Positions 1 to 64,000 of a stretch of 64,000 bases of DNA are shown here, piece by piece (position 1 is the stretch's first letter; every line of letters begins with the position of its first letter). Origin of the DNA: Heteronotia binoei (Eukaryota). Below the pieces are notes generated by a model. The model saw nothing but the letters and a program-made list of their open reading frames with translations, did not search any database and had not been told where the DNA came from. The position numbers and the translations under genes are program-made. Where the stretch lies: assembly GCF_032191835.1 (NCBI RefSeq), contig NC_083236.1, positions 70,990,001 through 71,054,000 of the forward strand, in the 5' to 3' direction.

Positions 1-114
1 GCAGGGGGCCAAGTCCCAGGGGCCAGGCTCTTTCCACGGTCAGTCAGGCCTAAGAGAGCAGCAAGAGGAACCTGGGACAAAGAGGAGCAAGGATCACAGA
101 AGACTGGCATCTCC

Positions 115-452
115 AAGTCCTTGAAGGGCTGTCCTCTAGAGGATGGTGTGGAATTGTTTCTGTGGCCCCAGAAGGCAGGACCAGAACCAGTGGATTGAAA
201 TTAAGCCAAAAGAGTTTCCGGCTCAACATTAGGAAGAACTTCCTGACTGTTAGAGCGGTTCCTCAGTGGAACAGGCTTCCTCCTTGGGAGGTGGTGGGCT
301 CTCCTTCCTTGGAGGTTTTTCAACAGAGGCTGGATGGCCATCTGACAGCAATGAAGATCCTGTGAATTTAGGGGGAGGGGTTTGTGAGTTTCCTGCATTG
401 TGCAGGGGGTTGGACTAGATGGCCCTGGAGATCCCTTCCAACTCTATGATTT
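115..452 (+). mobile_element. CR1 LINE 3' fragment
   Basis: Encodes ...FRLNIRKNFLTVRAVPQWNRLP...LEVFQQRLDGHL; ends ggttggactagatg...cttccaactctatgatt. Same family on minus at about 4434-4695, 36225-36370 and 57116-57292, and on plus at about 48695-48760. Confidence 0.85.
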
Positions 453-1968
453 CCTTTCAGGCTCCCCAAGGGATGAGGAGCAAGAATGTGGAGTTCCTGC
501 TCAGGATCCAGTTAATGGGGACCCTTTACATCTGCAAAGACAAAGGGCAGGCGTGTTCCGGAGCATGCAGACCTGGCAAACCAAGGCCCCTCTGTCTGTC
601 TGGAGGGAGGGAGGAAGAGGCGGACCTACAGGCCTGGCCCTGACCTGCTAGTAGGCAGGCCAGGCTCCTCGTGGGCAGGGCAGCCGTGCAAGACTCCAGG
701 ACAGGCTGGTCTGCTTGTCCATCCCGAAGGAGACTCAAGGAGCCGACTCTCAGCGAGGAGGCCAACCTCCTCCTCCGTACAAAGGATACGAATAGAAGCG
801 GGAAGGTGAGCCTCCAAGCCTCCTCCGCGGCACGACCTTCCTCCTTCTTTAGAAAGTACTGCTGACCAGAAGGGCGGTCAGAGGATGCGGCTCCGAGACA
901 GGCCAGAGACAAGCCGTCCTCTTAAGTGAGTGGTGGGCGCAGATGATGGAAGGGCTTCCTGCACACCTGCAGCCCAACAGTTTTGCACTCTGGAATGATT
1001 CAGGACTGAGATTTTAACAAGCCCCCCGGTGAGCGACAGCACAGCAACACGGCGAAGCCCAACTGCTTCCACTGCACACACAGTGAGAGGAACATTTCTT
1101 GGGGGAGCATTTCCTTGGGATTATAGACAAGCACAAAAGGAACGGAGCCCTTAGGTGCTGACAGACTGACCAGTGGCGCCTGCGTTGGGGAATTCCTGGA
1201 AACTGGAGGGTGGGGAGGGCAGGGGGCTTCTCAGGGGCAGCCAGTCCTCTCCGGGGGAACAGATCTCTCTTGTTTGGAGATCAGCTATAAATATCCTTGG
1301 AGAACTCCACCTCTTCCCCCCCATGAGGCTGGCAATCCAAGCGGTGTCAGGAGGAATCCAGCGGGCAGCAGACCATGGAGTCAGATTGGTTGGTGCCCTG
1401 GAAGAAAGTGCTCCATCAAAATACCCCCTGGAGATGACATCAAGACTTTTGATCAGTTGACAGCTTTGCCCAGTGTTGGCAATTAGGACAGACACCTGCT
1501 CTCTTGTGCCTTCTTCTCCTTGCCCATGGCGTGTGCCATCCCACAAAAAAAGAACCACTCTTACTGGTCAGATGGTGCCACGCAGGCCCTTGGGAAATCT
1601 CTCTCTGGCTCATGCACTGTGCCAAATCCGGATACGTACACTCTTCTTCTCCCCCTCCCCCACAAAAAAAATCTGTGCCAATTCTCAGGCATTCCACAGG
1701 AATAAGCATATTGCACCAGAAACAACTGGCAGCGCCCCCACCCGTGTGCCCCCCTCCCCCTCTGGCAAAGAGGATGTTGGTGCCACATTCCAGGATTCCT
1801 TACAAGTACACCCAGGAAGGAAACAAGCCCTTCTGCCATGACTTCTCAAGCAGTGCATGCACACAGGCCCTCTCTGCTCCCCATAAGCTGGTGTACATAC
1901 ATATTTATTTATTTATTTATTTAATTTATATCCCACCCTACCCCACCGAAGCGGGCTCAGGGCAGCTT

Positions 1969-2180
1969 ACATATGAAGCTGCCTTATACTGAATCAGACC
2001 CTCAGTCCATCAAAGTCAGTTTTGTCTACTCACTGGCAGCGGCTCTCCAGGGTCTCAAACTCCAGGGGGTATTTTTCACGCCTATTTGCCTGGACCCTTT
2101 TTTTGTTGGAGATGCCGGGGATTGAACCTGGGACCTCCTGCTTACCAAGCAGATGCTCTAGCACTGAGCCACCGCCCCTC
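1969..2180 (-). mobile_element. tRNA-derived SINE with (TTCATATG)n tail (family A)
   Basis: Reverse complement reads GGTGGCTCAGTG-TAGAGCATCTGCTTGGTAAGCAG...GGTTCAATCCC (Pol III A/B boxes). Confidence 0.85.
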
Positions 2181-2852
2181 CCCCTCAGCAGATCCCATTG
2201 GCTGCATCCTTGTTCCCCTCTCATCAATACACTAGTCCCTCTCTTCCCACATTTGCTTCCTTGCTCCAGCAAATATTAAAGAATCCAGAGTATCTCTGCA
2301 GCTGAAATCTGTATTCACAGTGCGTTTGTCCAGAAATTGCTAATTAGCACAAGATGTTCCCAGGGTGAATCCTAGCATTGAAAACAAGCTCCGAGGGCCC
2401 TGCTCAGAGACGCTAAGGAGCCCAGGAGCAAAAGCCCTTCTTCTCTGGTGGCAGGCCGGCTGGGCTGCACAGATGGGCAGATGGGCTGTTATTGTCAGAC
2501 TTCTGCTGGGGCATCTCTGCACGCTGGATGAGCAGAGTAAAAGGTCCTTTTGTTTCCTGGCTGCCTCTCTCCCCAGCACAGGCCCGGCTGTGGCAAGGGT
2601 GGAGTTCATCATGGATTTCCAATCGAATGCGGGGGGAGAGTTGAAATGTTCCTCTCTGTGGCACAGGGGAAAGGCAGCCTTCAGCCTCGTTGCAAAGAGG
2701 ACTGCCGCTTTGCCACAAGGTGTGCAGGGATTTGCCATCCCTTGGAGGCTGCAGAGAGCGGCACGTGTTGTGCCTCTTCCAAAATGAGGACAACACCTCC
2801 CTGCGTGGCAGATGCTTTTCTAGAGTTGAGCCCACTAAAGTTCATGCTCCAG

Positions 2853-3420
2853 TAAGAACATCAGAAGAGCCTTGCTGGATCAGACGAGGTGCTCATTTTG
2901 AGTCCAGCATCCTGTTCCACACAGTAGCCAACCAGTTCTTCTAGAGGGCCAACGTCAGGCCAGAGAGGCTGAGGCCTTCCCCTGGTGTTGCCTTCTGGCT
3001 CCGGGATTCAGAGTTTTTTGTGCCTCGGAAAGTGAAGGTTCCCCTCAGTCACCACAGCTAGCCGCCACTGATAGACCTCTCTTCCACAAATCTGTCTAAT
3101 CCCCTCTGAAAGCTGTTGACTCCTGTGACCATCGTTACATCCTCTGGCAGTGACTTCCACATTTGAATCATTGTCTGTGTAAAGTAGTACATTTTATCCA
3201 CCCTGAACTTATTGGCTTCATTGGATGCCCTTAAATTCTAGTATTTTGGGAGAGAGAAAAAATCCTCTTTACCCTTCTGTATCACTTTACAAATCTCTAT
3301 CATTCCTCCTCTTTTCTAAACTGGAAAGTCCTTGAATCTCCAACCCTCTAATCATCTTGGTGGCTCTTTTCGGCAAGTTTTCCAGCTCTGCAACGTCCTT
3401 TTTGAGAAACAATAAAACAT
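2853..3420 (-). mobile_element. Degenerate CR1 LINE 3' fragment
   Basis: Minus ORF DVAELENLPKRATKMIRGLE...LEKRR; CR1-like tail near 2853. Confidence 0.65.
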
Positions 3421-3565
3421 CTTCCTCTTGAAGGCGACACACAACTCTCTGCCTTGAGTTTCCCTCCAAAAACCACTGACCCAGGGAGGGCTTTGCCTGT
3501 GCGGCTGAGGGGCTTTTCGTGATAAGCAACAGCTGAAGCTGAGAGCAGATTTTTTTTGGGGGGGC

Positions 3566-4437
3566 CACTGTGTGACACAGAGTGTTGGACTGGAGGGGCC
3601 ACTGGCCTGATCCAACAGGGCTTCTCTTATGTTCTTCTGTGACTCAGAGTGTTGGACTGGAGGGGCCACTGGCCTGATCCAACAGGGCTTCTCTTATGTT
3701 CTTATGTGACACAGAGTGTTGGACTGGAGGGGCCACTGGCCTGATCCAACAGGGCTTCTCTTATGTTCTTATGTGACACAGAGTGTTGGACTGGATGGGC
3801 CACTGGCCTGATCCAACAGGGCTTCTCTTATGTTCTTCTGTGACACAGAGTGTTGGACTGGATGGGCCATTGGCCTGATCCAACAGGGCTTCTCTTATGT
3901 TCTTATGTGACACAGAGTGTTGGACTGGAGGGGCCATTGGCCTGATCCAACAGGGCTTCTCTTATGTTCTTATGTGACACTGAGTGTTGGACTGGATGGG
4001 CCACTGGCCTGATCCAACAGGGCTTCTCTTATGTTCTTCTGTGACACAGAGTGTTGGACTGGATGGGCCATTGGCCTGATCCAACAGGGCTTCTCTTATG
4101 TTCTTATGTGACACAGAGTGTTGGACTGGAGGGGCCATTGGCCTGATCCAACAGGGCTTCTCTTATGTTCTTCTCTTATGTGACAGAGAGTGTTGGATTG
4201 GATGGGTCATTGGCCTGATCCAACAGGGCTTCTCTTATGTTCTTCTGTGACACAGAGTGTTGGACTGGATGGGTCATTGGCCTGATCCAACAGGGCTTCT
4301 CTTATGTTCTTATGTGACACAGAGTGTTGGACTGGAGGGGCCACTGGCCTGATCCAACAGGGCTTCTCTTATGTGAGACAGAGTGTTGGACTGGATGGGC
4401 CACTGGCCTGATCCAACATGGCTTCTCTTATGTTCTT
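3566..4437 (+). repeat. Tandem array, about 13 copies of a 67-bp CR1 3'-terminus unit
   Basis: Unit gtgacacagagtgttggactggaggggccactggcctgatccaacagggcttctcttatgttcttat recurs every ~67 nt. Confidence 0.95.
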
Positions 4438-6935
4438 GGAAGGGACCTCTAGGGTCATCTAGTCCAACCCCCTGCACAATGCAGGAAACTCATAAACACC
4501 TCCCCCTAAATTCACAGGATCTTCATTGCTGTCAGATGGCCATCTAGTCTCTGTTTAAAAACCTCCAAGGAAGGAGAGCCCACCACCTCCCCAGGAGGAA
4601 GCCTGTTCCACTGAGGAACTGCTCTAACAGTCAGGAAGTTCTTCCTAATGTTGAGCCGGAAACTCTTTTGATTTAATTTCAACCCACTGGTTCTGATCAC
4701 AGTTCTAAGTGGCTCTCTAACTAATGGGGCACTGACTTTCCTGAGAACCATCATGAATGATGCAAAGATCTTCTTTTGAGAATGCATTCCCTGCTCTAGC
4801 TAGGTTTTTTGCATTTATCCCCCCCCCAATAAACCTTTCCCCTTTGCTTAACTGTATTTAAGCTGCTTGGATGTGAGTTCTTAGTGGGGTGGGGGACACT
4901 GGAAAGTGCCCTTGGTGTGGCCCCCCATACAGACGTAGGTTGTGGGTGGGGTTAGCCCTTCCCAACTCTATGTGGGACCAGGTGGGCAGCTGTGTTGGTT
5001 GCAAGAGAATGAGTCTAGTGGCCCCTTTCAAGATCAACAAAGTTGAATTCTAGCTATCAGCTTTTGTGAGCCTGCTGGGTTCAAAGTCGCTCAGGTGACA
5101 GCCGAAGGAGTCAGGTGGGTTCAACTGGACCTGCTCTTGGGTCTCCAGTGAAGCTGAAATGAAGCCAGGTGAAGAAGTTCTCCATCCTTGACAAAACCTC
5201 AGAATTTGGGTTCAGATTTTCAAAGTTTTGAAACTTGCTTTAAAAAAAGCAGCTGGGTCATGGTGGGGAACAAGAAGAAAGTGCTGGGCTTGCCAAGCCC
5301 CAGAGCTCTCGCCCCCCCTTTTATTGCACCCTTTTCCGTAAGGAGCTCAAGGCAGCCTCCACAGAGGCACCTGTCTTCCTCTCTGAGACGGAGGCTGGGC
5401 CAAGGTCACTGGGGGATTTGAACCTGGGCCTCTGGCTTCGGTCCAGCCTTCTAACCACAACCACTGCTAGCGCTAGGTGGAAAAACAGAATGACACAAGC
5501 CCTCAGGCTGCAAAGAGGTTTTCTGGGAATTCAGATGAGTACATGAAGCCACATTTCCTGGAGTCAGACCCTCTCGTCTCCTCAGAAAGGCCTTTTGCAC
5601 CCTCTCCTCCCAGCCACGCCTTCCAGGCTGCCTCCCCCGTTGGGAGCCCCCTCCCCCTGCACTGCGGGCTCTGCTCTCCACGCCTGCTCTGGCCCACCCC
5701 CGCTGCTTGGCCACTGAAGGAGGGGCCGCGAGGGATTGGGGCTCTTCCCAGCCCTGCTGACTCACAGCCTAATCGGAGGGGGCGGGGGGTTAGGGTTAGG
5801 GGCTAGCCAGACAGCTGCTGCCCGGCAGAGCCAGGGTCTTGGCAAAGGAGGATGTCCCCTTCCCCAGTCAAGAGCTCCACAGCTGTGGGTGTGTCCAGAG
5901 CACAGGCAGCTGGCTGGCACCCTTTCACGGGAGAGAGGAAACCTCTACAGCTGTCCAGGGGGATGCTCTTGGGTCTGGAGGCTGTGTCCAGCGCTGGGAA
6001 AGGTCTGCAGCCAAGCCAGCCGGTCTGTGGGTCTGTTCAGCTGAGGGGGGCTGTGGGGTGACCCAATCTGTGGCCTGTGGGGCCTGTGATCATTGAGCCG
6101 GGGGCTTCAGGGCCCCCCGTGGGGCAGGTCCTGCCAGTCTGCCAGGGAGGGGGGTTGTCTAGCATCCGGCAGGACACAAGACGCCAGCAGGGTGTTTGGC
6201 TCAGCAGGGGACACTTTGGGTTGGAGCCCTAAAGCCAGCAGTGCTCTCGTGCTGGTGGGCATTCCCCACAGGGCAGAAGAACAGCGGGCACTGGGCACAG
6301 CGGGCACTGGGCACAGAAAAGAATCCACGGTCTTGCCCTGGGGTAAAGTCAGCGTTCACGTTGCTACCTGAGCTACTGGCCTTACCTCTTCTGGGTCTCA
6401 GTGGTGGCTGCACGGGGCACTCCAGCTGTGCCAGTCCTGGGGTGCCCTGCATGCTTCCAGATGTTGGGGGGCTTCCCCACGCCAGCTGGGCTGGGCTGCC
6501 TCGTGCAGCATCTTGTGCAAGGAGCCCCCTCCCCTTGAAGTGCAAAAGAGCCACAACTCCTTCCAGGCGGTGTGCAAGCCATGACCTCACAAACAGCGCC
6601 TGGCAGGTGAAGACACCTGGCTGCCCCTCCCCCCTTCCCTCTTGCAAAGTCGCCTGGCGCACCAGGGATGGATGGAGCGGGGGGGGGCTTTGTAGTCCCA
6701 CCTTGCCGGGGGGTTTTTTTTGGGGGGGAGCTGTCCTCCAGGGGCCATCTTTCCTGACCACTGAGGAGGCTCAGGCAGCTCAAGCAACGCCCCTTTGCTC
6801 CCCCTCTGGGCTTGTGGTGGTGGGCTGCTCGGGGCAGGGGCTCGGCTGGCTTCCCCGGCTGGCTGCAGCTCTGCCACCCTCGCCTCCCCCGCTCCGGGTC
6901 CAGCAGAAGCCGCTGCCGGCCGGGGTCCTCCTTAC

Positions 6936-6966
6936 CCGTCGTGGCGGGCCCTCCCGGCGCCTCCAT
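6936..6966 (-). CDS. DBNDD1: Dysbindin domain-containing 1, first coding exon (MEAPGGPATT-G); rest of gene not found, probably left of the window
   Basis: ATG at 6966, 31 coding nt, then GTAAGG donor. Peptide resembles human MEPPEGAGTG (recalled). Head-to-head with GAS8 as in human. Confidence 0.8.
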
Positions 6967-6980
6967 CCGCCCGGGCTGCA

Positions 6981-7035
6981 GCCGCCGCCGCCGCCTCCTC
7001 CGCTCGGCCCACTGCAGCAGCAGCAGCAGCAGCAG
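6981..7035. repeat. (GCC)5 and (CAG)7 trinucleotide tracts upstream of the DBNDD1 ATG
   Basis: Read directly at 6981-6995 and 7015-7035. Confidence 0.9.
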
Positions 7036-7688
7036 CGCTCATCGCCGGCCAGGAGGGGCCCGCCGCGCCGGAGCAGCCCCCGGGCACAGCCCCGCGCCCC
7101 CGCCGCCGACCACAGGGGCGGGCCCCGAGCTCCAGCCGCAGCCGCGCCCCGACGGGGGGGAGGAGGAGGAGAGGGGGCGGGGCCGGCCGCAGAGCCCCTC
7201 CCCTCCCCTCCCCTCCCTTCCCCGGCTGGCGAGCCTCCAGCGCCCGGGGCAGGCAGGCAGGCAGGCCGCCTCGGAGCGAGCAGCGCCCCGTCCAGCAGCA
7301 GGGCGCCTCCCTCCCTGCTCCCTCCTGACCCAGCCAAGGCTGGAGCCGGCCCGCCGAGGGAGTCTTGGAGGGCGGGCAGCCCCGGCTAAGGAAAGGCGCC
7401 GCCCCCGCCCTGCAGGGCTGTTGCGAGGACCACCCCGAGGTGCTGCCGCCAGCCTCTCCCCACGTGCGCCCCGTCTGGGCGGGCCCGCGGTTGGGCTAGA
7501 TGACCCTGGAGGCCCCTTCCCCTCGGCGATGCTCCGGCGCTGCTGCCCCACGGAGGGGGGAGCCGCGCTCCCGATCAGCTCCCGGAGCCCCCCGACGGCC
7601 GCGGGCTCAGCAGAAGAGGCGGGGCGAGGGGCGGGGCCTCTGCCCAGCTAGCCCCGCCCCCGGCTGCTGGAGGCGGGCCCGAGCGAGC

Positions 7689-7698
7689 TCTCGCGAGA
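7689..7698. promoter_or_regulatory. TCTCGCGAGA palindrome (BANP / M8 CpG-island motif)
   Basis: Perfect 10-bp palindrome 80 nt upstream of the GAS8 ATG. Confidence 0.65.
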
Positions 7699-7709
7699 CC
7701 CGGGCGGCG

Positions 7710-7722
7710 GTTGCCGGGCGAC
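7710..7722. promoter_or_regulatory. RFX X-box-like motif GTTGCCGGGCGAC
   Basis: Near-match to GTNRCC(N0-3)RGYAAC in the promoter of a motile-cilia gene. Confidence 0.55.
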
Positions 7723-7777
7723 GCGGAGACTCCGCCAAAAAGGGCGGCCGACGAGGGGGGCCTCTTCAGCCGCCGAA

Positions 7778-7780
7778 ATG
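7778..7780 (+). CDS. GAS8: GAS8/DRC4 exon 1 (ATG only)
   Basis: ccgaaATG|gtgagt; in frame with exon 2. Confidence 0.9.
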
Positions 7781-7984
7781 GTGAGTCCCCCGACGGGGCA
7801 GAGAAGCGCGCTTTGCACGCGCTCAGAGGGCTCCTTGCGGCCGGGATCGCCCTGCAGGAGGGGCTGGCTGTCAAAGCGGGAGATCTCCAGGCCCCACCTG
7901 GAGGCTGGCAACCCCACTGCGGGCAGGGCGGGCGGGCTGGTTGGCTGCGCGGAGGTTTTAGGAAGGGTTGGGGCGGCCAGAGGC

Positions 7985-8825
7985 ATGAACATATGAAGCT
8001 GCCTCCAGGGTCTGCAGCTGAGCTTTCCCACGCCCACTTGCCTGGAGCCCTTTTCAGTTGGAGAGTCCGGGGATTGAACCTGGGACCTGCTGTTTACCAA
8101 GCAGATGCTCTACCACTGAGCCACTGTCCCTCCCCTAGTAACACAACATATGAAGCTGCCCTCTACTGAATCAGACCCCCCCTGGGTCCATCAAAGTCAG
8201 TCTTGGCTACTCAGACTGGCAGTGGCTCTCCAGGGTCTCCAGCTGAGATTTTTCACATCTATTTGCCTGGACCCTTTTAAGTTGGAGATGCCAGGGATTG
8301 AACCTGGGACCTTCTGCTTACAAAGCAGATGCTCTACCACTGAGCCACCATCCCTCCCCAAATATGAACATATGAAGCTGCCCTCTACTGAATCAGACCC
8401 CCCTTGGTCCATCAAAGTCAATATTGTCTACTCAGACTGGCAGCGGCTCTCCAGGGTCTCCAGCTGAGGTTTTTCACGCCTACTTGGCTGGACGCTCTTT
8501 AGTTGGAGATGCCAGGGATTGAACCTGGGATCTCCTGCTTACCAAGCAGATGCTCTACCACTGAGCCACCATCCCTCCCCTAAAGGTTTTGGGAGATCCA
8601 TTGTTCATATGAACATATGAAGCTGCCATCTACTGAATCAGACCTCCCTTGGTCCATCAAAGTCAGTCTTGTCTACTCAGACTGGCAGTGGCTCTCCAGG
8701 GTCTCAAGCTGAGGTTTTCACACCTACTTGCCTGGACCCTTTTTAGTTGGAAATGCCAGGGATTGAACCCGGGACCTTCCGCTTACCAAGCAGATGCTCT
8801 ACCACTGAGCCATCATCCCTCCCCC
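7985..8825 (-). mobile_element. Four head-to-tail family A SINEs in GAS8 intron 1
   Basis: catatgaagctgcc...ccactgagcc unit repeated at about 7987, 8146, 8367 and 8612. Confidence 0.9.
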
Positions 8826-8868
8826 CAGCCCTACCCCTGAGCTGGATGCTGCTCTCTTTCTTCCCCAG

Positions 8869-8979
8869 GCGCCTAAAAAGAAAGCTGGAGAGAAGAAGGC
8901 TGGCGGTGGCAAGAAAAAAGCGGGGAAGAGCTCCCCAGTGGTAGACGCCCTCCCTCCAGAGGGCATGAGCAAAGAGCAG
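8869..8979 (+). CDS. GAS8: GAS8 exon 2 (APKKKAGEKK...PEGMSKEQ)
   Basis: ttccccag acceptor, gtaaga donor, 111 nt; resembles human MAPKKKGKK...EDMSKEQ. Confidence 0.95.
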
Positions 8980-9269
8980 GTAAGAATGAAGGGGGGGGGG
9001 CGACAACAGCTGAGCAAAGCAACCTCGGAAGAACAATCCAAGCCTTGTTGACAGGAAAACTCCTACACAAGGTTGTAAAAATGCTCTGGAATTTTGCATT
9101 GAGGATTGGTCTGTTGCTGCAGTTAACCTGGGTGAAAAACCTAGCCGGAACTATATAGGAAGAGCCATTGAGAGATTCCCTCATCCCACTACTGCTTGTG
9201 GAATCTGCCTTTTCTGGCCATTCTGATGTTTCATCTTGGGGCAGTGATGTAGGAAGTCCTTGCCCTGGA

Positions 9270-10280
9270 TATATTTTTTTAAATGTATAAACAATGTTAT
9301 TATTCTGCAATATATTGTAACAATAATATTTGTCTATTAATTAAAACTTCATACCAATACATTACATTTTCCACCTCCCTCCCCCCCTTTTCGTGACCTC
9401 CACCTGTGCATTTTAAAAATTACTAAACAAACTAAAAGGTAATTTTCAATTTAAGAATCTTCATAAAAAACCCAAAAAACACTATAATATACCTATAATA
9501 GAATAACTTTTCCTTTTAACTATAAGTCTTATCAAACTAAGTTAAAAAGAATAAAAAAGTTAATGTTTCATTTATTAACTGTAGTCCATTCGTTATCTCT
9601 CTAGCATTCAACTGTTATCAAAATCACCAAATGTCCTTTAACTTTCCATTGTTTTTCAACATATTTTTGAAATTTTCCCCACTCAGTTTTGAATTTCTCT
9701 AAATCATGTTGTTTTAAGATTCTTGTAAGCTTGTCCATTTCACTTCAGTGCATAACTTTAATAATCCAGTCCCACTTTTCTGGTATTTTATCTTGCTTCC
9801 ACATCTCTGCATATAATGTACTTGCAGCTGAAAGCATGTACCAAATTGTCGTTCTATCTTGTTTCGGAAATTTTTCCATTTGTAATCCCAACAAAAAGAG
9901 TTCTGGTGCCTTCTTAATGTTATATCCCAAAATATTTGAAATCTCTTACTGAATCACTTGCCAAAATTGTTTTGCCATTTCACAAGTCCACCACATATAG
10001 TAGAAAGATCCTTCATGTTTTTTTACATTTCCAACACCTATCCGACACTTGATTGTTCATTTTTGACAGTTTCTTAGGTGTCATATACCACTTGTAAAGC
10101 ATTTTAAAACAGTTTTCTTTTATATTATTACATGTTGATATCTTCATAGAGTTCTTCCATAAGTACTCCCATTGTTCCATCTGTATTTCTTTATTTATAT
10201 TGATTGCCCATTTTACCATTTGAGATTTTACTACTTCATCTTCTGTAAAATCTCAAATGATAAAATGGGCGATCAACATG
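9270..10280 (-). mobile_element. 5'-truncated L1-type LINE (ORF2 C-terminus) with short terminal inversion
   Basis: AT-rich; minus ORFs KWAININKEI...CWKCKK and GYNIKKAPELFLLG...KWDWI match the plus-strand L1 at 30600-31250. Confidence 0.85.
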
Positions 10281-10819
10281 GATTTTGGTCCCTCTAGCCA
10301 AGGGCACGGAGACCATGGAGACTGTCTGGTCCTTGTTGTCGTCCTACCTGGCTTCTGGGCTTCCCTCCTTGTCCTCAAGTGTTTCTAATAAGCCCTGCTT
10401 GGATGCTGTGGCTCTGAGCCAGAAGCAGCCAGCTCTAGAGGTCATCCTTATCTGCAGAGGTTGGGTCCCTTCCTGCTTCCACTGTGCCCTGCTCCATGTT
10501 ATTTAAAAATGAGCTGCTCATGTAGCTAAAAGTACAGTTTGGAGAACGAACACAGTTTAAATTGAGCGGCCCCTTTGAGGCCAAGAAAGTTTTATTCAAG
10601 GTATAAACTTCTGTGTGCAAGCACCCTTCTTCCAGTTCCTTAGGTTTCAAGCATGGTTATTTCAAAGCATTAGAGAAAAGGTTTTGCTTTTCTTCCAAAG
10701 ATGCTTTTGGAACGTTCTTCTGTATGCGTTTAGTTGACAAGCACCTTCAATTGTTTCCAGGAAACATATTAGCATCACTGTGTTATAGGATTATTGTAAA
10801 AAAGAAGATACCTTCTTAG

Positions 10820-11120
10820 ACAATGAGTGGAATTCTGTGCCAGAGGAAATAGCGATGGCCACAGGAATAACCAGCTGTAAAAGGGATTAGACAGATGCTT
10901 GAAGGAGTGGTCTGTCAGTAGCTACTGGTGACTGAAGGGAACTTCCCTGTCCAGAGGCAGTAAACCTCTGAATCCCAGAGCCAAGAGGCAACATCAGGGG
11001 AAGACCTTGGCCTCTGTCCTTCTTCATTTGGCCCTCCAGGGCAACTGGTTGGCTGCTGTGTGAGACCGGATGTTGCACTACGTGGCTCATGGGTCTGACT
11101 CAGCCGGGGTCTTCTGATGT
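10820..11120 (+). mobile_element. Old CR1 3' fragment
   Basis: tgccagaggaaatagcgatggcc...aaaagggattagacag...ggtctgactcagc...cttctgatgtt. Confidence 0.55.
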
Positions 11121-11489
11121 TAATTAGCTCATTCCCCCAAGACCAGGCTGCAGGGATGCTGCTGCACGGGGTGCCAGTTTACGTTCCCCAGGACAGCCCC
11201 CCTAGAGAGGATTACAGTTGTCTGGTCCAGAAGTAACTGAAGTCTGGACTAGTGAGGCCAGATCAGCAGAATCCAGAAGGTGAGAGGGCTTTTGATCCGG
11301 AGGTGGTAGAAGGCACCCTTGCATTCTTTCTGCAGTGGAGTTGTCGGCAGCGTGTGCCAGGTCCCGGAAAAGGCCTTGGCGTGGATAGTTGGAGAAAGAG
11401 TCCTTAGATCCCCCTAAGGGTACCAGCTTTGGCGAGTAGGAGCTCTCAGCCCTGCCTTCTGCTGACCGCTCTCTTGGTGGGCCTTGCAG

Positions 11490-11687
11490 TTGGAGGACCA
11501 CATTGTGCGTCTGCGGGAGGAGCTGGACCGTGAGCGGGAGGAGCGCAACTACTTCCAGCTGGAGCGGGACAAGATCCACACCTTCTGGGAGATCACTCGA
11601 CGGCAGCTCGATGAGAAGAAGGCGGAGTTGCGCAACAAGGACCGGGAGATGGAGGAGGCCGAGGAGCGGCACCAAGTGGAGATCAAG
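11490..11687 (+). CDS. GAS8: GAS8 exon 3 ([28 protein letters not shown]...VEIK)
   Basis: 198 nt; ends at a non-canonical GC donor (AAG|gcaaga). Confidence 0.95.
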
Positions 11688-11807
11688 GCAAGATGCGGGG
11701 GGGGGGGGGGGGGGGAGGGAGGGGGCCTGATTCTGTGCTCTCTCTGCCTCTGCCCCGAGGAGGGGGCCTGCCTGGTTGTAGACGGTCGGCTGTTCCTCTC
11801 CCCCCAG

Positions 11808-12014
11808 GTTTACAAGCAGAAAGTGAAGCATCTGCTGTACGAGCACCAGAACAACCTGACTGAGTTGAAGGCCGAGGGCACGGTGGCCATGAAGCTGGCC
11901 CAGAAGGACCACCGGTCCCAGGAGATGGAGCTGCGCAAGGACATGCGCACCCTGAAGGTGGAGCTGAAGGAGCAGGAGCTCGCCAATGAGATGGTGGTCA
12001 AGAATCTGCGGCTG
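11808..12014 (+). CDS. GAS8: GAS8 exon 4 ([13 protein letters not shown]...KNLRL)
   Basis: 207 nt, AG/GT flanks. Confidence 0.97.
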
Positions 12015-12125
12015 GTACGTCTCAGGGGAGTCCGGCCCCTCTGGCGGCACCCGGGCCTCAGCCCTGGAAGAAGAGCCCTGCCCGTTGGCAAGGTCTGCCC
12101 CTGATGAGCCTCTTCTCCCTGGCAG

Positions 12126-12180
12126 AAACAACAAGAGGACATGACTGCTCTCCGCTCTGACTTTGAGAGACAAGTGAAAG
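12126..12180 (+). CDS. GAS8: GAS8 exon 5 (KQQEDMTALRSDFERQVK)
   Basis: 55 nt, AG/GT flanks, phase 1 end. Confidence 0.95.
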
Positions 12181-12218
12181 GTCAGTTCTGGGGTTTGCCG
12201 TCCATGTTCAATGAGGAG

Positions 12219-12495
12219 AGCCAGTGCTGCAGTGGTTAAGTGTGTGAACTCTTATTTTGGAGATCCAGGTTTGATTCCCCACTCCTCCACTTGCACCTGC
12301 TGGAATGGCCTTGGGTCAGTCATAGATATCACAGGAGTTGTCCTTGAAAGAGCAGCTTTTGGGAGAGCTCTGTCAGCCCCACCCACATCACAGGGTGTCT
12401 GTTGTGGGGGGGAGGAGATATAGGAGATTGTAAGCCGCTCTGAGTCTCTGATTCAGAGAGAAGGGCGGGGTATAAATCTGCAGTCATCGTCGTCA
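12219..12495 (+). mobile_element. tRNA-derived SINE with L2-like tail (family B)
   Basis: gccagt(t/g)..gtggttaagtgtg...gggtttgattcccc...gggcggggtataaat. Other copies at about 15494-15770, 20099-20378, 21141-21392, 34525-34770 and 63131-63615 (two) on plus, and 25340-25710 and 50650-50932 on minus. Confidence 0.85.
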
Positions 12496-13169
12496 AGGTG
12501 CTCTGAGGCCCTCTTGGCCACAGGCCGAGTAGCTTTGGAGCTGCTTCCCCACAGTTTAGCCCCTCTCCTCCATTTTGGGGAAGGGTGGGTATTTGTAACG
12601 AATAACCACGTTTGTAGCGAGTAACCAAGTGCCCGTAACCACATCTGTCCATTGCTGAAGGGGGTGTGTGTCTGTAGTTGCTGTCCTTTGATTGATAGCT
12701 TGGCTCTTTTGGTTTGCCATAGATTGTCAGTCTGGCTAGGGCCCTTCTTCAGTGGCACTCTGTGTCCTGTGTGCCTTGCAGTTCTCCAAAAGAATGGCCA
12801 AGGCATTACTCTTAAGTGCCAAAGATGTAAGCAAAGACTATTCCAAGATACTGGCAAGTTAAACTCCCTCTAGTAGTGGTGAATGCAGTAGGCACAAAAG
12901 CACTGCTTCTTTAAACACAGCGGGGGTCTTGTAGGATGCCCAGCTCCGCCAACCCTTCTCCCTTCCCTCAGACAGTTGTGTGCTTGTGCCGGGAGTGTCT
13001 TTGCACGCATCTGAGGCTTTCCTGTCAGCCCACCCCTCTCTGTGGGGCTAGGAGGCACCCTGCCCCACCTCCTCTTCCCCCACAGCCCCCTGGTAGAGAC
13101 AGGCATAGCCTCGGCCGCAGCCTTGCCAGCTGAGCCCTCAGTCAGGCCAGCCTGGCACTGCTCCTCCAG

Positions 13170-13375
13170 AGATCGAGGCCAAGTACGAGAAGAAGATGCG
13201 GGTGCTGCGCGATGAGCTCGACCTACGCAGGAAGACGGAGATCCACGAGATCGAGGAGAGGAAGAATGGGCAGATCAACACCCTGATGAAGAATCACGAG
13301 AAGGCCTTCAGCGACATCAAGAACTACTACAACGATGTCACCCTCAACAACCTGGCGCTCATCAACACCCTCAAG
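13170..13375 (+). CDS. GAS8: GAS8 exon 6 ([26 protein letters not shown]...NTLK)
   Basis: 206 nt, AG/GT flanks. Confidence 0.97.
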
Positions 13376-13671
13376 GTAAAGCATGCCCTCCCTGACCCCG
13401 CTACGGGCAAGTCTGGTCTGGCTGCTGGTCCTTTGGGACAGTCCTCCCCCGAGCCTCCCAGGTCCCGAGGGAAGGCCTTTTCCCTGCAGCCAGACTGCCA
13501 AGACTGGGATGCTGCCGTGTGTCATGAGTTCCATTGGGCTCTGGGGGAGAGACCTTTGCCCCGGGGAGTCTCAGCCTGGGTTGGAGGGAACTCAGCTGGG
13601 GTGGGTGTGAGGGGCTGGCCTCTAGGACCAGGGACATGCCTTGCCCTCTGTGTGTCTGCCCGGGAGTGCAG

Positions 13672-13839
13672 GAGCAGATGGAGGAGATGAAGAAGAAGGA
13701 GGACCACCTGGAGAAGGAGATGGCCGAGGTGCTGCTACAGAACAAGCGGCTGACAGAGCCGCTGCAGCGGGCCCGAGAAGAGGTGGCCGAGCTGCAGAAG
13801 AAGCTGGCCCACTACGAGAAGGACAAGATCTCTCTGGTG
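13672..13839 (+). CDS. GAS8: GAS8 exon 7 ([15 protein letters not shown]...DKISLV)
   Basis: 168 nt, gtgagt donor. Confidence 0.96.
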
Positions 13840-14577
13840 GTGAGTCCCGGGGCTCTGCAGTGCACTTCCCCACTTGCACTCTGCTGTACTCAGTAGTGCC
13901 CTCTGTGGGTGAGACTGGGGAAAACATTGGGCTAAGATACACTGAGCTTTGCCTGAGCTGGAGGCCACACCATGTAACCACTAACCGCTTGTATTGAACG
14001 TCCTGTCCTGTTCCGGTGGAGAGGCATTTCACTTTTGGGGCTTTTGGACAGACACGTTTGTACTGTGTCAAAGACAGCTAATCTCTGCTGTTGCCTGATA
14101 TCTCTTTTGTTGTTACTTACTTCATTTATACAACACTTTTTGTCAACATGGGAATCCAGAGTGGTTCAGAATATTCTCCTTTTCTCTGTTTTATTCTTGT
14201 AGCGATGCTTGACAAGGTCTTAGCCTGTGTTACCTGTTTGTTGGTCCTCCAGAGCAGCTGGCTGGCCACTGTGTGAAACAGATGTTGGCCTGGAGGAACC
14301 ACAGCTGCTTCCTGTGTCATGTTGTTCTGCTGAGATGTGCCACAGTTTTTGTCATGTTTGGAAAAAACCCAACAAAGTCCACCCCAGAACTCATAGAGCT
14401 GGTCTTTGCAGCTTGAGGTAGTTGAGTAACACCTGAGGACAAGTGGAGAGAAACTCTCCTCCAGATGCCTTCCCTTCCCCACTGCCTTGTGCTTCTCTTT
14501 CTCTTTTTTGCTGCTTGGTTTAGAGTAGAACAAACACCTCCCGACTTCTGTATTAACCTTTTCCTTTCCTCCCCCAG

Positions 14578-14664
14578 AGCACGCAGGCCCGCCTGAAAGT
14601 CGCCCAAAAGGAACTGAAGGATCTCCAGTGGGAACATGAAGTGCTGGAGCAAAGATTCAGCACG
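14578..14664 (+). CDS. GAS8: GAS8 exon 8 (STQARLKVAQKELKDLQWEHEVLEQRFST)
   Basis: 87 nt, strong polypyrimidine acceptor, gtgaga donor. Confidence 0.96.
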
Positions 14665-16380
14665 GTGAGACCTATTGGGGACTCCTGCTGTGTGTCTGAT
14701 TTGTGTCTTGCTGGGCAGGCGGGTGGGACAGAAGCGGTGGGCATGCTGGGCTGCTGTGCCAAGGGGAAGACCCAGGCCTGCTTCCTGAGCCCTCTGCCCC
14801 TCCCCCCTGCCCCCTGGCAGTGCTGGAACCCCAGGCGTTTCGTGCTGAGAACTGTGGCATTTCCCTTCATCTCCTGCTTTCGCTCTCTGTGTCCCTGGCT
14901 TTCCACAGGGAGGACCCACAATAAAGGTGGCGCCAAGTGTGTGGCTTGGTGCCTTCCGGGGGGTGGGATGTTGTCTTTTAGAATTCCCGGGAAAGCTTGG
15001 CCGGGCAACGACATGTCTTCCTCTGTTCAGTCTCCAGCAGCAGCTGCCCAAAGAGAGCAAGGGTGCCTGGGAGGGAGAGGGAGAGGGAAGGACTCTCCTG
15101 TTCTCCACTCAGCAGCCCGGCCTCCTGTGTTGTATGCAGGGGTTGCAGCTCAGTTCCTAGCAGGCCGGGGGACTTTCTCCCGCATGGGGCTCATCTGCAG
15201 TTGCGCAGTGATCGGGGACCTCGTTAGCAACTCGCCATTAAGATAACCAGCGGGTTGTAATGAGGGTGCCCTTGTGAGAAATGGGTCAGATTGCCCCTCC
15301 CCCGCAATGCTGCTTTGTCCCTGAATGCTGTTCTCTTGCTGGGTGCCCGTTGCCCCCTCCATTGTCTGATCGTAGAAATGTTTTCACCTAGCTTTTCTAC
15401 TACTCTGTAAATTCAAAGTAGCTCACAATTTGGAGCCAGTAACAAAAGTCGATAAGCGAGTCCCGGTCTTACTTCGCCGTCTTCAACGTTCCCCAGTTTG
15501 GTGTAGTGGTGAAGTGTGCGGACTCTTATCTGGGAGAACCGGGTTTGATTCCCCACTCCTCCACTTGCAGCTGCTGGAATGGCCTTGGGTCAGCCAGAGC
15601 TCTGGCAGAGTTGTCCTTGAAAGGGCAGCTTTTGTCAGAGCTCTCTCAGCCCCACCCACCTCACAGGGTGTCTCTTGTGGGGGGCGGGGAAGGTAAAGGA
15701 GATGGTGACCGCTCTGAGACTCTGATATTCAGAGTATAGGGTGGGATATAAATCCAATATCTTCTTCTTTCCTCTCCTTACTGGGCTTCAGCTGAGGACA
15801 AGGCATTGCTGGCCCCTATGGGAATATCCAGCAGATGTGGGGGGAGGTGTCTTTGCTGATGGATCCAGAAGCGTGAGGCCTGTGTTGGCTCCGTTCCTTT
15901 GCCGAACACCGCTTCCTTGGAGAAGATGCTCAGGAGAGGCAGGGGCCCAGAGCCTGCCAGGGAGCCTCCCTCCTGCCCTCCCCGTGGAAGAGACCCCCTC
16001 TGCAGCTGCCCTTCCTTTGGCCTCTGTGGCAAGCCCTTTTCATTTGGTGGAGGGGAAGGGAAGAGTTTGGCAGGAAAGGTTTTAACCTGTTTGCTCACTC
16101 TTCAAAATTGGCTTTCATTGGTGCTTTCATTCACCTGCCCAAAGCAGGGCTTTTTTTGTGAAAAAGCCCAGCAGGAACTCCTTTGCATGTTAGGCCACAC
16201 CCCCTGCTGCCAAGCCAGCCGGAACTGTGTTCCTGTGCATTCCTGCTTAGAAAAAGCCCCGGGCCAAAGTATTTGATGTGTGCGAGCAAAAGCGTATTGG
16301 CCAGCATCGGGGCTCTGGGACAAGACCTGTTGTGGAGCTCTTCTGAAGCGTGCGGCTGGTTGGGTGTCTCCCCGCTGCAG

Positions 16381-16590
16381 GTTCAGGCTGAGCGAGACGA
16401 GCTTTACCAGAAGTTCACCAAAGCCATTAACGAGGTGCAGCAGAAAACGGGCTTCAAGAACCTGCTGCTGGAGCGGAAGCTGCAGGGCCTCTCCAACATC
16501 CTGGAGAAGAAGGAGGTGCAGCTGAACGAGGTGCTGGCGGCCTCCAACCTGGACCCCAGCGCTCTGACCGTGGTCACCCGGAAGCTGGAG
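16381..16590 (+). CDS. GAS8: GAS8 exon 9 ([22 protein letters not shown]...TRKLE)
   Basis: 210 nt, AG/GT flanks. Confidence 0.97.
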
Positions 16591-18123
16591 GTACTGCCTG
16601 CCCCCTTGGGGAAAAACTGTTGGGGTGCGGAGGGGCGGCTTTGGGTGGGGTCCGTGGACAGCCTGACAGGTGCAGTCGCAGCGCGTCAGCTCAACCTTCT
16701 GGCAAAGGAAGTGGGGAGGGTGTCTCTTACATTGTATTTTGGGGAGCTGTGGACAGAAGTCGCTTGGGGAGGAAGCGGGAGGAGCAAGACTGGACTCGCA
16801 CACCAGGCCGGCACCAGCTTCTGCATGCTCAGGGCAGGCCTCTTAAGCCTCTCGTCCTTTGAGCTCCCGCTGGAGCACGGTTGTAGTCCAGAGGCATGAG
16901 GTTGTGTTCAGCATCCCACTGAAGGGCTGGAGAGAGGCACGGGGAGAGAGGACAGCGGGAGGAGTGGCAGAGTTTCCCAGAGTGGGCTTTTTGCTCGTGA
17001 CCAGACGGAGCGAGATCCAGGAGCAGATTTCCACAGCAAATGGCAGCTCCAGGGCTGCAATGTCGGGGAGGGAGGAGTTGCCCCCCCTCCCCCTTTCAAG
17101 CTTGCGGAGGGAGGCAGGGATACTGCTGAACTGTCCCTCTCCCTTTGTGAGCTAAACAGTGGCCTGAGCCTGATGTTGGGAAAATGACATGAGGGAGGAA
17201 GGGTTCAGTCCCTTTCCCCTGCATTGTGGCCCCGATACACAGGGCGTACACCCGCCTCGTACCATTCCCTCGCATTGAAAGCCATGCAGAAGATCCAGCA
17301 GCTCTTTGCATTCTTTGTGTGGTGTGAACGTCCCTCACGGGATGTGGACTGTGCAGCATCTTGGCCTTCTGGCTAGGCTGCAGGGTGGGGGGCTGAGGAG
17401 GAGGGAGCCTTCCGAGTGCCTTTCCCTTCCCTCGGATTTGTACCATCTTCAGAAATATAGTGCTGGGTTGTTCAGGGGTCTTTAGCAGGAATCACACACG
17501 GCCTCCCCCCCTGCATGCCAGCGAGGCATGAGTGGGCCAAGTGCCGTCCCTGCTGTGGGCTCCAGGGTGGGGCTGCCCAGCTGGAAGGAGGGAGAGCCTC
17601 ACGCTGCCCTGATCAGGCTGACACCTTCTGGGGCTCTCAGTCTTCTAGATGCCCTCAGGACTCAGCCCAGCTTCATCTCGCCCTCTTCCACTCTATTGGG
17701 ATCCAACAGTCACCAGCTGCCCCTGCTCTCTCTTTTTTTGGCCACTCAGCCTCTTGGGACGTCTCAGGCCCAGAAGGGCTACTCACCCTTTCAGAATGCT
17801 CCTCTTGCCGCTTTGCCGGAGAGCTGGCTCAGTAGAATATCCCCCCCTCCCCACACACACCCCCATCGCACTGCCAGCCCTCAGATCCAAGGGCCAGGGA
17901 ATGCCGGGGACACCCCAGACTCCTTTCCAGGGCAGCCTCTGCAGAGGAGACGTCTGCCTGGGGAAGGGACTGAGCAGCGTCCACATTCCAGGCTCTGGCA
18001 GGCGCCAGTAATTGGAGAAGCATCTCCGCAGATTTCCTTCCCGTGGCTTGGTGCCTCCTTGCACCAGCTGCTTCCCCCACCCCCCAAAAAGCGCTGCACT
18101 CAACTGCTATTTGTACAGCAGGC

Positions 18124-18550
18124 ATATGAACATATGAAGCTGCCTTCTACTGAATCAGACCCCCCTCGGTCCATCAAAGTCAGTCTTGTCTACTCAGACT
18201 GGCAGCGGCTCTCCAGGGTCTCAAGCTGAGGTTTTTCACGCCTACTTGCCTGGACCCTTTTTAGTTGGAGATGCCAGGGATTGAACTTGGGACCTCCTGC
18301 TTACCAAGCAGATGCTCTACCACTGAGCCACCATTTCTTTCCTAATATGAACATATGAAGTTGCCTTATACTGAATCAGACCCCCTTGGTCTATCAAAGT
18401 CAGTCTTGTCTACTCAGACTGGCAGCGGCTCTCCAGGGTCTCAAGCTGAGGTATTCCACGCCTACTTGCCTGGACCCTTTTGAGTTGAACATGCTGGGGA
18501 TTGAACCTGGGACCTTCTGCTTCCCAAGCAGATGCTCCACCACTGAGCCA
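18124..18550 (-). mobile_element. Two tandem family A SINEs in GAS8 intron 9
   Basis: Same unit as 7985-8825. Confidence 0.88.
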
Positions 18551-19131
18551 TATATCCAGAGGCACTTTCCAGCATGGTACTCCATCCAGGTATCGGGTCC
18601 CGCACCAAGATATTGCAATGTTGGCAGCTCTGGGTTGCAGATTTCCGCTCCCTCTGTCCGAGCGGGGGAGAGGTTATGGGATGAGCCCTGGCCACTTGCA
18701 ACACATTGAGGGGTCTTGGGTTCTTGGGAACAGAGAGAGCCAGGGCAGCCTGCAGAATCTCCTTTTGGTGCATTTTGTTCCCTTGTGATCATGCTGTGTG
18801 AGTTGGGGATTGGGCAGCTTGTATGCAGAGTGGAATCCTGAAGCAGCTCTGCTTTCCAGTCACGAGGAAATGAGAGCTGCAGACAGAGCCGTGGCAGTGG
18901 GGGGTGGGTGCTGCTAAGGACGCTCCCTCTCAGAGGCCTGAGGAAGACCAGTCGGGAATTGCAGTCTGTCTGGAGGTGGGCCATATTTAGGGTGCAGGAT
19001 TTGCAGAGGGGAAAGATGCCGTTGCAGGGCTGTGGCAGAGAAGGTAGCCAGCTTTGCCTATCGCACACCAGCCAGTTGCCCTGTGCCGCGTCATGTCTTA
19101 ATGTGCTTCTGGTGGTCTTCTTCCTCCCCAG

Positions 19132-19197
19132 GACGTCCTGGATTCCAAGAACAGTGCCATCAAGGACCTGCAGTATGAGCTGGCCCGAGTGTGCAAG
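19132..19197 (+). CDS. GAS8: GAS8 exon 10 ([22 protein letters not shown])
   Basis: 66 nt, AG/GT flanks. Confidence 0.96.
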
Positions 19198-20758
19198 GTG
19201 AGGGAGGGGCTCACGGAGAGACCTGCATCAGGGTCTTGGGAGAGGCAGGGAAAGGGACCCTTTAGATCCAGACGCTTGGCCTTGGGTCCTTTGCTAAAGA
19301 GCCTCTGGAACAGTCGGAAGAAGCACTTCCTTTTAATTTTGCTAAAGCTTTGGGTCACAACCGATCCCGGTGGCTGGCCAAGATGAGAGGCCTCCTCTCC
19401 TTTTTCGGCTGTTAATAATTTGAGAGCGAAGTTTCTCCCTTTCCTTCCCTGGGCCGCTTAGAAACTTACCTCCCTGAATTCCGTCCGCCCTTTGGTTCAT
19501 TTTTTTTAAACCTAGTCAGCCTTTGCTGGTCTTGGCATTTCCTCCAAACGTAGTCCGGGTCATCTCATTTGCCCTTTTCCTTCTCTTTGGAGACATTTTG
19601 GGAATGGGAAGTCATCATTACACAGGCTAGCCTGGAGAGTCCTCTGCGCGTAGAGGCATCATGAACACAGACACATGCAGAGGAAGACCTGTACAACCTT
19701 GCGTGAGAGAGGAAGCCCCGTCTCTCCCCCTCTCCCCACTGGCCCCTTTTCCTCCCTGCTTCTTTTCCCTGGAGCCAACAGGGCCAGTCACTGGAGGGGG
19801 CTGCAGTCGAAAGTGCAGACTGCTTGTAGAGGAGCCAGCTGATGGAGGCAGGGGAGGCGTAGGCAAGACTGCCAGGCAGGCCTTTTGCTCCAAGCCCAGG
19901 CACACCCACACCCACACCCCAGCCTACAGTAGCTGGGGGAAGGAGGCGGAGTGGAAAGGCCACCCTCTGCTCTAAGCTTCTCTCACAGGCCCCTGCTTCA
20001 TCTGGCTGCCAGCAGCATCTCCTCCTCCCATCTTCAGCGGAGCCAGTTTATAATAATAATAATAAATTTTTAATTTATATCCCACCCTTCCCACCAAAGC
20101 AGTTTGGTGTAGTGGTTAAGTGTGTGGACTTTTAGCTGGGAGAACCGGGTTTGATTCCCCACTCCTCCACTTGCACCTGCTGGAATGGCCTTGGGTCAGC
20201 CATAGCTATCACAGGAGTTGTCCTTGAAAGGGCAGCTGCTGTAAGAGCTCTCTCAGCCCCACCTACCTCACAGAGTGTCTGTTGTGGGGGAGGAAGGGAA
20301 AGGAGATTTTAGGCTACTCTGAGACTGTGATTCAGAGAGAAAGGCAGGGGCTAAATCAGCAGTCTTCTTCTTCTTCTTGCTGCGACCCCTCGTAGAGCTT
20401 CCACAGCCATCCCCTCCCCATCCTGCCACTTATAATGTTGACTGTGGTCTCACTCGATATTTTTTAGCTGCAGGGCCTACACAAGCAGAGATGTCGCTTC
20501 TCCAGTTTGTTTCTAATTAACTTTTGGGTTCATCTGCAAACCCGTGGGTTCCCGCAGGTTTATAAAAGGGGAAACCACCCCCCCATCAGTATCTAGTCCC
20601 CTTGTGTGGATTCTTTGATCTGCATTCTGAAGTGATCCAGAGCAGAATGAGGCAAAAGGAAATCTACACGTAGCAGATGATGGTTGCTGACGTTGTTCTT
20701 TGCCTCAGTGCTTCCCTCAACTGCAGCCTCCTGTTCTCTCCCCCACCCCCTCTTGCAG

Positions 20759-20908
20759 GCGCACAACGACCTCTTGCGGACCTACGAGGCCAAGCTGACA
20801 GCTTTTGGGATCCCCTTGGACAATCTGGGCTTCAAGCCACTGGAGACCTCCGTGGTGGGCCACATTCTGGGCCAAGGCCCTGCTGGACTTGTCTCGACCC
20901 CCACCTAG
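20759..20908 (+). CDS. GAS8: GAS8 exon 11 ([13 protein letters not shown]...GLVSTPT-stop)
   Basis: 150 nt to TAG. Exons sum to 1461 nt (486 aa) with no frame break. Confidence 0.96.
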
Positions 20909-21039
20909 CAGCCCCCCACCCCCTCCGTGTTCTCCTCCAGAAGGCGTCCAGCCAGAGCACCACACGTCTTTCTTCGCCCTCCGGGGGCTGAGGACGGCGC
21001 AAGGCTGGGACTGGGCTGGCCCAGTCAACTTTCCTCTGC

Positions 21040-21045
21040 ATTAAA
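21040..21045 (+). terminator. Candidate GAS8 polyadenylation signal ATTAAA
   Basis: About 130 nt after the stop codon, before an intergenic SINE. Confidence 0.45.
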
Positions 21046-21535
21046 TAGACCCTGCAAGGGTGGTTTGTACACTGGCTCTGCAAAGGCAGCCTTTTTCACC
21101 CTCTGCCTCCCCCTTCTAGTTCCAGAGTGCTTGGAAAAAGCCAGTTTGGTGTAGCAGTGAAGTGTGTGGACTCTTATCTGGGAGAACCGGGTGTGATTCC
21201 CCACTCCCCCATTTGCAACTGCTGGAATGGCCTTGGGTCAGCCAGAGCTCTCCTTGAAAGGGCAGCTGCTGTGAGAGCTCTCTCAGCCCCACCCGCCTCA
21301 CAGGGTGTCTGTTGTGGGGGAGGAAGGGAAAGGAGATTGTGAGCCACTCTGAGATTCGGAGTGGAGGGTGGGATATAAATCCAGTATCTTCTTGGAAGAC
21401 TGGGCATGGTCCTGAGGCAGCAGCCATGGGCCCCTCATCCCCTCGCCCCCAGCATGGTTTGCATGTGTGAGAGGCCAGGCATCACCCAGAAGCCTTAATG
21501 TTTGCTCTTGCAATGACTCTTTGAGGGGGAAGCCT

Positions 21536-21541
21536 TTTATT
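21536..21541 (-). terminator. Candidate URAH polyadenylation signal AATAAA
   Basis: tttatt on plus strand, about 40 nt past the URAH stop. Confidence 0.55.
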
Positions 21542-21580
21542 ATCACCCTTGGGCCTGCCGCTCCTCTGGCCTCTCTTCTG

Positions 21581-21670
21581 CTAGTTCCCCCGGTAAGTGG
21601 TGTAGGAGTAGGGGCTGAACAGCAGGGGGATGTGGACCTTCCGTTCTGCTTCTGTCACTGTGAAGACGAC
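21581..21670 (-). CDS. URAH: 5-hydroxyisourate hydrolase, last exon (VVFTVTEAERKVHIPLLFSPYSYTTYRGN-stop)
   Basis: tttcag acceptor; HIPLLxSPYSYTTYRG signature of the HIUase/transthyretin-related family. Confidence 0.93.
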   Translation of the reverse strand, partial: VVFTVTEAERKVHIPLLFSPYSYTTYRGN

Positions 21671-22062
21671 CTGAAACAGACAAGGGGGGCGGGTTCCTGA
21701 GCTCCTGGGCTGCCAGCTCCCATTGGCCTCCTCGTCGACTGCCTGCAGGATAGACTTGGCCGTGTGCCCAGAGCACCACTGGAACCACCCAAGGGCCCTG
21801 ATGTCTCCAGATGCCATTGCGGGTAATTGCCCTCCTAGCCCCCCCCATACACGCCTTTTATGATGGAACTTCAGTGCCTGCACATGTGCCCCTTGTGGGG
21901 ACAGCCCCTCGCAGCAGGCAGAGCACAGGAGGGGGTGAGGCCCTTCGGGGGGGGGACCCACAGGATTCTGGGCCTCCTTCACACCTTCCAGCCCTTCTCC
22001 CCAAGGGGCCTGCAACCCTCTCTCGACACCACCCCCCTGCTTGCCCAGTGCAGGAGACTTAC

Positions 22063-22201
22063 TTCCACATAGGGGTAGAAGCTGGGGTGGCCCTGCTCCT
22101 CCCAGTAAGCGCTCGTTTCAAAGCGCAGCTTGTAGGTGCCCGGCTCCAGCCTCTTGGGTATCACGCTGCTGTAGTCTAGGCGCCCGCTGGCGTTCGTAGT
22201 G
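22063..22201 (-). CDS. URAH: URAH penultimate exon (TTNASGRL...PGTYKLRFETSAYW...SFYPYVE)
   Basis: 139 nt, ttccag acceptor, gtaagt donor; GxYKLxFxTxxYW and FYPYVE motifs. Confidence 0.93.
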
Positions 22202-22279
22202 CTGGAATGGAAACAAGCGTTGGAGGCACCTGCAACCACCCTGCCCACTTAGAGGGGGGCTTCCGCTGCCACCACCTAC

Positions 22280-22422
22280 TTTTTACTCATCCGGGCCCAC
22301 GGCCCATGAGGATCCTCCAGCTGGGCGAGGTGCACGGCCAGGCCGCTTGCAGGGAGGCCAGTGAGGACGTTCAGCGCGTGGACCGTCAGCGCAGGGTGGG
22401 GAGCCCCATCCGGGCCAGCAGC
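22280..22422 (-). CDS. URAH: URAH exon 2 (AAGPDGAPHPALTVHALNVLTGLPASGLAVHL...WARMSK); start codon unresolved
   Basis: cttcccag acceptor, gtaggt donor, phase 2 end matching the next exon; LTxHxLNxxxGxPA motif with catalytic His. The ATG at 22409 is out of frame by one base. Confidence 0.85.
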
Positions 22423-22832
22423 CTGGGAAGCAGAGCGAGATAGAGGCCCCCAGCTGTGGTGTGTCCAGCAGAGGATGCCCCAGTCGGCCCACTCAGAAAC
22501 CTCCTTGGAGCTTTAGTGCCAAAGCTGCCCCCGCCCCCAGCAGCCTGGGCTGGTTGTTTTATTGCTCTGGCTGTGGGGTAGACGGGGCAGCAGCAGAGGC
22601 AGCTCCTTCTTGCCCAGAGCAGAGGATGTTGTCACCCTGCGTCAATCTGCCTTGGACTCAAGATGGGTGGCCACAGTGGTCTGTCTGCTGCAGCAGAAAA
22701 GAGCCAGAATCCAGAAGCACCTTCAAGCCTAACTCAACTTCTGGCAGGGGAGGAGTCACTGCTCACTTCTTCAGCTCCTTCTCTGCCACGAATGTTGTTA
22801 GTCCTGAAGGTCCTTCTTGTACCTTCTCCACT

Positions 22833-23030
22833 GCCTTCTAATGAATCAGACCTGCCTTGGCCCATCATGCTGCAGCTCTCCAGGGTCTCAGGCAGAGAAA
22901 GGCCTTTCACATCACCTGCTGCCTGGTCCTTCGAACTGGAGATGCTGCCGGGGATTGCATAAGAACATGAGCCTGGGTCCTTCTGCATGCCAAGCAGATG
23001 CTCTCCCACTGAGCCACCGCCCCTCCCTGT
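22833..23030 (-). mobile_element. Diverged family A SINE upstream of URAH exon 2
   Basis: ctgccttctaatgaatcagacc...cagatgctctcccactgagccacc. Confidence 0.75.
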
Positions 23031-23415
23031 CCTGGCTCTAGTCCAGAACTTTGGAGATGCGTGCTAGCACCAGTGGCTTTTGAGAGGGGATTGGCAGCAA
23101 AGGCTGCCCAACCTAGAAGGATTTTGGCTTCATGATGGAAGGCAGGGTGGAGGGCTGTGAGCAGCCTGCCCAGCTGCCTGCCGTTAGTTCTTCTCTGGCG
23201 GAGTTCTCTGCCTGGCGCAGGCCTGGCACATGGAGGGTGGGGCTGTCCCTGCTGCTGGCTTCCATCCCACCCACCCCCCTGCCTCCAGTCTCACATGGTC
23301 CAGGGGTTGCACTCCATCCCTTTGCTGGTTTCCCTGCTCCATTTCTCTTGGGACTAGGAGGGTGTTCCTGATCCCGCCCCCCTTGGCATCATTTCCTGAG
23401 AGTGCAAGGGCAGCA

Positions 23416-23426
23416 GTGACTCAGCA
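23416..23426. promoter_or_regulatory. ARE/MARE consensus GTGACTCAGCA upstream of URAH
   Basis: Exact RTGACnnnGC match with an AP-1 core, next to a GTTAAT HNF1-type half-site; function untested. Confidence 0.3.
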
Positions 23427-23507
23427 CAGAGCATTAACCCTGTAGCTGCTGCAGAGGTGCCTGCCTGCTGGAAATGGGGAGAGGGGGCAACATCTTCTGG
23501 TGGGCCA

Positions 23508-23950
23508 TAAGAACATAAGAGAAGCCATGCTGGATCAGGCCAACGGCCCATCAAGTCCAACACTCTGTGTCACACAGTGGCAAAAATTTTTATATACACA
23601 CATACACTGTGGCTAATAGCCACTGATGGACCTGTGCTCCATATTTTTATCTAAACCCCTCTTGAAGGTGGCTATGCTTGTGGCCGCCACCACCTCCTGT
23701 GGCAGTGAATTCCACATGTTAATCACCCTTTGGGTGAAGAAGTACTTCCTTTTATCCGTTTTAACCTTTCTGCTCAGCAATTTCATCGAATGCCCACGAG
23801 TTCTTGTATTGTGAGAAAGGGAGAAAAGTACCTCTTTCTCTACTTTCTCCATCCCATGCATTATCTTGTAAACCTCTATCATGTCACCCCGCAGTCGACG
23901 TTTCTCCAAGCTAAAGAGCCCCAAGCCTTTTAACCGTTCTTCATAGGGAA
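23508..23950 (-). mobile_element. CR1 LINE 3' fragment
   Basis: Minus ORF YEERLKGLGLFSLEKRRLRGDMIEVYKI...; (cataagaa)n tail. Confidence 0.9.
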
Positions 23951-24774
23951 AAGGCCAGCCATTTCCCCCTGAAAGAAATGCAGCATGCATACCTCCCCCC
24001 ACCCCCAGCACTGGAAGAGGTGGGAAATATTCTGGGGGTGGAGAGTATCAGTGGGGAACTGAGGCCACATCATAAGAGTGGGGTTGGGGTGAGAAGGAAG
24101 AGGTTGAACGGGGCAGGGGGCATTTGCATGATGGGCTCCTTAAGAGAAGCCTGCTGCTCAAACTTTCCCACGTTGCGGGAAGGTCGAGTGAGGGAGGCAT
24201 GTTTGCACAGTGGGCTCCTCAAGAGGAGCCCGTTGTGCAAACAGGGCCTGCAATTTGGGCAGGTGCTCGTGGCCCTCCCCCACTGGGGGGCCAGAGGTGG
24301 GGCCTTGCCGGGGGCAGCAAAAGCCCCAGCGCTGGCCCTGCCAGTGGCGTCATCATGACTGAGAAAACGGCACGCTGGCATTATTGTTGCGGCTGCTGCT
24401 GTTAATCACCCTATCCCAGCTTGTGCAGGGCTCTGGGTGATGTACAACAAAAGGCATAGAGCCATAAAACAAATGTACAAAACATGAAGATTCCTTCAGC
24501 TTTCGTTGCCTTGTTGATCATGGGGTGGGGGGGTTGCCCCAAGGACTCCTGTGGGGTTGGTGTAGCTTTGTGTCCAAAGTGTTCATCATGGTCTAGAGGC
24601 CAGCCAGGCTGGAGTCCCAAATTCTCCAGCTGCACCACCAGTGAGCTTTGATTTCCATGGGCCAGTCCTCAAGGAGTGCGGGGGGAGCTCCGGGTCTCTT
24701 CCTGGCACAGCCCACCCTTCTGCCTGGCCTGGACCTGCAAAGAGAAGAGTGGGGCTTGCCCTGCCTGCCTGTAC

Positions 24775-24918
24775 CTGCACCAGTGGCTTGGGGAAGGGGC
24801 CCTTCTCATTCTCTGGGCAATTGATGGGGGGAATGGCCCAGTCCCTCTTCTGCCTCCTCAGCCCAGTGCCGGACTCTGGGGAGGCCGCTGCTTCTGCCCC
24901 CAGGGATGGGAAGGAGAC
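24775..24918 (-). other. Isolated E-cadherin-type exon 4 ([48 protein letters not shown]); gene remnant or exon of an unannotated transcript
   Basis: ctctttcccttgcag acceptor, 144 nt open frame, gtacag donor, phase 0-0. RRQKR furin site and DWxIPPI EC1 start. No partner cadherin exons found on this strand. Confidence 0.9.
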
Positions 24919-25059
24919 CTGCAAGGGAAAGAGGTTAGGAGGCCTTTTGTGACCCAGCCCCAGGGATCCTTTGGGCCCCGATCTCTTCTTGCACGTTTTC
25001 AGATTGTAACGGAGGAGGAGAAGGAGATTGCATTTATACCCTGCCCTTTGCTCAGAACA

Positions 25060-25335
25060 GCCCCGTGGCGCAGAGTGGTAAAGCTGCAGTGCTGCAGTCT
25101 GAACTCTCTGCTCACGACCTGAGTTCGATTCCAGCGGAAGGTGGATTCAGGTAGGCTCAAGGTTGACTCAGCCTGTGGTAAAATGAGTCCCCAGCTTGCT
25201 GGGGGCAAAGTGTAGATGACTGGGGAAGGCAAGGGCAAACCACCCCATAAAAAGCCTGACGTGAGAACGTTGTGAAAGCAACGTCACCCCAGAGTTGAAA
25301 ACGACTGGTGCTTGCACAGGGGACCTTTCCTTTCC
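25060..25335 (+). mobile_element. Sauria-type SINE (also about 26085-26362 and 39530-39835)
   Basis: gccccgtggcgcagagtggtaaagctgcag head and ACCTTT-type tail. Confidence 0.8.
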
Positions 25336-25709
25336 TATGCTCAGAGCAGCATACAATCACCTTTCCCTTCCCCTCCCCACCACAGACACCCTGTGAAGTA
25401 GGTGGGACTTATTTATTTATTACTTTAAATTTCTATTCTGCCCTCTCTGCAAGCGGACTCAGGGCGGCTAACAATCAATTCAAGCATCTATAATTATATA
25501 CAATTTAAAACCAATAAATACAGTTAAAATATTTTATGGTGCTGTACATATGGCTAAGAGAACTCTGACAGAACTGCTCTTGAGAGAACAGCTCTGAGAG
25601 AACTGGGATGAGCCCAAGGTCACCCAGGGGCTGCACATGGAGGAGGCAGTGGGGAATCAAACCTGGCTCTCCCAGGTGAGAGTCTGCCTCTGCTATCCAC
25701 TACACCAAA

Positions 25710-26570
25710 CGGGCTCTCTTTGCTGACCCTTGCTGACTCAGCTAAAAGCCTCGGGATCGTCCTGATTCCAGCTTTATTATTGGAGAAGAAACTTAAAACA
25801 GTTGCAGAAAAGGTCTTCTTTCCACTCAGCCCAGCCTGTAAGATGACCCTTGACCTGGATACAGCTGATCTGGCCACCTGGATTCACGCAACAGTAACCT
25901 CGAGACTAGACTACTGCAATGCACTCTACCTGGGTCTCCCCACAAAATCAGCTTGGAAACTCCAGCTGGCCCAGAATGCTGCAGCTCAGCTGTTAACAGG
26001 AGCTACATGGAACATCCTACAGATGTTCCATTGGGTGATCATCTGTTACTGGGCTCAGGTTTAAGTTGTTATCATATATAAAAAGAGCACAGAGTGGGAA
26101 AGCTGCAGTACTGCAGTCGGAGCCTTCTGCTCACGACCTGAGTTTGATCCCGTCGGAAGCTGGGTTCAGGTACCTGGCTCAGGGTTGACTCAGCCTTCCA
26201 TCCTTCTGAGGTCGGTCAAATGAGTCCCCAGCTTGCTGGGGGGAAAGCGTAGATGACTGGGGAAGGCAATAGCAAACCACCCCATTAAAAGTCTGTTGTG
26301 AAAGCAACGTCACTCCAGAGTTGGAAATGACTGGTGCTTGTACAGGGAACTACCTTTACCTTTTATCATATATAAAGCCTTTCACAGCCTTGCCCCCCCC
26401 CCCTTTTTGTGGGATTGCCTCCTGCTGTGTTCCACTGTGACAACATTGCTCAAGTTAGCAGGGGCTCTTGCAGCTGCCAACCTGCCAGTGGGCAAAATCA
26501 CCATAGCCCCTCTGCGTGTTTTCTCTGCTGGGGCTCCCAGCTTGCAGAACGGCCTGCCAAAGCAGCTCAG
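25710..26570 (+). mobile_element. L2-type LINE 3' fragment, interrupted by a Sauria SINE and a solo LTR
   Basis: ORF LATWIHATVTSRLDYCNALYLGLP...LQLAQNAAAQLLTG. Confidence 0.75.
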
Positions 26571-26816
26571 TGTCATGAGCCCTGACAAGGAGGAGCTGGA
26601 AGGGTTAACAGACCTGGAAGAGTTGCCAGCCAGTTCCTCAGCTGAACAAACAGCAGCTGGCCCATCAATCACTCTCCAGGCACCAGTGTCGGCTTTTGAC
26701 AATCAATCTCCTCCAACCTCTCCTTCTCCCACCTCAAGAGTCCGAAGCAGGCTCCGGAAAGAACTTTCAGAGTGAAGACATGAGGCACACCGATGCTTCA
26801 GATCTCTCAGCCCTGA

Positions 26817-29800
26817 CTGAAATTTTTTCATTAGCAGAACAAAAGAAAAGAGGGGTAGTCTTTTATATTAAAGAACAATTAGAACCAAAATTGATATTCA
26901 AAGATAAAGAAGGAAGATATATTGCAGTGGAAATGATGATGGAGGCAAAAAAAAAACTTTGTTACTAGGACTATATGTGCCCAATGGAGCGAAAGACAAG
27001 TTCTTTAAAGACATTAGTCAGCAGTTAGGCGATATGTCATATGACCAGATTTTGATGATGGGTGACTTTAATGGGACAATACAAAACAATATAGATAGAT
27101 CAAGCCAAAAGAAGAAAGACAAAGAAGGAAAACTACCAAACTCTTTTTTTGAGTTGATTAAACAAGAAAATTTGGAAGACATTTGGAGAAAATTTAATCC
27201 TGAAGTAAGAGACTATACCTTCTTTTCAGCAAGACATAATTCTTTTTCCAGAATAGATATGTTATGGGGCTCAAAAAGTTTGGGCCTCATAACCAAAAAA
27301 GTGGAGATTCTACCAAAGGTTTGTGCAGACCATAACCCAATATGTTGGACTACAAAATTGCAAAAGAAAACAAGAAGATGGAGAATTAATGAGGACTCGC
27401 TACAAGACAAAGACATTGTGACATTTTTAGAAAAGGAAACTGCAGCGTTCTTTCAAATAAATGAGACTGATGTGGAATTTCAGACAGTTTGGGATACTTA
27501 TAAAGCAGTAATGAGAGGACTATTAATTACATTGAATAATAAAGATAAGTGGGTCAAAGAAGAGCGGTTGCTAGGTCTACAAAATGAAATAAAGAAAAAA
27601 TAAGGGGAATTTTTAAAAAGGCCAGGAAAGAAGAAGTTAATAAAATAAATTACAATATTACAATCCCAAGTAAGACATTTGTTGAATAAAGAACTAGAAT
27701 GGAACTTTAAAAGTTTGCAACAAAAATCGTTTGAAGGTGCGAATAAACCTGGGAAGTATCTAGCCTGGAAACTGAAGAAAAAGAAAGAAAATACAATTAT
27801 CAACAAAATCATGGCAAATCAAAAAGAGATAGTCGATCAAGATGGAATCAAAAGAGAATTTTTTTAAGTATTATGCAAATCTATTCAAAGGTGTGAAAAT
27901 CAGAAAAGAAAAAATGGAAGAGTGTCTACAAAATATTCAAATAGCACCCCTGACTGAATATATGAAAATTATTTTAAATGATCCAATAGAAAAAATTGAA
28001 ATTGAAGCAGCAATAAAAGCGATAAAAGAAGGTAAGGCTCCTGGGCCAGATGGATTTACAACTAAATTTTATAAAATTCTTAAAGATGAGATAATACCCA
28101 AACTGCAGAAATTGTTGAATACGATAATCGATGTGGCAACCCGGACCGCGTCGGGGAGGACCCTCCACGGGCCGGCCCTCCGGGGTTGGTGTTCAGGCGG
28201 AGCGGCGCCTCCCCCTCCCACCCGCGGTCCGAGCTCCTCCCCCGGCCCCGGGGGAGCGAAAAAAAAATATAATGACTCTTGAAATTCTATTACAACAAGT
28301 ACAAAATGATAAAGAAATAGAAGGACTAAAAATGAGAGGATTTCTTATAAATATAAAGCATTTGCAGATGATATTGTGTTCATAATAGAGAATCCGATTC
28401 AAGTGACACCTTTGTTGTTAGCCAAGATAAAAGAATACGGAGAGATAGCAGGATTATATATAAACAAAGAGAAGTCGAAATTTTTATGCAAAAATATGCA
28501 ACCAAATAGAAAGAATTGCAGACTTTTGACGGGATGTGAAGTTACCTCTAAAGTTAAATATCTTGGCTTAGAAATAACTATGAAGAATATTGACCTGTTC
28601 AAAAATAATTACGAAAAGCTATGGTGCAAGATGGACAAAGATTTGATGAAATGGAATAGACTTAACTTGTCCTTGCTGGGCAGGATTGCTGCAATTAAGA
28701 TATTTTGCCAAGAATAATGTATTTGTTCCAAACTATCCCGATTGTGAAAGATAGCAAACAATTCAATCAATGGCAAAGGAAGATTTCTGATTTTGTATGG
28801 GCCGGGAAGAAACCAAGGATTAAGATGAAGATTTTAACAGATGCTAAGGAGAGAGGAGGTTTTCAGCTTCCGGTCTTAAGACTGTATCATGATGCAGTTT
28901 GCTTGACATGGATTAAAGATTGGATAATGCTGTTAGATAAAAAACTTTTACGGTTAGAAGCTCACGGGAATAAATTCGGCTGGCACGCTTATTTGTATTA
29001 TAGGAAAAATAAGATGGATGGTCTTTTTTCTCACCACTATATTAGAAATAGCTTACTAAACACTTGGATAAAATATAAGAAATATGGTGATGAGAGAAAG
29101 CCGCTTTGGATAGTGCTAGCAGAAGTAATAAAAATAACAGCTTAATCTGATGAAGAAAGAGTGATGTCATATAATCAACTATTAAAGATTCAAGGTGATA
29201 AAGTTGAATTAAAGTCTGCAGAAGAGTTAAACAACAAGTATGACTGGTTTCAAATGAAACAAATAAAAAGCTTGATGGAAAATGATATTAAATCTGATGG
29301 AATTAGACGTGAGCAAACAGAACTGGAAAGGGTTCTGCTTGGAGACAATGAAAAAATAATATCGAAAGTACCGTATTTTTTGCACCATAAGACGCACTTT
29401 TTCCTCCCAAAAAAGTGTGGGGGGGAAGTGTGTGTGTCTTATGGAGCGAAGGTACCATACGTACCTTCCTCGGGGGGGGGGGGGGGTGATCCGCTGCCTC
29501 CGTCCCGGCGCTTCCCGCCCCTGCCTGCCTGGCTCCAGCTCTGACGCTTACAGCAAGCGCCAGGATCGCTCCCTCTGCCCTCCGATTCCAGCGCTTGCTT
29601 TAAGCATCAGCGCTGAAGCCAGGCAGGCAAGCAGGGAGAAAGCACGCCGCCCCCTCCACAGCCAGCGCTTGCGAAGCGCTGGGTTTGCGCAGGGGGCGGG
29701 GGCTTCCTCTGTCCCTGTATGCGTGGCTTCAGCTTGTGCTGATAGCAAGGGCTGGGTTCAGAGGCAGCCAAGCCTTGGATCCCAGCCCTTGCTATCAGCT

Positions 29801-31442
29801 CAAGCTGAAGCGAGGCAAAGAGGAAGCCCCCCCCCCCGCAAACGCAGCGCTTGGCGAAGCGCTGGGTTTGCGCAGGTGGGGGGCTTCCTCTGTCCCTGTC
29901 TGCGTGGCTTCAGCTTGTGCTGATAGCAAGGGCTGGGTTAGGAGGCAGCCAAGCCTCGGATCCCAGCCCTAGCTATCAGCTCAAGCTGAAGCCAGGCAAA
30001 GAGGAAGCCCCCCCCTCGCAAATGCAGCGCTTGGCAAAGCGCTGGGTTTGCAGGGGGGCCTTCCTCTGTCCCTGTATGCGTGGCTTCAGCTTGTGCTGAT
30101 AGCAAGGGCTGGGTTCGGAGGCAGCCAAGCCTCGGATCCCAGCCCTAGCTATCAGCACAAGCTAAAGCCAGGCAAAGAGGAAGCCCCCCCCCCCCGCAAA
30201 CGCAGCGCTTGGCGAAACGCTGGGTTTGGGCAGGGGGGGCTTCCTCTGTCCCTGTCTGCATGGCTTCAGCTTGTGCTGATAGCAAGGGCTGCGTTCGGAG
30301 GCAGCCATGCCTCAGTTTCCAGCCCTTGCTATCAGCTCAAGCTGAAGCCAGGCAAAGAGGAAGCCCCCCCCCCTCTGCAAACGCAGCGCTTGGCGAAGCG
30401 CTGGGTTTGCGGAGCGGGGGGGCTTCCTCTGTGCCTGTCTGCCAGGCTTCAGCTGCTGCTTCTAGCAAGGGCTGGGATCGGAGGCAGGATTGAGAGGGGG
30501 AAGGTGCCCAGATCTGGGTGCACAGCTTCAAAAAATTTTTTCCTGTTTTCCTCCTCTAAAAACTAGATGCGTCTTATGGTCCGGTGCGTCTAATGGTCCG
30601 AAAAATACGGGTATATAAATTATTATTGAAATGGTCTACAGAAGAAGAAGTAGTAAAATCTCAAATGATTAAATGGGCAATTAATTTAAATAAGGAAATA
30701 CAAATGGATACATGGGAATATCTTTGGAAGAACTCGATGAAAATATCAACATGTCAGAATATTAAAGAGAATTGTTTTAAGATGATGTATAGGTAGTATA
30801 TGACTCTGAAAAAACTGGCAAAGTTGAGTAAAAAGATGTCGGATAGATGTTGGAAATGTAAAAATCATGAGGGTTCTTTTTTCATATGTGGTGGACTTGT
30901 GAAAAAGCGAAAAAGTTTTGGCAGATGATACAACAAGAAATTTCTAAAATGTTGGGATACGACTTTAAGAAAGTTGCAGAGACTTTTCTGCTAGGATTAC
31001 AAATGGAAAAATTTCCAAAAGAAGATAGGACTTTAATTTGGTATTTGCTCTCAGCTGCTAGGACATTGTATGCGCAGTTGTGGAAGCAAGAAAAAATACC
31101 AGAGAAATGGGACTGGATCATGAAAGTTTTATCGTGGAGTGAGATGGACAAGTTAACAAGAACTTTGGACGTGTTTAAAAAGGAGTGGAAGAAATTCAGA
31201 AGATATATAGAACAAGAGTGGAATGTAAAAAGATACTGGACAATTTTTTAATATGATTGTGAGAAAAGAATGACATTGAATTTTGATTGGTTAGGGGTAC
31301 CTTTATAATCGAACTTAAGTATAAAACCTCGGCGGAAGTCTAGTAATGGAGGGAGGGGGGGCTGAAAATATCATATGGGTTAGAGATAGTAAGGATATCA
31401 TTAAACGTTGTAACCATATGTTATTAATAAAACTGTTTAAAA
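26817..31442 (+). mobile_element. 5'-truncated L1-type LINE (APE endonuclease, RT remnants, Cys-rich C-terminus), decayed
   Basis: ORFs with MGDFNG and TFFSARHNSFSRID, KAPGPDGF and YLG; 19-bp TSD TCAGATCTCTCAGCCCTGA at 26798-26816 and 31443-31461. Confidence 0.92.
29371..30610. mobile_element. Non-autonomous DNA transposon (Tc1/mariner-pogo-like) with internal palindromic tandem array, inserted in the L1
   Basis: 27-bp TIRs CCGTATTTTTTGCACCATAAGACGCAC / GTGCGTCTAATGGTCCGAAAAATACGG; (G)TA on both flanks; L1 frame KIISKV|YKLLLKW restored on removal. Confidence 0.88.
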
Positions 31443-33289
31443 TCAGATCTCTCAGCCCTGAGTTCTAGCAGAGTCACTGCCACCCAGGGAGTAGGCTGAT
31501 TGAGACTCCCATATAGCTCCCACCCTGGTAACCTTGTGGAAGCGACAAGTCTATTCTCTGGCTTGCATCCACGCTTCTTTCTGATCCTGACCTGCTTGAT
31601 TTCCTTGGCACCCTGACCTTATGGCTTTTGGACATTGAGTTCTGATTACGGTTTGTGATTCTGCATTGGTGACTTGGCTCCTGCTGGACTTCCTGGACTT
31701 TGACCTTGGACTGGCTTTGGACTCCTGCCTGCCTGAACCCTGAGAACGTGACACTCAGGAAAGTTCCACTCGACAAAGCTGAACAATTCCAGGGGCCTTT
31801 TCTGCACAGGAAATATGAGGCTGCACTGTACAAAAGCGGCAGGGGGGAGGGGGAAGAAACCACGTTGACAGTCCCTCTTCAGAGGAACTCTGAGGAAGCT
31901 CCTTGGCAGAAGGACAGGATGTAAACATCCCAGACAGCTCAGTGGTCAGGCCTGGCATCGGGTGGCTTTACGCCTTTGGGCCTTGCCAAGCACACAAGCC
32001 AAGCTGAGTCATCTTCCACAGAAGGATTCCTAGGAAATGCCAGCATTAATGGCCCGGGAGTGGGTGTCCATTACTGCAAGAGGGTGGTGTTTCCGATGAG
32101 TCACCTAGAATCAATTCCTTTTTCTGGGGAATGGTCCTCAGCAGACCCTGGGCTCCCCCAGGCCACCAAAGGGGGAGCTCCATGCATGTGGCCAGCAAGG
32201 CCTGCAACCAAGAGCTCTCCCTCTCTTTCTCTGGCTCCAGACCTCTCTAAGGCTGCTCAGCACCCCTTGAAGATCCATTGGTGGTTCTGGGCTGCCCTTG
32301 AAGCAAGCAAGGAGCAGGGAGGTCTGGGAGCCAGCTGTTGCACCCCGAGGAGGCTGTTGGCCACCAGAGGGCAGGTGCAGTTCGGAGGGCCCCTGGCTCA
32401 GCCGCAGAGCCTCTGCTTGGCATGCAGAGAAGAAGGTCCCGCGTTCAGTCCTGGGCAGCATCTCCAGATAAAAGGGTAGCAGGCAGCAGAAGTTGTGAAA
32501 GACCTGAGACCCTGCAGTAGGGTTGCCAGGTCCAATTCAAGAAATATCTGGGGACTTTGGGGGTGGAGCCAGGAGACTTTGGGGGTGGGTCCAGGAGCAA
32601 GGCTGTGACAAACATAATTGAACTCCAAAGGGAGTTCTGGCCATCACATTTAAAGGGACCGCACACCTTATCACCATGGTGCTTCTGTAGTGTTGACAGT
32701 TCCCAGTCTACCTGCTGTTGCCTGGTTTTGCTGCCAGGGGCTGAACTATCGTTTACTGTATGTTGTCGACCTCACTGTTTACTGTGTTGCCTCTGATTTG
32801 GTAGGACACGTTTTTAGGAGGCTGTTTTAATCTTGATATGTGGATTTTAATCTTAATATGTTGTCAATGTGTTGTTTTATTGTTGAAAGCTACCCTGAGC
32901 CTGCTTGCACGACAGGGCGGGATATAAATAAAAAAATTAAATTTGAAATGCCTTCCTTCCATTGAAAATAATGAAGGATAGGGGCACCTTGTTTCGGGGC
33001 TCACAGAATTGGACCCTCTGGCCCACTCTTTTTGAAACTTGGAGGGTGTTTTGACGAGAGGCACCAGATGCTATGCTGCAAATGTGGTACCTCTACCTTA
33101 AAAAACAGGGGGCCCCCCAGAGCCCCAGATAGCCTCAGATCCGTTTTCCATTATACCCTATGGGAATCTGTCTCCATAGGAAATAATGCCCAGCAGACAT
33201 TTCTCTCCCCACCTCCCCTCAGCTTTCTGATGACCCTGAAAGGGGGGAGGGCCTCCAAACCAGGGGATCCCCTGCCCCCAACAGGGGAT

Positions 33290-33772
33290 TAAGCAACCCA
33301 AGCGAAATCACGGACAAGCAGAGTGCAGAAGACCATGGGTTCCGTGATATGCCAGCCTCCAAAATATACAAAAGCTCCACAAACTCCATGGATTCAGTAA
33401 TAAACCAAATTATTTCAGAAAAATTCAAAGCATAATCTTAGAAACTACATATATCCAAATCATAAACCACATAGAACAAGAGATGGGACAAAACTCATTT
33501 GAAATGCAAATATCAAAGTCTCTCAAAAGAACTCAGTACAACGTATCCGTGTGCAGCTATACATGTGGAATCTTTAATACAACAGCTTACTTAGTACGAC
33601 TTAGTACTAAGTCATTCCGGTTTCAGTGACGCTTCTTCCAGCTACAGACTGCTGCACCAGAGACTGTGAGGGGCCTTGAAGCTTTCTTGCCACGTTCTGA
33701 AATTTGAAGATTAAGGGAGTGACCCGAAGCCCCCTTCCTGTGTGGATTTCTCTTCCATCCCACTGAATATAA
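33290..33772 (-). mobile_element. Possible Penelope-type pLTR fragment inside a MITE
   Basis: AT-rich block with degenerate CTGGAAGAAG...GAAAC on minus; interrupts ...acaggggatt|ggcaa. Confidence 0.35.
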
Positions 33773-33825
33773 TTGGCAAGACTCAAGGAGCGGGCGGCAC
33801 TAAGAAACAACTGGGGGGATGTCAT

Positions 33826-34500
33826 GAGCCAGTTTGGTGTAATGGTTAAATGCACGGACTCTTACCTGGGAGAACCGGATTTGATTCCCCACTCCTCCAC
33901 TTGCACCTGCTGGAATGGCCTTGGGTCAGCCAGAGCTCTCTTATCTGGGAGAACCGGGTCTGATTCCCCACTCCTCCACTTGCAGCTGCTGGAATGGCCT
34001 TGGGTCAGCCAGAGCTCTCTTATCTGGGAGAACCAGGTGTGATTCCCCACTCCTCCACTTGCAGCTGCTGGAATGGTCTTGGGTCAGCCAGAGCTCTCTT
34101 ATCTGGGAGAACCGGGTTTGATTCCCCACTCCTCCACTTGCAGCTGCTGGAATGGTCTTGGGTCAGCCAGAGCTCTCTTATCTGGGAGAACCAGGTGTGA
34201 TTCCCCACTCCTCCACTTGCAGCTGCTGGAATGGCCTTGGGTCAGCCAGAGCTCTCTTATCTGGGAGAACCGGGTTGGATTCTCCACTCCTCCACTTGCA
34301 GCTGCTGGAATGGCCTTGGGTCAGCAGAGCTCTCTTATCTGGGAGAACTGGGTTTGATTCCCCACTCCTCCACTTGCAGCTGCTGGAATGGTCTTGGGTC
34401 AGCCAGAGCTCTCTTATCTGGGAGAACCAGGTGTGATTCCCCACTCCTCCACTTGCACCTCCTGAAATGGCCTTGGGTCAGCCATAACCCTCACATTGTC
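33826..34500 (+). repeat. Family B SINE with about 8 tandem copies of an internal 79-bp unit
   Basis: ctcttatctgggagaacc...ggtcagccagagct recurs every 79 nt. Confidence 0.93.
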
Positions 34501-36374
34501 CTTGAAAGGGCAGCTTCTGTGAGAGCCAGTTTGGTATAGTGGTTAAGTGTGCGGACTCTTATCTGGGAGAACCGGGTTTGATTCCCCGCTCCTCCACTTG
34601 CACCTCCTGGAATGGCCTTGGGTCAACCATAGCTCTCATAGGAGTTGTCCTTGAAAGGGCAGCTACTGTAAGAGCTCTCTCAGCCCCACCCACCTCACAG
34701 GGTGTCTGTTGCGGGGGGAGGTAAAGGAGATTGTGACCACTCTGAGATTCAAAGTATAGGGCAGGATATAAATCCAAATCCAATGACGTTTCTGGTTTGG
34801 CACCATGGCAGAGGACACTGTTCCAACAACCCCAACCACACTGACATCACTGATCCATGTACCACCACCCCCTCCTTTGCTGAAAGGTTCCCCAGACACC
34901 GAGCCTTTCTTGGGGGACAGGGGAAGATCCTACCTGAGTGACCAGACAGGAGAGCAGGAGGCTGGCTCCACAGAGAGTCCTCATCCTGGCCTGGATTTCA
35001 ACCCTCTGTGCCCTTCTGGCCAAGGGCGGGTAGCCCAGAGAGCCCTGCTGGCTGCCAGAGCAAAGTTTGTCTTATAGACCCATGTGGGGGAGGGCCCTGT
35101 TTCGACAGCCCTTGGAAGCCGGCCAGCAAGGGCGGGGCGGGCTGTTGCACCACCAGCTCTGTGGGCATGATCACCAGGGCCCTCTTTCTCAAGGCTTCAG
35201 CTGCTATTTCTGCAGGGCAGAGCTTCACCTGAGCGTGACAACTCACCAGAATCAGGCATGGGCTCCAGGCCAGGTGTTCTTTAACACGGAAAGATGGACA
35301 TTTCCTGCAGCAAGGTGGAAGCTGGTTCGCCTCTCGCCGCTGCTCTCGTCCCACGGCAAGAGCTACCGTGGCAGACATTGCCTGGCAGTGCCCGCTTCCC
35401 ATGGCTTTGGGAAGGAAGGTGGGCAGGGCTTTTTTTGTAGCAGGAACTCCTTTGCATATTAGGCCACACCTTCCTGATGTAGCCAATCCTCCGAGAGCTT
35501 ACAGGGCCTACTGTAAGACTGGCTACATCAGGGAAGTGTGGCCTAATATGCAAAGGAGTTCCTGTTACAAGAAAAGCACTGAAGGTGGGCCTCAGCATCT
35601 CTCTGGGGTGAAGCTCCCCAGTGGAAAGGGCTCTGAGGGTGGCTTCCTCATGGTTCAGCTGTGGGACTGGCCTGTGGAGGCCCCCCAATCCCAAGGGTGC
35701 GCCCATCTGTAGGGAGTCCAGATGACTGGCACCAATGATGGTGGGGCCATGCCTTCTCTCCATCTTTTTGCCTGCCTCGTTTTTCTCTAAGGAGTGCAGG
35801 GTAACATACAGCACTCTTCTTTCTTTGGTTTCTACTGGGGTTTGTCCAGTTATGAGTGTCCCCTTGACTCTCTTGTGGGCCACACAGATGCCTTTTGGTG
35901 CACGCAGGTCCCAGGTCCGGTCTTGGGCTTCTGACTATCAAAAGGTCTCTTTCTTCTTTCTTTGCCTGGGAGAACTGCTGTCTACTGCAGCCAGCAGCAC
36001 TGAGCTCAAAAGGACAAGGGTCTGATGCGGCAGGAGGTGGCCACAGACGTCCTCGAGAAAAACCTACAGCTGTGCTCTTCTGCTTTTCGCTTGGACCCTG
36101 GGAGGGGACTTCCCACTGCCCATTTGAAGATTGCAACAGTTATTGGCCGGCTCAGACATATCCCACTTCCTCAGGTATGGAAAGAAATCCAACTGAGAAC
36201 CTGATTTACTGGGGAAGGGATGCAATCATGGAGCTGGAAGGGACCTCCGAGGTGATCTAGTCCAACCCCTTGCATGATGCAGGAAACTCACAAGTACCTC
36301 CCCCTGCCCTCCTTCTCATGACCTGCCTCAGTTCACAGAATCAGCATTGCTGTCAAATGGCCCTCCAGCCAGAC

Positions 36375-36672
36375 AAGGCAGAGAGCGAATTCCAAAATTA
36401 AAGTTGCTTTCTTTCCATGTCTCACATCTCTCTATCATTCATCTCATCTCTCTCTCTCTACCTACCTACCTCTCTCTCAATCTATCTATCATTTGCTTTC
36501 CTTCCTTCCTTCCTTCCTTCCTTCCTTCCTTCCTTCCTTCCTTCCTTCCTTCCTTCCTTCCTTCCTTCCTGTCTTGTGGCTCTCAAACATCTGATGTTCC
36601 TGTCTTGGGACTCTCTAACATCTGACGTTTATTGTGTGTGGCTAGGACATTAAGCAAGTTTGGCCACTCCTG
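36375..36672. mobile_element. Partial hAT-type MITE containing (CTTC)n at about 36497-36569
   Basis: Reverse-complement similarity to 56246-56612; ends aagtttggccactcctg. Confidence 0.65.
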
Positions 36673-37174
36673 CTTTAAGCCAAGATGAGAAGCAGCGGAG
36701 AGAAGCGTTGGGCCACCACAAGAGGGCATCGTGGGAGCACACAAAGCAGCAAGGCTCGCAAGCGACGCTCTGGTGTTCTTCTCCCCTCCCTCCTCCTTCC
36801 CCTCCGCAAGCCAAGCAAGGTGTGCCCAAAGTGGGGCTTGGCCTGGCCCTGCATTTCCCACACTCAACGGCCAGGGGCTGCTCTGGTGTCCCGGCACCTG
36901 CTGTTTGTGGCCAGAGTATGTATGCCAGTGATCATGGCCCCTGCTCCAAAGAGAAGGAGAGCACGGACTGTCCATCACTGCTGTCCTTCTGCAGAGCTGC
37001 CATGAACTAGGAGGGGACACCAATTCATTTCCCGAAGGGCCACTCATCCAGACGCCCAGCACGCACCTAGTGATGCAGTGAAACAGGCCTGTCCTCCCCC
37101 CTCAGCGGCTCCGGGCCTGCAAAGGAAGCCGGAGAACCATGAGGAGGAACGAGGGCTGCCAACCCCCAGGTGGG

Positions 37175-39423
37175 AAAGAAAAATAAAGGCCCATAACCCA
37201 CCGTGAAAACCAGCTTCTGTTATTGAATTATACAAAGTCAACAAGGATAAACATACTCGTATAAATTCCAACATTATAAATTACAAAACAACCATAACTT
37301 TTAGTCCTTAATAAATATCTATTAATACCTATGGAAGTCGTCTCATTATATACCAACATACCCCATGAGGAGGCAAGAGCTTCGATAGAGACAATTTTGA
37401 ATAGAAGATCTAATAAGGAACCCCCTACTCATTTCCTGTTGGAGTTGGTGGGTGTTATTTTTGAAAATAATTTTTTCAGGTTTGGGGATCAGTTTTTTCT
37501 GCAAGTGCAAGGGGTATCTATGGGTAGTCCCTTTTCGCCCAGTGTACTTGTTTGTTTATGACGGAGTTGGAAGAATAATTCTTTTGTAATTCTGAGGTTA
37601 ATCCGTTCTGGGGTTCTATCATTTGGTTTGAGAGATATATTGATGATATTCTGGCAGTGGTCACACGGGAGCCAGTGGTTGCTCCTTTAATGCAGTGGAT
37701 GAATAACATACATCCGGCCATTAAATTTACATATATTGCGGATAAACAGAGAATTGCGTTTTTAGATACGTGTGTCTTTAAGACAGAGGAGGGAACCTTG
37801 GCGGTTAAAATTTATAGGAAACCTATGGATAAGAATGTCCCTTTACATTTCAGTTCCTGTCATCCTTTACATTTAAGAGCAAATTTACCCTATAGTCAGT
37901 TGGTTAGAGCCAAACGTAACTTGACTAGGGCACAGGACTTTGAACAGGAGAGAGACAGGATTTTTGAAAAATTTAAATCTAGGGGTTATCCCAGTAGGAT
38001 TTTAACCAAGGCTCTCACACATAGGTCTAGACTTGTAACGGCTCCCGGAGAACATGGGAGAGAAATGTGGGTAGTAACAATATAACCTGTGCTATGCAGT
38101 TTTCCCCTTAGAGTCAGTCCATTTATAATATCATTAAGAAATATTGGTTTCTGGTGAGAGATTTACCAGGATGTCAGGAAATACCAAAAATGGGCTTTAG
38201 TAGAACCAAGAATTTAGGGGATTGTTTGATTAGAGCTGATATTGTACAACCTGAGAGGGAGATGGTTAGAACGGGGGTGGGGGGCACTTTAAATGCGGGG
38301 CTTGTGGAGCTTGTGGTCTCTCGCTGCAAGTGTCTGTGTTTGTGCATCCAGAGACTGGATACAAGATATATCTAAAGGATGTCACCACCTGTGCTATACA
38401 GAGATGTATTTATGTGATTCTGTGCCCATGTAAAAAACTCTATTTGGGATCCACCACACATGCTATTCGTACACGTGTGTTGAAACATAAATCAAGACTG
38501 AAGAACCGTGTGGTAGAGGCTCCTTTGGTGGAGCACTTCAGTCGGTTTAATCATGATCCAGACTCTTTATGCTTTTGCGTACTTCTTAAGTTTCCAACGC
38601 GTTTGCAAGGTAGGATGGATTGCAGTAGATGGTTACATCAGCAGGAAATGCGCATGAACTTTAAATTGGGGATGATGTTTCCTCGTGGTTGAAATAGTGA
38701 TTGGGATTTAGCATGTTATTTATAAAATATACTGTTGGCATGTGCTTTGGACACCAGTTCATAATAAGTTTTCAGCATTACTGTAGCTGGGTACTCTGTA
38801 ACTTTAAGGAACATTTTGAATGGTCACACCTGCTGCATATAAGCCATTTAGCATGATTCATTGTAGCACCTTGTAGGTGTTCCTTTACACATGCTGGCTG
38901 TTTGGCCTAATACTTAAGAAAAATTGCTAAGAGGTTTGCTGATTTTATTCAGGGTTTAACATGTTTTTATGGCTTATGTGCATATGGTTTTATTGTATAT
39001 TATTGTGTATTATTTATGTTGTTCAGGATTATTGCAGTTTGAAGGAGTTCAATTGCGAAGAGGATTATTGCAGCTTGAAGAAGCTCACACGAAACAAGGG
39101 TTCAGTACGACTTTGTCCTTGGAAACTTGGATTATTGGCTGCATTTTTTGACAAATATTAAGCATCTGGAGTACTACACCAGGATTTCATGGAATGAGAT
39201 GGGAAGTTTTACCACAGGATGAAAAGAAGGACTCTTGGTGCTAATGCTTCCTTAAGGACTAAAAGTTATGGTTGTTTTGTAATTTATAATGTTGGAATTT
39301 ATATGAGTATGTTTATCCTTGTTGACATTGTATAATTCAATAATAGAAGCTGGTTTTCACAGTGGGTTATGGACCTTTATTTTTCTGTCCTTTTGCGATG
39401 TTACTCTCTGTATGTTGTGTAAT
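37175..39423 (+). mobile_element. 5'-truncated Penelope-like element (RT plus GIY-YIG endonuclease) with inverted pLTR
   Basis: ORFs VVSLYTNIPH...QGVSMGSPFSP and YVILCPCKKLYLGST...R..KH; 37178-37310 is the reverse complement of about 39252-39385; flanking duplication CCCCAGGTGGG. Confidence 0.88.
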
Positions 39424-40017
39424 CCCCAGGTGGGGGCTGGGGATCTTCCGGTTTGGAGGCCCTCCCCCCTTCAGGGTCATCAGAAAGCAGGGAGGAGGAG
39501 GGAAATGGCTGCTGGGCACTCCATTATAGAGCCCCGCGGTGCAGAGTGGTAAAGCTGCAGTACTGCAGTCGGAGCCCTCTGCTCATGACCTGAGTTCGAT
39601 CCCGGCAGAAGCTGGGCTCAGGTAGCCAGCTCAAGGTTGACTCAGCCTTCCATCCTTCCAAGGTCGGTAAAATTAGTTAGTACCCAGCTTGCTGGGAGGA
39701 AAGTGTAGATGACTGGGGAAGGCAATGGCAAACCACCCTGTAAAAAGTCTGCCGTGAAAACGTTGTGAAAGCAACATCACCCCAGAGTTGAAAACGACTG
39801 GTGCTTGCACAGGGGACTACCTTGACCTTTTTACTCCATTATAAATCAATTCCCATATGGAGAATTGATACATGAGTATCTGGGGGAGCTGCTTTTTGAG
39901 GTAGAGGCACCAACATTTCAGCAAAGCATCTGGAGCCTCTCCCCAAAACACCCTCCAAGTTTAACAAAGATTGGATCAGGGGGTCCAATTCTATGAGCCC
40001 CCATTTCCTATGGAAGG

Positions 40018-41405
40018 ATAAGAACCTAAGAGAAGCCATGTTGGATCAGGCCAATGGCCCATCCAGTCCAACACTCTGTGTCACATAAGAACCTAAGAGA
40101 AGCCCTGTTGGATCAGGCCAGTGGCCCCTCCATTCCAACACTCTGTGTCACACATAAGAGAAGCCCTGTTGGATCAGGCCAGTGGCCCCTCCAGTCCAAC
40201 GCTCTGTGTCACAGAAGAACATAAGAGAAGCCCTGTTGGATCAGGCCAGTGGCCCCTCCAGTCCAACACTCTGTGTCACATAAGAACATAAGAGAAGCCC
40301 TGTTGGATCAGGCCAGTGGCCCCTCCAGTCCAACACTCTGTGTCACACATAAGAGAAGCCCTGTTGGATCAGGCCAGTGGCCCCTCCAGTCCAACGCTCT
40401 GTGTCACACAGTAGCCAAAAAAAAAAACAACCAAGTGCCATCAGAAGGTTCACAAGTGGGTCTAGAAGCCCTTCCACTTTGCCTCCCCCCAAACACCAAG
40501 AATACAGAGCATCACTGCCCCACACAGTTCCAATAATATACTGTGGCTAATAACCACGGATGGACCTCTGCTCCATATTTGTATCCAATCCCCTCTTGAA
40601 GCTGTCTATGCTTGAAGCCGCCACCACCTCCTGTGGCAGTGAGTTTCACATGTTAATCACCCTTTGGGTGAAGGAGGACTTCCTTTTATCCATTCTAACC
40701 TGACAGCTCAGCAATTTCATTGAATGCCCACAAGTTCTTGTATTGTGAGAAAGGGAGAAAAGGACTTCTTTCTCTACTTTCTCCATCCCATGCATAATCT
40801 TGTAAACTTCTATCATGTCACCCTGCAGTCGACCTTTCTCCAAGCTAAAGAGCCCCAAGTGTTTTAACCTTTCTTCATAGGGAAAATGTTCCAAACCTTA
40901 AATCATTCTAGTTGCCCTTTTCTGAACTTTTTCCAGTGCTATAATATCCTTTTTGAGGTGTGGTGACCAAAATTGTACACAGTATTCCAAATGAGACCAC
41001 ACCATCAATTTATACAGGGGCATTATGATACTGGCTGATTTGTTTTCAGTTCCCTTCCTAATAATTCCCAGCATGGTGTTGGCCTTTTTTATCGCAATCG
41101 CACAGTGTCTTGACATTTTCAGTGAGTTATCTACCACAACCCCAAGATCTCTCTCCTGGTCAGTCTCTGCCAGTTCACAACCCATCAACTTGTATTGTAG
41201 CTGGGATTCTTGGCCCCAATGTGCATTACTTTGCACTTGGCCACACTGAACCTCATCTGCCACGTTGACACCCACTCACCCAGCCTCACCACATCCCTTT
41301 GGAGTGCCTCATAATCCTCTCTGGTTCTCACCACCCTGAACAATTTAGTGTCATCTGCAAACTTGGCCACTTCAATGCTCACGCCCAAATCCAAATCATT
41401 AATGG
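40018..41405 (-). mobile_element. CR1 LINE (RT C-terminus) whose 3' terminal ~67 bp is tandemly repeated about 6 times
   Basis: Minus ORFs KFADDTKLF...WQMRFSVAKCKVMH and HLEYCVQFWSPHLKKDI; array at 40018-40407. Confidence 0.9.
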
Positions 41406-44260
41406 AATTTAAAAGGAGCACAGTCCCTTGAAATGTGATTGTCAGAACTCCTTTTGGAATTCAATTCTGCCTGTCACACCCTTGCACCTGGCTCCATCCC
41501 CAAAGTCCCCAGATATTTCTTGAGTCAGACTTAGCAACCCTCGGAGGAGCATAGAACCAGCAGCCGGCCAGCCCCATGGTTGCCCATGTTGGAGTGGGTC
41601 ACTCAGCAGGCCTGGACATTGGGGGGGGGGCTGCATCACTCTAAGAGGCTGTGATCAAGGAGAAGAGACCCCAAAGCCGGGGAACCGACTGTCCCTGGAG
41701 GGGTCCTCAGGAGCAATGAGCCTGGCTCTCTCAGACCCTGCAGTAGCTTTCCCTTTATTCCCGAAGGGCCCAAACTCTACACCGTCAGGCTCCAAAATTG
41801 GTTCTGGGTACCTTTTTAGGGGGGGGGGGGTGACCTTTCAGCAGCAAGGAGGCCAGTCCAGCCAGCGCTCCTAGTCCCTTAATGACACCTTTGCGTCCTT
41901 CCTTCAGAAGGGTAGTCCGGAGAGCGGGGAACACTGCCCCCCCCACCATGGTTTCTCTTGATGGCGCAGGCAGCTCTCTGCAAGGCCAGGGCAGAGGTGT
42001 TTGCTTCGCGTGCAAACTGCCTGCCCCACCCTCGCACAAGCTGCTGAGGGAACGGGGCAACCTCCAAATGCTTCCATTCTGAATCAAACTTGGTTGGTCT
42101 GCAAGGTGCCACTGGACTCCTGCTTTGTTCTACCGCTTCAGCCCAACCCGGCTGCCCCACCCCCCTGCAGCTTTGCAAATGCTCCTGCCTCCAGCTCCGT
42201 TTCACGCCTGCCAAGGCTTCCAGGGCCTCAGGGCGCCTGCTTCACATGCAAACTGCCTGCCCCACCCTCGCGCACAGCCCTTTGCAAATGCAAGCGAGGG
42301 GGAAGCGGCACATTGCCGGCTAGTAGCCCGCGGCTGTAGCACCCCGATGACCCCGCGTGGGATTGGTGCGGAGTCTGCTGGGAAGGAAGGCAAGAGGCCT
42401 CGGTTGGCTTGTGCTTTCATCCCCGCGTGGTTCCCCCCGGGGGGCGGGACCGCTTCAGAGCCGGGCGCCTCGACGGGGCGGGCGGGCAGCTCCCCCTTTC
42501 CTGGGGAGGGGGCCTTGGCGAGGTCTCCAGCCAGGACTTGCTTGGAATGGCAGGCGACCCGATGGGCCTTCCGGGGCCAAGGAGGGGCTGCCCCGGGGAA
42601 GAGCCCTCGGACCCCCAACCCTTGGCTTTGCAAGCGTCGCTGCGGGCGGGGGGGGGGGGCAGGAGGCTTGCCCAGTGCCCCGCTCCCGTTAGGGCTGCCG
42701 GGTCCACTTCAAGAAATATCTGGGGACTTTGAGGGTGGAGCCAGGAGACATTGGGGGTGGAGCCAGGAGCAAGGGTGGGACAAGCACGATTGAACTCTGA
42801 AGGGAGTCCTGGCCGTCACTTTGAAAGGGACCGGACACCTTTTCAAGGCCTTCCCTTCACAGGAAATAATGGATAGGGGCACCTCCTTCGGGGCTCATTG
42901 CATTAGACCTCCTGGCCCAATCCTTTTGAAACTTGGAAGTCTTTGGAGGAGAGTCACAGGACGCTATGCTGCGAATTTGGTGTCTCTACCTCCAAAAACA
43001 GCCCCGCCCGCCCAGCCCCAGATATATTCTCTATTATTCCCTACGGGAATCGGTCTTCATAGCAAATAACGGAGCGCCCAGCCGGCCTTTCACTCCCCCC
43101 CCCCCGCTTTCTGATGACCCTGAAGGGGGGGAGGGCCTCCAAACCGGGGGGTCCCCCGCCCCCACCTAGGGATTGGCAGCCCGACCCCGTCAAGCCCAAA
43201 AGAAGCTCCCTCAGCCCGCAGCTAAGCTGGAGGGGACCGAGCTCTTCGCTCTCCTTCTGAAGCCCCTCCGCCGCCCGCCCGTCCCCCCTCAGCAGAAGGC
43301 GGGGAGTTGGACGGATCTGCGCCGCCCGCAAAGGGCCAGGGATGACCTTGTTCCGAGTCGGGGCCCGCTCAGCAGCGTTCCCAGAGTCCGGGGACGCGCG
43401 GAGGAGGAGGCGGGCAAGGGCTCCGGGGACAGAGCCGGCCAGTCCTGCCTTCTTCGCGGGGCTTCGTCCGAGACCGCCTTTCCTGCTCCCCCCCTTGGGG
43501 ATGCCACAAGCCAGGCATTCCAGCGCCGCCGCCGCCGCCTGCTTGCCTGCTCTCCCGGGGCCAGGCGTTGCTCTTTCCGGCTGCTGCGCGGGTGGCTCCA
43601 CCGGCCCCGAGGGAAAGGTAGCCCACCCCCGGGAGGGAGGGAGGGAGCCGGGCTGCGTTGGGCCCTCGAGTCCCGCACCCGCGTCCCCCCAGCGGGCGGC
43701 CTGCCCGGGAACCAGCCGGGGCGTCGAGGCCGGCGTCTTCGCGGGGTTTTGCCGCCTCGGTGTGGCGGGCGGGCGGGCGGAGGAGAACAAGCTTCACGCC
43801 CTTCCTTCTTCAGGCCCCGGGAGCCAGGCCGCCCACTGCCCCGGCGGAGAACTTTGCGCAGCCAGCAAGAAGGGAAGGGGCGCCCCGTCGGGGCTGCGCT
43901 CCAGCTGCAGGAACCCCCGCGTGGATCCGCGGCGGCGGAGGAGGGAAGGCGAGAGACCCGCGCCCGGCCCGCCACTAGCCAGGGGGTGGGGTGGGGAGGG
44001 GGCGCGGGCGGAGGGCTGAAAGCTGGCGGCCCGCAGCAGTCTCCGCCAGGAGCCGTCGGGGCGGCGGGGGGGAGGGGGGGCGGCTGGTCCTCTTGGCGGG
44101 CGTGGCCGGGGCGGGAGCCGGAGGGGGGGGGAGGCTCACCTGGCGCGGGCGCTTTAAAGGCGGCCGGCGGGGCGGGGCGGAGCTGGGAGGAGCCAGCTGG
44201 GTCCGAAGCCCGGCGCAGCTCGGCGCCCGAGAGAAAGAGAAGCGCTCTGGCCAGGCGGAG

Positions 44261-44323
44261 ATGGGGCTGCAGCAGCGAAGGCGCCGCGCGCTCCTCGCCC
44301 CCCTCTTCCTTCTTGTGCTCCAG
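44261..44323 (+). CDS. CDH3: B-/P-cadherin exon 1, signal peptide (MGLQQRRRRALLAPLFLLVLQ)
   Basis: ATG in CpG island, hydrophobic stretch, CAG|gtgagc donor. Confidence 0.85.
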
Positions 44324-44459
44324 GTGAGCGCCGCGGGGCCGAGGCCAGAAGCCCGACGGGTTCCTCGACGGGCGGCGGGTCTCCCCTTGGTCTGCGGGCC
44401 TGGGGCTGGAGTCGCCGGAGGGGCGCCTGACTTCTCTCTCTGTCTCTCCCCCGCCTCAG

Positions 44460-44577
44460 GTGGCGGCTGCGGTGCGCGGGACCCTCTCGCCCCCCTGTGC
44501 GACCGGCTTCGCGGCGGGCTGCTGCACCTTCGAGGTGGCGGGCGGCGACCTTTCTCCGGGCCAGGTCTTGGGCCAAG
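44460..44577 (+). CDS. CDH3: CDH3 exon 2 (VAAAVRGTLSPPCATGF...GQVLGQ)
   Basis: 118 nt, pyrimidine-rich acceptor, gtaagc donor; CxxGF and GQVLG prodomain motifs. Confidence 0.88.
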
Positions 44578-47500
44578 GTAAGCCGCGGGAGGGGGGCCGT
44601 CGGGTTGGCCCCCGCGTGGAGCTACGTAGGCAGCCCAGGGTCGCTCTCTGCCGCCTTGTGGGGCCCGAGGCCTCGCTCCCTCACGGTCAGGGGGGCGCCG
44701 GCGACCCTCCCGCCCTGAGCGCCAGGAAAGCCACGACGGAGGCCAGAACCGGGTCTCCCCGGGGACTCTGCCTCCCGGCTGGCTCTTGCCCAGCGCCCGT
44801 CGGACTTCGGGGCATGCGGGCCCACGCGGGGGGGGGGGGGGGCGCCTGCCTTGGTTGTCTCGCCTCCTCAGCCTTGGCTGGCGGGAATGGCCTTTGTGGC
44901 CCCAGCAAGGAGGATGGCACCTGTTGGGGGGGGCGGGGGAGAGGGCGCCGGCTTTCCTCCAACCCTCTGGAGGGCCCTGTGCTGTGCGTGGGGCCTGGCC
45001 TGGCATCGGAATGGGCAGCCTGCCCCCTGAGACGGCGGCATTGTGTGCAGAACAGAGGCCGGCCTGTTCCTGGAATCTGCTGCCCTGTGCTGTGCCAGTT
45101 GCTGAAGGCTTTGGGGTGGAGAGCCGAGGCTGCCCGCCCTTCAGAGGAATGCCCCCCTCCCCTGGCCTGACCGGGCACCCTGCTGGGCCCAGGAAGTGGC
45201 TCGGAGGATGCGGCTGCCCTTGTTTGGCCAGGCAATGACCTGCCGCCCCCAGCCCCTTCCCCCCTCCAGGCCGGGCCTCTCGAGCCAGAGGGGGGGTGTG
45301 AAGTGCCCCACAGGAGGCCCCAAGAGGAAGGGGGCTGGCTTGGGCCCCCAGAGAGGGCCAGCGCCCGGGCTCTTGCGGCAGAGGCCTTTCTGGAGTTCAC
45401 ACCCCACTCTCTAAAGGGGCTCCTGGGGGTGGGGCGGGGTTGCCTTGGGGAGTCTGGACTAACCTGCAAAGGATGTTTCAAGTTCTCATAAGGGCCCCCA
45501 AATTAAAAACATGGTAGTTATAGACAAAAAAGGACCACATCTGACCTGGTGTGTTCTTTTTTTGTGTGCATTTGTCACTTTGATGATTTTATGAGGCTTC
45601 AGAAAGGCATTTATATGCTTTTGTAATAAGCATGTGTAGTTTTGTCTGTTATGTTCTTAAGTTTTGGTTCTTGCTAGAACTTTAAACTTCCTTTGGAGGT
45701 TTTTGCTCAGTTGATGTCGCTTCTTCCCCCTTCTGTGTTTGGTCAGGGGTCTGGACTGGCCACTGGGCTTCCTTGGGAGCCCTCTGGCGCTGAGGGCAGT
45801 CCCCAGGGTCAGTTGGCATCTGGCTGCCTGGCAACCTGGCAGTGCCAGCTGGCTGCCTACTGGTGGTGGTGGAGCTGCTGGGACCAGAATTCTGTGCTGT
45901 CTCCTGAGCTGCTTAAGGGTTGCAGGAGGCACGTGCTCCTGCCCCCCCCCAACTACACACATCTCTTGCTCCACGGGACTCTGAGCAGTGGAGGAGGGGT
46001 CTTTGAGAGAAGAGGCCCAGCCCATAAGTCACATTCTGGGCTCAGAAAGGGGAGGGACAGAGGAGATTGCACCCCCAAATGGGGGGGGGCTGTTTTGCTC
46101 TTGCCTCGCCTGGGTTGGAGTGGCCCTCCAGGGCCTAGGCACATGGGGAGGTCAACAGCTGACATCCCAGCTCTAGCTGAGGATGAATTGCTCCAGGAGC
46201 TGTGCGTTCACGAGCAAAAGGGCCCTATCTGGATGAGACATGGTGGAACAACTTGGGGTGCTCTTTGGAAGCTTCTGGTACCCACAAAAGTGCTGCTTGC
46301 TTGTGCACCCGGGTCCCTCAGACCATTAAGGGGAGGGAGGCAGTTGTGAGGGCAGCCTTGGTCCCCCCCCCACAGAGTCAGGGAGGGGGGGAGAGGAAGC
46401 TTTTTCCAGTAATGGCTGCTGCACTGAGCTCCGCTAATGGCTGTGGCACTTAGAAGATCCCATTAAGTGATGAGCAGTCAGGGGCGGCTTTGACCTCAGC
46501 ACCTGGCTGGCTGGCTTGGTGGAGGGGCAGCCTTGATGGAAGGAAGCCTGGGTGATGGAGGGGGGGTTGTAACTCTGCAGCCGTAGGCCCTGCTAGCGGG
46601 GGGGGGGGGGCAACAGGAGCTGCTAGGGACACCTTGCTTGGGGAAAGGGAGCCCTCAGCACCCCCGCCTCCCCCCCCCCCCCCCGCAGCACAGAGTCCTC
46701 TCTGGCTTGGTTGCTGACCCCTGTGTGGTGGGCTGGGAATCCCTTGTGTTTGGGATGCGTTGCCAAATAAGTGCCTGGATTTTGGAACAAAACTCCTGAA
46801 GCCTCAACAGGGAAGTTCTCTTCTGGCATCTCAGCCCCCCCCCTTTCCCCTTGGAATCCCTCCCCCTCCTGATGACCACTGTAGCTACGCTGAGCTCTTT
46901 CTGTCTGCTCTCCCTGCTGGACTGTTGCCAAAAGACGAATTTGTGATGGAATTCCATGGAGTGTTTGCATGCCAGGCGTTCTAGGGGATTGCTGCTTATT
47001 TGGTGTTTTTGAGTGGTTGTTTTAGAGGAGACTCCTCTGCCCCGTCAAGTCGTACCTTTCTTGCTCACCTGTCAGGAGGTGGTGTAGATGGCGGCTCAAA
47101 GGTCAAGCACTCCAGTCTGTTGGAGATGGAGTCTCTCAAATGCTGCTTATCCCAGAGGGGGCCCCTGAAGGTAGCTGGTCCTCATGATCCGAAAGCAGAG
47201 GGGGGGGGGGGGAGGCCTGTGTTACAGGCCGGGGCCTGAAAGGAGCCGATTGCAGGTGTTGGGGGGGGTCTTGGTTCAGGCTGAAATAGCAACAGGCTTT
47301 GTGGACCAGGAGCCCAGTTCCTCCCTCCGCTGGCAGAGAAGGGTCGTGCTCTGGGGCTGGGCTCCCTATGAAGCATTCCTTTCCCTGCTCCCAGCCCTCT
47401 TGGATGCCAGCCTTGACTGGAGGGGACTTCCTGCCACAGGCCAGGAGGCTTCTAGAACTCGGAAGCCACGGCCCTGAGAACAGGGAGTGGAAACAGCCCT

Positions 47501-49921
47501 GCTGATTCACTGGGAGCCTGCAGAAAGGGCCTCTTAATGGCATGCAGTTTCTGAGTAGGGCGGGGGTGAAGGTCTGGCAGCAAGTGTTTGGGGGGTCCTC
47601 TCTGGGGGCTTTTGGGCCAGGTGGAAGCAGGAGGGGCCACAGCTCCATGTCTTGGCTGGACTTTCTCCAGGTGGGAAGGAATAAGCCACCTTATGATCTT
47701 GTAATACTTGCTCTTGGGGGGGGGGGTAGAAGTTGCTCAGAGAAGTTGCTGGAACTAACGTGGCTGGTGGCCCAGTTTTTAAAAAATTGGTGCGTGCATA
47801 TGTGTATACCTGGAAGTCATGCCTGACTTCTGGCGGCCGCTAGTGGGGCTTGGACATTTCAGAAAGGTGGGTTGCTATTGCCTGCCTCTGCCTCCCGGCC
47901 TTGGTATTCCTTGGAGGTTTCCCCTTCGAGTACTTGCCAGAGTCAGCCCTGCTTCGCTTCTGAGGTCTGACAAGATTGGGTGTGGCTGAGCTTATTATCC
48001 AGGCTGGGGCAGCCCTGTCTTTCACAGAGTCCTGCACTTGAATCGCCAGCTTCCTTCAAGATCCTGGTTGTGTCTCTTATAGCCTGGGGGGGCCTCTTGG
48101 ATTCCTGAAAGGTCCCCTTCTGTTCCCCCCCAACACGGGATCATCTGGAATGGCTGTATGCAGAGACAACATGCAGCGGATGGTGGGACCACTGTTCTGG
48201 GGGGGGTGGTAGCATCATGAAATCTGCTTCCTCCCCCACTTGCTACATTCCTCTCTAATCTGAGGTTGGTGAAAACAACTCTTGAGGGGGGGGGTGTTGT
48301 GTGAAACAGCAAATGAGCAGAGCTTCTGGTTCGTGCTGCTCCTTGTACCGATGCAGGCGTCTTTTGGCTTTGTGGGTTGGCTCCTGTGAGTGCAGACACT
48401 GCATCCTTCTAAATGACCTTTTAAAAACAATGGTGATCCCCCCCCCCACCGTGTGGGTTGAGTGGGGTCCCAAAAGCAGGTTCCTGAAGGAAGGCAGAGC
48501 ATGAAGGCAGGAAGGGCTGCACCAGGGCTTAGTTCGTGTGGCTCCTTCTTCCACTCCTGGGGAAATGTTGGTTGCCACTTTGGGGTCTGGAGGCAGTTTC
48601 TCTCCAGGCCAGGCATCCTGGAGGGTTTTTGCCGTCTTCTGGGTGTGGAGCCCGCAGGGGTCACTGGGGGTGTCTGTGTGTTTTCTGAATGTCCTGCCTG
48701 CCTTGTGCAGGGGGTTGAACTAGATGACCCTGGGGGTCCCTTCCAACTCTAGGATTCTAAGAGTGAAGCAGACGAGGCGGGGCTGGCTTGGATGGGCTGC
48801 AAGCACGAGCCCCCGAAGATTGTCAGCTCTGTGTCTGTTGTGTTTGGGACTTTTGTGCCTGCCTCAGATTGGCCAGAGACATGCAGCTGGATGCTCCTTT
48901 TCTTCATGTTGTGTGAGGTGTGTCTGTCTTTGCTTCCTTTCGTAAGTCAGGCAGCTGCTGTCCTCAACCTGCCTGTGCCTGGAATATGTTTCCTTCATTT
49001 GTTCCCTCCTTTTCTCCCCACTGGGCCCCTAGAGCACTTTCTGTTCTCCATTTTGGCCTCCCCACAGCCTGTGAGGTAGGCTGGCTGAGGGGGGGGGGCA
49101 GTTCCAAGGTCACCCAGCAAGCTTCCATGGCGGACTGATGACTCGAACTCAGGCCTCCCAGATCTTAGTATTGCATTAACTGCTGAGCCATGCTTGGTCT
49201 CTGTTGGCTGCTTGTTCTCCACTGTCTGTTGTGGGGTGGGCAGCTTCCATGCATTCAACAAGGTCAGGACAGGGAGGGAGGGAGGAGCATGTGCAGTTGG
49301 TTCTGGCTTTGGAAAAAGAGAAGACTTTCAGCAGCAGAACCCCCAGAGTGGGGGGGGGGAGGAAGCCCCCCAGCTTGGACTGAGTAGGGCCTGGCCTGCC
49401 CCCCCTCCAGAGGAGCAAAGCTGCCTGAGGCCGGGTTCCCCTCCCCGCTGGGCGAGCAGTTCAAGGGCTCCCTTACTGATGACCTGCTGACCCCCCCCCC
49501 AGCCTGGAAAGGGCAAACAAAGCCCTCCCCCTGCCAGATGCGATCTGCCTTCCCAGGGTGGGCGAGGGCTGCAAAGGCTTCCCCCGAGGATCCCTTATCA
49601 GAGGCGCATTCCAATCTCCCTTCTCCAACCTCCGGCCCCTCAATTAGGGGACTTGTTCACACTTGAGCTGAGGTGGGTCGGAGGATGGCTTGTCTAGATA
49701 ACAACTGCGGAGGCTCAGGAGGGCTCCGATGAAATGGACTTTGAGCTGCAGCCAGCCTCTGGCAAAACCAAGCACTGTCTAGTTAAGGTGTGGGGGGGGG
49801 AAACAACACGACTCCCTCCTTGGGGATCAGACGTAAGTGGTTGTTTGGAGCTGTTCCCCGCCAGGCTTGGATCCGGGCCTTGCGTTAATGAGGGCCCCTG
49901 CTCTTCCTCCCCTCCCCCCAG

Positions 49922-50133
49922 TTCAGTTTGAAGACTGCACGGGATGGAAGCTGGCACGCTACAGCACCGAGGACGCCAACTTCAGGGTGCTGGCGGATGG
50001 CACAGTCCTGGTGAGGCACCGCACGCAGCTGCGTGGAGAGGCGAGGACTTTCGTGGTGCAGGCCTGGGATTCCACCGGCACCAAATCCTCAGCCGTGGTG
50101 ACCGTGCGGAACAAAGGCCGTCATTCTCCACAG
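49922..50133 (+). CDS. CDH3: CDH3 exon 3, prodomain (QFEDCTG...FVVQAWDS...HSPQ)
   Basis: 212 nt, phases 1 to 0; FEDC, DG and AWD prodomain motifs. Confidence 0.92.
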
Positions 50134-51964
50134 GTAATGTGCAGAGAGCACCTGGCGGGCCTGCGGGGAGCGTGGGCGCCATGGCAACCTTTGTGCCGCA
50201 GTAGGCTGTTGTGGTGGGAAGGATGCCAATGGAGCGGGCTGTTCCCCCGCAGGTAGGAAACACCTCTCCAGGGAGGGGCTCCCTCTGCCCAAGGCCTGAG
50301 GGAGAGTTCTTCCTGGGGCAGAAATAGCTCTGGGTTCCCCAGCCATGGAAACGGGGCTCTTGCGCACAGCTAGCTGCTGGGAGTTCCTTCAGGGATGCCC
50401 TGTGAGGAGGGCCTGGCACCACAGCACACAGAAGGGCAGCCTGGCTCCTCAACAGTGCCAGACATTCTCAAGGGAATCTCTGCTGTGCAGACTTCCAGCT
50501 CTCGTTCCAGCCTTGCGTCTGGTTCTAAGCGAACACCAGCCTGGCAAATGTATGAATTGGCATTGCGTTCAGCTGCTCTTGCCGGCTGCTACAGACCTCT
50601 GGGCCATCAAATTAAAATGCATTACAAGGCCAGTTTTTAGAATACTAGAGAAGAAAAAAGAAGATATTGGATTTATATCCTGCCCTATACTCTGAATCTC
50701 AGTCTCAGAGTGGTCACAATCTCCTTTTATCTCCCCCACCCCACCCCCAACAGACACCCTATGAGGTGGATGGGGCTGAGAGAGCTCTCCCAGAAGCTGC
50801 CCTTTCTTTCAAGGACAACCTCTGCCAGAGCTGTGGCTGACCCAAGGCCGTTCCAGCAGCTGCAAGTGGAGGAGTGGGGAATCAAACCTAGTTCTCTCAG
50901 ATAAGAGTCCGCACACTTCACCACTACACCAAACAAAACTGGACACTCTGGAGGCTTCCTGGTCATAACTCCCCACGCCCTCCACCGAGAATCTGTCCTG
51001 TTATCAGTGCCCTCTTTTTGTTTGGGTTTTCAAGACAGACTACAGTTGCTCCTTCTCCTCCTCCTCCTCCCATCCAAATCCCCAATGTAAGGCTTCCTGA
51101 TTGTGAGGGAATTCTCAGGTTCTGCCTCCTCCCCCCACCCCAGGCCCTGTCTTTGTCCCCAAACGCAGCCCCTGCACGCCCCCCCCCCCCCACATTCCTG
51201 GCACTTGAATATGTCCAAACCTGCCAATTTCAAAGGTGGCTCTGGGACTCGTGGGTGGGAATCTGAGCCCTGGGGGTGGGAGGGGGTTTTGTGGCAGCTT
51301 TGCCCAGGCTCTCAGCATTGGAAGCTTCAGACACACCCCGAGGGGTTTCTGGCCTGTGGAAGAAGCAGCCCTCTCTGCAGGTGGGTTGGGGGGTGTTTTG
51401 GCAGCAGCTGCTGCATTTGCTGCTTGTGGCTTTGGCATGAGGAAACTGGGAATTACAGGCCCCTTTTGTTATGGGCTCAGCAGCACTGGGCCGAGAACGG
51501 CTGGCGGGGCTGTTGCTTAAACCAGCTCCTGACAATTTGCAGAGAACAAAGCAAGAGTCAAGTGGCACCTTCAAGGCCAACCAAGTTTGATTCAGAATGG
51601 AAGGTTTCGTGTGCTAGAAGCACACTTCTAGCACACAAATCAAACTTCGCTGGTCTTAAAGGTGCCACTTGACTCTTGCTTTGTTCTGCTGCTTCAGCCC
51701 AACACGGCTGCCAACCTGGATCTATCTACATTTTGCAGAGAGTTTCCAAGAGGGGCTGCATAGGAGAGGTCAGGGGGCAGTCACTAAGGATTGGGAGGAC
51801 TTCACAGGTCTTGTGCTCCCTCCTGCCCTGGCTGAGGATTGCACGCTGCTCTCTTTCCCCCTTTCAGGCAACTGTGTGCTCAGCAGGACCCCGGTTGCAG
51901 CTGTAGCCAGGGGAGCCATTCCTTTAAGTTTCTTGTCCACATGGAAAATTCTGCTCTGTTGCAG

Positions 51965-52111
51965 GAGGAGTCTGGTCCTGCCAACCAAGTGGAGGTGCAA
52001 AGGTTTCCAGGGCCCAGGTCTGGCCTGAAGCGGCAGAAGAGGGATTGGGTGATTCCACCCATCAAAGTCCCTGAAAACGAGAGGGGCCCCTTCCCCAAGA
52101 AGCTGGTCCAG
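51965..52111 (+). CDS. CDH3: CDH3 exon 4 (...GLKRQKR|[23 protein letters not shown])
   Basis: 147 nt; furin site; [15 protein letters not shown] matches recalled chicken B-cadherin better than E-cadherin. Confidence 0.93.
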
Positions 52112-52512
52112 GTGAAGCAGTGTCTTGAAAGGCTCAAGTCTGGGGGGGCGGTGCTGCTTGCGGGCTGCAGGTCACCCTGGGATGGGTGGGGCAAAAGGCC
52201 AGGCCCACTTTTTCTGCTGCAGGAGCTCCCATAGGAGATGGGTCTGACCAAGGCCACTTCTTGGCATTCTGCAACCGGTCACTCTTTTTGCAAAGGGGAG
52301 CGGGGTTGTGGCTTGGTGGCAGAGCCCCTGCTTGGCCTACAAACTTCCTGGTCCTTACCATCCCATTTACAAGGAGCTTCAGGGGCCCAGAGAAGCCTCT
52401 TCCTAGCAGAGCCTCTGGAGGATGTGGGGCACGGAGAGAAGACAGCCCCGTGTGCCCAAAGGCGATCCCTGCCTGGTTAGCAGCAGCTCCCCTCTTTGTT
52501 TCTTGGCTTCAG

Positions 52513-52667
52513 ATCCAATCCAACAGGAACAAAATAACCAAGATCTTCTACAGCATTACTGGGCAGGGAGCAGACATGCCCCCTGAGGGCGTCTTTACCA
52601 TTGAGAAGGAGTCGGGTTGATGGAAGTGACGCAGCCATTGGACAGAGAGGCAACTGCAAAGTACCTT
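52513..52667 (+). CDS. CDH3: CDH3 exon 5 with apparent 1-nt deletion ([21 protein letters not shown]...KESG[W][16 protein letters not shown])
   Basis: 155 nt rather than 156; GGT TG ATG GAA instead of GGT TGG ATG GAA creates TGA at 52618-52620. Confidence 0.92.
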
Positions 52668-52865
52668 GTAAGCGACTGCTTCCTAGTCGGGGTCTCTTGC
52701 GGGGCTGAAGAGCCAGGGGCCTGGGGAGCGGCAGGCTGGGGGTGGGGGCGCTTTTCACCTGGGACCGAGTTGAGGAGGAGGAGCTCTGTCCCACACCGAG
52801 GGGATGGAGGAAAGGCGTCTGATGAGGGGCTCAAGCTCTTTCCATGCTGACTTCCTTCCCTGCAG

Positions 52866-53010
52866 CTTCTTTCGCATGCCGTGTCTGAAAACGGGAAGCC
52901 TGTAGAGGAACCGATGGATATAATAATCACAGTTACTGACCAAAATGACAACAAGCCCGTGTTCACCCAGGAGGTCTTCCGAGGGTCTGTCATGGAAGGA
53001 GCAACACCGG
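52866..53010 (+). CDS. CDH3: CDH3 exon 6 ([33 protein letters not shown]...GATP)
   Basis: 145 nt; HAV motif and DQNDNKP calcium-binding linker. Confidence 0.95.
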
Positions 53011-53067
53011 GTAAGGGGAACGGTGGACTTAGAGTGGGGAGAAAGAGGAGATGGGGAGAAAGTTGCT

Positions 53068-53500
53068 GTAGTTTGGTGTAGTGGTTAAGTGTGCGGACTC
53101 TTATCTGGGAGAACCGGGTTTGATTCCCCACTCCTTCACTTGCAGCTGCTGGAATGGTCTTGAGTCAGCCATAGCCCTCTTATCTGGGAGAACCGGGTTT
53201 GATTCCCCACTCCTCCACTTGCAGCTGCTAGAATGGCCTTGGGTCAGCCAGAGCTCTCTTATCTGGGAGAACCGGGTTTGATTCCCCACTCCTCCACTTG
53301 CAGCTGCTGGAATGGCCCTGGGTCAGCCAGAGCTCTCATAGGAGTCATCCTCGAAAGGGCAGCTTTTGTCAGAGCTCTCTCAGCCCCACCCACCGCACAG
53401 GGAATCTGTTGTGGGGGGAGAAGATATAGGAGATTGTAAGACGCTCTGAGACTCTGAAGATTCAGAGTGGAGGACAGGATTCAAATCCAATGTCGTCATC
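53068..53500 (+). mobile_element. Family B SINE with 3 internal 79-bp units (a similar minus-strand copy lies at about 53765-54205)
   Basis: Same unit as the 33826 array. Confidence 0.88.
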
Positions 53501-54677
53501 ATTTTCTTTGAGAAGCAGGGAGAGAGAATAGAAAGACCTTCCCCTCATTCTGTGTCTCTTCAAAACTCTGTTAGAACTTAGTTCCTGATGTGCTTTGAAG
53601 GGTGTTGCTTAAGTGTGTGCCATGCTTACAACTGGGTTGCTACGAGGTGGATTGTTCCACCCTATCCATGCTTCCAGGTAAGTGAAGATACTGCTCCATC
53701 TCAGCTACGTGGAGTACACGCTGGAGGAGGTCTGTTCCTAGAGGTGGCTATGGCAAGACGCCTTCTAGAAGAAGAAGAAGAAGACTGCAGATTTATACCC
53801 CGCCCTTCTCTCTGAATCAGAGTCTCAGAATGGCTTACAGTCTCCTTTCCCTTCCTCCCCCACAGACACCCTGTGAGGTGGGTGGGGCTGGAGAGGGCTC
53901 TCACAGCAGCTGCCCTTTCAAGGACAACCTCTGCCAGAGCTCTGGCTGACCCAAGGCCATTCTAGCAGGTGCAAGTGAAGGAGTGGGGAATCAAACCTGG
54001 TTCTCCCAGATGAGAGAGCTCTGTCTGACCCAAGGCCATTCCAGCAGCTGCAAGTGGAGGAGTGGGGAATCAAACCCAGTTCTCCCAGATAAGAGAGCTC
54101 TGGCTGACCCAAGGCCATTCCAGCAGCTGCAAGTGGAGGAGGGGGGAATCAAACCCGGTTCTCCCAGATGAGAGACCGTGCACTTAACCACTGCACCAAA
54201 CTGGCTCCATCCTGCTTCATGGTAGCTGTGGAGCTTTCCTCCAGCTATTCTTCTGTGTCCCACAGCCAAGGGATTGCTGAAGGTTTCACATGTTCTATCT
54301 GGTCTGCTAAGTGTGGGGAGGAGGAGGAGGAAGCCCAGAGACAGCTGAAAAAAATTCCCTTTGGGTCTTGGTCAGGAAGCTAATCACACGGCAGTCCAAT
54401 ATTTGGAATAGGAAAGCAGAAAGCGAAGGGGACCAGCAAGAACATGGCTTCTGCTTCTCTGTTCTTGGGAGCAGCCGTCCCTCAAGACAGAGCACAACTG
54501 TTGCTTGCAGAAGACCCCCGGCTCAGTCACCAGCATCTCCAGTTGAAAGTCCTCTGCTGGCTGGCAGGGTTGGGCGACCTGTCAGTTGTCTCCAAAGCCA
54601 CTGCTGGTGACAGCAGGCAGGGCAGGCTAGCTGGACTGGGCCTGTGTCACCTGTCGCCTTCCTCTCTCCACCGCCAG

Positions 54678-54853
54678 GGACCTCCGTGATGCAAGTCTCT
54701 GCCACGGATGCTGACGATGCCCTGGACTCCTACAACGGGGTGGTGGCCTACTCCATCCTGAGCCAAATGCCAGGGGAGCCCGAGAAGCAGATGTTTGCCA
54801 TCAACAGGGAGACTGGGGCCATCAGCGTGATTGCCAGTGGCTTGGACAGAGAG
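54678..54853 (+). CDS. CDH3: CDH3 exon 7 ([13 protein letters not shown]...SGLDRE)
   Basis: 176 nt; AxDxDD and LDRE motifs. Confidence 0.95.
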
Positions 54854-55552
54854 GTGAGGTGCCTGGGGAACGGAGGGTCTGGACTCCATGGTGATGGATG
54901 ATGGCACTGATTCTGCCCGGGTACAGTCTCTTACCAGGCCTTGCATCCTCTGGCCACCCTCTCTGGCCATTCTGTTACATTCCAAGTGCAAACGGCTACT
55001 CATGGGGCACGTTCTCTTCCCCTGGGAGTCCCTGCCTTCGGAGCCGTCTGCTGCCCTCTCCCTGTTGCCTTTGCCAGGCTCACAAGAAGGGCATTTGGCT
55101 CAACAAGCGCTTGAGTCTGTTGAGAGGCGGCTTGTGCTGAAGGGCGCTTGCTTATATCAAGCCCTGAATCTCGTCTAGTGGCTGCGGGGTGAGCGTGTGT
55201 CTAAACTGCTGGTTTATCACAAGCTGCTCCAAACCACAGGGAGAAGCAGGAGAGAAATGTTTAATAAACAGCTGACCCAGTTGTGATGGAGAAGTGTCCC
55301 TGCGGTGCCAGCTGGTTCCCAAATCCTGGGTGTAGCTGCTGCGTGCCGGCTTCAGGACGCAAGGCACACCTTCCTGCTGGAGCAGGTCTGGGGCTCAGGC
55401 CTAGAGGGTCTGATGGACATGCAGAAGATGCAGGGTCCAGCTCTGGAGGCCTCTCCTTTAAGGACTGCATCACTGACGATGGAGGGGAAGGAGCTCTGCT
55501 GGGGAGCCTTTTCTCAGCAGAGGAGAGAAGACCACGAGTCAGGAGGAAGCAG

Positions 55553-55555
<3 letters not shown>

Positions 55556-55583
<28 letters not shown>
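55556..55583. repeat. (GT)n microsatellite
   Basis: Read directly. Confidence 0.9.
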
Positions 55584-55584
<1 letters not shown>

Positions 55585-55738
55585 TCCCAGCCACTTCACA
55601 TTAAAGAGGCCTGCGAGTCTGCTTTGTATTTGAGGGGCAGGTGGGAGGCCTGGTGCTGATGGGTGGGTGGATTCCCTGTGAAATGGGCATGTCTGCCTGC
55701 TTGCTGGTAGAGCTAACGGGAGCGTCTTCCTCTTCCAG

Positions 55739-55867
55739 AGAGTGCAGGCGTACACGCTCATCTTGCAAGCCGCTGACTTGGATGGCAAAGGCCTGACCAC
55801 CACGGCATCCGCAGTGATCGAAATTGCCGATGCAAATGACAACGCCCCCCAGTTCAGCCCCCCAACG
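55739..55867 (+). CDS. CDH3: CDH3 exon 8 ([16 protein letters not shown]...[13 protein letters not shown])
   Basis: 129 nt; DxNDNxP motif. Confidence 0.95.
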
Positions 55868-56245
55868 GTAATGGACAGCCTCCTTGGGGGAGGGGCATCT
55901 GCTTCCAAAGAGGATCGCCATGGGCTGTCTCCACAAAGGAGCTGGAGGGGAGGGGGGATCAGTAGCTGGGGTCTTTCTAGGCTGAAGTCCTCATCCAGGC
56001 TGCAGGTGCCCTCTGTCCGTTAAGGCCCAGGTGGGCTGCTAAGGCCCTGGGGGTTTTGTAGCCAAGTGGAGGGAAGGTGGACTGGATGGGGCAAGGGCCT
56101 GGGGGTGTCAAGAGCAGGGAAGTAAGAAGTTATCTCCCCCCCAAGAAAAAATAACCTTTCTTCATGTCCCCAGCTGAGCACAATCCTGGCCCCATGTGCT
56201 GGTGCTGATGGCTGATTGCTGACTCTGTGGGAGATGGGTCTTGAC

Positions 56246-56612
56246 CAGGGATGGCTACACTGGTGTCGAGCAAGAGCCACACAGAATAAATGTCAGATGT
56301 TTGAGAGCCACAAGACACGGACATCAGAGGAAGGAAGGAAGGAAGGAAGGAAGGAAGGAAGGAAGGAAGGAAGGAAGGAAGGAAGGAAGGAAGGAAGGAA
56401 GGAAGGAAAAATAGATGGGGAGGGAGGGAGAAGTAGAAAGTAAACAACTTTAATTGCATTATCTAAGCCACCAGCTGGCTTGGCTTGGAGAAGTGATTTA
56501 AAGAGAGAAATGCCTTTTCCACATGGGCTGAATGTGGGGGGGCCTTCGAGAGCCACACAATATGTGTGAAAGAGCCACGTGTGGCTCCCGAGCCGCAGTT
56601 TGGCCACCCCTG
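56246..56612. mobile_element. hAT-type MITE carrying (GGAA)n at about 56329-56407
   Basis: TIRs CAGGGATGGCTACACT / AGTTTGGCCACCCCTG; 8-bp TSD GTCTTGAC on both sides. Confidence 0.88.
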
Positions 56613-56747
56613 GTCTTGACTGCTGTTGAAGAGCGCTTCTTGCAGGCTCATGACTGCTCTTGGTCTTCTGTCTCAGCTGGATGCTGCACTGTGTACAGCA
56701 GGTAAACATTAAAACAAACGCCTCTGGGGTAATTGCGCTCTTTGCAG

Positions 56748-56933
56748 TACACGGCAGAGGTGGCAGAGAACGAAGCCGGCCTGGAGGTCGTACGGCTGTC
56801 TGTGACGGACATGGATGAGGCCAGCTCAGCTGCGTGGCGCGCCAAGTACAAGATCGTGCGTGGCAACGAGGGGGGCTTCTTCCGAGTATCCACCGACTTG
56901 GAGAGCAATGAAGGCATCGTGGAAACAGCCAAA
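56748..56933 (+). CDS. CDH3: CDH3 exon 9 (YTAEVAENE...SNEGIVETAK)
   Basis: 186 nt, AG/GT flanks. Confidence 0.95.
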
Positions 56934-58217
56934 GTAGGCGTTGAGCTTGCATCTGCTCTTCTGGGAGGGCCAAGGGAGGTGCGGGCCTTGAGGTGGCAAA
57001 CTCTGCAACCAGGAAACGTTTCTCCCTGGTGCAAGCTGGAAGACAACAGCCCTCAGTGGGGGAGTCTGGCTGCGGAGGCACCAAGTAGTATATGCCACAA
57101 TAACACACAGTGAGGAATCATAGAATCACAGAGTTGGAAGGGACCTCCAGGGTCATCTAGTCCAACCCCCTGCACAATGCAGGAAACTCACAAACCCCTC
57201 CCCCTAAATTCACAGGATCCTCATTGCTGTCAGATGGCCATCGAGCCTCTGTTGAAAAACCTCCAAGGAAGGAGAGCCCACCACCTCCCGAGGAGATGCC
57301 CTGCTTTCTTTTTGGCTTGTGAATAACATCCTCTCTGACACCTTTGGCTGTCTTGTTGGTCTCTCAGGTGCTGCGGAACTTGAACACAGCACTTCTACCG
57401 AAGACTGATATGGCTGCCCTCCCAAGATAGAGGAGTGGCTGTCCATTAAGGATATCCTCCCTGTAGAAAAGCAGTACCTGCTGCAGCCCCACTTTCAAAA
57501 ATCACACTTTTAAAAATCTGTCGAACTGGGAATTTGAGTACCAGTTGGTTTTGTGTCCTATTCATTTGTATAAAGAAGAGCTCCCTCCTTAAAGTGCTCC
57601 CTCATCAGTTGATGCAGTTGTACCAGTTTGGGAGCTTCTAACAGCTGCCATTTCTCATTCCATCTTGTGAAGTCCTCATAATTCTCCAGCTCTGTCCCCC
57701 CAGCTACAGGGGCACCTTGGCACACTCTGCCGCCAGCCGGCCTTGAGGCTGGTTGCAAGCAAACCCCTTCAATTGACCAAGCAGGTTGGGGGTGGGGGAG
57801 TGGCTGCCGCTGCTCCTGGTTACTCAGCAAATGACCTGGTTGCCCTTTGCGTGTTGGGGAAAAGGTAGGCAATTACTGAAAGAGCGGCCCTCCTTTTTTT
57901 AATGCAGTCGCTGAGGCTATATCCTGGATCTTGAGCGTGTTCTCTTAGCCAAACAGAATATCTTTTAATGACTGTATTGCTGAGAGAGGTCAGCTCATAG
58001 CATAGAGCTGAGGTAACTGGAATGCAGTGGTTTATGATGAGAATAGGGGTGGAGTGGGGGGGGCTGTTAGCATCTAAGTTCAGGCAGCAAAGCAATTTCC
58101 TGAGCCATAAAGGATGCTGCCCCAGCCTGCAGCAGCCTCTCCTGTTTACCTTTGGAGTCCAGCGGCGGCCAAGTTGGAGCCTCGCCTCTGACGTTTGCTT
58201 CTTCCTTTCCTCCCCAG

Positions 58218-58462
58218 GGCTTGGATTTTGAAGCAAGCAACCAGTTCGTGCTGCAGATTGCAGTGACCAATGAAGTCCCCTTTGCTGTGAAGTTGGCCAC
58301 GTCCACAGCCACGGTGACTGTCCATGTGAGGGACGTGAACGAGGCACCTGCCTTTGACCCTCTGGTCAAGATGGCCGACGTTTTGGAGGATGTCCCTCTC
58401 GGGCACAGAGTCACGGTGTACACAGCCCGGGACCCAGATAGGATGCAGTCCCAGAAAATCAA
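58218..58462 (+). CDS. CDH3: CDH3 exon 10 ([10 protein letters not shown]...DVNEAP...[10 protein letters not shown])
   Basis: 245 nt; LDFE and DVNEAP motifs. Confidence 0.95.
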
Positions 58463-58737
58463 GTAAGCCATTCAGCTGCTGTTACAGGCACGTTAACACA
58501 ACAGGCTGCTATCTGGAAGTGAAAGGGTTGGGCTGCTTCTACACACGGATTTCCCCCCATGTCGAATGCAGGAGGCTTCTAGATTAAAGGGGAGAGTCCA
58601 CGAGACAGCTTGCTCCTTTGGGAGCAGGACTTGTGTGGTTCCCAGGTTTTAAAGGAGAATTTAAGAACAACAACCTTATTTTGATTCCATTCAAAGGGGA
58701 CCCAAGGGGAGAAGTCACTTATGGATGCTCTACTTAA

Positions 58738-59307
58738 CAGGGGTGTCAAACTTATTTCTTATGAGGGCCGGATCAGTCATAAGTGAGACTTTGTTGGGCC
58801 GGGCTGTGTGTGTCATCAAATATAATGCCAGGCAACAGAGATATAAACTTTATACTGGACATAGACAAACACAAAGATTTTTTTAAAGCACAAAATAAAA
58901 CATTAGCACTCGGTCTTAAAGGTGCTTTCTTTATATCTCTCCCGTGCAATCCAGGGAACTGGGCAAAGGATACTCTGGCGCTTTCCTTCCTTTCGCAGGG
59001 GACCAGGAGGGGGAGGAGCTTCAGCCAATGGAAGAAAGAGAGGCTTGGCTCAGTAACTCTGCTGTGTGACTGAGAGCCTGGCAAGAAAGCTCTCCTCCCC
59101 CAAGGGAGGAGCCTCAGCCAATGGAGAAAACAGAGGTTTTGCTCTGTATCTCCTGTGCGATTGAGCAAGCCTTGCAAAACAAGCTGTGATGCAGAAGGAA
59201 GCAAGAGAGAGGGAGAAGGAAGCAGGTGATAGCCAGTTGTTCAGGGGCCTGATAGGAGCCCTCCGGGGGCCTGATTCAGCCCCTGGGCCGCATGTTTGAC
59301 ACCCCTG
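58738..59307. mobile_element. hAT-type MITE
   Basis: TIRs CAGGGGTGTCAAAC / GTTTGACACCCCTG; TSD not clean. Confidence 0.75.
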
Positions 59308-60868
59308 CTCTACCAGTTGCTCTGTCAGGGAGGGAAGAGGGAGTGAAGTTCAGCCTTCACAGTGGCCTGGGGCAACTTTCTGTCCCTCCCCTCTCCCTGC
59401 CTTCGGACCCTTAAAAGTGTCTTTGTGCTTTCCCTGCTGGACACTGTAGCAGGCTCAGCAGCGGAGGGGGGAATTGGGCCATGAAGGGTTCTTGTGTGAT
59501 CAATGTCTGCAGTCTTGCCTAGGTGCATTGGAGTTGAAGGGGGGGAGCGGCATTGATTGAGACACAGGGCCCGTGGATGCGCTGCCTCTGTGGGGAGACA
59601 CCCTTGATGGAGAGGGGGGCCATGACTGTGGCACCTTTAAGACTCACAGGTCTTTATTCTGGCATTAGCTCCCATGGACTAGAACTTGCTTCTTTAGATG
59701 CATCTCGTGGGCAGCCGTATGTGCCAGGCTGTGCAGAGAAATTATAAACAGCAGGGTGAAGGGGGCAGGAAACAGAGGGTGGAACATAATTACATGAAGT
59801 TCAAATACAGTCGCTCAGTTTTGCTTAGCTAGTTAATGCTCGAGATGACTGGAGAAGCCCTGGGTCCTTGTTAATTAAGACTTTGGAGATGTTATCAGAC
59901 TTCTTGATGAATTCTAATTAGCAGGCTTCAACCTGGAGCTTCCTTTGGAAGTTCTCTGGCTGGATGGAGAGTGGTGGCTTGCAGGTTAGCAGTAGCGTCT
60001 CCTGAGGGATTTACACTGCACATTTCTTGGGATTAAAGTAACCAAGCGGCAGACCAGACGGTCAAGTCCAGACTAGTTCTGAGAAATGGCCAAGTACAAA
60101 CAGTGCTCAGAAGAGAATGGAATGCCAATGGCTGTTCAGTTTCCAGCTCAAACCACTCCAAAGCATCGTGGGTGATGTAGTGCACATCCTGTGCAGTGAC
60201 AGCTCTCTTGGGGGGGGGGGCGCTCAGTGGTAGCACATCTACTTCATGCACAGAAGGTCCCCCCAGTTCAGTCCTCTGGCAGGTGAGGGGGAAGGCCCCT
60301 GCTTGAGCCCCTGGGCCTCTGCTGCCCAGTGGGGTGGGCAAGACCGACCCTGAGAGGCGGAGGGTCTGAGGCACTATAAGGCAGTGTCTTTGGGTGGCTT
60401 AGAGACAGGCCCCCCCATCCAAAATGATAACAGTAATGGGCTGCCTAGCAGACAAAAACAGAGACCAGCTCAGGCTCTAACTCCATCCCAGTCTCCATCC
60501 AGGCCCTGCTCTTTCAGGACCTAATCTTGGCCACTCACTCATCTGCTCCTCTAACGAGAAGAAGCAGCCGCCAAAGGAGGGGCAGGTGGGGCGGCCTCTA
60601 AGCAAAAGGTTCAGTCAGGCCAAATCTGACAAAAGGCAGCCTTCCTTCTTAGCCTCCTAGACGGGAGGCCCCTGACCTTGTTTCTGGGACTTGAGAGCCC
60701 TTGAGTGGGCCCCACTGCCACATGGCTGCCATGGGGTGCTGCTGGAGCCGGTCACAATACCTCCAGGGGTTCCAAGCCCCAAGGGATGCAGCTCTTTCCA
60801 AACAGGGGCTCAGTGGAAGCACAGAGGAGGGGCTTCCTCAGCTCTTCTGAAGTGCCTCTCCAGTGAAG

Positions 60869-61075
60869 NNNNNNNNNNNNNNNNNNNNNNNNNNNNNNNN
60901 NNNNNNNNNNNNNNNNNNNNNNNNNNNNNNNNNNNNNNNNNNNNNNNNNNNNNNNNNNNNNNNNNNNNNNNNNNNNNNNNNNNNNNNNNNNNNNNNNNNN
61001 NNNNNNNNNNNNNNNNNNNNNNNNNNNNNNNNNNNNNNNNNNNNNNNNNNNNNNNNNNNNNNNNNNNNNNNNNNN
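60869..61075. other. Assembly gap (207 N) in CDH3 intron 10
   Basis: Run of N. Confidence 1.
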
Positions 61076-62567
61076 CCCTTCCCTTTGCTGGCGAGGAGGG
61101 GGGAGCAAGGGTGGACATCACTCACGGTGGTGCCCATGAAGACTGCCGGGCATCCCTGTCCTTGCCCATGGCGGTTTGCGCCAGCTCTTTTAACTGGGTC
61201 CCTCTTCAGCTTCTTCAGCCACCCTGAGCCTGCTTCGGCAGGGAGGGCTGGATATAAATCCAATAAAGAACATCACTTCAAATTAAATGGGGCCAAGTGG
61301 CCGTCCTGGCTGAGTGGGACAGACAGCCTTCTAAATGCAGCCCCAGGGCCTGGTTTGGGGGCTGCACAACTCCCCCCCCACCCCACATCTGGGCTGCCTT
61401 TCAACGCTTGGAGCTACAGCCTAATGGATGGCAGGCAGGGCTCTGAAGGTGCTGATTGGAGAGGTGTAAAAGGATCTCCCTTAATGGACTGGCTGAGAAA
61501 GCGCAAATGCCGCCCGCAGCAAGTGTCTCACAATGTAGAGTTTCACTGCAGGCCGCTCCACCTGTAGCTGATGGAGGAGCTGGTTAAAGGGGAGTGGTAT
61601 CTGAGCCTACTTCCTCTGTGGCCACTCAGCCGGGAAGGAATGTGGGCGGGGCCTTCAGGAAGGATCTGGGAGCCCTCCAAGACTGAGGACCTTGATAAGG
61701 GGGGGGAGAGGGGGAGAGATCACCTTCGCAGAAAGAAAGCAATGGTTGTGAAATGGGGGAGGGGATAGAGCTGAACTAAGCCAGCCTCAGGATATTCTTA
61801 GAGAAAGACATTATTTAGCAGAGCAAGAAATGAGCAGATATGTAGAGATCATGTGTGTGTTTAAAAGAATTTGATTGCTTTACTTAACAACTACAAGGGA
61901 AGGATAAACTGGGAAGAAAAATAACAGACACTCACTTCCTACATCTTTACAGTTAGAGAGCAGAACTAGGAATGGCTTCTCTTCTTTAAACTATGACAAA
62001 GGGAGGAAGGCTAACAAAAACAAGGTTAACTGTATAATTACTGAAGTGTTGCAAACTTGCTAATCCCAGCAGCCAGGCAGGCCAGCCGCCCGGGGGGAAG
62101 GGGTCCCTCCGTCCTCTGCATCCCCCTCCCTGGACAGACCTTGAGGTGCCCTTGGTGGCTGGGGCAGACGGTTGGCCTCGAGCCCTGGGGGCGTAGCCTG
62201 TCCTAGAAGCGTGGGGCAGCATCCTAGAGAGCTTCCGATGGCAGCTCTGTGTGCGCCAAAAATTCTGGGGAAACATTTTTGTGTGATTAAAATGCTTCTG
62301 CCCTAACTTTCCTCATGGCTCAAAGGGGCAGGGAAGAGGAGGCCGGCATGTTGGGTGAAGAGAAAGAGGAGCTGCCCCCCAAACTCCCCTCCCCTTGCCT
62401 TTTAACAGGGGACAAGAAGCTCCGGAGGGCTGTGCCTGGTCTCTTCAGCATGTGCCTTCCAGCCTGAATTTGTGCTTCTGGCTGCGGGAGAAGGGGGGGG
62501 AAGTGCCCTTCTCCCTCCTCTGCTCTTGGCTGGGGCTGAAGTGTGCCCCTTCCTTTCTACCTTCCAG

Positions 62568-62710
62568 GTACTTCATGGAGTATGACCCGGCTGGCTGGTT
62601 GGCCATCCACCCGGAGAGTGGCCTCATCACAACCAGGGCGGCCTTGGACCGGGAGGCCTACCTCGTGAAGAACAACACCTACGAGGCCCTAGTGCTGGCT
62701 GTGGATGATG
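62568..62710 (+). CDS. CDH3: CDH3 exon 11 (YFMEYDPAGWL...LDRE...LAVDD); gene continues beyond the window
   Basis: 143 nt; DPAGWL and LDRE motifs. Confidence 0.95.
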
Positions 62711-63924
62711 GTAGGGGCTGGGTGGGGGGATGCTGCTCTTCGCAGGGGAGGGAATCAAAAGCCTCATTGTTGGGCAGAGCAGCAGCCTGATCGTCACTGC
62801 CCGTGTGAGGGGCACATGCTGCCTTGCAGGCTGTCACGAGAAACCGCGTTCCAGTCTGATTAAGAGGGGGAGATGAATTTCCTTCCGCCCTGCCTCTCTG
62901 TATCTCTTGAAGAACATTCCGGGTGGCAGAGATGGGCCTCACTGAGGAAAGAACTGCAGGGTTGCCAGAGGAAGGGGGGAAAGCTTGGTGGCAGCCCCCC
63001 ATTTGACGTCCACTGGACAGAACAGGATAGAGACGAGAAGCAGGCTGAGCCCTTGGATTGTGTATGGCAGTAACGAGGGAAGCAAAGTTCAGCCAACTTC
63101 TCAGCATTGTGTCTGTTCTGGAGACAGCTAGCTTGGTGTAGTGGTGAAGTGTGTAGACTCTTATCTGGGAGAACCAGGTTTGATTCCCCACTCCTCCACT
63201 TACAGCTGCTGGAATTGTCTTGGGTCAGCCATAGCTATCGCAGGAGTTGTCCTTGAAAGGGCAGCTGCTGTGAGAGCCCTCTCAGCACCCACCTCACAGG
63301 GTGTCTATTGTGGGGGAAGAAGATAAAGGAGATTGTAAAGCCAGTTTGGTGTAGTGGTTAAGTGTGCAGACTCTTATCTGGGAGAACCGGGTTTGATTCC
63401 CCGCTCTTCCACTTGCAGCTGCTGGATTGACCTTGGGTCAGCCATAGCTATCACAGGAGTTGTCCTTGAAAGGCAGCTTCTGGGCCCCAACCACCTCATG
63501 GAGGGGGGGGGGGGTCTGTTGTGGGGGAAGAAGATAAAGGAGATTGTAAGCCGGTCTGAGACTCTGAGATTCAAATCTGGGGTATAAATCTGGGGTATAA
63601 ATCCTATATCTTCTTCTCTTATACTTCAAAGCAAAAAGCACATCTGAGCATGTTAGTCAGAGCATTAATGTCCACCTTTAAGTGGCTTTTACTTAACTAA
63701 TAAGTCATGCACAGTTTGGGTTCTCAAAATATAATTTACAGAAACATAGCGCTGACATGAGCTGGCACTCTTTGCACATGTGTGCATTTCTTTCTCAACT
63801 CTTTGGTTGTGCTTGGAGTGTGTAGCGTTTTCAAAGATTTCAGGTTTTCACGGCTGTAACATCATTAGGGTTTGTAGAATCTTTCGGGCTCAAGTGCCGT
63901 GTTCTACTGGAGAAAGTTTTCCTT

Positions 63925-63965
63925 CCAGACGTTTCATTCTCGGCTGTGGAGAACATCCTCAGTGG
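63925..63965 (-). ncRNA. Minimal type I hammerhead ribozyme motif in a probable Penelope pLTR
   Basis: Minus strand CCA-CUGAGGA-UGUUCUC-CACAGCC-GAGAAU-GAAAC-GUC-UGG: core boxes, stem II and stem I all present. Confidence 0.65.
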
Positions 63966-64000
63966 CGTTGCAGCCGGAGCAGGCGCTCTGACCTTCTTGG

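Follow-up and report, generated by a model that had tools for sequence, protein, structure and literature searches.

The URAH gene of the gecko Heteronotia binoei is probably a truncated derivative of a cadherin–HIUase fusion with a predicted secretory leader

Transthyretin (TTR) is the textbook case of a 5-hydroxyisourate hydrolase (HIUase) that, once it had acquired a signal peptide, was turned into a secreted carrier, and the gecko Heteronotia is expected to have a separate TTR. Metazoan HIUases have been described with PTS2 signals (PMC4324301), and the accessible literature regards HIUase B as a duplicate peculiar to coelacanths (PMC4764851). The liver of uricotelic birds and reptiles expresses Urah highly although it is without uricase (Mori et al., 10.1101/2023.06.02.543418). 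A literature search for a link between HIUase and cadherins found no paper.

Here we analyse a 64,000-nucleotide stretch of the H. binoei genome (hereafter ‘the window’), in which a sequence-only reading had placed an orphan cadherin exon upstream of URAH and had proposed that the two are joined in a chimeric transcript. Our best overall explanation, to which we assign a probability of roughly 0.75, is that the locus is a worn-down sarcopterygian cadherin–URAH fusion in which leader and HIUase would be retained and translation would start at the ATG of exon 1. The features on which the argument draws are collected in Table 1; a slash marks an exon–intron boundary in nucleotide sequences and the furin cleavage site in protein sequences.

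Table 1. Features of the URAH locus and its surroundings, in window coordinates
Feature	Position	Strand	Details
RefSeq model first coding exon	35402-35247	minus	tblastn; MGSGHCQ...CLIL, donor CTG/gtgagt
TATAAG box	35071-35076	minus	~90 nt upstream of exon 1 ATG; putative promoter element
Exon 1 coding part, cadherin-type signal peptide (predicted)	34984-34934	minus	ATG 34984-34982, 17 codons (MRTLCGASLLLSCLVTQ), donor CAG/gtagga
CDH1-exon-4-like exon	24918-24775	minus	144 nt, phase 0 at both ends; URAH exon 2 of the gecko
First 57 nt of that exon, 19 residues	24862-24918	minus	portion found in URAH mRNA of the RNA runs
Last 87 nt of that exon, 29 residues	24775-24861	minus	furin site and EC1 start; coding in the RefSeq model, spliced out in the RNA runs
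Deletion scar	23457-24734	minus	1.28 kb versus 4.65 kb in Eublepharis; CR1-like insertion ~23613-24011
First HIUase exon (URAH exon 2 of the sequence-only reading)	22422-22280	minus	phase-0 acceptor after ...cttcccag; reads AAGPDGAPHPALTVHALN
Second HIUase exon	22201-22063	minus	joints 22201>22280 and 21668>22061 (cut +2), CT..AC ends
Last coding exon (VVFTVTEAERKVHIPLLFSPYSYTTYRGN)	21670-21581	minus	stop TAG 21583-21581
AATAAA in 3' UTR	21541-21536	minus	follows the last coding exon
GAS8-like gene, last coding exon	20684-20908	plus	tail-to-tail neighbour; ORF

Exons and transcripts of the locus

The cadherin-type exon has a stop-free translation that begins VSFPS and is flanked by ...cccttgcag (acceptor ...cccttgcag/GTC) on one side and gtacag on the other. 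In phmmer searches against the PDB it matches EP-cadherin with E=1.3e-11 and E-cadherin at ~1e-8. It shares with CDH1 exon 4 its length of 144 nt, its phase 0 at both ends and its coding content, namely the end of the prodomain, RQKR and DW.IPP.....EN..GPFPK.LVQ, but differs in that it stands on the minus strand without flanking prodomain, EC, transmembrane and cytoplasmic exons and is spliced to HIUase exons instead. Of a cadherin, this strand keeps 48 residues, which run from the end of the prodomain through RQKR to residue 23 of EC1, far less than the prodomain, the five EC domains, the transmembrane segment and the catenin-binding tail that make up a classical type-I cadherin. The exon is nevertheless no orphan, contrary to how it had been described: it is the second exon of H. 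binoei URAH.

This placement is seen directly in RNA. The joints 21668>22061, 22201>22280 and 22422>24862 are present in RNA contigs of both X1 and X2, which come from two studies. The joint 22422>24862 has a depth of 677 in X1 and of 46 in X2 (55 letters), and bin depth over 24918-24862 (~1490 in X1, ~48 in X2) equals the depth of the URAH exons. One X1 contig runs further upstream, into exon 1: its 28 loose letters beyond 24918 are identical to 34937-34964, a match expected 0 times by chance. The order in the mRNA is exon 1, then 24918-24862, then 22422 onward, the link to exon 1 being those 28 letters of a single X1 contig, and the resulting open frame of 159 aa comprises a 17-aa signal peptide, 19 linker residues and the HIUase domain. 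The chimeric transcript thus holds good in part, as contigs from two studies link the cadherin exon to 22422, but through the junction 24862>22422 and not through the predicted 24775>22422.

No URAH transcript covering 24861-24775 was found in the RNA contigs. Cover of this segment in the runs consists of unspliced RNA and of paralogue reads, taken as CDH1 mRNA, that are ~92% alike over 92 nt and read DWVIPP. The X1 bin depth of 65.0 over 24775-24861 equals the sum of an unspliced contig (17.4) and a CDH1-type contig (75 x 87/137), so that none remains for URAH mRNA. Since these last 87 nt are absent from the spliced contigs, the furin site RQKR is not in the mRNA of the RNA runs. The plus-strand cadherin exon at 51974-52117 was considered as the source of the cross-mapping reads and ruled out, its column identity being ~82% versus ~92% in the reads.

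X1 and X2 are assembled contigs; the two further runs, X9 and X10, are raw reads, which number 0-4 per URAH exon, are uninformative on the cadherin junction and also contain the joint 21668>22061. None of the four RNA runs comes from the reference animal: all have letters other than the window's at 22322, 22351 and 22360, and X1 intron sequence is ~95-97% alike.

Exon 1 has the character of a signal-peptide exon, its best 10-residue Kyte-Doolittle window scoring 2.17. It is orthologous to MRTLFGTSLLVVFLAPQ of Paroedura and to exon 1 of Eublepharis, which has an identical CAG/gtagg donor, and in blastn the segment 35327-34863, spanning the putative promoter and exon 1, aligns with Eublepharis L001 9709-10135 at 67% identity over 476 nt. 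The sequence-only reading had found no signal-peptide exon upstream; one does exist, with RNA and gecko orthology behind it, and as predicted from its letters it lends support to that reading's idea that the enzyme would be rerouted to the secretory pathway. The RNA contigs examined, in which the sole upstream exon is 34964-34934, do not contain the first exon of the RefSeq model; that exon may be an alternative 5' exon or a modelling error, and the H. binoei RefSeq model probably has the wrong first exon.

Downstream, the computed translation bears out that the whole cadherin exon ends in phase 0 at 24775 and joins the exon at 22422 without a stop. When exon 1, the 144-nt exon and the three HIUase exons are concatenated, the frame is open over 188 aa and ends YRGN. 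The same cadherin-to-URAH join is already public as residues 53-223 of XP_060109855.1, ‘transthyretin-like [Heteronotia binoei]’. The label ‘transthyretin-like’ is an automatic RefSeq name. All three splice forms computed (159, 188 and 140 aa) are open and in frame. Two hazards to the transcript that had been raised earlier are removed by the RNA: the AATAAA at 22558-22563, suspected of ending it early, lies in a spliced-out intron with a depth of ~8 versus ~1500 in the exons, and the suspected extra base near 22398-22407 is not there, the X2 contig over 22280-22422 being aligned with 0 gaps.

No start codon belongs to the HIUase exons themselves. From 22422 back to the nearest upstream stop there is no in-frame Met, and the ATG at 22408-22406 opens a different frame, which stops after 7 codons. 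This lack of an in-frame Met rules out a short URAH isoform of the kind found in Anolis, Sceloporus and Euleptes, which would begin shortly before 22422. A PTS2-like peptide after a Met, sought by regex (R[LIVQ]x5[HQ][LAIVF]) on the minus strand upstream of 22422, did not turn up in any credible form. Lacking their own start, the HIUase exons must be translated from the ATG of the cadherin-derived exon 1, and the secretory form would therefore be the only form.

The encoded domain is that of an HIUase. Residues 112-222 of the RefSeq model match PF00576 over profile positions 1-109 of 109 (E=1.4e-32, 113 bits, cut-off 25.3), and TIGR02962 gives 117.3 bits (cut-off 87.45). Among relatives of known structure, the reconstructed HIUase–TTR ancestor scores 100 bits, zebrafish HIUase 93 and transthyretins ~53-61. 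In alignment, the catalytic His, Arg and His of the zebrafish enzyme have their counterparts in the motifs TVHALN, SGR and KVHIPLL. Neither mark of a transthyretin proper, greater nearness to TTR or loss of the catalytic set, was found in the encoded protein. Its C-terminus reads YRGN instead of the canonical YRGS, an ending common to Paroedura, Eublepharis, Gekko, Euleptes, Anolis, Candoia and Elgaria, with Sphaerodactylus as the exception among the geckos listed.

Relation to the cadherin–HIUase fusion family

Gene models that combine a signal peptide, RQKR, EC1-EC2 and HIUase are found in coelacanth, amphibians, platypus, carnivores, turtles, birds and squamates, geckos included, and in our alignment A2 of this family the signal peptide, RQKR, W2, the calcium-binding motifs and the HIUase residues are conserved. 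The GenBank entry ‘5-hydroxyisourate hydrolase B’ of Latimeria menadoensis belongs among these models. In Eublepharis, the coding exons measure 66/144/156/145/176/111/125/139/90 nt, all with canonical splice sites, and the gene is flanked by a divergent full-length cadherin and by GAS8, as in the window. There, the neighbourhood matches Eublepharis L001, with head-to-head cadherin exons on the plus strand at 49921-62712 and the tail-to-tail GAS8-like last exon; positions 20907-20735 share 90% identity with L001 22441-22611, part of a called gene with the domain PF13851 GAS.

Like the family, the Heteronotia gene has its HIUase exons preceded, on one strand and in frame, by a signal-peptide exon and an exon-4-like exon. 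It shares with the family models, which are variously named ‘cadherin-1-like’, ‘B-cadherin-like’ and, in UniProt, ‘hydroxyisourate hydrolase’, exon 1, the 144-nt exon, the phase-0 HIUase acceptor and the neighbouring genes. It differs from them in being without the four EC1-EC2 exons and in that the mRNA of the RNA runs uses only 57 nt of the exon-4-like exon, leaving neither a cadherin domain nor a furin site. The interval that should hold the missing exons is bounded by two blastn anchors, window 24933-24734 (L001 14333-14534) and window 23457-23276 (L001 19182-19366), and in Eublepharis it contains all four (156+145+176+111 = 588 nt). A tblastn search of the window minus strand found no EC1 or EC2 remnants, and the RefSeq model protein gave no match to PF00028. 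The Heteronotia gene is a truncated derivative of the cadherin–HIUase fusion, not a full member. The sequence-only reading had envisaged an independent new route in the gecko; what the gecko has is a worn remnant of a fusion gene that occurs across the sarcopterygians.

We propose that in sarcopterygians at large this gene is a fusion, with a cadherin-1-like 5' module (signal peptide, RQKR exon and EC1-EC2) spliced onto three HIUase exons, and that in the Heteronotia lineage an in-frame genomic deletion would have taken the four EC1-EC2 exons, 588 nt in all. This would have left the exons at 34984-34934 and 24918-24775 together with the HIUase exons.

Donor choice at 24861 and competing readings

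The window has C at 24861, giving GGG/ctgagg at 24862/24861 with no GT, and the joint observed in RNA reads CT..AG in window letters. The RNA-run animals probably carry G at this position, giving an internal donor GGG/GTGAGG, the G being read solely from the end position of two contigs (24890, k=31). A C-to-G change at 24861 would then have created the internal donor that these animals use. Judged by its letters, CAG/gtacaggcaggca, which are those of the functional Eublepharis donor, the ancestral donor at 24775 is retained in the window. Since the window lacks the internal GT and keeps this conserved donor, the reference allele, with what would be the ancestral C, may splice from 24775 and would then yield a 188-aa precursor still carrying RQKR/DW; alternatively, the exon would be skipped, yielding 140 aa.

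That the reference animal splices the whole exon, 24775>22422, and that its URAH carries the furin-cleavable leader RQKR/DWAIPP...LVQ, is in our view rather unlikely. Both the C at 24861 and the Eublepharis-like donor speak for it, as does an in-frame join identical to that of the RefSeq model, and the 29 codons in question differ from the A2 consensus at ~3 positions (V>A, R>K, K>P), fewer than in Paroedura or Eublepharis. However, this conservation may stem from gene conversion by CDH1, given paralogue reads ~92% alike; the donor is weak, with A for G at +5; and the RNA runs that express URAH contain neither the joint nor URAH-level depth over 24775-24861. The RefSeq model is itself a doubtful witness, as its first exon is unlike that of the RNA and the model may therefore be partly ab initio. 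A bleaker reading, which we regard as improbable, holds that the cadherin-type exon is a dead relic in a gene near pseudogene status, the reference allele skipping or mis-splicing the exon and its product having little or no function. The loss of the EC1-EC2 exons, the lack of an own start codon and of a PTS2 exon, the absence from the window of the internal donor of the other animals and the YRGN C-terminus would all fit, as would the private changes of Heteronotia in the HIUase exons, 11 non-synonymous versus 3 synonymous, a roughly neutral ratio. Pairwise dN/dS versus Eublepharis is 0.71, and constraint on the Heteronotia branch may be weak, or the gene may be decaying. Yet every splice form is open, neither exon 1 nor its donor is damaged, the encoded domain retains its catalytic His, Arg and His, and its TIGR02962 score exceeds the cut-off; YRGN is common to the listed geckos bar Sphaerodactylus and to some other squamates, and related animals make abundant, properly spliced URAH mRNA.

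It is very hard to credit, finally, that de Bruijn assembly or cross-mapping produced the chimeric joints and that there is no true chimeric RNA. X1 and X2 are indeed contigs rather than reads, one X2 contig is cyclic, and paralogue reads (taken as CDH1) do cross-map to 24775-24866; but the two studies give the same joint, it coincides exactly with the canonical acceptor 22422 and with a codon boundary, the depth of the 57 nt matches that of the URAH exons, and the upstream loose end falls precisely on an exon that has an ATG, a signal peptide, a GT donor and gecko exon 1 orthology.

Comparison with transthyretin and with other HIUases

Under the preferred reading, a worn-down fusion that keeps leader and HIUase, the product is most likely a secreted, transthyretin-sized HIUase, as predicted from its sequence: the protein would enter the secretory pathway with the catalytic His/Arg/His kept and the YRGN end. 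The locus shows a different route by which an HIUase acquires a secretory leader, the capture of cadherin exons, and in Heteronotia this leader is the sole remnant of the cadherin part. An extracellular HIUase that clears 5-hydroxyisourate made non-enzymatically from plasma urate is possible but speculative. A wider picture, for which we would give somewhat less than even odds, is that the gene found from coelacanth to birds fuses two E-cadherin-type domains to an active, tetramer-forming secreted HIUase, that Heteronotia has reduced it to signal peptide plus HIUase, that it represents an independent second rerouting, and that among animals of the H. binoei complex the single C/G difference at 24861 decides the presence of a furin-cleavable adhesion-arm peptide. 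For annotation, the consequence is that dozens of RefSeq ‘cadherin-1-like’ entries are URAH genes.

Set against zebrafish HIUase (2H1X) and mouse URAH, the Heteronotia gene has the same three HIUase exons, the same fold, the same His/Arg/His and a C-terminal YRG motif, but it has no own start codon and no upstream PTS2-like peptide, and its C-terminal Ser is replaced by Asn. With TTR it shares the HIUase fold, an N-terminal signal peptide that would direct it to the secretory pathway and a similar predicted mature size. It differs from TTR in that it scores as an HIUase with the catalytic residues kept, and in the origin of its signal, which in Heteronotia comes from a captured cadherin exon, whereas in TTR it comes from the duplicate's own first exon.

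A truncated cadherin-HIUase gene in Heteronotia

The Heteronotia locus is a truncated old cadherin-HIUase fusion gene with a missed signal-peptide exon and a probably lineage-dependent donor choice. The sequence-only reading had proposed that an orphan cadherin-type exon splices in frame onto URAH, the minus-strand gene for HIUase (5-hydroxyisourate hydrolase), through a junction 24775>22422. The in-frame chimera is confirmed and the reading built on it is supported in part; the fusion is not a gecko innovation. The cadherin-type exon, which resembles CDH1 exon 4, codes for the tail end of the cadherin prodomain, the furin site RQKR and the opening 23 residues of the cadherin domain EC1, matching EP-cadherin at E=1.3e-11 and E-cadherin at ~1e-8. 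Since its end and the start of the first HIUase exon are both in phase 0, the proposed join is indeed open. Combined, the three HIUase exons form the full PF00576 domain, exceed the cut-off of TIGR02962 (the hydroxyisourate-hydrolase equivalog) and are nearer to zebrafish HIUase than to any transthyretin; the C-terminus is YRGN vs YRGS, with YRGN found in most geckos listed.

Coding exons of the fusion gene on the minus strand
Feature	Position	Strand	Sites and phase
Exon-4-like exon, 144 nt, open	24918-24775	minus	acceptor ...cccttgcag, donor CAG/gtacag
HIUase exon 1 of 3	22422-22280	minus	phase-0 start
HIUase exon 2 of 3	22201-22063	minus
HIUase exon 3 of 3	21670-21581	minus

When the 48 residues of the cadherin-type exon were searched against 1.8 billion proteins, one 100% identical match was the 223-aa XP_060109855.1 'transthyretin-like [Heteronotia binoei]'. 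Its residues 53-223 are the proposed chimera, and the junction 24775>22422 thus already exists as a RefSeq model. The first 52 residues map to 35402-35247. This RefSeq first exon (35247-35402, minus strand) encodes a 52-residue peptide without relatives and sits 260 nt upstream of the RNA-supported signal-peptide exon; therefore, the 5' end of the model is probably wrong, or else a minor alternative.

That signal-peptide exon had been missed by the sequence-only reading. One contig of X1, an RNA contig set, extends 28 letters upstream of 24918 without a local fit, and these letters are identical to minus-strand 34937-34964, with zero matches expected by chance. The region 34984-34934 reads ATG AGG ACT ... 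GTC ACT CAG/gtagga and encodes MRTLCGASLLLSCLVTQ, with a TATAAG box ~90 nt upstream of the ATG. The peptide is a typical predicted signal peptide, whose most hydrophobic 10-residue window scores 2.17. The exon is orthologous to MRTLFGTSLLVVFLAPQ, the first exon of the Paroedura picta model, and to exon 1 of the Eublepharis gene, with which it shares the donor CAG/gtagg. In the in-frame stretch upstream of 22422 there is no Met before a stop, and a search upstream of the HIUase exons for an exon resembling the peroxisomal signal PTS2 found none. The cadherin-derived exon 1 is the sole source of a start codon for the HIUase exons. Intron 1 holds a tandem array (33827-34720, minus strand) of at least 9 copies of ~78-84-nt units, resembling a repeat element that recurs in the Eublepharis locus (L001 15632-15795, 19875-20037 and 30513-30669).

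Splicing in RNA and the choice of donor

Four RNA runs containing URAH exons were aligned to 21300-25400. The URAH intron joint 21668>22061 is seen in two contig sets (X1 and X2, from two studies) and in raw reads, and 22201>22280 in both contig sets. Acceptor 22422 is used; its partner, however, is 24862 and not 24775 (X1 depth 677; X2 depth 46, the contig reaching 55 letters into the 24862 side), so that both contig sets bypass the junction proposed. Rescaled to the 57 exonic bases, bin 24862-24998 has a depth of ~1490 in X1 and ~48 in X2, equal to the URAH exon depths; therefore, the 57-nt piece is constitutive in both sets. The X1 depth of 65.0 in the bin 24725-24861 is exactly the sum of an unspliced contig (17.4) and a depth-75 contig covering 87 of the 137 bases. 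Four changes (24814, 24817, 24823, 24836) mark the latter contig and every raw read there; they convert DWAIPP to DWVIPP and leave the protein otherwise unaltered, and one DWVIPP-type contig departs from the window within the exon, at 24866. On these letters, the DWVIPP-type reads over 24775-24861 are taken to be true CDH1 mRNA. The plus-strand cadherin of the window is excluded as their source, being only ~82% alike (column identity). Since unspliced and CDH1-type contigs fully explain the depth, no URAH transcript of these runs includes the RQKR-DW part.

The RNA also bears on three ways in which the proposed structure might have failed: an extra base shifting the frame of exon 22422-22280, a URAH start between 22423 and 24770, and a transcript end at the AATAAA at 22558-22563. 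RNA contigs show no indel in that exon and depth between 22423 and 24770 is negligible, which removes all three. At 22322, 22351 and 22360, all four runs read C, G and G (plus strand) vs T, A and A in the window; either the reference animal is of another lineage than every RNA sample, or these are reference-specific variants. One cyclic X2 contig of 493 nt (a 463-nt cycle plus a 30-nt self-overlap) spans 21545-21668, 22061-22201, 22280-22422 and 24862-24916, and splices a cryptic 3' UTR donor, AGG/gtgata after 21547, back to acceptor 24918, with canonical sequence at both sites. Either a circular RNA of the 57-nt exon and the three HIUase exons or read-through splicing between tandem gene copies in that animal could account for it.

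In window letters the observed joint reads GGG/ctgagg...cccag, that is, CT..AG. The RNA runs are not from the reference animal: all four differ at three sites of the first HIUase exon, and the X1 intron diverges by a few percent. The end of the unspliced X1 contig falls exactly at 24890. At k=31, as confirmed by the 30-nt self-overlap of the cyclic X2 contig, two merging paths end 29 bases past their first shared base, which puts that base at 24861; there the unspliced RNA would carry the first base of the first HIUase exon, G. We infer that the RNA-run animals carry G at 24861, giving the strong donor GGG/GTGAGG; in the table of differences the row for such a G would be weakened by the CDH1-type contig and may lie among 188 rows beyond those listed. 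The ancestral base at 24861 is C, which, as in Eublepharis, begins the CTG that encodes Leu in GLRRQKR. Should G be correct, the internal donor is unavailable to the reference allele, which would either skip the exon or revert to the ancestral 24775 donor, a site with the same sequence as the functional donor of Eublepharis; use of 24775 would yield the very junction first proposed.

The DNA of 24775-24866 is ~92% identical to the cross-mapping paralogue reads taken as CDH1 mRNA, the exon region only ~77% to its Eublepharis orthologue (~200 nt including intron flanks), and the entire 144-nt exon ~82% to the adjoining plus-strand cadherin exon, a pattern that hints at gene conversion from CDH1.

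The fusion gene across vertebrates

Among the 48-residue matches, seven other proteins, from turtles, a lizard, a snake and birds, carry the exon-4-like stretch and a C-terminal HIUase, and two further searches added dozens more with Pfam cadherin and HIUase domains. Such models occur in geckos (Paroedura, Eublepharis and two Gekko species), many other squamates, turtles, birds, platypus (P0191/P0284), fox (P0328), meerkat (P0324), newt (P0329), frogs (P0333, P0332) and coelacanths (P0334, P0335), one coelacanth model bearing the GenBank name '5-hydroxyisourate hydrolase B'. Common to the aligned proteins are a signal peptide, VLTFPESG.GLRRQKR/DW, EC1-EC2 containing calcium-binding motifs, and a short linker leading to an HIUase that has its catalytic residues; amphibian and coelacanth forms keep the cadherin prodomain PF08758. 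The fusion thus seems to go back as far as sarcopterygians themselves, and the URAH of therians may derive from it by truncation.

The Eublepharis gene has nine coding exons of 66/144/156/145/176/111/125/139/90 nt with all sites canonical, of which 144/156/145/176 are also the sizes of human CDH1 exons 4-7. The HIUase exons are its only 3' end, and its neighbours, as in the Heteronotia window, are a full-length cadherin in head-to-head orientation and GAS8 in tail-to-tail orientation. Between alignment anchors, 1.28 kb of the window (24734-23457, with a CR1-like insertion) replaces 4.65 kb of Eublepharis sequence holding four EC1-EC2 exons, of which no remnants were found on the minus strand; the lost exons total 588 nt, and the reading frame is therefore kept. 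Compared with Eublepharis, the HIUase exons have a pairwise dN/dS of 0.71. Heteronotia-private changes, with Eublepharis and two Gekko species as the reference, comprise 11 non-synonymous and 3 synonymous ones, a roughly neutral ratio on small numbers and of uncertain orthology because Gekko has two tandem copies. Constraint on the Heteronotia gene may be weak.

Gekko japonicus and G. kuhli each carry two tandem same-strand cadherin-HIUase genes (L002 10001-14512 and 23070-24512; L003 10001-16690 and 21205-26690), where the window has one; Elgaria and Sceloporus each have two differing URAH proteins. Several fish and other proteins (P0001-P0004, P0006-P0013) hold the RQKRDW...LVQ stretch 2-4 times per chain, e.g. 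a 972-aa Hoplias 'cadherin-2-like' and an Epinephelus 'protocadherin Fat 4-like'; tandem cadherin fragments and merged gene models are possible explanations.

Predicted products and relation to known HIUases

The exon structure, joints and open frames are shown, and the most likely route to the protein can be outlined. Transcription would start near 35045, yielding an mRNA of exon 1, 57 or 144 nt of the exon-4-like exon and the three HIUase exons; translation would start at 34984, and the signal peptide would route the product into the ER. The 159-aa form would be a free HIUase of about TTR size; in the 188-aa form, furin could also cut after RQKR. Secretion, furin processing and catalytic activity are predicted from sequence features, and two N-glycosylation sequons (NTT, NAS) inside the HIUase part would lend weak, circumstantial support to secretion.

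The architecture is visible in databases; in the searchable literature we found no description of it, no paper on both HIUase and cadherin, and, among papers mentioning hydroxyisourate hydrolase and cadherin, none that concerns this fusion. High Urah expression in bird and reptile liver is reported with no cadherin part mentioned (Mori et al., 10.1101/2023.06.02.543418), the second coelacanth HIUase is described as a duplicate specific to coelacanths, with only one gene in tetrapods (Biscotti et al., PMC4764851), and metazoan HIUases are reviewed as peroxisomal via PTS2 (PMC4324301). The significance of the locus lies mainly in the family-level picture and in its parallel with the origin of transthyretin.

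Follow-up and report, generated by a model that had tools for sequence, protein, structure and literature searches.

An E-cadherin-like exon upstream of URAH in Heteronotia binoei as a probable truncated and gene-converted variant of an ancient cadherin-HIUase fusion

Transthyretin (TTR) is a secreted descendant of HIUase whose signal peptide is encoded by a separate first exon, and HIUase itself is recognized by a His in LT.H.L, an Arg in (D/S)GR, a His in H(V/I)PLL and a C-terminal YRGS. A putative second form of HIUase was reportedly described in coelacanths by Forconi et al. 2014. That paper is cited as ref. 38 in PMC4324301. A literature search for cadherin together with HIUase or URAH returned nothing relevant, papers on reptile uricolysis and on HIUase evolution being silent on cadherin, and in this literature the fusion isoform was found described nowhere beyond the database name of a coelacanth protein, P0147 of Latimeria menadoensis, deposited as "5-hydroxyisourate hydrolase B".

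With the H. binoei protein discussed below as query, we retrieved dozens of proteins of 346–391 aa, each possessing both PF00028 and PF00576, that are named "cadherin-1-like", "B-cadherin-like" or "hydroxyisourate hydrolase" and come from geckos, lacertids, snakes, anguids, amphisbaenians, turtles and many birds. At least 30 sauropsid proteins combine a signal, an exon-4-like segment, two copies of PF00028 and PF00576, and in the aligned sauropsid fusions the order is signal peptide, exon-4-like segment (RRQKR, DWVIPP), EC1, EC2 and HIUase. A second search, limited to long proteins with an HIUase domain, added turtles, birds, carnivores (fox, 646 aa, meerkat and wolverine), a newt, frogs and Latimeria. 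The non-sauropsid fusions are P0140 (Vulpes), P0136 (Suricata), P0138 (Gulo), P0141 (Lissotriton), P0145 (Rhinoderma) and P0146/P0147 (Latimeria); in P0147, P0145, P0141 and P0140 a cadherin N-terminal module is followed by a C-terminal HIUase ending in YRGS. The coelacanth and amphibian fusions retain the cadherin prodomain (PF08758), whereas the fox form, which has more than two EC repeats, the sauropsid forms and H. binoei lack it, and H. binoei lacks the EC repeats as well. Given its presence in amphibians, coelacanth, carnivores and sauropsids, the architecture is at least as old as the sarcopterygians and has been conserved. Moreover, EC1-EC2 of leopard gecko (Eublepharis) and painted turtle compare with a dN/dS of 0.25 over 193 codons, which places the cadherin module of the fusion under purifying selection where it is present.

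The H. binoei sequence analysed here, "the window", is a stretch of 64,000 nucleotides (C14:70990001-71054000) from a genome of 2.63 Gb. It contains GAS8-like coding sequence at 11.4–12.1 kb on the plus strand, URAH at 21.6–22.4 kb and a cadherin-type exon at 24.8 kb, both on the minus strand, and CDH3 on the plus strand from about 50 kb. The same order is observed in Eublepharis, where the fusion gene lies between a divergent CDH3 and a convergent GAS8, and the turtle fusion gene is likewise followed by GAS8. The GAS8 coiled-coil coding sequence occupies positions 11466–12101 of the window (+), and PF13851 is found in the syntenic Eublepharis and turtle loci. The order GAS8-URAH-CDH3-CDH1 seen here differs from that in human, in which GAS8 and the URAH pseudogene are at a distance from CDH3 and CDH1 on chromosome 16. 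At the Gekko japonicus locus (L022), which contains 5.7 kb of N and has no exon 2, two adjoining called genes (10001–14512 and 23070–24512) both have Cadherin and Transthyretin domains, and the fusion gene may have been tandemly duplicated there. The CDH3 gene of the window is interrupted by 207 N (60869–61075).

The exon at 24775–24918 (−) is the homolog of cadherin exon 4 and, as we show below, exon 2 of the cadherin-HIUase gene (the URAH "B-form"). It had been described in an earlier note as a stop-free, phase 0-0 exon of 144 nt with acceptor, GT donor, RRQKR and DWAIPP, and translation confirmed this description: there are no stops, and the end of a propeptide is followed by the RRQKR furin site and DWAIPP...PLVQ, the exon-4 module of the type in which a furin site R-x-K-R precedes DW...PENE (RRQKR|...). 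The acceptor is pyrimidine-rich (ctctttcccttgcag|G) and the donor reads CAG|gtacag. When the 2.63-Gb genome was searched in all six frames, the exon was found once at 100% identity. The runner-up was a CDH1-like exon 4 (C14:71098809-928, + strand, 78% aa, E 5.7e-15), and a further match was CDH3 exon 4 (window 51977–52111, + strand, 60% aa, E 1.3e-10). On these matches the cadherin resemblance of the exon is to be regarded as far beyond chance. The similarity to CDH3 exon 4 given previously, about 72/90 nt and 24/30 aa, also holds, and we count 17 differences from CDH3 exon 4 within the last 87 nt.

The exon had been called an orphan, a view that does not survive inspection of the gene structure. 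The earlier note overlooked a signal-peptide-like exon upstream (exon 1b, 34934–34984), the location of URAH on the same strand and the splice that joins the exon to URAH. A protein-database search with the exon inside its 186-codon open frame retrieved the NCBI protein P0001, "transthyretin-like [Heteronotia binoei]", 223 aa, which includes the whole 144-nt exon at 100% identity and in which exon 1a (35247–35402) is followed by the full 144-nt exon and then by three URAH exons. The URAH exons are on the strand of the 24775–24918 exon, 2.4 kb downstream of it. The first that is shared between isoforms (22280–22422, −; AAGPDGAPHPALTVHALN...) is in phase 0 and follows an AG acceptor at 22423-4, and its joints are seen in the RNA run X1. 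The second, carrying the HIUase core of PF00576 (22061–22201, −), is connected by joints 22201->22280 and 21668->22061 in runs X1 and X5, and the last coding exon (21584–21668, −) ends in ...YSYTTYRGN and a stop. There is no in-frame ATG before a stop in or upstream of the first shared URAH exon, so the start codon must come from an upstream exon. The in-frame splice into this exon, with the pattern …(A/T)(A/P)G(P/Q)(D/E)G.PHP.LTVH, is present both in P0001 and in the X1 joint, and the same junction is used in Paroedura and Gekko.

Residues 112–222 of P0001 match positions 1–109 of the 109 of PF00576 with an E of 1.4e-32, a full-length domain, and the aligned HIUase residues His115, Arg155, His207, Tyr220 and Gly222 are conserved. 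A C-terminal YRGN is found in 6/6 gecko URAH sequences (P0001, P0003, P0007, P0012, P0014 and P0025; 21584–21598 in H. binoei); the C-terminus is YRGS in other squamates, turtles, birds, mammals, amphibians and coelacanth. The gecko YRGN may be associated with altered HIUase activity. With its PF00576 fold behind an N-terminal signal peptide from a separate first exon, the predicted H. binoei protein resembles TTR. It differs from TTR in keeping the catalytic His/Arg/His and YRG, in taking its leader from a cadherin paralog, and in being an isoform of URAH instead of a duplicate gene. The true TTR of the genome is probably represented by a weak match at C7:74106189.

Three alternative first exons precede URAH. 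The coding part of exon 1b (34934–34984, −), running from ATG to CAG|gtagga (MRTLCGASLLLSCLVTQ), lies 10 kb upstream of the 24775–24918 exon on the same strand and has, by its hydropathy score, the hydrophobic core typical of a signal peptide. It is the ortholog of exon 1 of the gecko fusions: exon 1 and the promoter of Eublepharis are orthologous to the exon 1b region by tblastn and blastn, and the first exon of Paroedura (MRTLFGTSLLVVFLAPQ) is, from its sequence, plainly an ortholog of exon 1b. A TATAAG at 35071–35076, about 90 nt upstream of exon 1b, is a candidate promoter element. Exon 1a (35247–35402, −; donor ctg|gtgagt), which provides the first 52 aa of P0001, is not signal-peptide-like and comes solely from the NCBI model. 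Exon 1c (23295–23342, −; MEQGNQQRDGVQPLDH), with its ATG at 23342, a GTGAGA donor and phase 0, begins the ordinary stand-alone URAH isoform; its region is 85% identical to Eublepharis L021:19180-19370, ATG and donor included, and the N-terminus of the URAH of Euleptes (P0012) resembles it. Exon 1c is preceded by a conserved element (window 23400–23460, minus strand, aligned with L021:19180-19250) that reads GGGTTAA...GCTGAGT.ACTGCTGCC...TCAGGAAATGATGCCAA and resembles a promoter module of the liver type (HNF1 or C/EBP-like). A motif search found no PTS2-type first exon of URAH.

Splicing of the exon to URAH is observed in RNA. Run X1 consists of Logan RNA contigs from an animal related to the reference, about 3% different in intron sequence. 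The joint 22422->24862 has a depth of 677 in X1 contigs, and the depth in the 24800–24999 bin is 429, compared with 17 in each adjoining bin and only 12 at exon 1c. The upstream B-form is thus the dominant URAH mRNA in X1. One X1 contig that ends at the exon-2 acceptor continues for 28 further letters that map uniquely to 34937–34964, within exon 1b; in this contig, as in the sauropsid proteins, the signal-peptide exon 1 is spliced directly to the exon-4-like exon with no prodomain exons. Only the 5′ 57 nt of exon 2 (24862–24918, −) appear in the abundant X1 contigs, joined to URAH at 22422. Exon 1b, these 57 nt and URAH form an open reading frame of 158 aa from the ATG to the URAH stop, and with the full 144 nt the frame is likewise open and is 187 aa long. 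In the raw reads of runs X5–X7 the expression of URAH is very low (depth about 2), and partial reads of 30–45 nt on 24775–24813 may be cross-mapped CDH1 mRNA. Most of the RNA read depth of the region is held by arrays of an about 79-nt unit and SINE-like elements at 33770–34480 (both strands), 25340–25720 and 26090–26360, which are found many times over in the introns of CDH3 and CDH1.

As read in the reference sequence, the donor of the X1 junction would be a non-canonical GGG|CTGAGG. However, the junction contig and an unspliced contig both stop exactly at 24890, and with 31-letter words this means that the last base common to spliced and unspliced RNA is 24861, not 24862. The X1 animal would therefore carry a G at this position, giving GGG|GTGAGG, a good donor. 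Every cadherin and fusion exon that we compared has CTG (Leu) at this site, so the G would be derived in the X1 lineage. The reference animal would have to splice from the old donor at 24774, as the NCBI model does.

The H. binoei locus agrees with the fusions of Eublepharis macularius (P0007), Paroedura picta (P0003/P0020) and Chrysemys picta (P0016) in position, in exon 1 (MRTL... in Paroedura), in exon 2, in the URAH acceptor and in the HIUase domain. It differs from them in lacking four EC1-EC2 exons, about 195 residues, and in having CDH1 sequence in the 3′ part of exon 2. The orthology is observed by blastn as a collinear series of blocks between H. binoei and the Eublepharis locus L021: the promoter and exon 1 (35327–34863 and 9709–10135), exon 2 with both flanks (24933–24734 and 14333–14534), the conserved block with exon 1c (23457–23276 and 19182–19366) and the URAH exons. 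The exon orthologous to 24775–24918, flanks included, is L021:14348-14491. In this syntenic interval of another gecko, a comparison already named in the earlier note, the exon is thus present with orthologous flanks, and CDH3 and GAS8 flank the whole. Between 14534 and 19182 Eublepharis carries the four EC1-EC2 exons (16270–18739), an interval of about 4.6 kb, whereas the corresponding deletion site in H. binoei (23458–24733, −) is about 1.3 kb long, including a 450-nt LINE fragment.

This deletion is observed as well in the independent X1 animal, a contig of which spans 23273–24890 unbroken except for the absent LINE fragment, and so it is not an assembly artefact of this genome. Since the LINE fragment (23503–23952, 450 nt, a CR1-like reverse-transcriptase tail) is absent from that contig, its insertion is lineage-specific or polymorphic. 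Tandem units of 66–69 nt occur at 23506–23574, and the introns of CDH1 contain long arrays of the 67-nt unit (C14:71092-71094 kb and 71103.6-71104.4 kb). The deletion removed the cadherin domains only, the conserved exon 1c block being retained.

One could ask whether exon 1b, with its signal peptide and its place on the same strand 10 kb upstream, belongs together with this exon to a complete third classical cadherin on the minus strand, the other exons of which were overlooked. We give this reading almost no weight. A tblastn search with eight orthologous fusion proteins gave no EC1-EC2 match in the window beyond CDH3, and a genome-wide scan with Eublepharis EC1-EC2 matched CDH1 (71–84%) and CDH3 (68–72%) only, with no third set. 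Among all stop-free segments of the window, blastp found no minus-strand counterpart of CDH3 or CDH1 exons 5–16. A genome scan with PF08758 found CDH3 (window 49912–50100, +), CDH1 and others, but from 24.9 to 44 kb the minus strand gave no match, and no exon for a Cadherin_pro domain, an EC repeat, a transmembrane segment or a cytoplasmic tail lies on that strand of the window. The same searches uphold the statements in the earlier note that the minus strand holds no other cadherin EC exon and that no exon 5 lies between the exon and URAH. Moreover, what follows 2.4 kb downstream is URAH, which is spliced to the exon. A full cadherin gene on the minus strand was rejected, no further cadherin exon being found apart from exon 1b. 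With the EC repeats absent from window and genome and the syntenic 4.6 kb missing, H. binoei has a truncated derivative of the fusion and is not a full member of the family.

The exon itself is observed to be a mosaic. Like CDH1 exon 4 (C14:71098785-71098928), it is 144 nt long and phase 0-0, with a furin site and a DW(V/A) strand-swap N-terminus; it differs from CDH1 exon 4 in its flanks, its first 57 nt, its context and its strand, and it is followed by URAH and not by EC1 exons. In the first 57 nt H. binoei differs at 14 positions from the Eublepharis ortholog, at 26 from the turtle ortholog and at 33 from its own CDH1 exon 4, whereas in the last 87 nt the corresponding numbers are 24, 14 and 7 (Fisher p = 6e-5 for the contrast between the two parts). 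By blastn, 24866–24772 matches C14:71098837-931 with 91.6% identity over 95 nt, and the sequences flanking this segment have no match. Both intron flanks of the exon match the Eublepharis ortholog. The CDH1 paralog is older than the turtle/squamate split, and yet it is closer to this part of the exon than the orthologs are, which argues that the sequence was copied, in a short conversion from CDH1 exon 4. The last 87 nt of the exon are probably a product of gene conversion, and the probable tract, 24772–24866 (−), takes in the furin site, DWAIPP...PLVQ, the donor GT and three intron bases. Of the 7 differences from CDH1 in the last 87 nt, 5 are in synonymous and 2 in non-synonymous codons. The exon has the CDH1-type ENEK in place of the ENER of every other fusion, and this gives the direction as CDH1 to exon; the 8% divergence indicates that the event was not very recent. 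The CDH1-like residues of the exon would be due to this conversion from its own CDH1 exon 4, which would also have renewed the GT donor.

The high similarity to CDH1, 92% over the last 95 nt, is also what might be expected if CDH1 exon 4 had been duplicated recently or the assembly were at fault, both having been raised earlier as possible meanings of near-identity to the species' own CDH1. We regard either as highly improbable: the similarity is confined to about 95 nt, with unalignable flanks and no CDH1 homology across the initial 57 nt; the Eublepharis fusion exon is the ortholog of the 5′ part, flanks included; the exon has one copy only at 100% identity in the genome; and an RNA contig of independent origin covers the 23273–24890 interval. 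The orthologous flanks already refute this rival, and both misassembly and recent duplication are excluded. Nor did the suggestion of a recent origin stand, as animals from coelacanth to birds possess the cadherin-HIUase gene.

Together, these observations lead us to an explanation that we consider well supported overall, which identifies the exon as exon 2 of a cadherin-HIUase fusion of ancient origin that has lost its EC exons, the 3′ part of exon 2 having been converted from CDH1. In most squamates, turtles and birds this gene encodes a signal peptide, an exon-4-like exon (a short pro-segment, the furin site and the start of EC1), EC1-EC2 and HIUase. The Heteronotia lineage lost the four EC exons by a deletion of about 4.6 kb, as a result of which exon 2 splices straight and in frame to the first shared URAH exon. 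The 3′ two-thirds of exon 2 would later have been overwritten by conversion from the neighbouring CDH1 exon 4, which would account for its resemblance to a pristine exon of E-cadherin. The protein made from it would probably begin with a signal peptide, continue through a short linker and end in an intact HIUase domain, with 187 aa, or 158 aa when only the first 57 nt are used; the full-exon product would contain the furin site and, from the cadherin N-terminus, a stub of 23 residues. The truncated B-form would be an HIUase sent to the secretory pathway without adhesive domains. Its gene structure, orthology, deletion, mosaic exon and splicing in RNA contigs are observed; its secretion, furin cleavage and enzymatic competence are predictions from sequence. 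Several points weigh against this explanation: the X1 junction has a non-canonical donor in the reference sequence and comes from an animal about 3% diverged in the intron, the few X5–X7 reads on 24775–24813 may belong to CDH1, the gecko proteins end in YRGN where the HIUase signature has YRGS, and the first exon of the NCBI model differs and has no signal peptide.

Two earlier proposals are reconciled in part by this explanation. The idea of a remnant of an inverted CDH1 duplicate or third paralog was half right, in that the exon does belong to a truncated third CDH1-like paralog. The idea of a captured exon in a new transcript was likewise half right: the exon is kept in the transcript of another gene, URAH, but the gene is old and the exon is already in the NCBI model. 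Selection had been suggested from the intact frame and splice sites. Both are indeed intact; gene conversion, together with the role of the exon in linking the signal-peptide exon to URAH by coding sequence, explains this at least as well. The observation in the earlier note is thereby confirmed and its interpretation partly supported.

The structure just described does not by itself imply a function. The open frame across 19 or 48 codons could be the result of chance and gene conversion, and a function of the truncated B-form is putative. Indeed, with the same structure the truncated B-form might be a non-functional leftover, exons 1b and 2 being spliced by inheritance, the exon 1c URAH being the sole functional product, and the exon being intact merely because of gene conversion and too little time for decay. 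The adhesive domains, elsewhere under purifying selection, are gone here, conservation is seen in the canonical exon 1c and the element upstream of it, and the conversion tract accounts for the good preservation of the exon. For exon 2 itself, the comparison of Eublepharis with turtle indicates weak constraint, with a dN/dS of about 0.86 over 48 codons. However, a leftover would have to be reconciled with a B-form junction of depth 677 against 12 at exon 1c in X1 and with a frame that is open from the exon 1b ATG to the URAH stop in both splice versions, and we consider a non-functional B-form possible but doubtful.

In a further reading of the exon, the whole of it is translated behind the signal peptide and the furin cut at RRQKR frees DWAIPP... 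ends on a secreted HIUase. We think this very unlikely. If it were true, a tetrameric HIUase would present four free strand-swap N-termini (Trp2) with no EC1 body, kept identical to those of E-cadherin by conversion or selection, and the enzyme could dock in the Trp2 pocket of epithelial E-cadherin or act as an adhesion decoy. In the sister lineage (X1), the peptide would then be trimmed off by splicing from a newly evolved GT donor at 24861.

Returning to the explanation by deletion and conversion, the exon is a lineage-specific, degenerate variant of an old, annotated and essentially unstudied cadherin-HIUase fusion. This removes a false lead, the exon being neither a free-floating E-cadherin exon nor a misassembly, and provides a clean, small case of gene conversion giving a relic a freshly made look. 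From coelacanth to birds, an upstream isoform of URAH places a signal peptide and an E-cadherin-like EC1-EC2 tip before a tetrameric enzyme of the urate pathway. H. binoei represents a natural deletion of the cadherin module in which leader and enzyme are kept, a useful comparison for the role of the cadherin part, and its case parallels the route by which transthyretin became a secreted descendant of HIUase.
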